Source: Tubiluchus corallicola
Lineage: Eukaryota; Animalia; Priapulida
Direction: 5' to 3'
DNA length: 64,000 nt
NCBI GenBank assembly: GCA_030141605.1
Contig: JAQGDQ010000021.1
Location: 992,001-1,056,000, forward strand
The notes below the pieces were generated by a model. The model saw only the letters and a program-made list of their open reading frames with translations, was not told the DNA's origin and searched no databases. Shown here in pieces: positions 1 to 64,000 of this stretch (the stretch's first letter is position 1; each line of letters opens with the position of its first letter). Made by a program: the position numbers and the translations under genes.

Positions 1-3000
1 GTACAGCATTCAATGTGATATACAAAAACTCGACAAGTTTTAAGTAAAAAATTAAAATTTCAAGTTTATCGCTGTGCTCACGCATGAGTTGTTCAACGTG
101 TGTACTACATTGCAGCTGAACACCTCTAAACTGAAAGGTGCAGTACCTGTTTTTTGTGCAATGTGTTTCCAAGATGCAAGCACTAGTACCCATCTAATTA
201 GTGACTGCTGAAATGCATGTTACAACAAAGATCGATTGTGTCGTGCAAACGCAAAATTATGTTTATGCGGTAATAATTCTTTTACGTAAGTCATTCTTCA
301 GAAAATAGTATAAATAGTATATTCCTTGTTGATATTTTATAGGGTAGATTGTTTGAACAATAGTTTAAGGTTGCGTCCGGTTTTCTTTTAAGTGATAAAG
401 ACAAAATACGTAAATGCTTCTGTATAATCCAGTCTAATAAATACAGGACCGCTATCTGTCTCTTCCCTTGTTATCTGGTTTATGTTTATTTGTTTTCCGG
501 TCTGTAAAAATAATATTTCCAGTGATGTGTAACAGGTAATAAAGAGAAGTCATGAAAAAATACCAGACGACATTATTTGCACATTAGATTTTCTGCCAGC
601 AACTAGAAATCATCTGAAGCTGTTGCGTGTACCACTCGAAATGCCAATTTTTCAGTATCCTTCAGGTGCGTGGATCGCAAAAATTTGTGCAACGGATTTT
701 AGAAATCTTTAAAAATTAAAACGTGTAAATTAGATATTTATTAGTTAGATTAGTCAGGCATGTTTGAGAACGGTCAGTCGTAAAACTATACATTATTAAC
801 TGTGAGTATGAGTTTAGTTAAGGCCAATTTTGGTTTGCTTAAGTTTGGTCTGTTTCTAATAGTTATTTCAATTTTGTGTACTTGTTTGCGAAGTAACTCT
901 ATAAAGAGGTCTACTTTGCCATGATGTCAGTCAGTCTCGTAAGTTCTGTGTAATATGTTTTTAGGTAGTTTTTATATTGTGATGTCACATTAAAGTTACT
1001 TACTCCATATTCTGAGTTTTTACGAAAAACGAATTCCATGGCAACAGTAATTGTAAGTGAGATGTCCGGGCAGTATAGTAGAAAAACTCATGAAACGAGT
1101 AACCCAATGCTTCACATTCTGGACTAGTTTCATATACCAGTTTTTAAGACTTAGGTGCTATAAATGTTTATTACTTAATTATATAAGCTTTTTTGTGTTA
1201 CTGTTGTGTGCAAGTTCAGTGGAGTATTCTGTCACATACGTTTACTATAGGTAATACAGTATTCAGTATTACACTTCATATTTACTGTTATTCTTTAGTC
1301 ATGTATTTATTTTATTAATTAATTAAATCTGGTGTAAAGCATGGAAGGTATTGTTTCCAGTTTTGTTCTAATGATCTTATAAAAGAATTGTGATGAGCAG
1401 ATTATGGGTGTTATGTTTCTTAAACATCTGTAGGCTCTGGTTTGGGTGCAGATGATTTATCACTGTTAGTTGTATTTTGGAAAACTCTCTGTATGGATGT
1501 GTTAGAGTACTTTCTTGTGTGGCATGCCTGTAAATGGCAAATGTACTGTTATCTTTAAAGTATGTTGTAAAGAGCGATAGAAAGCTTGCGGTCGATATTG
1601 CGTCTTGCGAAATTAAAGCTAAAATAATTCTTACGATTGTCCCACCCTACTGTATGCATGGTAAAGCTGAAAGAGTTGTGCTTATAGAAATCAATCAATT
1701 TTATATGAACAGAATGAATGTGTATAATTAACTTTGCATTTTTGTACAGGATTTTCACGTTTTCATTTATTTTTTTTTAGATTTTTTGGAATGTTTATAG
1801 TAAAGATGATGACAACGTTGCCATCTTATCATGGAAGTCATTGTTTCTAGATTAGCTTAGACCACGAGTTTTGTGCAGCAGTTCAACTTGTTCTAGTCGC
1901 ATCGATAAAGTACAAAGATTCACATATTTAAGATTTACATATGATGTGTAGTAAATGCCTTTCTTTATGATGATATGTGTGTTTGACAAAATAAATATAT
2001 GTGTTTGATACCATATTTTTGCATTATCCCCTTATTTATTGTGAGTATGCAGGTTTATGTATTGTACAGGTTTACTGACTGTTAAACAGTATTCTTTACT
2101 TTATAAAAATTAGTTATTGGTTTGTTTATTGTTGTTTTTTGTTATTTTACATACACGTATATTAATAACTATTGCTTACACTTACCACAGAATGTTATGT
2201 AGGTTTATTTATTGTTCATTTTTAGTGTGAATTTGGTGAACTTAGTGTAATTAAGCATGATTGTTTAGCAATCAATAGCTGTTTGTAACTGCAACACTAG
2301 AAGAAGTGACCTTTCATTGTCCATATTTCTCTCAGGTAAAGGGGTAGACGATGAGTAGCTTTGTCAAACAAACAAATACAAAAAAATGTAACTGGATTTA
2401 ACCTTTGACTTTTGCCTATATAAATCATGTTAGATTAGCAGGACTCAAGGCTTAAAGTAAAACAGCGTAAGCTTTTTTGGTAAATGAACCCACCAGGTTT
2501 CTTCATATTGCCTTCCCACCCTTCTTCATATAGGACTGAGTGACATTAGCTTTACCCTTTGTTTAGAATTTTAGCTTGGTAGCTGGACATGCAGAACGTT
2601 AAAGCTGTCCATGCTCTTCTGTGTTTGCTGACCACATTTTCTAAAACTAATATGGCATTTAAAATCAAACTTAAACCATTAGAGTAAAACTTAGACTGGT
2701 TATATTTATTAAAATTATTAATTTTAATACATAAAAGTTACGTGCCACCGTGAATTTCGTTTGGTCGAAACAAACAATAGAAACATTTTTATATCAGCAA
2801 CTGAAATCAACAATAATTGTGTACAGTGTCACATAAGATATGGTGTAATAATTATGCCAGTAAACTACTCAGTGAACTTACAATTGCAGTGTGCTGATTG
2901 CAAAAACAATGTTGTAATGGCATCAATAATGCTGTCTTAATAAAAGCATATTTTTTGTCCTAAAAATATAGTAATTTAAAGCGGCAATCTCTAACTTGAA

Positions 3001-3620
3001 AAAATGTTTTCTATGCCAATTTGGTAAATGATATGAATGAAAGTTATCAACCTTTTCCTGAATGAATCAGTTTCGGATGGGTTGTGTAATTCTTTATTTT
3101 ATAGTCAATAATTAATGAATATAAGATTTTGAAAACTGGTTATAGCTGTGTTACGTTATGTTATAAAATATGTTATGTTAATATTTTATAAGAGTGTTGT
3201 GTTGAATTTTGTAAATATGCAAAGTAAAATTTTGCCTATGTTCTAAAGCAGGGTCCACATATTTACCTTTAAAATTTATTGATGTGTATTTGCCTTTTTT
3301 TTCTATATTATTTTTTGCTCAATTAATAATATTAATTAATACTATACTGTTGTGCTATTAATTGTTTGTTTTTTATTCGTTTTGTAAGAACATGTGTGTC
3401 TTTGTGACACATATTAATTTCTCTGCATATTCAACTCTAGGTATTAGTATAATTCTCGATATAACAGTCATATTCTTTAATAATAAATAAATATCTGTTT
3501 TCTTCCATCATTCTTGTCCGCGAAGCCATTACTAATTGTCTCAACGTTGCATCTTTGTCACCATGGCTTCACGATGCGGTGGTGCTGATGCTGCAACAGA
3601 TGCGATCAATATTAATTCAC

Positions 3621-3654
3621 TGACGTCACTATAAGTCAATATCACTGCCATTTT
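3621..3654 (+). promoter_or_regulatory. Candidate 7B2 core promoter: CRE (TGACGTCA), TATA-like TATAAG and YY1-like GCCATTTT
   Basis: TGACGTCA at 3621-3628, TATAAG at 3630-3635 and GCCATTTT near 3647-3654 lie 35-70 nt upstream of the inferred ATG at 3688. Confidence 0.5.
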
Positions 3655-3687
3655 GGCATAACAGAGCAGGATATTATAGTTACAATA

Positions 3688-7703
<4,016 letters not shown>

Positions 7704-9770
7704 TAAACACATTCCCAGTCGACACGTGATGACCAGGACAATGACAATACAAAACGCCACTTCCCACGCTTTAAACCAACGTCGTTATTTCTTTATAACA
7801 AAACGCTTTTTTACTTGCGAACTTCAGAATCCGGATAGAAAAGATATCACGATGTGCTGTCATGGGCAACCGTAAATATTACTATTATAATGTCTTTCTA
7901 CTTGAAATAAGTTTCAGATAATGGTACAACACACACTTATTAAATACTTTGTAAGCTTAGCTGATATATTGGATTAAGGGAATGGCTTGTCATAACATTA
8001 GAAGTAAATACAGTCATTTTGGCCTACAATACAATTTTTATTATATTTTTACATTAAAAAAGCATTTGAGATAGAACGTTTTGTAGTGAAGCAAAAAAAA
8101 TTATTTATAAGTAGCACTTAAAACTATGGCTTCGAACCTCGTCTACAAAATTTTGAAATTGCACATAGGTTTTTGATGCTGCTTTGACACTACAAGAGTT
8201 AACACAAGCAAGTCCAGAAGTTTGTCCAGAAGTTAGGTTAATTTAATAACGTCTACTTAAGAAAAATTTAATATTCAATGATAATATGAGTTGCTTTTAA
8301 ATTTATATTCAAATATTGTTGTAACAGTTTTCATGCTGTAACAATTTAACTGAGTATGTGAAAAAGTAGCTTTAAACCCGCCGTGAGACAAATGTTGTAT
8401 AGTGCAGTGTATGCAAATATTCATGTACTTGCAAAAGCGTAGAAAAATTTAAGCTTATTAGTCCCTTATTTGTTACTACTAAAAGTATTTGACGTTATAA
8501 TAGTTAATGCTACTAATTCTACTTACGGCTACTTATTTTGTGTGTTTTATTATCTCTTCCTGTCAAAACATGATTTAATATATCTGTACTTAATTGTGTC
8601 CGTTTAATTATTAACGAAGTTATTTTATGTGATTTAATTACTTGTTTGTAAAATGACAGTTGAGTTGTCTTGGACAGCAATCTGTGTTTCCTGACACCGC
8701 AAAATTATTTGAGCTTAATAATGTATATTATTGTGTACCCACATATACTCTTTCTTTCACCTATAATGTTTTTTCCTATGCCTGCAAGATATTGATTTTA
8801 TGTCTGAAAGTGCATGGCAAAAGAAACAAGTGAGTTACTCGACACACAGGAAAATAAAATTAGAACTAGTAAGATTTATTACAGTTGTAAAATTTTAAAT
8901 ATTCTGTAGTCATTGAACTGTACACTGAGCAATATCACATTTCATGCACTGAACCACGCATGCACGCTTTAAGTATGGTAGTTGCATTGCCCATTTACGC
9001 TAATAACATAAATTCCACCGAACTTCATTGACCAGATTCTTTTATGACTATTGTTTATTATAGCACTACTTAGCACTTCTCGCAATTTACCAAACTGAGA
9101 TTAACTATGTAAGTCAAGACTAAAGTTTTTTTATTTAATACTAAATTTAAAATGCACGTGTGTGTGTTGTGTGCGACTCTTTCCTTTTGTTTTAGCCAAC
9201 ATTTATAGAGTAGGCTACTTCAGCAAGAAGTCAAAGCAGGGTTGCCCTATATAACCATGCATTCACAGTGAAAGAATTTGTACATTAATATTTTTGGATT
9301 ATTAAAATTTTTCATGAAAACATTTCTTTACAGATATTATGAATTGTCGCGAAATTATATGTAGGATCTGTAAATTTTCACAATTTGGCAATTAAGCTAA
9401 AATGTTTATATAGCAGTCATGACGAAATGGTTATAATGCACGCAAATTGTTTATTATTACTAAGTTAACCGATTTGTAAGCTTAAATTTCAAAAGAGAAG
9501 TTCTTGCATTTAGTGCAAAAGAAGTTCAGTGTAGACTTCACTTAAGTAGTTTATCTGAAATTACAAATTCCTGTACTTTTGTACGTATAATGATATTCTC
9601 CGACACATCCGTTGAATGTGTAAAATGTTTTAAAATCAATATAAAATTATATTGTTAGTTGTTTGAATTGATACCATTTAAATAAAAAATAATAAATTTT
9701 TAGCAATGTCGTTGTTAACTTTGATTTGTAATTAAATGTTTGTAGAATAATTTTTGTAACTCGCCATTAT

Positions 9771-9849
9771 TGCTACTACTAGTACTGTTATTACTACTGC
9801 TGCTGCTGCTGCTACTACTGCTACTGCTACTACTACTACTACTACTACT
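9771..9849. repeat. (ACT/GCT)n trinucleotide microsatellite
   Basis: Direct reading. Confidence 0.9.
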
Positions 9850-9879
9850 CTGACAGTGAAATCGTAAGTGTATCTTTCA

Positions 9880-10094
9880 CGCTTACTGTCAGAAAGTAAC
9901 TCGCAACAAATTTTGGTCTCTTGTCTGAACACGCTTGCGAGTTACTCTACACTTTTTGTAGAGAACACAGAATTGCGTCAGCTCAGCTGTCGCATTTGTT
10001 GTCAAATAGAAACTCGCAGCAAATTAGTTATGGTGTCTAGTCTGAACACGCTTCCAAGTTACTTGGCGAGAAAACTCGCTAGTTTGAATGCGCC
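9880..10094. mobile_element. Fragment of a Harbinger-like MITE family
   Basis: Ends in aaactcgctagtttgaatgcgcc, matching the TIR of 50911-51223; internal tctgaacacgctt subrepeats. Confidence 0.6.
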
Positions 10095-10488
10095 ACGCCA
10101 TCACGTCTGTATTTTATTTCGATTTAATGCTTTTCTTTTGTTTTAGTGCTATAGGAATGATTATAGAACTCCAACTTGCCCAACAATTAACAAAATAAAA
10201 CAATTGTTAATTAAGCCAGGAATTTTAAATACCATTGTAAATATATTTACAATTGTGATGCGTTTTGACGATGGTAAACTTTAAACAATGTTGTAGGTTC
10301 ACAAGAACGTGCGTCGATAATATAGAAACAAACTACACCAATGTATTATTTAAGCTGAAGGTTGAGTGAGCTATTAAGAAAGCTTTGAGAAAGTACTGTC
10401 TGAAAAACATACAAGCCTAACCTTGCCAAACAATTACTTTAAAATAGTGAAAACAGATTTGAATAAACTTATTTTTAAATGATGTAAG

Positions 10489-11403
10489 ATGTGGATGGAA
10501 GTACAAAATGTTTCGGCTGATGACAGTACATTAGAAAATCCAGCACGCAAAACATCCTCATTGCAACAAATACTCGAATCGCGTGGAATAATATCGTCAA
10601 CTAGATCGTTATCAGCGCCAACAATTTTTTATGAGGATTCGCCAATTGTACCAGGAACATCAACTCCCTCTGTACACGAACTTCTTGAATCGTGCGGAAT
10701 CATAGCACCAACAAGATCCCCCGGACACAGACATTCTGCTTCGAGTGACTCCGAGTCCATGACGAAAATGCAACCTCGGCAGACCAGAAGTGAATTTATC
10801 ACCCCACTAGACCAGATACCGGTCCGTAAGAGAAGCAGTCTTACACTTGTAGGAAATGTTAGTAATTCGGAGACGTTGAAAAACTTGTATAAAATTCAAC
10901 CATCACTGACCATCGATCAAAACAAAAAAGACCGCGGGGATGTGCCAGTACTGCCTTCAAAACTAGGAAAGGAAACGTTGATAAAAGTTGCTTCACCTAA
11001 AAACAAATACTCTATAGCTCTTTCTGGGCAGTCAATGAACGCTTGTGCGACAGAGAAAGACGCGCAACAAAATTTTACTCAAACAAACACCGGTCTAGAA
11101 TTCAAAAATCCACAAACAAAGCAAACACCTATCTATTCTGATTCTATAAAATCAAAGAGTACAAAATCGCCAGAACACGAAAGGGAAATAGCAGGTCTAA
11201 ATGTCACACACGAATGCGAAAATTGTCGGCAAGAAATTTCGAACGATAGCGACATCGTAGCGACCATAAACCGAAACCTGGCGTTGAAAGAGCTAGACAG
11301 AGATGATATTCAAGTAAAAGAAGACCCAGGACAAATCACAGCACATTTAGCAGAAGTCGTATCACCACTGGAAAAGCTCCCGTCTAGAAGGCGAAAATTG
11401 TAG
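10489..11403 (+). CDS. Uncharacterised protein A (304 aa, low complexity, likely disordered); paralogue of the two downstream genes; no hydrophobic N-terminal segment seen
   Basis: Long ORF preceded by an in-frame TGA. Carries ITPLDQIPVRKRSS and ends DIVATINRNLALKEL...EVVSPLEKLPSRRRKL*, motifs shared with 14847-16030 and 21309-30868. Confidence 0.75.
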   Translation: MWMEVQNVSADDSTLENPARKTSSLQQILESRGIISSTRSLSAPTIFYEDSPIVPGTSTPSVHELLESCGIIAPTRSPGHRHSASSDSESMTKMQPRQTRSEFITPLDQIPVRKRSSLTLVGNVSNSETLKNLYKIQPSLTIDQNKKDRGDVPVLPSKLGKETLIKVASPKNKYSIALSGQSMNACATEKDAQQNFTQTNTGLEFKNPQTKQTPIYSDSIKSKSTKSPEHEREIAGLNVTHECENCRQEISNDSDIVATINRNLALKELDRDDIQVKEDPGQITAHLAEVVSPLEKLPSRRRKL

Positions 11404-13049
11404 ATGCTACTATTGAATCTAGGGGAGGGGGGTTAGCAAGTGGCGAAAATTTTCGAAATTTAGTTCATACAATATTAAAGTACTTCTAGAAATACTGCTA
11501 AAGTGACTAACAACAACGTTAGTTTTGTTTGTACAAGTTTTGCATCTTCTGGCAAATTCTTTGTCTTTAGTAATATTAATAGCTGTTATGTGCTAAATAC
11601 AATTTTATTAGACGATAATTTCACTGACGCGTGAGACGCTCCCAATTCATTTTAATTTCAAGGGAAAACCGATTTGATCGCAGCAAAAAAAGAGAGGAAA
11701 GGAGACTAAATTTGGCATAAGGTCGCGAATTTTTAATCACTTTTGTGGATAATAAAAATAATTTTCTCCGTTAAAGCCAAACTCACTCTACCTAATTTAT
11801 ATTACCTCTATTCATATATTTATAAAGCACATTGATACTCATAAAAATGAATTAAGATGATATTAAGCTGAGCCATTGGCTATTGGGAAAATGGTTCCAG
11901 ATTAATATGCATTGCAGCCTTCGGCAGGGTGGATGGATTCGCGCCTTTTACGAGCCCATGCCATCTGCTGGTGCATGCATGCTCAGATCAGAAATAAAAG
12001 TAGAAATTTAGCGAACAGTTGCCATAATCTGATAAATTTTACACTATAAACCAGTGTTCTCTTAAATGGTATCGTGAAGCTTAAGATTTGCAGGAGAGTC
12101 GACAACAGGTCACATAGATTGGTAAAAAAAGGTATGGACGGACGAAGTAAAATTGTTCAAAACACTGTTTTTGATGTGCAGTCTGTATTTTAATCATAGG
12201 TAAACATCATTTACATCATTCAAATAGTAAAAGTAAAGTCTATTCAGATGGCATCTTAGTAAAATGTTGTCTTTAACACAATTGCCTGTTCATTCAATCA
12301 GTATGATAAAACCACTATATTATCTGAAGAAGCCAAAAGCCCTAGTTCCCTACAAAATATATAGCGTCGACAAACTATAATAAACTGATAAATACAAAAC
12401 TTATTAGTAGGTGGCAGCACAAACTTAGCGGAAGAGTTTAACAGTCATTGTTTAATATGAGGGCAGTGTCTAGTAGCGCCGAATGAGAATTTAAGTTTAA
12501 AGTACAAATAATTACTAACAGCAAAGTTGACGAATTGGAAATTAAATACTAAATTGAGCTCTTAGCGACATATGGCTTCACGATCACCCAGGTTCTTAAA
12601 TTTTGTCAATATTCTTTGTGGTTGCAATTGGATTTTTCGTTAGCACTCTGATCCTTAGCGCTTTTGGTTGTCAATAAAATAACAAAAAATATGTTGTCCC
12701 TCCCTTTGTCACTAATCGAGATACAAATGAGCTGCAAGATCAGTATGAGCGGAGTGGCAAGTAAACGCAGTGAACACTGCCCGTTCGTACTTGTGGTTGT
12801 GGTAAGGTGATGACTTTTAACATCATAGTTTTTGTTACAACATCAAAAAACTTTTGTGACATATATGCAAAGAAAATATGAGAAAACGAGTTAGTGCTTA
12901 CTCATTTATGGCATTGTTCAGCTTGTTCTAGAACACAGATTGTCTATCAGCATTTATGTTCTATCTTTTATTACTGGTAACTAGAAAATTTGGAATTTGC
13001 TGCATATGAATACTTGATCTGCTAGGAACGTCCAAGAAAGAACGGCATC

Positions 13050-16030
13050 ATGGCTAAATATAAAAGTTTTTCAGTTTTAATTTCATTTTCGTGTTTCATG
13101 ATAACAGTTCACTTGGTCTTAAAGTAAGTGATATTGATTGTTTATATGAGTTTCATGAAAGAGCTAAATCGTCTACAGTATTAACCGGCATGTAAGAATT
13201 CTCAAAAAAATGTTTTTAAGTTACGTAGCACCTACAGACATCAGTATTATATCGGGTGCTGCAGAAAAAGTGCCGAAGTTTTGATCACGATAGTATAAGA
13301 AGAAAATAATGGAATCAATTCAGTATTACCAGGCTGATGTTACAGACACTTGTGTACAAACAGAAATTTTAAGTCATTTCCTTAGATTGTTTTAAATATA
13401 GAAAAGTTTTAGGTCAACAAGTTAAAAAAATAAATAACGGAAAAATGTTGTGTGTTAATATTGTTAAAATTAACTGCAAGTGCTCTATGTGCCCATCGTT
13501 TCCACTGCAAGCCAGGCGAAAGCATTTCTTCTAACACTTGACACTGTTTCTTTTTCTAAAGGGGCACTTAGTTCCAGCACTCAACTATTTTTGTCTTCAG
13601 TTCCGCTGGCTCTGTGCTGGCATTGTACACTTTCTCTTTAAGGGATTTCCAGATACCGTACCCCAGAGTATCAAGCCTCGTTTTTTGTCAAGAAATATTT
13701 ACTGGTTCTTTTATTTTTTCTGTTGATGGCCATGATGTTAATTGGTTGATTTCTGTATTTGATGTGTTCCGTGTATCAAGTATTTATACATCACTGAACA
13801 TGGCTTTCGTTTTTGTTGATGATTATAATTGACATTGTTCCGGTATTTAATTTTACAAACATGCAAAAGTTTTTCGGCCATAACTTAAAAACCACTAAAA
13901 CTATCAACTTGCGACTTTCACAGCCAAAAGTTAATGTATACAACATCATGCTGTGAAATTTCAACTTTGTAGAGTACTCGCCTCTAATTTTATTGTAGTC
14001 TAAATTTTAGCACATTTTTTTCTGCGCCATCCTATAAGACCTATGCAGGCCCACCGCTTGATTTTCATTAAAATGGCATTCATTGGATTTTTGTGAGTGA
14101 GCTTGTTTCTGAGCCGTGGGCGTCGTGGCACATCAACATCCCGAGAATGATGACTGCGACGACGACGACGACAATGATGAAGATGATCATCATCATAACG
14201 GTAACAACAGTTACAAAGATGACGAGATAACAATGATTATGTTGTTGATGACAATAACAGTAAAGACTAATTGGCTAAAGCTTTCAATTCTCCTCGCACA
14301 AGCAAGTAGTTTTTGAAGCTAATTAGGGTTAAGGTTAGTGTTAGGGCTAGGGTTAGGTATTTAAATAGTGTGAGGAATTTTAAACTCCATTATCCGTTTA
14401 CGTTATTAACAACATGTTGGTCTAATTTTTGGATGATAATGGTGATGATGGCGGTGGTGACGGTGGTGACAGTGGTGACGGCGGTAACGGCCGTAACGAA
14501 TGACTGTCCGTAATGTTAAATTAAAATGAGTTCAATGAATGTAAATCCTTGGTTGCATGATTATAAGGGTTATGAGTTACTATAGCTTGGCGTTAGTGAC
14601 ACCAACTACGCTAATAAACTAAGCTAATTCATTCAAAAGTTAAAATCGATTTAACGATAATGCAATTGAGAATCGTTTCATTGTTTTATAGGCTTTCTCG
14701 AATGGCAGGATTGTTTACCAGCTCCAATGACGAACACTCATGTGAAGTACAAACGGGTAAAATAATTTAATCTCCACATTACTTACAGTTATGACCTCAA
14801 CTTGAACTTTCCAAATAATTGAGAATATATTGATTTTATTTTATAGGTTTTCAAGTGCTATTGTCAAACGTTATGTTTCTTCTTTTCTTGGCTGTACTAT
14901 TTCGTGAAAACTTGTTTGGACGTACACGTTCTAATCGTAAAGTAACATCAACTACTCGTGCCGAATACGCAAGAATTAAAGAAGAAGAAGAATTTAATGA
15001 TTTTTATGAACACCACGAGGATTTAGATAAGCATTACATTACATTACCTACTAGAAAGTCGGAAAAAGAAATATATCAGCGTTCAGTGAAAACACAAACA
15101 GAAGACGGAGATCAAGAGAACCTCGAGAAAGACCAAGCAATTCAAGTCAACATGTCTGACACAGAAGTACAAGAAGAATCTGATTTAGAAAACAGCTTTC
15201 CAATATATTATCAAGCAGCTGATAAAATCCTTGCCAGTATGAGTCCAGTTACAGAAAATACGGAAAACCTTGGAACACGGAAGAAAGGCGAACAAGAAAA
15301 ACGGATTGAGTCATATGAAGTGGCAAAAGACCAAGACAGACCTTTTGGAAATGGGAAGTTTCTTGACCCATGGCATACAGACGCTAAACTGAAAGGCATA
15401 AACAAACTAGACACGAATTTTGAACCTTGCAAACGAACAACTTTATGGAAAACAGTTGACGTTGAAGAAACTGATAGAATGAAAACTTCCATTCCCTCAA
15501 TAAACCAGATACCAAATGAAAGAACTGGTGCCGTAAAAGTGACGATAATGATAAACAACAATTCGGTAAGCAATCCAGAGAATTTCGTCAACAAAGCAAC
15601 CAAATACATTGCGGTTCAGCCAACTACCAAAGCTCCTTCAAAGCTTTCATTCGTCAAAAAACCTGTAGACGAATGCTTTGTAACTACATCGCTTTCTCGC
15701 AAAGCAAAATCGTGCTTCAGTCGCCCTGAACATGCACCATGTGACGCACAGAAGCCTCTGTTCATGGAACCAATTAAAGAAGAACCAGATGAAGTTTGTC
15801 CATCTGATGGAGACGAACCAAATAACTTATCAAGGAATGACGACAAGACAATTTCCAACGACCTTGTAGTATTACTGAATGAGGAATTAGCAAATGCCGA
15901 CTCATATTCTTATGATAGTGAAGAATCGCACGATACAAGCGAGGAAATAGTTGTACAACAAAATGTAGACATTACAACAGATAAAGTCTTGCCTCTTCTA
16001 GATGTTCCGTCGCATAAAAGAAACTTTTAA
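13050..16030 (+). CDS. Uncharacterised protein B (440 aa; hydrophobic N-terminus, short linker, second hydrophobic segment, acidic disordered tail), 3 exons
   Basis: Exons 13050-13123 (MAKYKSFSVLISFSCFMITVHLVLK, donor gtaagt), 14692-14756 and 14847-16030; phases 2/1; 1323 nt in frame. Ends NDLVVLLNEELANAD...KVLPLLDVPSHKRNF*. Confidence 0.8.
13250..14036 (-). mobile_element. Non-autonomous Tc1/mariner deletion derivative (~790 bp) in gene B intron 1
   Basis: Imperfect TIRs tatcgggtgctgcagaaaaagtgccgaagtttt / aaattttagcacatttttttctgcgccatcctata, with TA at the ends. The minus strand near 13470-13670 reads as a broken transposase C-terminus (YGIWKSLKEKVYN..ELKTKIVECW..RLACSGNDGHIEHL). Confidence 0.85.
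14323..14357 (+). repeat. Short degenerate (TTAGGG)n telomere-like tract
   Basis: ttagggttaaggttagtgttagggctagggttagg. Confidence 0.7.
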
Positions 16031-16664
16031 CTTCTGGACCTAGAGGATAGGTTAATATTTTACTGGCTCTATTTAAGTAGGAAACGCATAACTTCTTCAC
16101 ATTACAATGACATAACTTGTTAGTAACATTGATGTACTTTTCACATTTTCTGTTCCATACTGTTCATGGAGCATTTGATTTGCTGCGGAAGAAAGCAATA
16201 AAATATTTTTTAAAGATTTCTGACCTCCAGGAAAGAAACGGTTTTTGTAAATTTTTCGAGATATTGTAAAAATGTTGTATATTTACACTTGGGACACAAA
16301 GAGACGATAGCGTTATGCTGAGCAAAAAACAATAAATAAATCTTATGTTATTGCTTCTATTATTTTTCATGCCTCGATTTTCATGACAATTATAACACGT
16401 ATTTACCGGGGCAGGACTTCGGAACTTCAGACAATTACTTCCCAATTTTAAGAGTTTAGCACAATGTAAGAAGGTCATGTATCACTTAATTGCTTATAAT
16501 AACAAAACTTATGGATTACATTTTGTGTTGCAGCAGTTAAGCATTTGCAAATCCTTTTTATTTTCCTGTTACTGTATTATGAGCGCGCATCGCAATTCTA
16601 CGTGAAACATGTAGTTCTGTGGGAGAGTTTCTGGACAACAGCCCAAATGTGAAAATCTCATATA

Positions 16665-17100
16665 GGCGTCTTAGTCTGAACGCGAACAGATCTTACTGAG
16701 TAGACTCAAACGTTATCCTATCCATCTAATCTAAATTAAACTCTAACAATCTCTCTAACAGTAGTAAAGATACGTTGGCGGATTTAGGGCTATAATCGTC
16801 CTAAGCTAGTCAGGGCTTTTCGAGTTACTGTCGGCAAGTTATTGCAACTTTCCGACATTGTTAAGAATTGATGCTGTCTAGGGTGCGCGGTAAGTTTGGT
16901 GCTAGTAAGTTCGGTACTAGTAATTTTGGAACGGCAAGGAATTTTTGGTACTGGTAAATATGGTACCAAACTCACTTGTACCAAATTTTACTACATTCAC
17001 TCTCTAGTCTGAATACGCTTGCGACTTGCGAGTTACTTGGCGAACTACTGTTAGTTTATTTCATGAGAAAAGATAGAAAACTTGCTAATCTGAACGCACC
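16665..17100. mobile_element. Fragments of the same Harbinger-like MITE family
   Basis: tagtctgaacgcg, tagtctgaatacgcttgcga and aaaacttgctaatctgaacgcacc match the TIR and subterminal motif of 50911-51223. Confidence 0.55.
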
Positions 17101-18191
17101 CTAACGTTTCTGATATGCAAGCACTAGCTGGCTACATATAAATAGTCTACAGTGATATAAAGAAGCCACACGTGGGCGTGAAATAATCACAGTTTTTTCA
17201 ATCATATTTCTAACGTTCAAGAAAACATGTTGTTTATGATGAAAATAGAGTGCGGTAAAAATGGCACAAGAAAAAATGGCAGGATAAAAATGACATACAA
17301 CATACAAAAATGTTCCTTTATTTCTGCCAAATAGGCTAGCAAAAGGCTCACAAAATATTTGCTCATTAAATGGATTTATAATCAATAATACACGAATGTT
17401 CCACATGGTGTTTATCTACTTTTTAACCATTAATTTTGGCGATGGAAATAGACAGACAAATATATTTATTTACATAGCAAGTCACCTTATAAGGTTATAC
17501 ACAACAATAAGCAAAGGTTATAGACAACGTTACACAGTTTTAATTTACAAGCGGGAACTTCTCGAAATGGAACTGGAACCAATTCGTAGTTGTTTGTCCA
17601 GGTATGGGTAACAAAAAAGAAGTACTAAATACTCCCTCGGAGACTTCCGCAAATTGCTTCACGAATATTTTTTGTACATGGTGTTCGGTCAAGTTTTCCG
17701 AAAAGATAACCGGCGAAAAGATTTCCCTATTTTGGCACCCTATATTTGCCTTTCTTCACGAAGTTTCTTGGAAATCTGTTAGGCTTACTGCCATAACAGA
17801 CAAAAACAAGCAAACAAACAGACAGACAAACAAACAAATAAACAAACTGTGTTAAAGCATGATTTCCTTGGCAGAAGTAAAATTAACTAAAATAATAATC
17901 TTCCACTGTAACCTAACCATAAACACACATTTTACTAAGTGTGCCATTTTTTCCAGTGCCAGTTTACCTACATTCGATGAAAATCAGTTCTATCTAATGG
18001 CATTGTTTTTTAGTATTTCACAGTTGTTCTAAAGAATTTGAACAGATCGAGTTAAACGAAATTTCAAACTGAACTGAAGTTGAACACGTATATTATGTTG
18101 AGACGATGATTTTTTAATAACCGCAATGTCTGTAATGTCATACACCAGTTAGTGATACGGGATTCGTTTGAAAAAAACAGCTAAAAGAATT

Positions 18192-21100
18192 ATGGATAAT
18201 CATAAAGACATTTTGATTGGAACATTATGCTTATGTTTGTTGGCGCTGCCTCGTCTTTTTAGACGGTGAGGTTAATTGCATTTTTAAATAAACTAAAATT
18301 AATTCGTAAAGTACCAATATTTTTTATTAGGATTATAGGAAAAAGTTTAAACAGTACATGTTACAGAAACGAGCACTGTAATTTTTAATTTTGTAATCAA
18401 CGGCCATTGTCTATCTCGCCATTTTGTCTGTTTCTTTTAGGTATACTGAGCAGTTCCCAAGAAATGAAACTTCTGATTCACAAGGAATGAGAGATGGTAC
18501 GTAGTGTTGTTAGTATAGTACTAATTTACTAGGACACTAAAGTACTAAATACTGACTGGTGACTAAGTACTAAGGTACTAAGTACTAAAGACACATAAAA
18601 TTACGAAGGACTAATTATCGGCTATTTCCTCAATTGACTAACTGTTATACTAATTCACTCACCCCAAATGTAGCTGTGGTGATTTTATAGAAAGTTCTTA
18701 ACATTACTTTTTTGAATGCATAAAATATGGTAGAGCCAGAGCAGCATTATTAGACGAACTAATCAACCACCAGATTGTAACACGTAAATCTTTACAAAAT
18801 GATAATCCTGCATTCTATACACAAAAGTATTTAAAAAATTCAAAACTGGTCATCAATCTTGCTATATTCCACACAATTTACAATAGCAGTTTATTAAATA
18901 AATCTCTCGCTTTACAATACAATAGAAATTTACTATAAGACGATTACTCAGCAACTTTGCAATGCATCTTATTATTGCTGTTGTTATTTAAATGTTGTTT
19001 TTGCGAATTAACATGCAAAACTGTTCACGTATACACCAAACTGTATTTGAGCCACGTATTTGATCTAATGAAGTGTTAGTTTGGTTGTAACGCCCATTAT
19101 TCTTTTAGTAGTACCTTGCGCTTAGCATTTGCACCGTGAAGATACTTGTATCAGACACAGTCTGTATTGTAAATTCACTTTAAACAAATAAAGTTTAAAC
19201 TAATTCACTGATTAATAAAACCCACTGGCTGGCCTGCCTTTGTCATTCTCTGACTTACAAAGTCACGAACTGATTAGGGCCCGGATTCAAGTATCGTGCT
19301 GGAAACCAGCTTTGTGCGTGAGAACGATTTACGCATGCTTAAGGATGTAGTTGCAAATCACATGTAGCAATTTAGCGATTAAGGTGTAACTCACGTGTCC
19401 ACGAAGGAAGGTGCGCAAGTTAAGTGCATTTTAAGTGCTATCCTCGATGCCTAAAACTGCCGTAGAAACGCGCGTAAAGTTACGAGTGGTCGGGAGTACT
19501 CCTAAGTCTGTTTTAGCGACGCAACCCGTGTTGACTTCCACATTATTTACAACTGCATTAAAAGGGATTATACACTTTTCTAATTCATAAAAAGAGTAGC
19601 AGCACCAGCAGTACTGCAGTAGTAGAGGTAGTAGTAGCGGAGGTAGTGCTGGTGGTAGTCCAGGCGGTGGCGGTGATGACGGTCTGACAACATCCTGTAC
19701 GTAGTCGTCACAAATTCTGCTGTTACGATAGTCACTTGGTCATGCATCATGGCAGCTCTGCTAAATCCCCCGTCATAGCCCAAACATACGAAAGTGGCTG
19801 GCAGAAGTAAAGTTTGTCATTTGCTTTTCATTCAAATTGATCACTATAATTCAAGCATTAAGGATAGGCAATTAGAGTTAGTTCGTCGTAAGCATAACAG
19901 TACTGTTCTTTAGCATCCATACAATGCAAGCGGGACTATTAAGCAACAAAATTTCAAGGTAAACAAAATAAATAAACCAGAGACAATTACAGAATAACTG
20001 CACCACAGTCGCTCTCTCTTCCTCTTTTTCACCCTCACTCTCTTCTCTCTTTCACCCTCTTTCTCGCACTCACTTACCCATCTCTACTCTCTGTCCACTT
20101 TTCGTGCTTTCTTTTCTGCGATTTTTTTTGTTTATATCAGCAGTGAATGCTCCGCAATAATTTGCACTAGACAGAATGTAAATGAAGTTATATTTCCAAT
20201 CGTGTTGGAATAATATATCGTGTTAGTATAATATATTGTTACATAGTATGTTATATTGCCACTACAGCGCTACAAAGTTACACAAGATACCTCAGAAAGC
20301 CCGTAAAAATTTCCCTCGCATATTATGAATGAAAACGCATTTAATGCAGAAGCAAAATTAATTTGACCAAAAACAACTGATAGTGTTATTATTGGTGCTA
20401 TAGCAACAGAATTATTTCCTGCGTTCAAATCGTAGGATTCTCTGTGTAAGCGACCCTTACGAATGTTATGTCGAGGCTCGCGAAAACCGCGACCACAGAG
20501 AACATTTTTGCAAGCGGTGATTCGTTAGTTTGCAATTTCAATTGCGCAAGGTTTAGGAGCCATACACTAAAACGTGCGTACGTGTAGCTAAAGATCGCAA
20601 ATCTCAAGACAGATACGTGAATTCGCTGGGCAAACGTGCATAAGCTTCTCACACGCAAACACACTTACGACAGAAAGCAAAACGTGCTTACGCAAACCTT
20701 AAGACAGATACGTGAATTCGCTGGGCAAACGTGCATAAGCTTCTCACACGCAAACACACTTACGACAGAAAGCAAAACGTGCTTACGCAAACCTTAAGAC
20801 AGATACGTGAATTCGCTGGGCAAACGTGCATAAGCGTCTCACACGCAAACATCCGTTTCGTAGGCAAGATTGGTGAACCACCATAAGTGACTAACTGACA
20901 TAACCGGCTGATTCATTCATTGTCTAGCTAACTCTCAAAATGACTGACTGCCTGACTGAGGTTAGTTTAGCTACTGACTGGCCGATCGACCAACCGACCG
21001 ACAGATTGATTGCCACTGTAACTGATTGACTGACCAAGAAAACCGTCTAACCAAACTGACTGACTAGCTGATTAGCCTAGTTACTTTCTAACTGACTGTT

Positions 21101-24100
21101 CTTCCGACTGAACTGCCTAAGTCACTGGCTAATTTGTATACCGAGTAACTCAAGTACTGACTGGTGATTGTTTGACTGAATCACTACCTAACTGAACAAT
21201 TGATTGACCAATTTAATCTTAACCTTTCTCTTCAAGAGTATTTTGAAAATGTCTGTATTATTATCAACTGTGCATTCTTTCTACAATGTCATTATTTGTG
21301 TGTTTCAGGGAATCAAGTATTTGATTACTCGCACATACCGCTTCTATTATTTCTGGTTACAATTTTTCGAAGACGTCTTTTTGGTCAACTGAATACCGAC
21401 CAGAAAGGCACACAAACGCCTATAGACCCTTGCTCGAATCAAAGAGACAATCAAAGTGTCAGACGTGGGGAAATGTCTGCTCGACCAACTGGCCGCTTTG
21501 ATCAGTCTAATAACGTCACGCATGCGCAAACCTCAGTAAGAAGAACACGTGATTACTGCAGAACAAAGTATGCTGGGATTGAAACAGTAGACAATGAAAC
21601 CCCTTCCCAGACATTTGCTGATTGCAAAGCAACAAGCAATCACAGAACATGTAGCAATGACGTCTGTGAATTAAATAATGTAGACAAGCATAACGTTGTT
21701 GATGCACATGATTCACAATATTCTGAATTTAGAAAAATTGCGCGTCCACCAATGTTGAGAAAAACGTGTGTTGATCAATACAATGAATGTAATAAAATTG
21801 TTGAAAAAATGACAGTATGCAACCAGAATAACAGCAAAGATGAAGCAAATGAATTTTTGCCCTGTACTCACACTCAGTCATGTGACGAAAGAATTTTTTT
21901 TGAAACTTCTGATTGCCCTTCCTACAGCAAACTGCAGAGCCGATCTCTTGCAACAACTATTCCGGATGACTCAGTTTTTACAGACTCAACCGTCATATCT
22001 GATGAAGACAGATTTTCAGATGTTAGTTTCAGACAAACTAACACTGACACTGATGCATCAAGCAAACAGTTTTGTCTGTCACCTATTCAAAATATTCCTC
22101 TACGAAAGCGTAGCTCAGTACCAAGTGGTGGGAATGCTGATTTCATTTCAACAACGAGCTTGTCAAACTACAAAGATTCATCAACACAAGACGATTCGTA
22201 TGAAGTTGTAAATGATCTCGTAGATTTGCTAACTAGCGGTGACGAATTTCAAATGTCTGCAGGTTATGGAAGCCATGTTGAGAAAACTACATCTTGTGAG
22301 GATGGATTAGTAGAATGCCCAGAACTTACTGAAAATAGTGAAAATTCCACGGCTATAATCCCAAACAAAGAACTTGTGCGTTTCTTTGATAGCATAACCC
22401 CATTACAGGAATCACCAGTGGTGGTCCCACGCGACAACGTAATTTATGAAAATGCAAATGAAATTAAACGTGAAAATTCAGGCGTCACGGTAACAAAAAG
22501 CACAGAAATCAGAACTAGGCCGACACCACACAGTAGTCACAAGAACACTGATGATCTGCTGACAGTTTCTTTAGAAAACAACAAACAGATGTCAGAATAC
22601 TGTTATCCTGTAAGTTCAAATAATCCGTTGAAAGGTAAACATTTAACAGAAACATGTGTATATACTGTACAAATACCGCAGGTAAACTGTATGTCAGATC
22701 TAAGACCAAGAAACCCCCAAAATCGAACTTTTCTCATTGCTACATCTGGCCTTGCTGGTGATTGTCCAAACACAAATTCATCGGCCATGCCACATATTAA
22801 AAGTGATGGTGCTCAAAACACAAACAATGTAAGCAAAGCTGATATGCTTGAAACAAAACTCCAGGATGATTCTGCTTTCTTCAAAGAACGCATAACACAA
22901 GCGAATGCAACGTCGACGCCTGTAAAATCACACGCACAAGCCACTCGGACACTGCTAGACATTAGTCCAACTTCTAGTCAAATAATGCAATTTGACAAGA
23001 GTTTAGTAGTGAACTTGCCAATTTCTCCTTGCTTCAGTGACACCAGCACCAATATTTTACCTTCCACTGAAAACAAGAAGATACTGTTGCAAACAGCGGC
23101 ACAACTTGAACGGGAAACCTTACAAAATTCGTCCCTTTTAAAAGATAGACAGGTTATTGGCGATACAGTGACGTCAATAAATGAAAAACTCGCCGAAGAG
23201 GAAGTCAAATCTTACAGCAACGAATTAAAAGTGAAAACTGTCTTTGTTGTAACAAAAGAGTGTAGCAATGCTGATACGTTAAACTTGCAAGACATATTCA
23301 CTGTATCTCCTCTTAACACAGTTCCACTGCACAAACGAATTACCGACGTTAAAGAGAACGTAACAGAAAACAACAATTACAGTACAGAGATACATGAAGG
23401 AATGGCAAACCAAAACAATGCCACGGGCTCCAATATGCAGGCAGAACAAATGTCCAAAACTTTAAAAAATGTTAAAACTGTTGTGATGAAGAGTAGTGAC
23501 GAATCATCTCACACGTCATTCAGTCAGAAAAGGAGAAGCTTTCAAGATGACTTTAAACAGAATACGGTCACAAGTGCTGGGCAGACGCATACACAAATTC
23601 AAGAAGACGATGGAACAACTTCCCTAGGTAAAGCAGAAGGAAGAGAAATGATGAGTAAAGCGTCTCCCAAAACTCAAAGGGCATTGAGCAGTAACATCTC
23701 AACAGCAGCAACGCAAAAACCACTGCTGCACAAGCTCAGTAACAGTAATGCTGCCAGTTCTAAAAGTGAAAGTACAAAAACTGATTCTAAACCAGCAGCA
23801 TCAGTAAGTACTTTTGCAGATGAGATCCTTGTACGTGAGCAACGAATTAAGAGCAATCAGAACCAAACATTGCAGAATGCTGTGGCATCCAGTTTAAAAG
23901 AGATTCATGAGCTGCACAGAATTGTGTCGCTAACAGAAAAGGTGCCAATTAAAAATTCAAAAAATTTAGTAAACATTAGCAACATTCGTACAACAAATGT
24001 TCTCTTGAAGTCACCCTTGCAACAGAAAGACCGTCCTTGTGGTACGTCTAGTATTCCAATATCATTATCAAAAACATCAATAACTATGCGTGCAAATGAA

Positions 24101-27100
24101 CAACCTGAACAAAACACAGGCAATAAAAAAGACGTAGTTGTAATAATAAATGAACGATTAGCTGAGGAAGAATTGTGCATTTATTCGTTCACACAAGATA
24201 AGTTCATTTCAGAGAACTTGTTAAAAACTTGTAAATATAGAAATATAGTGATGCCTCTTCCAAGAGTACCTTCGCACCACCGAATGACAAGTCCTGATTT
24301 GTGCAAAACAAAAAATAGTCTTGCCACTTTAAAAACAATAAGTTCGACTTTTATTGAAGAGCATAGTACAAATCCAGGAAAATGGGAACAGGACTCTCCT
24401 TACTACAATGATGGGCTATTGTATGATTTAAGTGAAAGTGATGCAGATCAGAATATCGCTGACCATCCAGAAGCGAAAAGTGCAGATGCTGTTTCACTTA
24501 TAAATGAAGAACTGGCAGAAAAAGAGCTATGTTTTTACAATGTACCAATTCTCGCAGCAAATTTTTGTCAAACTATTACGGTGTTGTATGACGAAACTAA
24601 CATTGTAGCACCACTTGAAGAACTTCCTTCACATAACAGAAATAAACACGTATTAGAAAGGAAAGCAACTGCTGATTTGGAGGTTGACGATAATGAAGCA
24701 TCTAGTGCAAAAGCAAGTGCTCAAGTTTACAGTGATTATGAGCACAAATACGTTACAATTTTAAAACATGTTCCGGCTCATGATAGGCATAACGCCCATC
24801 AACCAAAAAAGACAGTAAGTTTTAGTGGTCACGAAGAAATTTACGAAGCTGAAATAGCGCAAAATTTTTTACCTAAAAATGATCATAACCGACTTGAAGA
24901 GAAAGTTACGTCCGAAACAGAACAGGAAAACATCACAGAATTTCTGAGTTCTCCTGTGGGTAGTGATGATGAAACTGATCTACCTGTGACAAATTGTCAA
25001 AAAATGCATGTGCGTCGCCAGCAAAGAAAAATGCCGCGAAATAACATTGACAGTTCGGTTTCAAAAAGAGATTCTGATAACAAAGTGGATTCAAATCTGT
25101 GCAGTTTTCTTCATAAGAAAATTGTGTCTAGTTGTTTAAGGTCTTCAAACGTTCACTCAAATGTTGAAAAATCAGATAAGAAAGAAATGCTTAGTGAGCA
25201 AAAGCCTATTAGACCTAAAAGCAACTTGCGCATTAGGCAATATGTTGATTCTAAAGAAAAGAAGAATGATGTCAGTAGCACCAGTAGCAGCAATAACAAT
25301 AAAATATTCAACCAGGAAGAAAGTTCTTACCAAATTGAGTATAGCCCAAAGTCTGATGCAGAAGAAATATATGTACATGTAACACCATATAAGCGCCAAC
25401 AAGAAACATGGGAAAATGCTTGTCACTGCTGCAATATTTCAGTAGCACCAGATGTAACTAAACAACGAGAGTTTCATCAACAATATTATAAAGATGACAT
25501 GTTATTAGCAGCTAAAAATATTCAGCCACTCAAAAGGAGTACAAGTATGCCAGTAATTAAAGACGAGATTGCTTTATCTGGATACGCTCATCTATTCAAA
25601 AGGGAGAAGGCAACAGCAGAAAAAGGTTCTGGTGATGGAGAAACTGATACAGATGTAGATGTGGAGCCACTTGCAGATGTACCATTGCACAAACGTAGTG
25701 AAGTGTCTCCTAGCGAAAAAGATACCGGTTTAGATTCAAGTACGATAAGCAGGAAAGACAGTGGAGATAGCTGTGCAAATTTTAAAGAGTTGCACCTTGT
25801 GAAATCGCCCACTCCATTAAGAATGGATATTCCAAATAGTTGTTCTCTGGAAAACAGCAATTTTTTATCTTCAGTGAAGCAGTTACATGAAGGTAATGCG
25901 CCAAAGGACAAAGATAGTGACAGACTATTGCAAGTTGATGTTGCTGTGAACAAATTGAGCGATAAAAAACTGCAAGATACACATCGCAACAGATTATCAT
26001 CTGCAACATTGGCAAAATCTTTTGATCAGGAAACTGACAGGAAAAAAGTTGATTCAGACGAGAAAATTAGAGTAACAAAAAACCTAGAATCGCAAACCGT
26101 AAAAGATAGTCTTGGTAATTCAGCACCTTTACTAAATGATACGACGATAAAGGATCAACAGTTACTGCGAGATGCTAAATGTAATATGTTAGAAACAGAA
26201 AACAATCTATTAGATGCAAACAGCACTCACAAAAATCAGACTGAGCCACGGTGCTTCGTAGATTCTTCAAATTTTACAACATTCATAGAAAATGAAATTC
26301 AAGTTGGCGTGAAAGATGGCGTGTCTGTGTTGAATAAAGTTTTAGAAATGGAGGAGTTGCACCTAGAGAATGACAGTATTGAGAGCCAAAGTAGCTCAAG
26401 TGACTCAGAAAACGTTAAATCAAACGTGGAAGCGAACGAATTAAATAAAGTGGTGGTGACGCCACTCATAATTCCTCGACTGAAAAAACAACATAATGAC
26501 AACAATGCCGCCACTAAAACAGAATCACGTGAAAGACTTCAGGGAAAATTTTGTGGAGGCGATGTATGTTCGTTTGGCAAAGCTACACAAAGTTTATACA
26601 AAAGTGGCTCATCAAAAGGCTTGCATCAAACTTCAAAGCTGTTACAACAAATAAAAAAAGACATATATTTTACTGAAAACCCAGCTTTTGGAGGCGACAA
26701 TAATTTAACAAGCTCTTCTGGTACAGTACCGCCTTGGAATAATGTTACATGTCAAACCAGCGTCGTCAACAATGAAACTGAATTAGTGGATGAAAGTGCA
26801 TCAGTTCTGAGAAACAAAACTCATCCATTAACAAACAAATATATTGATTACATGGAAATTTCCACACATAAACCAGATGTAAACTCAGAAAATGTTAACT
26901 CCGCAGAAACGAAGGTCGACAAAATAACTTCTGCTAGTTGCAAGAGCATGGAGCAAAAAAGAGGTGATTCTAATTGTGAACAACAATTAACAACAAATTT
27001 TACAGTATCAGACGAATATCCTCAAACAACTGGCTCCAAGGCAGATAAAGAAAGTGTTCAATCTACAAAAGAAAGGAGAAGTAAAAAGGATTTTGACTTT

Positions 27101-30100
27101 CAAGGTGATCATCCGTTTATTTCTAATTCAGGTATTTTAGCAGACCAAACACAGTCATTTGACTCTACTGAAAGAAATTGCAAAGAAATCAGTAGGGATC
27201 TAATGTCCACCGACTCTGCTACAAGAATAGATGCAACGCAAGTCCATGATGTCAAATCTAAAGGAATACAGTGCACTGATGACATAGTAGCTACAATAAA
27301 TGAAATACTATCAGAAGAGAACCTACAGCTCTTGGATAAGAAATATTCTGTCAGACTAAATGAAGAAAATATTTTCGAAATAAATGGAAGTGATAATGAT
27401 TCGGCAGGCAACAAATCCGATATCAACTTTGCAGAGAACTTTCGAATTAATAATGGAAGTTCTTTTAGTGGATCAAGTTCAGAGCTAACACAAATAGAAA
27501 AGGAAAAAGTTGTCAAAATGCATAAAACTATTGACAGTGATTCAACAGGCCACCATAACGAAAATTTGTGCTGCACAGAAAACGAATTCGCCAATGAACA
27601 AAACGCTATTGGGGCAGAAGAAGTCTTGTATCATTCACAGTTAGAGTCAGCCGCCATTGTGAAACCTTTAACGAAAGTTCCTTCCCACATGAAAGGTCTT
27701 ACGTTACCATTAGCATATGCAGAAAACAGAAGTAAAGCAATTGATACAGCAATAGTAACAGTGGATAGTAAGAAACTTTCAAAAAGCAGTAACGAAGAAA
27801 TGCTCAAAGGAAATTTTGATTTAAATGATGACGCACAACCATTAAAACGAATTCCATCTCACACTCGCAGTTCGGCATTATCAATAGAAATGGAAAACCC
27901 AGATAAAACATTTATTCAAAAAGGCATGAAAGTGGACAATGAAACCAATTTTTTAACCAACAGGCGGCAAGTAGCACATCAACAAGTTTTACATCTAAAT
28001 GAAGTAGCAAATCCTTTAAAACAATCACCAACTGTCAATCACAGCAACAATGCAGTGCAGCAAATAAAAAACAAGATAATTGCTGATTCAAGGCAGAGTG
28101 TGCACATTATGGAAGAAGTCTCAGAAAACAGTAAAAGCGTGGTCCAGGGAGACTTTAGCAGAAATAACGTGGTAAAGCCGCTAATGCAACTTCCTTGCCG
28201 CACACACAGTCTTCCATCTCTAACTCACCAGGCAACGGTTGTACAAGAGAAAGACGAGACAAATGCCGAAAAAACCAAAATTGCAGATAATAACTGTGGT
28301 TTGGCAACTAATAGCAAAGAAGAAGCAAACCAAGAAATAGCTGGCTCGAATGAAGTGGCAGAACCTTTAAAAACTATTCCTTCTCACACACGTAGTATGA
28401 CATCATCAATAGACTTACATTACAAAATGCCAACTGCTGACAAAAACCAGAAGGTGAGCACCACAAAAGAAATCTCAAACAACAACGAAAAATTGTGCAA
28501 AGAAGAGTGTGACCGAAATTACTCGGTAAGACCTCTAAAGCAAATTCCTTCGCGTACACGTAGCTTGACATCGCTAACAGGGATACATTATAAAGACAAG
28601 GACATTCTTAAAGCAAGCAATACAATAGATGCCAAAAATGTGAGTCAGCTGCAAGAAATTGGTGGCAAAAATACCCAAACAAAACCTCTAAGAAACGTCC
28701 CTTTGCGTTCACGCAGTTTAACATCAAAAATAGATGAGATGGCCAGAAAAACGAAAGCTGAAATCGCAGACAGAAAGTTAGTCTCACAAGCTGGAAACTT
28801 GTTTAATAATGTACGAAAATGTCAGTCACAAATTTTAGCAACATTTTTAAACGAAACGAAAAGCTGGTCGAATGTTGGCTTAACTGCATCTTCAACTGTA
28901 CCGCTAATAGACGATAAATCAATGAGAAAGAAAACGAAATGTGAAGATATGAAAACAAAAATATCAACGTCGGGTAACACAGATACAGCTGATATTGATA
29001 AATCACCAAAGACCTTGGCTATTCAACCTCAGACTTTGTCAGTGCTAGCAAATGAAAGACGGTATGTCCAGTCAGATGCTAAAGTTAATCGGAAACAAAG
29101 TATGAAAGATGATCTTCACGAATGTTGTAATAAAGAAACCAAATTACAGACCGAGACACATTTAACTGCACAGGTGAAAATAACACAAGATGTTCCTTCA
29201 TTAGTAGCTAACGAAACAATGCATTCAACACAGAAAGAAATAGGTGTGACAGACAAAAGTTCTTTTTTTGGATTCGAGCCAACAAAGCCAGTTCAGCTGA
29301 CAATGAACACTGAGAGTTCAGATTATGATATAACAAGCGAAAGTGTCACATCAGAAGACGAATTAGCATCAAAAAGTTATTTAGGTATTAATTTAGTTAA
29401 ACCCTTAGAAAAAGTCCCAGCTCACACCAGGCATATGACTCGGCCAGCATCAGAAAAAGCACACAAAATTGAAGCAGTAACTGACAGTAACGCAGCCGAG
29501 TTGGAAGTTGAAAAACCAATTTTAAGAAAGTGCCACGCTTATACAAGCTCAGATCCTGAAAATCAGAATACCATAAATGCAATTTCTAGACAAGTAACAA
29601 AGTCTTCATCTGAGCTTCAAGTACCAACTTTAGAGAGCCCTGATCATTATTCTAATAGAAACAAAGATGAAACAACCCAAAATGGGAACCATTTTAATAC
29701 CTTCGCTTATGCTCGGATTCAGACTGTTCAGTTAAGTACTAAAATAAATGAATGCACAAATAAAACAGCTTGTGGTACAAATAGTGACCTTTTAGAAGAT
29801 ACCACGAACCCAGAAGATAATTTCCAACACGAGCGAAAGGTACAGAATGCCGTAAATGAAACAGACTTGCTAAATGAACCATTAAACAGTGAAGACCTTG
29901 CTTATTCGTCTAATGAAGGTCTTGTTTCTGACACAGACGAATGTCCACCTGATCAAGAAAAAGCTGAATTCGAGGAAGCTGTGACGCCACTAAAGAAATT
30001 TCCCTCCCACACTCGGCAAGTAGAAGCACATCATGTAAAAGAGGACAATGTTGATGTTGCCAATACCGCTGAACTAAGCGAAGACCATTCTACTAAAATT

Positions 30101-30868
30101 GACTTAACTATTTTTGCAATTACCTCCTCTGATGATGAACACATTTCGTATTATGACAACGGTTCCACACAGTCGTCATCACCCCGTGAAGACTATGACG
30201 TTGCAAGTAGCGACAGCAATAAAAGAGCAACAAGAAAAAGAAACATCCACAACGCTACCGAAAGAGCTTCTGACGAAATGCAGCTGTCATGTCATAGCAT
30301 AAGGCAACTGGACTATGTGGATTTATACACAAAAAACAATATTGATCTTGCCAGAAGACAGAATGATACGCCTATTAACGTTAGTCATGGAAATTATGAT
30401 GATATTGTGTTTAACAGTATGTTGCACTTTCCAACAAATTTGGCTACAACGTCGTGTTCATTGACAGAAAAATATGCAACTAACGTTATAGGCAACAATA
30501 ACAAACTAAAAAACCAACAATACATCGCAGATGAAAAGTCCAGTTTAGCAAGTGGCCCAAGAAAGGACTCGGTAATAAATGACACTTGCGAGAGGTGTGC
30601 TATTAAAGACAACGAGAGAAAATTGAAAACAGAAGCACGTACAGACATAAACATTTCGTCGTTCATTAATCAAAGGTTGACAGAAGACGAGTCACATTCC
30701 GTGTCCAACAGTGATACCCGGGACAAACATCAGACAAAAGAACGCGACACAGAAACACAATTTAACACGGCACCAGCAGCTCAAGAGCGAGTGCAATCAA
30801 GCGAGGTCGTCCCACTAATAAGAAAATTACCATCACGTAAACGAAAAGCTGCTTTTTTACAATCTTGA
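18192..30868 (+). CDS. Uncharacterised giant protein C (3229 aa; two N-terminal hydrophobic segments, then ~3150 aa S/T/N/E/K-rich disordered tail with a repeated motif), 3 exons
   Basis: Exons 18192-18265 (MDNHKDILIGTLCLCLLALPRLFRR, donor gtgag), 18441-18496 and 21309-30868 (9560 nt, open); phases 2/1; 9690 nt in frame. Exon 3 starts GNQVFDYSHIPLLLFLVTIFRRRLFG, homologous to gene B GFQVLLSNVMFLLFLAVLFRENLFG. Confidence 0.88.
20606..20851. repeat. 95-bp tandem repeat, ~2.6 near-identical copies, in gene C intron 2
   Basis: Unit aagacagatacgtgaattcgctgggcaaacg... starts at 20606, 20701 and 20796. Confidence 0.95.
20888..21210. repeat. Degenerate (TGAC)n tetranucleotide repeat
   Basis: Recurrent tgactgac/ctaactgac tracts. 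Confidence 0.7.
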
Positions 30869-31290
30869 ACTGAATATTTTATGATTAAGCAATGTTGTCA
30901 CCCACCACACCGACATCCATTAATATTCATGCTGGTTTTGCTAGCGTGCAGCTTTAGCTTTACTAAGATTTCGTAAAGACATAATAACATTGATAATAAT
31001 TTTGATAATTATCCTTTTTGTTAATATTTATTTAATTTATTTAATGTATTTATTGATTTTGTAATAATACGGTTCAGTAATGAGATCCCTGTCATGATAT
31101 GTAAACAAGCAATATCGGTACAACTTTCAGTTATGCAATATTTTTTGCCTAACAAAAATTACTCACATTCAGTGTTTACCTACACGACTACACTTTATAC
31201 CTAATTTTAGAAATAACGACTTCTCCCTTCTTTAACAGGAAACCATTTTCACTAGAGTAGCATATTTTTTAGCATAGTATGTACTATCAT

Positions 31291-31292
<2 letters not shown>

Positions 31293-31337
<45 letters not shown>
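31293..31337. repeat. (TA)n microsatellite
   Basis: Direct reading. Confidence 0.95.
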
Positions 31338-34300
31338 TGATCATATATATCTATATGATCAATACTCAAAATTCTATGGCGTTCTAATTACGGTTGCAAA
31401 TTTTTTTTAAGCGAAACAAATGTATAAATTACACTTTATTATCCTATTTAAGGCATATTATGATCCAATTAAGTGTTTAAACGTATGACACAATTTCACT
31501 CCCCCCCCCACACGTGTTGACTGAAACACATGGAGCTCAATACTTGTGGTGACTGAATGTTTTTTATATAAAAATTACTAATACCGTTGTCGACAATTTT
31601 TCAGCAAAAGTGCTGCCGGCAATTTGCACCTATTGGTCCATGGTTAGGAAAATGTCTTTTGAAGAAGTTAAGATACATAGGGCCTATTTGGCGCAGTTGG
31701 TCGGATGTTGAAGATTTCTATATTATATGATGTTATATTATATATTACAAGCAGCCTATATTATATGATGACGTCACACGTTTTGTACGACATTCTACTG
31801 CAGTTGCTACAGTAACACACCACAAACAGTTTCACTTTGGAACAGTAAAGAATGATCCTAAAAACGACGCGTGTAGTAATCACTCATAAGCATTAGCATC
31901 ATGACTGCATATAAACTGTCACCATATCATTCACTTCGTAGTATGTTTTGTCCGCTGTGACAGTCAAATGACCTTAGACATCCGTTCCGTTTGTCTCCTT
32001 ATTTCACGATTCCCAAGACCTAACAATCATTTTAGTGAATTTTTTTCTAGGGACAGGCAAACAAAAACTTTTAATAACACAATACAGGTCAAAAGTAAAC
32101 AAGACTTTTTTGTGTGCCTATGTACCAAATTTTGTTTGCATAAAAGATTTTTACACATCAAGCTGTTGAAAAGAAACAATGTGTAGAATCTTTGCAATGT
32201 CATGTTAGCGCGATAAAAAAAACCAATGAATGTTGAATTTTGGGACTGCTCAAAGTTCTATGCACAAGATTATGTATGTTAAGCAAGAGCAACAGGTCAG
32301 CCAGTCCTTTAAAAGATTCCTTTGTTACTCACTAATTAAAAACAATTCCATTTGTTTGTTTCATTCTCGAAAAGGAATCTACTTTATTCTGCATTTGTGG
32401 TTTAATGTTGTTTTGTGGGTACAAGTTGTATCTGTAGCTCCTTTTAGGTGTAACTCTTCTGAGGAATCAAAATCTATAAGTGACGAGCCCAATCGTAATC
32501 TCTTAAAAAGGCACTGCTACAGGTAACTGCTTGAAGGTTCTACACGCACATAGGTTATGTACGCTAAGCTAGAGCAACAGGTCAACTTGTAGTTCTTTCG
32601 TTTATACCTTTTACAAATATTAATTTATTGGATGTTGCCTTGACAGTTTTTCTACTCTTACATTGACTTAGTGATATTAGTCCTTGGTGGAAGATCCAAT
32701 GAAATTGCAAATCAGCAATTGTGTCCAAGCTGCTATGGCCACCACACCAAATCTATTTACTTTTCTTAATTGAATAAGTAAGTTTTTTGTGCAGGCACAC
32801 TCGAATCTTTTGAACATTACCAACACCCAATGATCTTCCAGTCTCGTTACTTTGTTATAACCACTTTCAACAATTCGTTATTATCGCAAGAAACGAGGCG
32901 TGTTCAGCGTGAGCAGAGTATTACATTTTTTTTTCGTGGCGTGATTTGGAATCAAGCAATTTCATTATTTACCAGCAGTTCTGCCGCCTGGCGTACACGC
33001 GGCCCACATTCTAGACTGGGTCAACAGAACAAACAATAATTATTACATCCCAACAGAGAACGTCTTTATCAGAAAGCTGGATGCGGATGTGCACGCATAC
33101 GCACTTGCGTGTCAGTGTCGCTTACGTAGCATACTTGCGTGTTTTGTGAGCTTAGTCTAAAAATGTCAGTTGGTGAAAGTCATCTAGACTGACATTGACT
33201 GCATAACAATAATTACCACCACCAGCATGATTTGTGGAAAGAGATTCAGATGTGTTTACTAGACGAAAGACGTTTTTATTACAAAACAATTTGTTTATAC
33301 GCGCAATACATGGGTACATAAGGTACATCAAACTTTCACATGAAAACAATCTCACAGCGTCCAAGTAAACTAATTTAATAAATACCTATAATAATAATAA
33401 TAATTATAGACTTCGCTGATTTCTATAATATAATTACGTTGTTAACACAAGCCCCCATAGAGCTAAGTGGATAATCTACGGATTTTGGCATTTCACAGTA
33501 CTGTATAATTTTATCACGCACCACTTACAGTTTTCATGTCTGCGTGTCCAGTATTACAACTCACGTTTTGTAGTACCAAGAGATTTGGTTGTAAATGAAA
33601 TTAATTTTGTAATTCTGAATAATTATCACCAGGACTTAATTCAAATAAAACTAATTTACTTACAGTAGGAGCAGCAGTAAACAATTTTAGATAGCACTAA
33701 TCATTAATATTCAGCAGTATTTACTACAAAAAGAAAAGAACATTTAGCGACTTAATTCCGATCTACATTGTAAACAAGACAAAGTTTACGGTTTCACATG
33801 ACCAATTAATTTTCGTTAAAATAGGTCGATATTATAAAGTATAATTATAGGCCAAATTTTCACGGCTTGAAAGTGACACTGTACTGCAAAATCTACACTT
33901 AATTACGAAAAGCACAAAGCAATTAATGTTAATTAAGGGGCTGCATTAAATCTAAAGTCTAATAAATAGCTTTGGATTCCCTGTAGCTAATTTATAGCTC
34001 GACACTGTAATTCCATTATCTCACTTTCTACATGTAATATTACATAGAACGCAGTTGTGAAATAGACATAAAATAAACTTAAAATAGGCCTAACCTTAAT
34101 TGAAGAAGTATTTTTGTGGAGAGAAACAAAGTCTGATAATTTGGATTATTTAAACTATCTACAGTAGGCAGTATTGTTTATTTCTATGCGGACAGATTCG
34201 GATATCGCTGAAAGCAGAGAGTACAAAACACAAAGCATTTACTAAAAAAATGGTTTCTCAGCCTCTTGTCAAGTGCATTTACACAGAAAAACCTCAAAGA

Positions 34301-34345
34301 ATAGGGCAGCCACATCTAACAAACAATTAGGAACGACAATGACGT

Positions 34346-42173
<7,828 letters not shown>

Positions 42174-43507
42174 TCTAGAAATAGATTCACAACAGTTTAA
42201 ATTAGTATCAACTATCAAATCGAACACAGGATTAGGTCGAATCCGTCCTCTCTGCTGAGCGCTTTGTTTTTTTCCACAAGTCTATAATCCAATTATCCGC
42301 GAAAAGTAGGTTACAAATCCAGTTTTTTGTAATTTTGCTTTGCGGCACAATTAACTTATATATTCTGTTTCGCGAATAACTATATATATATATATGTACT
42401 GTAATAAATATGAAAAAACACTTTTAGATGCAAGTGGGCCTTACCTCATAATTAGCGCTGCACGCTGCGATAACTACCTTCCTACTGTTTGTAATAGATC
42501 AGAAATTGACAAATCTAACATTTATAGGTCCTCTACACTTCAGTGCCTCCTTATTGAATTATATACATTGACTATCGGGGGCGGATATCTCACGGAACGG
42601 GGACTTAAAGACGTATCGAAAAATTCTATAGACATTTGTTGGCTATAAGTCGAGTAATTACTTTCACATCTTCTAGTACAGGAAATAATTTGCATATAAA
42701 GTAAATAATTTAATAAATGATCGAGTGAAGTAGGGCACATGTGACGTTTTAGCTTGAGTTACGCGTGTGAAGTTCTAACGCCCAGTCCTAGTTTTTAGAT
42801 TCGCTCTTTAAACAGGTGAGCATAACAGGACCATTGACGAAGTGGGCTTGCATAGTTCAGGTGATAATAATACCTGTGCGCGATTGTGAAACAATGCTAG
42901 TCATTGACAGGTAAATTTTTGCTCACCTTGACATAAACAGATAAAAATTTATCCGATAACTATGGACAGTAATGAAAGAGATTATGTAAGTCATATATCC
43001 GTCACTGTTAACCTTTACGAAGCGACACTAATGGGGGAAAACTAGCACTAAAATCGGGACAAACTGATAATTTTATTACTGTAATTATTATCATGGTAAT
43101 TGCCATTACTATTAAGAATTCAAAACTGTAATAAAACCGAAAGTTTTAATTAAAAAATACGAGTTTTGTGTTAGTATATAAAGTTTGAAACCTGCTTTGA
43201 ATGATAAACGAAAGTTAATGTTATTTATAGGTGATAGTTATCAGCAAACTGATAATTATTATGCATAAGAATGCATTATTATGAATCTTAATAGCAAGAA
43301 ACGTAAAATGGATAAAGAAATGCAAACTTTTTAATACTTTATTTGTTATAAAAGAATATGTTTCTTTTTAACTTTTAGTACGTTCAGTATTTATTGTTCG
43401 GCTCGTTGATCATTAAGATGCTTCATAAATATTTGGAATTCACTGTCAGTTGAAATTTTTTAACGCTGGTAATCTCAGACACTTCGTTGCTAAAGGGGAA
43501 CAAAAGA

Positions 43508-43698
43508 GAATTTTAAAGTGCACCCGAGAAAAGTTTCAAAACAACAAAGTTATATAACTAAGCATTACAAGTACTTGTTTGAAACACTTATGTAATTAGA
43601 AGGGAATTTTAAAGTACACCCGAGAAGAGTCTCCCTACAAATTATATTACTAAGCATTACATGTACTTGTTTGAAAGACTAATGTAATTAGAAAGGAA
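43508..43698. repeat. ~96-bp tandem duplication (2 diverged copies)
   Basis: gaattttaaagt.cacccgagaa...taagcattaca.gtacttgtttgaaa...tgtaattagaa occurs twice. Confidence 0.9.
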
Positions 43699-45713
43699 AA
43701 TTCTTATTAATTTCAAATGTACGCATCAACTGGTAAAACGTCTCTTTTTTCAATTTTAATTTTATTTCAGACATGAAAATGTCCATAATGTTAGTTGGGC
43801 ACAAGAAATGATAAAAGATAAATGACAGTTAGTAAATATATTCGTAACTAATTAATAAATTAAAAAAATTCTGCACGTAGATGAAGCATGACGTCTCTGT
43901 ATTATCATCCAAGTATGCATCATTGGCTCTCTAAAAAAACACATTATTAAACTTATTGACAAAATGAAGTAATTTATACTTTTGCTTAGTTAGTGAAGAG
44001 TGAGATCCAGATGCTCTGATTATTTTTTCAAACTTTACGCAATATTATTTAAACTTGTTTGATTCCACTTAACGTTAAAATGACTGCGCCTAACGGTCAT
44101 CGCGGGAGTTGTACGGTGTTATTGCCTTGTGCGCAATAAGATAGCAAGTAAGTAACACAAAATTTCAAGACATTTTATGAAGCTTCATTTATGAAAAATA
44201 TTGTTTTGTTCTTTAACTAGTTTTAATTTACATAGCGTTTGTCATTTCGTTGGAAAATTTCAGCAAAGTAACAGTAAACACATCCCCGTGAGCACCATTT
44301 GCCCAGATATCGCAAAGGTAAATAATAAATAAATAAATAAAATAAATAAACACATTACGCACAATTATTGCTTGACTTTTAAAAATGTGTATATTTTAAT
44401 TGTTGCGAAACTGACGAGATCTTATTTTCTGTAGGAGCAAAGAAGATTTAAGACTAATACTTCTGTCACTTATCTAACATACAGCGTAAAGACGGTAGCT
44501 CTTTCAAACTTTTTGCAGTTTCCAAAGTTTAAATCAACACGTTGAAGCTTACATATTGCTAATCCTATTTTAATTTATAACAGTAAGGTACTGATCCAAT
44601 TTGAACTTTTTCAGGAAATTATAAAACACGTTTGTGGCACGATTATTTTAAGGTTTTTGCTCTGAATGCCTTCATTATAAAATGTTTTTATCTGTCAAGT
44701 CGCCATTTTTTGCCGACATGCCTTTGCAACTCGTATGTACCTTTATCCAAAAACAAACAACTGCACAAATAAAAAATGTAGTTTGACCGTGGGAGTACTC
44801 GCCATCCTCACGCGATGACCGTTTAAATAAAAAAAAGCGCAAAAAATTGCCAAGCATAAAAGTTTAAATTACTAAATAAACAACGCTGCGTTTATAGTAA
44901 TGAATATGGCGATTTGCATGAACGTTTTAATTAGCCGTTTGTCCTTGTTTTGCGGTAGAGAAGCTACGTGAAATTATGTAATTAAGGTGCTCAGGTGCAA
45001 CCAGCTTTGCGCATGTCTTACCTGTGTAATGGTGGCTGGAAAGTGGGTAACTTTCAGCTTTCTTATCTATGCACTGAGCCGCTAATTAAGCTTAGGCCAA
45101 AATAATGAGGCAGACGAAAGTGAGAGTAATGAGTGAGAGAAATTCGTGGATTAAGGTCACTCAATGGCTAAGCGAACTTGCTTAACAAAATAGTGTTCTT
45201 CAAAAGCGTCAAAAGCGCGCGCATCTCATATGTTTAAATTCCGTGAAATAACATAATTTATAGGCCATTCGATACATTCATGTTGTCAAAACTGCATGCT
45301 AAGCATCCGACAAAGAGATCAATTGGGTCTTGTACAGTTTTCCTTGGGTTGCTAAATCTAATTAAAAACATGTTCCTCTAAAAACAATATTCTAATGTGA
45401 GACAGTGTGTGAAACGGCTTAGTTTTGTCACGAAATTGTCATTTGCTTATAGAATGGCATCTTTGAAAATATTGAACAACGACTCAAATCCATCAACCAT
45501 TTCAAATAGGCTAGTTGAATTCCAGCGCATGTAAGATTATTAATTTTGTCATGAATAGATGCAGTATTATTAGCTGCATAACGTAGCACTTTGCAAATTT
45601 TATTTTTAGATTGAGAAACTTTTAAGTGGCACTTGTTCCTTCATTAAAAATAGGTTATGGACGAATAGTTTCATTCTATGCAGAAGAAAACATCTTGGAC
45701 TACATAACAATGA

Positions 45714-45820
45714 CGTTGTTGTTGTTGATGTCGTTGATGTTTTTATTATTGTTGTTGCTGTTGTTGTTGTTGTTGACGTTGTGGCTGTGGTTGTCATCGC
45801 TGTCGTCACTGTTGTTATCA
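45714..45820. repeat. Degenerate (TTG)n repeat
   Basis: Direct reading. Confidence 0.85.
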
Positions 45821-47333
45821 TTCATTTCCTTCTGCTATACACGCAAAAGCTCTAATTAACTAAGCTCCACAGGAGTTTAAGCTCAAAAATCTGCAATTCG
45901 GGGCACTGGAGCCATTCTTTCCATCTAAGCGATCACGTTCTGGGTTATTAAGTGAGAAACATTTGCGCGAAGTTAACATGAATCATTAATTCGACGAAAA
46001 GTACAAATTTAAATGCCACTTAATATAATATTGATTCGGTTGGACAGGACTAATCGATGTGTAAACTGTATTGCATTATTACAAACTACAGCAAAACTAA
46101 CTTGACTGCCGTAATAAAATAAATAATTTGAACAGTAAGTTCAAGAGCCATAAAAGTAGTGAAAGCGGCTGGTAACACTTTCACTAAATGTCCATTACAC
46201 CAACGTGAAAAACAGTGGTTTATTAGAGTGACCTATATCTTACAGCCAGTCACAGATATAAATTTATTATTATTCAATGAGAAAAAAGTTGACATGTATG
46301 TTGTCTGGGCTTCAAATGGATCAGTAGCACAATGTCGAGCAATTTGAAAAATGTGAATTACAAATTAGTTGTATTAAATTTGAATTATTTTTTTATAATT
46401 ATAATATGAAAATATTTTTTATAATGTTCATCTTTCATTTTATATAAGCAACGTGTGTAAGAATAATAACTTACTGTAGACCGATTGGTGATAATTTTGG
46501 CAAGGGTCTAACTCTGCGTATTTTACTCTTTAAAATACCGGAAAAACAAAAAATACTATGCCCACTGGGGAACTGAAAAACCCTGATTGTTACGCACAAA
46601 AAAACCGAAAAACTAACCCTGTTAAACTCAAGTTTCTCCCCGAATGCCATGTGGCTTGAATGGAGCCAATATAGTAGAAAAAAATAGTAGGAATAATTAA
46701 TTTTTCGGTTCGTTTGTTTGCTTATTTCTTCAATCGTTCATTTAATCCGTCTTTCTTTCACTTTCCATTTGTCATTCATCAATTTGTTCATTCTTTTTTC
46801 ATATCTGCAATTAATTAATTAATTTGTTTATTCATTCATTCATTTATTCATTAATTTGTTATTTTTTCATTCACTTATACATTCGTTCATTCATGCTTTC
46901 ATGCATTTGTTCATCATTTATACAATCAGTCGTTTCTTTATTTAAATTTTTATCTCGAAAAAACAAGTTCGTAGACTCTGGCTCAAAAATAACAGTAAAA
47001 ATTAAATTAAAAACAAGGTAATTAAAGTAAGGCTTTGGGCGCTCAGTTGTGCCTAGTTGCAAGATATCTTATTGTATTAGTGCTAACCCACGGCGAAGTG
47101 ACGTCCAAGTCCGGACCGTCCCTTGGCTGGCAGTCTAATAAATACTAAACATAACAATCATTTAAGTTATGAATTAATAAAGTTGTACAATATGTTAGCC
47201 CAGTGATCGGGTGTTAGTATTTTATACTTTGATCATCGACCGTTTGGCGATATTTCTTTATGGCTATTGCAAGAACCTCATTCAGTCAATCAATTTTCAA
47301 CTCAACCTTGCGGGAAGTTTTACAACCAGCAAG

Positions 47334-47466
47334 AATTTCTCTAATTAGTTTATCATTGTCTACATTGTTTGTTTATAACAATTTATTACTGGTATTCTTA
47401 ATTTCTCTAATTATTTTATAATTGTCTACATTGCCTGTTTATGACAATTTATTACTGGTGTTCTTA
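47334..47466. repeat. 67-bp tandem duplication
   Basis: aatttctctaatta...ttgtctacattg...acaatttattactggt.ttctta occurs twice. Confidence 0.9.
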
Positions 47467-48400
47467 GATATAGATACTATAAACAAATTAAGTTCGTAAC
47501 GTGAAGACATCAAACAATAATGTCCAATCAATCAGTACCTTTGCAATTATGTTAATTACTTTTTACTGGCCCTGTAGCTGATTAGTCCAATAATTATTAT
47601 TATTAATATTAACAATAGAATGCATATTTCATGAAGCATCCAAGTGCGTCTGTTTTGTCTACACAAGGTTTGTGCATCAGTGTGAATTTCCTTAAAGATT
47701 TTGGAACTTTCCATAAAACCTTTTTCTCATTTGGACTTAGGATTACCGTGCTTCAGGGTTTAAATGAGTCGCATTAATTTGGAAAACAGCTGCACGATTA
47801 CTCCACCACCACTAAATAAAGCAGCGTCTTATTTGTCAGTTCACCTTACACATAATTTCTTTTTTGATGAGCCATTTCGTACGTGACCTCAATATTGTTT
47901 GCACCCACCCACTGTTCGTGTCGTTGATGCCCACAAGTGTAATTCTACTTTTCCCAAACCACTCGGAAATATGTGCAGTACGCTGAGCCATTATCACGGC
48001 GAATTATATTTAGGCTAAACAGTAAAGGTGGTTTGTCGTTTGAATCAAGGCCCCTGCAAAAGGCATCTTTTGAAGGAACCTTGGTATGAATTATACCCAA
48101 ACACTATGTCAAAAGAATATAATAATTTAAATTAAGACTTTGAGTCACATCACCTAAGACAAGATGAGATCGATTGTGCTGCCATCGCACAACACTTTAT
48201 AGGAACATCATGCATCTGATACAATAATGTGTAGGAACTGAATGGCAAAGTTTTTGGTACAACGAACAATTTCAGGCTCGGAATTAATAGAAATATAAAA
48301 AAATAATCTAATTAATTGAAATCACTCTATTGTAAGTGATCTAACATTAGAAATGCTGAATTTGGTTGGTCAACCATAATGGTTGAACTTGATCATTAAA

Positions 48401-48450
48401 GGTAACGGTGGCCTAGTGGTCTAACACACGGTCCCTAGTTCAAATCCGTA
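48401..48450 (+). other. tRNA-derived (SINE-like) head with Pol III A and B boxes; not an intact tRNA
   Basis: A box TGGCCTAGTGG at 48409-48419 and B box GTTCAAATCC at 48438-48447; the spacing is too short for an anticodon arm. Confidence 0.5.
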
Positions 48451-49453
48451 CTGTAATCTACTTTCTCACATTCCCCGTCTTTAAGTATGGCATCAAAATT
48501 TTATTATGGGCTTGTATCTTCATTAATAACAGTCTTAACATTAAGATTATAATAATTAATTAAGACAGCGAATTTTAAGCACAACAAGAATTTGACAAAG
48601 ATTATTATAAAACGATTTTGAATTCACGAAAAGCAACAAAACAATTTAGACGCTCCTAACCGTTTCATGGTCGGCGAGAATTATCTGATAGGGCTGCCTG
48701 CAGTAAAGCGAATATCAGGGTTCTGTGAACTCGATTTTACCTGTCAGTCCTATCATCAGTCATATCAGGAAAATTACCAATAATGTGGCCAAGGACAAGG
48801 CTATAAACTGTCAGACACTTTCGGGTTCACGTTTCCTCTGAACTTTCTTCACGTTTGTAACCAATGCTCACTGCACATGTAAGCAGAGGCCTGCGTCTAG
48901 ATCAAATGAAGTTCACCTTGCAAGAAAGAGACCACCTCTGATGAGGCAAATTCGTGACCGAGTCGGCTATTTATAGATTAGATTAAACTTAAATTCATTT
49001 AAGTCCATGCCTTTAGTTGGCCGGTAAAGTAAGCTTACACAATTTAAAATTGGCCATTGTAAATAGACTTTCGAGAGGTTGCCATTTCCACAATCAAAAT
49101 AACATGTCTAAAGCAACTAGTTAACACATTATAAACTCACTTTAAATACGCTTCCCTTAGTGTAGAAGTGGAACGAAAATTGTGTTGTTCGCGTACAGCG
49201 CTTCAGCGTTATTAAGGGAGAAAACTAAAGCAGCCAGTTTTCCACCAAAACCTACGTATTTAGAGATAAAAATTATATTATTCGTATGACATTTTTTACA
49301 CCGAGTCGTGATCGCTGTAGTTGGCAGAAATCGCTTGAATAGTACATAATGAATGTTGTGAGTGAGAGAGAAAGAAAGAGGGAGAGAAAAAGCAAGAGAG
49401 AAAGCGGGAAAGCAAGAGGGAGAGAGACAGAGAGAGAGAGGAGATATGGAGAA

Positions 49454-49457
<4 letters not shown>

Positions 49458-49528
<71 letters not shown>
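49458..49528. repeat. (GA)n microsatellite with purine-rich flank from ~49363
   Basis: Direct reading. Confidence 0.98.
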
Positions 49529-49532
<4 letters not shown>

Positions 49533-50212
49533 AAAGAGAGTAAATGTGCATGTATTCTAGAAAAAAAGCATGATAATATTCTATATAATATGCAATAATA
49601 TTATATATTATAATTCGCAGAAGCAATCCATTTAATCACAGCTAATACACAAATTTAATGAAGTAATTAGCAATTAATATGCAAATTAAAAACCCAACAT
49701 GAGGAGTAATTTATCAGTTTTCTTTATTAACCTACAATAATAAATTACATGTAGATTTCTGCACTTTTTGACAACAATAAACTTTACAACATATAAGTGC
49801 CATGTTCATAATTTTTAAATAATAATCTGCATTAGGCATTCAATTTTCTCCCATCACTCAAATAAAATAATTATACAGCTAAAATGACATTGATAGACTC
49901 TGTAGAGAAATATGTTAAACAGCAGACAAAATATAATTATGCCAGAAAAAATTTCCGTTTGAAAATTCATTTACATTTTGTCAAGTAAAACGGACTGACA
50001 GGTATAATTAACATTTTTCCATGTAACTAGAAGTGATGAAAGCTCCAAAATTATTATCAATCAGTCGATATACCTTAATAAAAAAATCCCTACTTGCACT
50101 ACTACCATAATTCACAATAAGCAGTTGTTTTGGCCTATACTATGACAATACCAGCATGTTCATTTTCTCTTGCTCTAAACATCCATTGTAGGTATTGAGC
50201 CTCCATCCTTTA

Positions 50213-50332
50213 TTAGAGTACTCCACTGCCTGGAGGTTGTTTCGCAGGCAATCCCGTTAAATGTCCTACCGCTCTTAACCTTCTGATTCTGATTTTAGTG
50301 CTCCAAAGTTCCTCTTTAGTTTTCTTATACAG
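50213..50332 (-). mobile_element. Degenerate non-LTR retrotransposon (RTE-like) ORF2 C-terminal fragment
   Basis: Minus strand reads LYKKTKEELWSTKIRIRRLRAVGHLTGLP, resembling the post-RT motif I-x-x-R-R-L-R-W-x-G-H-x-x-R of RTE-clade elements. Confidence 0.55.
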
Positions 50333-50910
50333 CTACTCATTTGAAATGATATAAGGCCATTTTATTTTTAAATTTTGACAAAAAACAAAACTTTCAACAG
50401 TGCTCTTTAGACTTTTTATAAAGATCAAAATTTGAACAAATACTTTCGGCTTCCAGGTACTGCAGCTTTTGCTAGACATCTAATTATTTATTAATCATTT
50501 CTGTTTAACAAGCAAAAAATCAGCCAAAATTATAAAACAATGGCAACTGTTTTCAATTGCCCACTGGCTAAAATACATTTAAATGAACAAATTACTACAG
50601 TTTTAACAGGGAAATTAGTCAAGGAGGCAGAGAATGAAATTGTTAAATTAAGAGAGGTAGCTGTTTACAATTTATTAATTAGATCATGAATTTATTAGAT
50701 AAATTCTTTACAATTTAAATGTGTTCTAATGTTTTTAATAAATATTAATATAACATCATCACATTAAAAACTAGATTATGAATTGTCACTACAAATTAGA
50801 GTCAGATGAGTGCAAGCCATCCATTACAAATGAAGTTTCACAGTTTATCCAATCTATGCCAATTCATTACTTTTTGCAAGAAAATTTTATTTTTAAAATA
50901 AAATACTCAA

Positions 50911-51223
50911 GGTGCATTCAGACTAATGAGTTTTCTTGCCAAGCTAACTCACAATCATGTTCAGACTAGAAAGTAAGACTTGCTGCGAGTTACTCTCCGA
51001 CAATAAGCGTGAGCTGATATTCCTTTCTCTAATCACTGCGAGAAGTGTTGAGAGTAACTCGCCAAGGCGTTTACACCTAAACAGTAACTAGCAGGAAATC
51101 AACTTGCAACTGTCGCAGAGTTTGCAGTAACTTTTCATTAGTAAGTTGCCAAGCAGTTCACATTTGCGAGTTTACTGTCCCAGAAAAAATTCGCGACAGA
51201 AAACTCGCTAGTCTAAATGTGCC
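50911..51223. mobile_element. Complete MITE (313 bp), Harbinger-like
   Basis: 24-bp imperfect TIRs ggtgcattcagactaatgagtttt / aaaactcgctagtctaaatgtgcc; related fragments near 9.9-10.1 kb and 16.7-17.1 kb. Superfamily assignment is inferred. Confidence 0.75.
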
Positions 51224-51678
51224 GTTACAGTAAACCTACACTAGACAGAAAAGTTTTACAATGTTTTTATTGTGATGGCTAAAGACAAAAAGTAACAAAC
51301 CATTCAGGAATTAGGTAATACTAGTTTGGTCACTAGTAGCATTTTACCTTGTTAACGCTCAACCCTACCTTTACATGAATATGTCTTTCACAAACGTCAA
51401 AGAGAGCAGTTTCATTTGGAATGTTAATAAACTACATTGCTACTACAACATCGGTGGGATTTGCTGGTAACAATGAAATAATGAAGTAACTTAGTAACTT
51501 TTAGAAACAGTTTTGATACTGAACAACATCTCATGACCAGCAGATATGTTTTAAATTACTTCAATACACGTTGCAATCGACACAGTCAGCAGCAGTGATA
51601 ACACATTCGACACATTTCTCAAGTTTGACTTAAATTTTCTGGATAATAATTACAATATCAAACGTGAACAAGTAACAG

Positions 51679-54600
51679 TTAATTTTCCTGCATTTGAAGC
51701 AATGCACCAATAGTGGCTTCTTTATTTCCACCAGCTGACTCCAATACGGATTTAACCACTTCGATATCCATATCTGGAAACATCTCCAATACCTAAGAAA
51801 CAAATTACCTTCTTCAATGAAGTTGAAGACATCCTTGCGTACAGTAGGTATGGTTAATTCAAAATAACAATAAAAGACACCTTTCAACTTTATTTTAGAG
51901 TAAAACGAAAGCTTGCTTTCAATGACTATACTTATATGTCTTTTTGTCTTGTTACCTGATTCACATCTTCCTCTGTTGCAGTATACTCTTGACACGTCTG
52001 TCTTGCCGGCTGCTGCTGCTGCTGCGGCTGAGCTCCAGATGCGGCGTAAGCAGGACCAACCGGCACCATTTCTAAATCAAGAAAAATGTATTACAACGAT
52101 TGAGAAATAAAGTTGGGAGCCTTCGCAGAAATGCTTTTCTAAGTGGTACCTGTTACACGTACATGTTACTGGTGATGTCAGATACTGTGTTTTTCTCAAT
52201 TCGTCCCGAATCTGATATGTAGTTATTCACCTATTTTATCTCTATCTGATTATTGCAGGATAATGATAATGATTCACACTATTTCTGTTCAGTCTGTTAA
52301 CTTAGTGGTTACAGCGTGTGGTTTGTGATGGAAGTCAGTCCTCACTGATGAAAGTTGGTCAGTGAGTTCACAACAACCCAGGTTCAAAAGTCGCTCTGGG
52401 CTGCTTTCTTCTCCGTACTAAATTATACTAAATAACCAAAAGTGGATATGATATTTCTGCAAGTTTTGTGAATCATCTTAGGGGGTAAGCTCAATGAACC
52501 ACTAGCAATCATAGTGATAGTTACAAAACTATGAAAATAGTTTACTTTATTACATTTGAATATAATTCATTGTGTTAATTAATTTCAGATTTTAGTTGAC
52601 GAAAGATTGTGGAAACGCAGGAAATATTTGAGTTTTCAATAACTGCTTGAGTGGCAAAGATGCCAGAGTTTTAGTAGAGTTGACATACGAATAGCAATAA
52701 AAAAGCTTTCTACATAAACGTTGGGCATTTTATTTTCTTGGATATAACAAAATTGGACAATATATTTTAATATTTAATATTAATGACTTGGAGAATCGGA
52801 TAATTATATTATGTACAAACAACACTACACATCACTTGTTAGAAATATTGTCAATTTGAAGCACAATACTCACGAGGACCAAGAGCGTATCCGGGGCCAT
52901 AAAATGCTGGTGCTGGATTCATGATCATTACTGGCTGTGGAAACACAACAGGCGCTGCATTGACAACCTTGAATAAAACAAAGGAGCACAGATCACCATT
53001 ATTTCTAACATGTTTTGTAGAAAGCTGGCACAGCTTAGTCACCAGAGCATCCCAGATAAAATCTTTATTACACATCAAACGCAAAATCGTTTTTAGAATG
53101 TCTTAACCTTTAAAGTTTTAACAAAGATTCTATTTACAACTCTATGATAATATTTTGCAGGGGTGAGGTTCACCTTGTTTTCTGTTCAAACTTTCACTTA
53201 CTCAAGGATACAGATTATGAGGCCTGTATGTTATTTCAAAGTCACTGTAAACACTCCATAAATCAAAATGTAATAGTCTTACCTGCATGAAATTCACAAA
53301 TTCCACTTTCTGATTGACTTATATTGAAATACTTACCTATTTCACATGTGCAAAATCAATAAATAAAAGTGCTGCATTCTGAATGCTTGAGTTCAGTTGT
53401 TGCTGAGATGGTTTAAACATCAAACAGGACAAACTTGCTCCCGTCCTCCCAGGACTTGTTATCCAACTTTTTAGGAGTCAATGTCAGAGACTGGCATCCT
53501 TCAAGGGTACGTTGCTCTTTATGTTTTGTGTTTAGCCACATACTTGTTCAATTCGATAATAAAGCTGCATTCACATTTACAAAACGTTGGCAGTTTGAAG
53601 ATTTGTTGAAAGTTTACTCTTTTATTTAATGATCAGTAGGTTACTCAAGCACTTTAGTTAGGTCTCATGCTGCTCTTAAAAGCTTGGTTTGGTTGTCTAT
53701 TTTCAAGATGTGTCATTCTAACCAAGGCCTCTCACTCACTGACAGTACAGGTTCAATAACCCATGGGTTATTGCAACTACCCCGGTGGTTAGAATCCGTA
53801 GACAGAGCAGCATCATAGTATTTTGCAGATTTATGATGAAAACACTTCTGGGAAACTGTGATATCAGAATTCAGTTTCGACTGACTTTTTTACATACGTG
53901 TTTTGAGGGACTGCAACGATATATAGTTATCTTGCTTCAATCAAGATTTATGCAGTTATCTTATTTTTGACATTGCAAAGTTGACAGACAATTTGCCAAA
54001 CAGGTTGCCTCTATTAATCATTTGGTGGTAAATTGGTGACCTCAAGGCAAATAAATTACAATATTACTTGGATCTATGCCAAAAGTAATGTTTTTAATGA
54101 AAATAACACAAATATGCATGAAAAACAGAAGTCAACGAGTGGTTCTATTAGTAACCACCTATAACACATGCTCTGACACATACATGTGTTATCTGTTCCT
54201 TTTCACCGCATTACAATACAACAGAGTTTCATTTATTATACATATTTTACTAGTACTTAGCATGCTTACAGTATGTGTGAAAACTAAATTGATCATTCCT
54301 TCCTTGTCGTCCCCTTGCTTTCCGTTCAATGTGTGCCAGTCATCTGACGTCTCACCCTGACATACTGTTTCTGGAATGGTGACATGTGCCCACGCTATCC
54401 TGTCATCCATTGTGAAGGTTTTCTGGAAAAAAATAACATCATCAACTAGTCTGGTACTTCTTGTTACTTTTACAATGCAGTATTACTAGATGCAAGAATG
54501 ACTATTAAAATTTTCAAGAATATATTTATAAGAATATTAATTTTAAATATCAGACTCTCAAAAATCACATGTTCAGAAATTATAAAATAACTGCAGACAG

Positions 54601-57600
54601 TGAAAACTATATCTGATATTGCATTTCATTTGGCTGATTTGCAATGCAGTTTTAAATTTAAATTGCATTCTGCATATTTGCACTTAAAAAGGTCTAATTA
54701 ACACAGTTTTTTTAAAAGCATTCAAATTGCCGCAAAACAGTCTTTGATAATCTACTGATAAAGCTACTTAAAGCTATAATGCCATTTTTACTTGCAATAC
54801 TGTTTTTTTGCTTTCTGTGCATTAATGTAGGTAGCAATAACCAATCACTATTATAGTACTCAATATTATATGTGAATTTACATACAAATGCAGCAACAGT
54901 TACATGCTTTATAAACCAAAGAACTACAAAAATGTTTCCATTTCTGCCACCTACTGGTTTGCACTTATTTAACAAGAATGGCTTACCTCATCAAAGATTT
55001 CAATGTAGACTGATGTTATACCAGGATTAACATAACTGTAATGAAACGAGAAGAATTATTGTTGCAAAGACAGCATAGAAGTACATGTTGAAGAATGTAA
55101 GTTAAAAAAACACAAGACAAAAATAAATGTTGCTTAAAGTTCGATTATCTGATTACCCCATTAAGCTGATCAGCTTTTTTTACTGAAAAGGTATGCTGTC
55201 AATGTTCCATAGTAGGAAAGAAAAGCCCATTACAATTTTGCTTCTATATAGAAAAAATCTATATAGGAAAATCAATAATGATTTTATTACTATGTTACCA
55301 TCACCTGTTGTTATACATTACTATCATCGTGTAAGACAAGCTAGCCCAGACAAATGTATATGATGGGTACAAACACATAAAATAAAGATGTCAGCATTAT
55401 GTACACAAAATTATCAACATACTGCTTCACAAATTAAATGACCTTCAAGGGTTCAGCATACCATTGAACAGTTTTATGCCAGCGAGGATTTTTGCCACCA
55501 TTGTGATCAGTCGGGGTTTCAAAAACAGAATGTCCAATCCTGATTCTACAGTATGGATCCATTTTCAAGTAACTGTAATTCTTTGCCAATTTTGCCTAAA
55601 ATAAATGACAAATACAATGCACAAGCAAGTTTTAATGACAAGTGTTTTACATACTACAAGCAGTCATGTGTTATAATTTTGCCATAAAGCAGCACTTAAC
55701 GTTAATGCTAGGCTCAAATCATATGTTTGTCCATAGTGTCCATACCTTCTTTAATGCAGTGTATGCAATTTAAGAAATAAATATTAGCAACAAGGTACAC
55801 TGCGTGAACGTTTTAATGTGACGTCACTGGTATTTGGGGGTTTGTTGCCAATTTGACTTAAAGCTAGGCTTACTCGCTTAATTCTTTTATAATAACGACC
55901 TCATTTGGCACTCACAAATATGCAATTTGTAGTACTTTGAAACTTTGTCACTGCTTAAACATCCTGCTTAAATTATGAAGTTACTGTTTTGCTACTTGAA
56001 GTTTTAATTTCGTACAAATGTAATTGCTGTTCTGTAAACTTTTGTGTCTGAAAAAGCACAATCAGTTTATCTGCTGATTAGACATTAAGTGTCATGTTGT
56101 TTACAAAAGAGAGTTGTTGTTCTACGTAAGCTGCTGTTGCTGGAGTGATGGGCTAAAATGCTTGATGTAATTTTCGCCATTTTTCCAATGATAAACAGTA
56201 AAATCTGTATAATTTGGGTGACAAGAGCAAAACAAACTGTGCAAGTTGTGCGATAAATCAAGTTCGGCAAAAACGCATTTTTGTGCAGTCCTTTCTCAGT
56301 GGATGCACTGTGTGCTTGTGCATGGCTATTTCTTGAAATTAGAGCCTGCTTAATGCATAAATGTTATTTAGTTCGCTTTAAAATGATTAATTGTTGATGT
56401 CAGTGACATCACACCAAAACTAATGCTGTGCAGCCTATTTTTGTCTGTACAAATCTTTTAATTAGTTTTTAAATATATGGTTGTCATCAATGCCTAAACT
56501 ACATTGTGACACCCAATAATATTTCGCCTTCAGTGCTGCTTTAAAGCTTGAACAGTTTATTAATTCAAGCTCCCTAGAACCATTTTCCTCACAGATAATG
56601 TAGTAGATTCAAACTATGGAGCGCATACCAATGTCAAACTATGAAACAACTCTTCTTAGAATATTAGGATGAAAAAAACACTTAGTCCTACTGGTGGACA
56701 TTTTACCAAAAAGAAAGTTATCTTACAATTACGGTTGCTTGAGGCTGTACAAAAATACCTGCACGATAGTAATACTCAATCTACCAGTCGTCCCCTGTGG
56801 CACTGCACCCTGCGCCATGCCACCCGTTGCAGCAAATTGTTGCTGATACAAGGCTTGTGCAACTTGTTCATCAATCTCACTTTGGCTTGGACCAATGCGA
56901 AGGAATTCATCTGGCAACGTTCCGTTATTCGGCAAATAGCACTTATAAATTAAATGATAAATTTTAGTACACTGTTACAAGGAACACTGAGTGCTGAAAC
57001 TCAGTTACTAGTAAAATAATTTGCATAAATTTGAGAATGGCAAGGTGTGTGGGTGTGAATATCTCTAGTACGAGTTTCTGGAAAAAATCCGACACTAAAT
57101 TAAAAGTAATTGCAAAATAAATGTACTACAGGTAGTCACCAGACAGAACCCATAATGGTCATTAGTTGATGACTGCCTGTAGTGATGACATCCATTCACG
57201 GTAATTAAAACATGAAAAGTGAGAAAAGTGCATAATTCCTTACACACTTATGGACAAGAAAACTTTCTTCATAAATAAAGCTTAAAAAATTCATCATGAA
57301 ATCCTCTCACTTACAGTCTTACACGATGTCTTATTACATACAGGGCTTACATTAGCAGCAACGTTGTAGAACACTTGTAAATTTCAATTCTCGTGATAAC
57401 CATTAGGAACAGCCACAGTCTAGATTGACTTAGCTTGAAACAATGTTTAGTTTAGATTGAAACAAGTTTAGTTTGAAACAATATTATGTAAAGTTTGAAA
57501 AAAATCAGAGCATTCCTATTACACACTTCTCTAACCAAACAAAAGTATAAACTACTTTATCTTGTCATTAAGATTAATAATATGAATAATGTGTTTTTGA

Positions 57601-58133
57601 TGAGCCAGTGGTACACACTGGGATGGTGATATAATGACGTTTTATCAGTTGGCATGAACAGTTTAAGAATTTTTTTTTGAGTTGCCTAAAACAGGTAAGC
57701 ATAGTGCTAAGTAATATAACTTTGTACGGAATGTAAATATATATCTAATTTTCATTGTGCTTGTGCCACCATTTTATATGCTTGTTACTAAAGCATCTCG
57801 TTATCTGTGATGCATGTTTTAACACAGCTTGTTTGAAAATGGAAGAATTATATATATCACAAATGGTATATGTTATTTTAAGAACGAGCCTGTCATACAC
57901 GAAATGGACGCTGTCAGATTATGCACAAATTCCACCAATCATGAAAAAGTCTGGAACTTTATGCAAATATCAACATATGACAACTTAAATTTATTATCGT
58001 TATCATTCTGGGAAACGCACATGAAGCAAAAGCATAAATAAGAGGCAAATCTTTAACAGAACGCTGAGGTTAACTTTAGAAATGTAAACTGAATTATTTT
58101 TACCCGCTGTCGTCGTTCAGCAGCAGAAGACAT
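51679..58133 (-). CDS. TOLLIP: Toll-interacting protein (TBD, C2 and CUE domains), 8 exons, 290 aa
   Basis: Exons 58133-58104, 56941-56759, 55595-55462, 55035-54987, 54422-54270, 52967-52874, 52071-51956 and 51792-51679 (873 nt, phases consistent). Motifs: [86 protein letters not shown], and [35 protein letters not shown]. Confidence 0.97.
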
Positions 58134-59513
58134 GATTTGGAAGAAGGTTTCTAGGTCTATACTCTACATGCAAAAACCTATAAAAAGAGAATAAATTAAT
58201 GTTAAGAGGCACTAGTGCTTGGTTACGAATCCACTTTGCTTCCTATGGAATGTAGAGTAGTAATAAGTAAAAATTAGAAATCGCAATAGTTATTGTAAAA
58301 AAGATAACGACTGATATTCCTACTATGTATGGCAATTGGAAATGTTTTAAGGCAATTTCAAGCAGATAAAATTATTCTAGAAACAAAACAATACTTTTAC
58401 CACCTCCTACAGTAAGTTGTTCAAAGTTCTCATCAAAGAAAAAGAAATGCCATTGGCAGTCACACACAAAATCAGCATAAGTATGTCAACAGCTAGTTTC
58501 TCAAAAAATTACTTAATTTTTAGAACTAGTCTGAAAAACTAGCAACATACTTGTGTGACCAGTTTTGTTAACAGCCTTTCCAGGACCATCTGATGCATAA
58601 AATTTATCATTCAACTGACGTTTTGTCACCAGAGACTTATGAAACAAACACTATCTGGAAAGGTGATTCGAAACTTGACTGTGGTTTCAAAAAATACAAA
58701 AGACGGATACAATGGGGATGGTAGAACCAGTATGGAAATTTGTATGTAAATGCAATTAAATAAGTCAAACCTAAAAGTTGTACTATATACATGTGTCGGA
58801 GGTAAAGTAATGCACTAACCCATGTAACGCAATCGCACTCTCCAAAGCAAGTGCGGTACATGAGATACCCAAGCACATGAATTTCATTATACGTGAAATT
58901 ATAATAATAAAAACATTAGAAGAGCTTTACTTGTAAAATGTTGTGGCGCTTGAATAAGTTGCTACTGATCACATTTAATGCTGTTTTATCTGAGTGCTCA
59001 CTGTACAAATCAGTGATCTAAAAACTTGAATTATTTATCTTGTCTGACTCATTATAATGACAATAATGTAATGTTTCTGTTAATACCAAAAAAATAATTT
59101 AACTTGAAAAGTAGCTAGGCAAATTTCGTTATATAGTAGATTATTAGACTCACGGTTAATAGACTCAGTTGCTTAAATGGCTCAAAAACACCTGGAACGG
59201 GCGCTCCTATTCAAATGTATACAAAAACTGTCGGTAATTGACTCAAATAATTCCACATAATTGACTCAATATTTTTCTTAACATACTTAAAATAAGACAC
59301 TTGTGTGTGACCAAAGAGCTCTTACTGCTTTTATGCTATCTTTACATCGATTCTGTGCACTGTGTACAGAAGCTGTACCTACTGTAATAATATTCTTGCT
59401 GACAAGATAAACTGTCTATGAGTAAAAATTACTCTGCAGTCTAGCCTTGTTCAGCAGCAGAATATAATAGTAGTGAAGTGAAACAATATTACAGTAAGTC
59501 AGTTACTGAAGTC

Positions 59514-59717
59514 ATGTTGTGCATCCTGATGTCATCAGTGGTAAAGACGATACAAAATTAATATCCAAACCAAATTTTAATATTGCTCACCCAACTAGCT
59601 CAGAACTAATGATTATGTTGTGTATCCTGATGTCATCAGTGGTAAAGATGATACAAAATTAATATCCAAAACAAATTTTAATATTACTCACCCAACTAGC
59701 TCAGAATTAATGATTAT
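59514..59717. repeat. 101-bp tandem duplication
   Basis: atgttgtg.atcctgatgtcatcagtggtaaaga...cacccaactagctcagaa.taatgatt starts at 59514 and 59615. Confidence 0.95.
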
Positions 59718-60972
59718 TTTACTGAATGTAAAATTTATATTTAATTAATGAAAGTATAATTACTTATATTTACATTTTAAATTATTATTATTATTAAATA
59801 AGCAGGGATAACAGACTCAGCCACAAAGGTAAACTCGGCTCAATTCCTGACCAGATTCTTGTGTGTTACTTGGGCATCCCATGTACTGCATCTGCTACTT
59901 GGGCCAGCCTATCTACCATATGCATTACATGGGTTAGCCTATGTATCACACAGTGCGCTACTTGGTCTAGTGCGTTACTTTGCACAAACAAAATGAAAAT
60001 TATAATTCTTTTTAAGGAGTAACTGAACATTACCTTAATCAGGCTAATGTGAAGAAAGCAAAAATGCTTGATAAAGTGTAAACAAAAATAAATATTGAAC
60101 TTGAAGTTATAAAAAATCAGTAATGTAAATATTATCGTTGATAACTTAACAGTATCATACCATAGAAAATAAATATATTTCACTCTGAAACCACGAACTT
60201 TCTTGGGATACCAATAAATTGAAACAATGCAACTACAATTTGGTAAATGCTTATTCATTAAGGACTAGTACAAAATATCATATTTCTGATTATAAATTGA
60301 AACCAAATACTTCACAGTGACAAAAACATTAAGTCAAAAACCTAGTACAAGGTTGATTATACACGAAATGCTTAAACAGGTGTTGTAGATGAATTTCCTA
60401 AAAAGTGGTGGTTGCCACAGATAAATTACAACTCAGTGTATGAACAACCAGAATAGGAGATTAAATATTTACTATTTAACTCTGCTCTTTTATGTTTGAA
60501 GATGACAAGAGAGTTAATTCCCAGTCTCGCTCATTTACGCAGAACCAAAATTGGCAATACGGGAGCTATTCGAAAAAAGGCGTTTTGTGCAGGTGGGATG
60601 CCGTGACTTGCTCTGCAAGTCATAAATACTGTTTTGCATTCATTTAAGATTTTTCACAAATTTGTCGAATACACTCAAACGGTTGCTATTTAATTATACT
60701 GAAAAATTTAACTAATTAACTGTAGTGCGCTTACTTGAAGTTGAACTAGGGCTTCTAAACAATGTCTAACTAGGTGAACAAACTGACAATGTTTTCTTTT
60801 CTTAACTCCTTTACTGGTAAAATAAATAAAAAGAGTGCTCCTTTTGTTTAAAATCGGCCATGCCAAATGTCAGTTTTTCTAGAAGAAGTTCTTTTCCTAT
60901 TATTGCATATTATTATTATTATTATTGCTATTATTATTATTATTATTAATACTATCACTATTATTGTTGTTA

Positions 60973-61835
60973 TCGTATATATTAATTTCGCTGGTAATAT
61001 ATTGCATTGTTGATTATAAGTGTATTTATGCCAAAATTTGTTGCGGGTCCTTTGCTAGTCTGTATATTAATTTTCCTGGTATATATATATATATATATAT
61101 AAGATTCGAGGCTACAGCTTCGACGGCGGCACAATTTGCGGCGATCTATATATCAAACGGAAGGTCTCGATCTAGTGTCGTGCCATTGGGGATTTATTAT
61201 TAATAATTTGCCATTATTATTATTTTTATTTTTGAAATCGGGTCCACCGGGACGAACAGGGGGCAAATAACCTCCAAAAATGGCCATTTTCGGCCGTTTT
61301 TTGCAAAACTTATACCTTTTATTTCTGGAGAACGGAAATGGGCCGATGGTGGTGCTGGCTATGGATAGATAGCCAGTTCAGCGGTGGGTGCAGTAGGCGT
61401 ACATAGAATTCGCGAGAGGGCCACAGCGTCCCGTAACGGACATTTTCCCGGACCCAACTCGCGATTTTTTCTAAATTTTGACCAAACAGCCTAAGGAAAA
61501 AACGTTCTAGCGGCGCCTAGTAGGACTCTCGAAAGGAGATATATGGCTCTTTGGAAAGAGAAAGAACAGGGCTACACGATGATGCGTCCACCAAGAGGAG
61601 TGATGATGAGTTAATAAGATGTTCTGTTTTTGGCAATTTTCGCTTGGAAAACTGCTGACGCAAAGCCATTATTCTGACGTCATGTATTATACTCTGCTTA
61701 TAAATTTATAGCTTTAATTCAGTAAAAGCTGCTGTTCGCTTTGCGTTGTAAATGAGGATGTATGTATGTAGGCTGTTCGCGTATTATTGATTATAAATGT
61801 ATTTATACGCAAATTTTTTGCGGGGTCTTTGCTAG
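60973..61835 (+). mobile_element. Head-to-tail pair of non-autonomous Helitron-like elements (86 bp + 777 bp)
   Basis: A|TC...CTAG (60973-61058) is followed directly by TC...CTAG|T (61059-61835). The two share 5' (tatattaattt..ctggta) and 3' (gattataa.tgtatttat...ttgcggg..ctttgctag) sequence, with the hairpin cgcaaa-ttt-tttgcg 9 nt before the final CTAG. Confidence 0.75.
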
Positions 61836-62285
61836 TCATCATCATCATCATCATTATTATTATTATTATTACTGCACATTACATTTCGGTTTTTCAGTGT
61901 AGCGTGAAAGGTTACAGCAAGAAATCTTGTCCTACTGTGTGAATCGCACCTGTCCCAGTTATCATAATCACCGCAGCTACTGCCGTCGCATGAGGACATC
62001 TGCACACTACGAAAAAGCCCTATTATTTATGAAATTTTTGACCTGTAGCTAGTGTTGGATGAGTTGGATTAGAGGAAGCGAGAAAATGAATCTTTTAAAA
62101 TATATAATATATTATTTGTTTAATCAACCGTTTTTCATACATCAGAAACCCGTTGAAAACATTTTGCAAACAAGCGGCCTCAACAGAGTCAAATTAACTA
62201 AGTTATGTTGCAAAATGGTGTCATACCCCAACGGAATCCAAATGATACCTTATACAAACAGTCTATGTATCGAAATTATTCACGT

Positions 62286-62633
62286 TGTATCCATATGTCC
62301 AAACGACCTAATTTAGTCAAAATTATTTTGTGTCCAAATGCCTTATGTATCCATATGTCCTATGTGTCCAAATTACCTGGTGTCCAAATGCATGTGTCCA
62401 AATTACCTTGCGTTCAAGTGCAAGTGTTTTATCTGCCAAATTTTACCTGGTGTTCGAATGTCCTGTGTCTAAATTACATCGTGTGTCCAAATGACCTTGT
62501 GTCCAAATTAGCTCGTTTCCAAATTACCTTATGTCCAAAGGCTGCATCGAAATAACCTACGTGTCCAAAACTTTCAATGTCCAATTAACTTATGCATACA
62601 AAATGTGTGTGTCAAAGTAGTCTGTGTCCAAAC
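62286..62633. repeat. Degenerate ~15-20-bp minisatellite (tgtgtccaaattacc)
   Basis: Recurrent tgtccaaat motif; probably the interior of a non-autonomous DNA transposon. Confidence 0.8.
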
Positions 62634-63009
62634 TCCTGTAATCAATTTTTTTTTCGGGTAAACACCATCAATGCACCTCAGTGAGAAAGAAGGCAAGGGT
62701 ATTCCCGTATAACAGTAATCTTGATGATCACACTGTTACTGAGTAGAAGATGGTCATACTCATCCTATTATAATCCTTTTATAAAAGATACCAATCCTTT
62801 TATAATCACTAACTTAATGATGACTACCCAGCTATCTATGAAGAACTACCAAATAAGCAGCACATTTTATATATAATTACGAAGGCACAAATCCAATTGC
62901 AGCTCAATGGACAAGAACACGGCAAATTCATTGCTGCAAGATTGGAAACCACACTGTCTTGGGGGAAAACACTAGAGCCAGAAAACCAAGGTAAAAAACA
63001 ATAGGGCTT

Positions 63010-63329
63010 ATGCAAGACTGCGATCCTATGTTTACAGATAACGACATTTTATATGATGTTGAGAAATATTACAGAGGGGCGGAAACAGAAAGATTCAAAA
63101 CTAAACCAGGAAAGTGATATCCCTGTTGAAAATAAAATTTAAAACCAGTGAAGATTTAATGTCGGCTATTGAAAATGGAATAGCTGTGGGCCAAATGATA
63201 TGCAGTGTAGAGAAGTTCAGGTATAAGCGCAGACCATTAAGATGTTTTCACTGCCAAAAATACAAACATGCTGTTTCCTGGTGTAGAAACAATGTTAAAT
63301 GTGGAAAATAATCTGGTAACCACTACACA
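63010..63329 (+). mobile_element. Pseudogenised gag-like ORF1 fragment of a non-LTR retrotransposon (CCHC zinc knuckles)
   Basis: PLRCFHCQKYKHAVSWC fits CX2CX4HX4C and is followed by KCGK*SGNH (second knuckle broken by a stop); frameshift near 63112. Confidence 0.7.
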
Positions 63330-64000
63330 ACGCTTATTTACTTGCTTATTTATTAATATTGATAATATAGGTCCTGCGTGTGCTTTGATAATGTATAATC
63401 AAATCCTGTTTTATTTAGCATTTTATATATAAATGCAAGCGTAACATACGTATCGAGCATCTAGCCTTACTATAATATTGTAAAGTTTGGGCGGTAGAAA
63501 CCTTTTATTGCATTTTCCTTATTTGATTTCTTTATGAAATACTGTTTGGCATCAGTAGATCTTTATCTAATTAAAATTTCTTTTAAAAGCAATAATCAGT
63601 TTTTGACATTTATTTAGCAAATTTTGGTTGTCTTGATTAAATCATGCTTAATAAAAAAAAATCTACTACATGGTGAAAGGTATTTTTTCTGTTAGTGTTT
63701 GGGCTGTGCTTACAAGTTTACAACTGCTGTATCACATTGCAAATTTTATATTTTAATATTTGATTGCGTTAGCGCATGCTAACCTCAGATGACATGAGTA
63801 GTGCATTCGTCCTGAAGAAGATACTGTATACTGCTATAACTACTACACCTACTGCCCTGAAAAAAACTACAGTTACTGTTATTAGGTATACTGTTCAGAA
63901 CAAAACTACGGCTACTACATCTCAAGAAAAAGATTGTGTCTACTACCACTGCGGAAATTGGCATTTAGAATATAATGATTAGCGTCTACAGAAGACGCAT

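Follow-up and report, generated by a model that had tools for sequence, protein, structure and literature searches.

Three genes on the + strand of a 64,000-nucleotide stretch of Tubiluchus corallicola DNA (the window) repeat a single two-part motif across proteins of 304, 440, and 3229 aa. In each of these genes, here called A, B, and C, the encoded protein carries a terminal predicted helix, D-[IV]-V-x-x-I-N-E-x-L-A, followed 33–50 residues on by P-L-x-x-[VIL]-P-x-[HR]-x-R (the PL motif). The repetition of this motif and the coupling of its halves are directly observed, and comparison of the sequences supports placing A, B, and C in one family of tandem paralogues. We give about even credence to the further proposal that these paralogues are predicted-disordered, multivalent scaffolds, each module of which grips one folded partner at two points.

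Gene structure

Gene A (10489..11403, +) is an open reading frame for 304 aa with a tentative 5' end and no hydrophobic segment. Its codon score is 0.156 in frame, as against a non-coding maximum of -0.115. An exon 1 was sought upstream and none was found; a 64-nt candidate 5' exon (10297-10360) fits in phase but has non-coding codon usage and a weak acceptor. Gene B comprises three exons: exon 1 (13050..13123, +) encodes a first hydrophobic helix (signal peptide or signal anchor), exon 2 (14692..14756, +) a short loop, and exon 3 (14847..16030, +) a second hydrophobic helix followed by a predicted disordered tail. This model draws on splice signals, the open frame, hydropathy, AF2, and a related protein, P0005. 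For gene C, exon 1 (18192..18265, +), with the first hydrophobic segment, is predicted from the splice model, hydropathy, and N-terminal alignment with B, and exon 2 (18441..18496, +), a short loop with an N-x-T sequon, from the splice model. Exon 3 (21309..30868, +) is a 9.56 kb open frame encoding a short second hydrophobic segment and then ~3150 predicted disordered, net acidic residues; it stays open across 3186 codons, with a chance probability of ~1e-99. All introns of B and C are GT-AG, exon phases are common to the two genes, and none of the three has an internal stop. On this sequence evidence the gene models hold, that of B being backed by a relative's protein, and the three co-oriented genes of the initial annotation stand at the lengths it gave.

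A further data set, X1, covers introns and intergenic sequence, and of its 28 joints the 15 listed all lack GT-AG; it is therefore read as DNA, from another individual. Its eight longest contigs of 673 differ from the window at 5 of 4670 coding bases and 21 of 1149 non-coding bases, a count from the longest contigs only, which favours conserved DNA. Three of the five listed coding changes are non-synonymous, and among 12 rows of this individual's DNA there is only one coding indel, 3 nt in total. A second set, X2, matched the region through only four short repeat-like pieces.

The two-part motif

The strict PL pattern, P[LIV]xx[VILF]P[SLAVTC][HR], occurs 2, 1, and 13 times in A, B, and C, against at most one per protein in 1000 shuffles of each and one occurrence in P0004, a proline-rich control protein. 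Taken over the three proteins, the motif is more frequent than chance. The helix pattern, [IL]N[EQR]xL[ATES], is found 1, 1, and 5 times, as against maxima of 1, 1, and 2 in the shuffles, and is absent from P0004. Since both patterns were drawn from A, B, and C themselves, two tests free of this circularity were run as well. Leave-one-out scores are positive for 16 of 16 PL and 7 of 7 helix copies, several of them low (1.7-8 bits). A profile built from C rows only finds A at 33, B at 28, and P0005 at 31 bits, so that a profile made from the motif instances does recover the other family members. Within the window, the module profile matches A, B, and C only.

The halves are coupled in that a PL motif lies 33-50 residues downstream of six of the seven helix motifs; within C, four of five helix motifs are so paired (P = 5e-4). 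Conversely, 10 of 17 PL copies have no helix motif at that distance upstream (a degenerate helix accompanies one of the 10), and PL copies outnumber helix copies by ~2 to 1. P0, L1, and P5 are the most invariant PL residues, and the helix motif has an invariant Asn. The helix motif carries a net charge of -1 to -4, and the PL motif is basic. While the linkers between modules have diverged past alignment, motif positions are kept across the three genes. A seven-codon helix stretch shared by A and C2041 has six identical residues, with DNA that differs at synonymous sites.

In A, a PL copy of RKRSS subtype (ORF residue 108; 10804..10839, +) has as its reciprocal best match the first PL copy of C (residue 303; 22082..22117, +), just as the initial annotation had paired them. 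The terminal module of A (11251..11400, +; helix motif at 11266, PL motif at 11365) follows a C-E-x-C, as does the last module of C. A pattern search also finds in A two copies of [IL]-L-E-S-x-G-I-I (ORF residues 30 and 67; 10555..10730, +), a motif of which no looser version was found in B, C, or P0005. In B, the terminal module (15860..16027, +; helix 15875, PL 15992) lies downstream of a conserved central block (residues 265-324; 15500..15679, +) that is absent from A and C.

Gene C, all on the + strand, continues from its first PL copy to three full modules (23162..24650; helix/PL at 23177/23309, 24146/24254, and 24500/24611), then a degenerate PL (24770), a lone PL (25667), and a degenerate module (26330/26462), located by pattern and profile within 24770..26500. 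A helix motif at 27296 precedes a tandem array of seven PL units (27281..28726) spaced 51-62 aa apart, at 27665, 27839, 28013 (degenerate), 28178, 28364, 28532, and 28685. The last stretch (29402..30865) holds a PL (29402), a degenerate-helix module (29867/29987), and the terminal module (30665/30812). All told, three PL and two helix copies of C are degenerate. The terminal copy of C is shifted in register by one residue and trailed by six more; the terminal strings quoted in the initial annotation are present in all three genes, but C does not end on its copy as A and B do. Because the seven PL copies form a tandem array, five of them 52-68% identical to one another in DNA, the copy number of C may reflect amplification rather than the valency tuning first proposed, and judged from these identities part of its excess of PL copies is tandem amplification. 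The suggested valencies of 2, 1, and 16-18 apply to the second half of the motif only; full two-part modules number 1, 1, and 4-7.

Conservation in an outside relative

P0005 is a Logan protein of 428 aa that forms a single-member cluster with no name or annotation. It covers the three exons of B in one frame and is 72% identical to the exon-3 ORF over 99% of its length, with the same start, the same stop, and both motif halves. By this alignment P0005 is the orthologue of B. Between these two sequences, on which the conservation rests, motif residues are identical at 22 of 23 positions and linker residues at 22 of 33 (Fisher p = 0.01), which supports selection on the motif. The same comparison finds 17 of the first 18 residues identical, the second hydrophobic helix identical at 21/21, the central block at 22/22 and 34/36, two LC8-type sites at 7/7 and 10/10, and a further decapeptide at 10/10. 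The proposal that only a docking module is under selection is therefore not supported: the motif is more conserved than its linkers, but other blocks of B are, on this alignment, conserved as strongly.

Membrane segments and disorder

The N-termini of B and C align with a score of 59, reached by none of 2000 shuffles (BLAST E 7e-5), contrary to the initial impression that the genes cannot be aligned outside short motifs. Hydropathy is 2.2-2.7 for the two segments of B and 1.5-2.2 for those of C, the second of which is borderline, at 1.53 on the Kyte-Doolittle scale across 15 residues. In both proteins the second segment is followed by basic residues; the topology of C is uncertain because arginines follow both of its segments. 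Hydrophobic N-terminal anchors are thus predicted for B and C and none for A, supporting the earlier assignment of B and C as membrane-anchored forms.

Disorder, helix, and membrane segments in the family are model predictions. FoldIndex is below 0 over 63-74% of each of A, B, and C. AF2 gives pLDDT <50 for 357 of 428 residues of P0005, folded only as two N-terminal helices; the disorder first proposed is borne out by these predictors. A single module is modelled by AF2 with residues 5-25 helical and the PL part extended, at pLDDT 76-77 and without a compact fold (pTM 0.36).

Database searches

Among 1.84 billion representatives searched by profile, P0005 is the sole true match. Pfam-A at E 0.1 returned 0 families for P0001-P0003, and on 13 sub-stretches at E 10 only sub-threshold matches of 9.6-15.2 bits. 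NCBIfam gave 0 for P0001-3 and P0005, and PDB sequences gave nothing for A and B at E 1. The view that no named family fits A, B, and C is supported by these searches, in agreement with the first reading of the DNA. ESM Atlas queries with P0005 and C 23000-26599 gave no usable match, a result that says nothing on absence or novelty. A word-index search for relatives of C, covering fragments <1776 aa, gave 0 among 7991 scored candidates, and neither this fragment search nor the profile search found a relative of A or C. A metagenome scan with B gave 118 pattern matches, 0 confirmed. One candidate, P0006 (E 1e-6), was rejected as a bacterial FliK whose near-identical tandem repeats give weak scores that sum; with the C-only profile its E value is 56. 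Searches of the open literature by motif spelling, concept, and synteny found nothing related.

Disordered families of narrow distribution are frequent among invertebrates, and a narrow distribution is the best reading here as well. Lineage specificity, as originally proposed, holds for the multi-module proteins, but single-module relatives at paralogue-level divergence would fall at E 0.004-0.3, beyond the search cut-off.

Mechanism and alternatives

If A, B, and C are scaffolds, the first part of the module would be a short, acidic amphipathic helix, and the second an extended strand placing P-L and V-P in hydrophobic pockets and H/R-x-R at an acidic patch. The PL part could probably bind alone, since 10 of 17 copies stand apart from a helix motif. 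B and C would probably sit in the membrane through the N-terminal helix pair (or a signal peptide and a single membrane helix), their tails extending into the cytosol. Close to the inner face of the membrane LC8 would dimerise B, and the 3,100-residue chain of C would tether many molecules of the partner at once; A would act as a soluble form or a competitor. Copies that have Ser/Thr after the basic residues could be tuned by basophilic kinases. Binding, topology, the LC8 role, and phosphorylation are what we infer from these features, as are the docking role of the module and the soluble state of A.

The LC8 element of this proposal comes from two putative sites in B (15083..15160, +), invariant in P0005, one with a TQT anchor and the other with an IQV anchor that we take to be an LC8-type variant. 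An ad hoc pattern finds two such sites each in B and P0005 where 0.1 are expected, one in C (1.1 expected by chance), and none in A. The TQT anchor, with a hydrogen-bonding residue at -4 and an acidic one at +2, fits the flank rules of PMC6607443, which also reports that many TQT peptides fail to bind LC8 and in which the IQV variant has 0 occurrences. This TQT-type anchor, lying in a disordered region with compatible flanks, would make B a candidate LC8 client. B thereby resembles the multivalent LC8 clients ASCIZ, GKAP, and KANK1 (PMC6607443) in having two close LC8-type sites in disorder, although the repeat that defines the family is no LC8 motif.

Might the repeat instead be one of the known short motifs? 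For any one of the 14 patterns compared, at most 4 of 17 PL copies fit, and the seven helix copies fit none; counts of PP1 RVxF, B56, SxIP, PxIxIT, and LxVP are at chance in whole-protein shuffles. An AKAP RII-binding helix has three pairs of small or aliphatic residues; the pattern fits 0 of 7 helix copies, the invariant Asn falling in the middle pair. The ESCRT-III MIM2 core, [LVI]-P-x-[VL]-P, is found in 1 of 17 PL copies. As for SH2-type tyrosine motifs, the PL consensus has no Tyr, and a Tyr occupies a flanking position in four of seven helix copies.

It is possible, though unlikely, that the modules attach straight to microtubules or actin, as tau/MAP2 and WH2 repeats do, so that B and C tether membrane to filaments. 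A basic, extended motif in a 51-62-residue array would suit such a role, as would the LC8-type sites. WH2 is an amphipathic helix followed within ~4-9 residues by L-[KR]-x-[VT], which the helix and L-x-x-V of this family resemble; a tau/MAP2 repeat spans 31-32 residues with KxGS and PGGG. However, the WH2 pattern fits 0 of 7 helix copies, the 33-50-residue gap from helix to PL is far above that of WH2, and both KxGS and PGGG are missing from the family consensus. The weak score of the profile against a tau construct with four repeats (E 0.031) is the sum of four 3-4 bit matches to the helix half only, and the module stretches have no tubulin-binding or WH2 Pfam match even at E 10. B and C are, moreover, net acidic (-19 and -69). 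WH2, tau/MAP2, and ESCRT MIM1/MIM2 ligands share with the family a repeated helix plus extended L-x-x-V(-P) in a disordered chain, but the linker here is much longer and the tail on the V-P element is basic, not acidic.

A quite unlikely alternative takes the PL motif as an extended substrate or pseudosubstrate of a basophilic kinase of the NDR/LATS or AKT class, the proteins being membrane-anchored kinase sinks or inhibitors. Counted from position +12, most copies carry R at -3 and either H or R at -5, which matches HxRxxS/T, the NDR/LATS consensus given in PMC4320110. Complete sites of LATS type number 4 of 17 and those of AKT type 2 of 17, and A and B both end at +11, one residue ahead of the acceptor position. 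Yet the acceptor is missing in 11 of 17 copies, five of the six sites that are complete fall within or close to the amplified array and so are not independent, and the kinase consensus leaves P0, L1, and P5 outside it and the helix half unexplained. A combination of this idea with bipartite docking, which we regard as a long shot, would make the module a new class of docking motif for a conserved signalling enzyme, with the helix at a remote site and the PL strand in the substrate groove of a basophilic kinase. That the terminal copies of A and B, one residue short of the acceptor, would then be pseudosubstrate inhibitors and the amplified copies of C true substrates is likewise highly conjectural.

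Very improbable, too, is that acidic helix and basic strand are self-association stickers cross-linking a condensate or structural matrix with no separate folded partner: their opposite charges and many copies in a disordered chain would allow it, but the fixed spacing of invariant prolines and an invariant Asn points to a binding site of defined shape, the two halves are unequal in number, and the modelled single module is not compact. We put equally little weight on the repeats being relics of gene and internal duplication, with B functional and the extra C copies and perhaps A drifting or unexpressed, for although B alone has an outside relative and C has degenerate copies and recent tandem amplification, motif positions persist between unalignable linkers, the 9.6-kb exon of C is open with low polymorphism, and A has coding-type codon usage.

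Returning to A, B, and C as multivalent scaffolds, AKAP1/Spoonbill and POM121 would be alike in their way of working only. They likewise join an N-terminal anchor to a long, disordered cytosolic chain with short helical and extended docking motifs and evolve fast outside them, but the family has no sequence similarity to them, no RII-helix pattern, and no visible KH/Tudor domain or FG repeats. The LAT/PAG1 adaptors would be similar in their tiny ectodomain (~20 residues, as predicted here), membrane helix, and unstructured tail with repeated docking sites, if the putative topology of B and C holds; they differ in that the present repeat is not tyrosine-based and belongs to an invertebrate family with two hydrophobic segments and a tail of up to 3,100 residues.

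Implications

A motif found ~20 times across three diverged paralogues and fixed in a relative amounts to a ready-made binding-site alignment missing from the searched libraries. Should the partner prove to be a conserved hub, this would be a new entry in the catalogue of docking motifs; if the kinase-groove proposal were true, the cluster would encode soluble, monovalent-membrane, and ~17-valent-membrane regulators of a single kinase. In C, a 3,200-residue protein appears to have grown from a family of ~300-450 residues by internal motif duplication in one exon, and the cluster as a whole, with its 1, 2, and ~17 copies, would form a natural series in which to test the effect of valency and membrane anchoring on scaffold output.

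The two-part motif

The feature shared by three neighbouring forward-strand genes, A (10489–11403), B (13050–16030) and C (18192–30868), is real. The first half of the module, a helix motif D-[IV]-V-x-x-I-N-E-x-L-A-E-E-E-L, occurs in seven strict copies (one in A, one in B, five in C), and the second half, the PL motif V-x-P-L-x-x-[VIL]-P-[SL]-[HR]-x-R, in 16 (two, one and 13), beyond which lie the terminal copy of C, one residue out of register, and three degenerate copies. These counts are higher than chance frequency, the maxima in shuffled sequence being two and one, respectively; P0004, a proline-rich neighbouring protein, holds one chance match to the PL pattern. A profile built from the rows of C only scores A, B and P0005 (an unnamed 428-aa Logan protein related to B) at 28–33 bits, so the similarity across genes is not circular.

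Six of the seven strict helix motifs are followed 33–50 residues downstream by a PL motif, and the seventh at 123; two degenerate helices keep the 33–50-residue spacing, and the coupling within C is significant (P = 5e-4). Full modules thus counted number one in A, one in B and 4–7 in C, and the 16–18 copies that the initial annotation assigned to C hold for PL halves and not for full modules. Seven PL units of C stand in tandem at a spacing of 51–62 residues, the DNA of five being 52–68% identical to each other. Tuned valency, as the initial annotation had it, stays a conjecture. Because the first PL copies of A and C are reciprocal best matches, the last copy of C finds its nearest match in the last copy of A, and C-E-x-C precedes the last module in both, A resembles the two ends of the C tail.

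Gene models and genomic setting

The rebuilt models reproduce exactly the sizes first proposed. A is an ATG-initiated open reading frame of 304 aa with codon usage of coding type and a provisional 5' end, while B (440 aa) and C (3229 aa) are stop-free and have three exons each, with GT-AG introns of identical phases (2, then 1). The predicted model of C is based on paralogy to B and a 3186-codon open frame. Among 1685 candidates, the exon-3 frame of B found P0005 as its only relative (72% identical, on a 1724-nt contig), which holds the sequence of all three B exons in a single frame; since the first intron of B alone spans 1568 nt, P0005 most likely stems from spliced RNA of a relative of the host species, an intronless copy being the alternative. 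Upstream of A, a 64-nt exon-like stretch (10297–10360, +) resembles exon 2 of B and C in length and in the phase at which it starts; its codon score lends no support to exon status, and it could be what remains, after decay, of a membrane anchor since lost.

The first 70 residues are common to B and C (alignment score 59, reached in 0 of 2000 shuffles), although by eye the genes had seemed not to align outside short motifs, and by hydropathy comprise a pair of hydrophobic segments separated by a loop some 20 residues long. The AF2 structure prediction for P0005 has two N-terminal helices, with 357 of 428 residues at low confidence, and is weak because its alignment held two sequences; a single module is predicted as a helix plus extended strand without a compact fold. 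C carries a textbook PP1-docking-type K-x-V-x-F site (24806–24826, +), such sites showing no enrichment in C (3 vs 2.2 expected).

The cluster lies in AT-rich animal DNA (GC 30–40%) between a gene for neuroendocrine protein 7B2 (about 5081–7703, +; at least four coding exons; Pfam Secretogranin_V) and two reverse-strand genes. The 7B2 exon search gave 114 relatives among 132 candidates, the named ones from arthropods, rotifers and bryozoans, with arthropods slightly ahead in summed score; no identity exceeds 81%, which indicates that the host lineage is poorly sampled. These matches point to an invertebrate host of protostome type. Of the reverse-strand genes, one (34346–38659) has at least three EGF domains (38414–38659, 36945–37250) and ends in a 461-codon exon made up of Tyr/Pro/Lys/Glu repeats of about 15 residues (45-nt period). 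Its product resembles EGF- and Tyr-rich adhesives and, by that likeness, seems to be a secreted protein of cuticle or adhesive kind. The other, a multi-exon gene (about 51900–57000) with a Pfam match to C2 only, we take to resemble Tollip.

Downstream of C, exon-like stretches with good splice sites (32449–32523 and 32783–33036, +), in which the module motif was not found, may belong to another small gene; a 33-nt element flanks them in two copies (32267, 32552). The second intron of C contains a 95-nt unit three times in tandem (20596–20880), in whose bin the depth of X1, a DNA sequencing run compared with the window, falls to 0.5. A high-copy repeat (17237–18570; X1 summed depth 200–420) lies 5' of C exon 1.

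Conservation and distribution

B and P0005 have the same residue at 22 of 23 motif positions and at 22 of 33 linker positions (p = 0.01). Conservation equal to that of the motif extends to the second hydrophobic helix, a central block of 60 residues, one further decapeptide and two LC8-type sites, which speaks against the view that only a docking module is under selection. X1 comes from a different individual or haplotype, and across the eight longest of its 673 contigs differs at 5 of 4670 coding bases vs 21 of 1149 non-coding ones. Ten of 12 indel rows are non-coding, the remaining two totalling 3 nt in frame; among 40 of 77 substitution rows, five are coding and three of these non-synonymous.

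Pfam, NCBIfam, PDB sequences and the Atlas yielded nothing usable, bearing out the initial annotation's failure to recognise a named domain, and the family is unnamed in these libraries. Literal motif searches of an open-access paper library returned no relevant publication. Against 1.84 billion representatives, the module profile retrieved P0005 and a bacterial FliK, a false positive arising from tandem repeats; no C-like multi-module protein, which would score hundreds of bits, was found among them. A single-module relative at paralogue-level distance would reach E 0.004–0.3, below the reach of this search, so the proposed lineage specificity stands for multi-module proteins and is only partly shown overall; the family is likely confined to a narrow lineage.

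Proposed mechanism

We consider it an even proposition that the modules dock to one folded partner. Direct binding of the modules to the cytoskeleton seems unlikely. Slightly less probable still is a role as kinase substrate or pseudosubstrate. Self-association and relic copies we regard as less probable again, and equally so. None of 14 motif patterns compared with the module explains it; the NDR/LATS consensus HxRxxS/T (PMC4320110) comes closest, with a partial fit: four of 17 copies are complete, a further two have AKT-type sites, and the proteins A and B stop one residue short of the acceptor position. Among the family-membership criteria with a clear outcome for A, B and C, the LC8-client sequence criterion in B is the only one to agree. 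Its candidate sites make LC8 binding plausible by the rules in PMC6607443, which also records that many TQT peptides fail to bind LC8.

In anatomy, A, B and C match a multivalent, predicted-disordered scaffold: hydrophobic and basic positions stay invariant within a net-acidic chain that changes quickly, an auxiliary helix is coupled to them, and two of the three members have a predicted membrane anchor. AKAP1 and LAT are membrane-anchored scaffolds, and by analogy the family may work in a similar manner.
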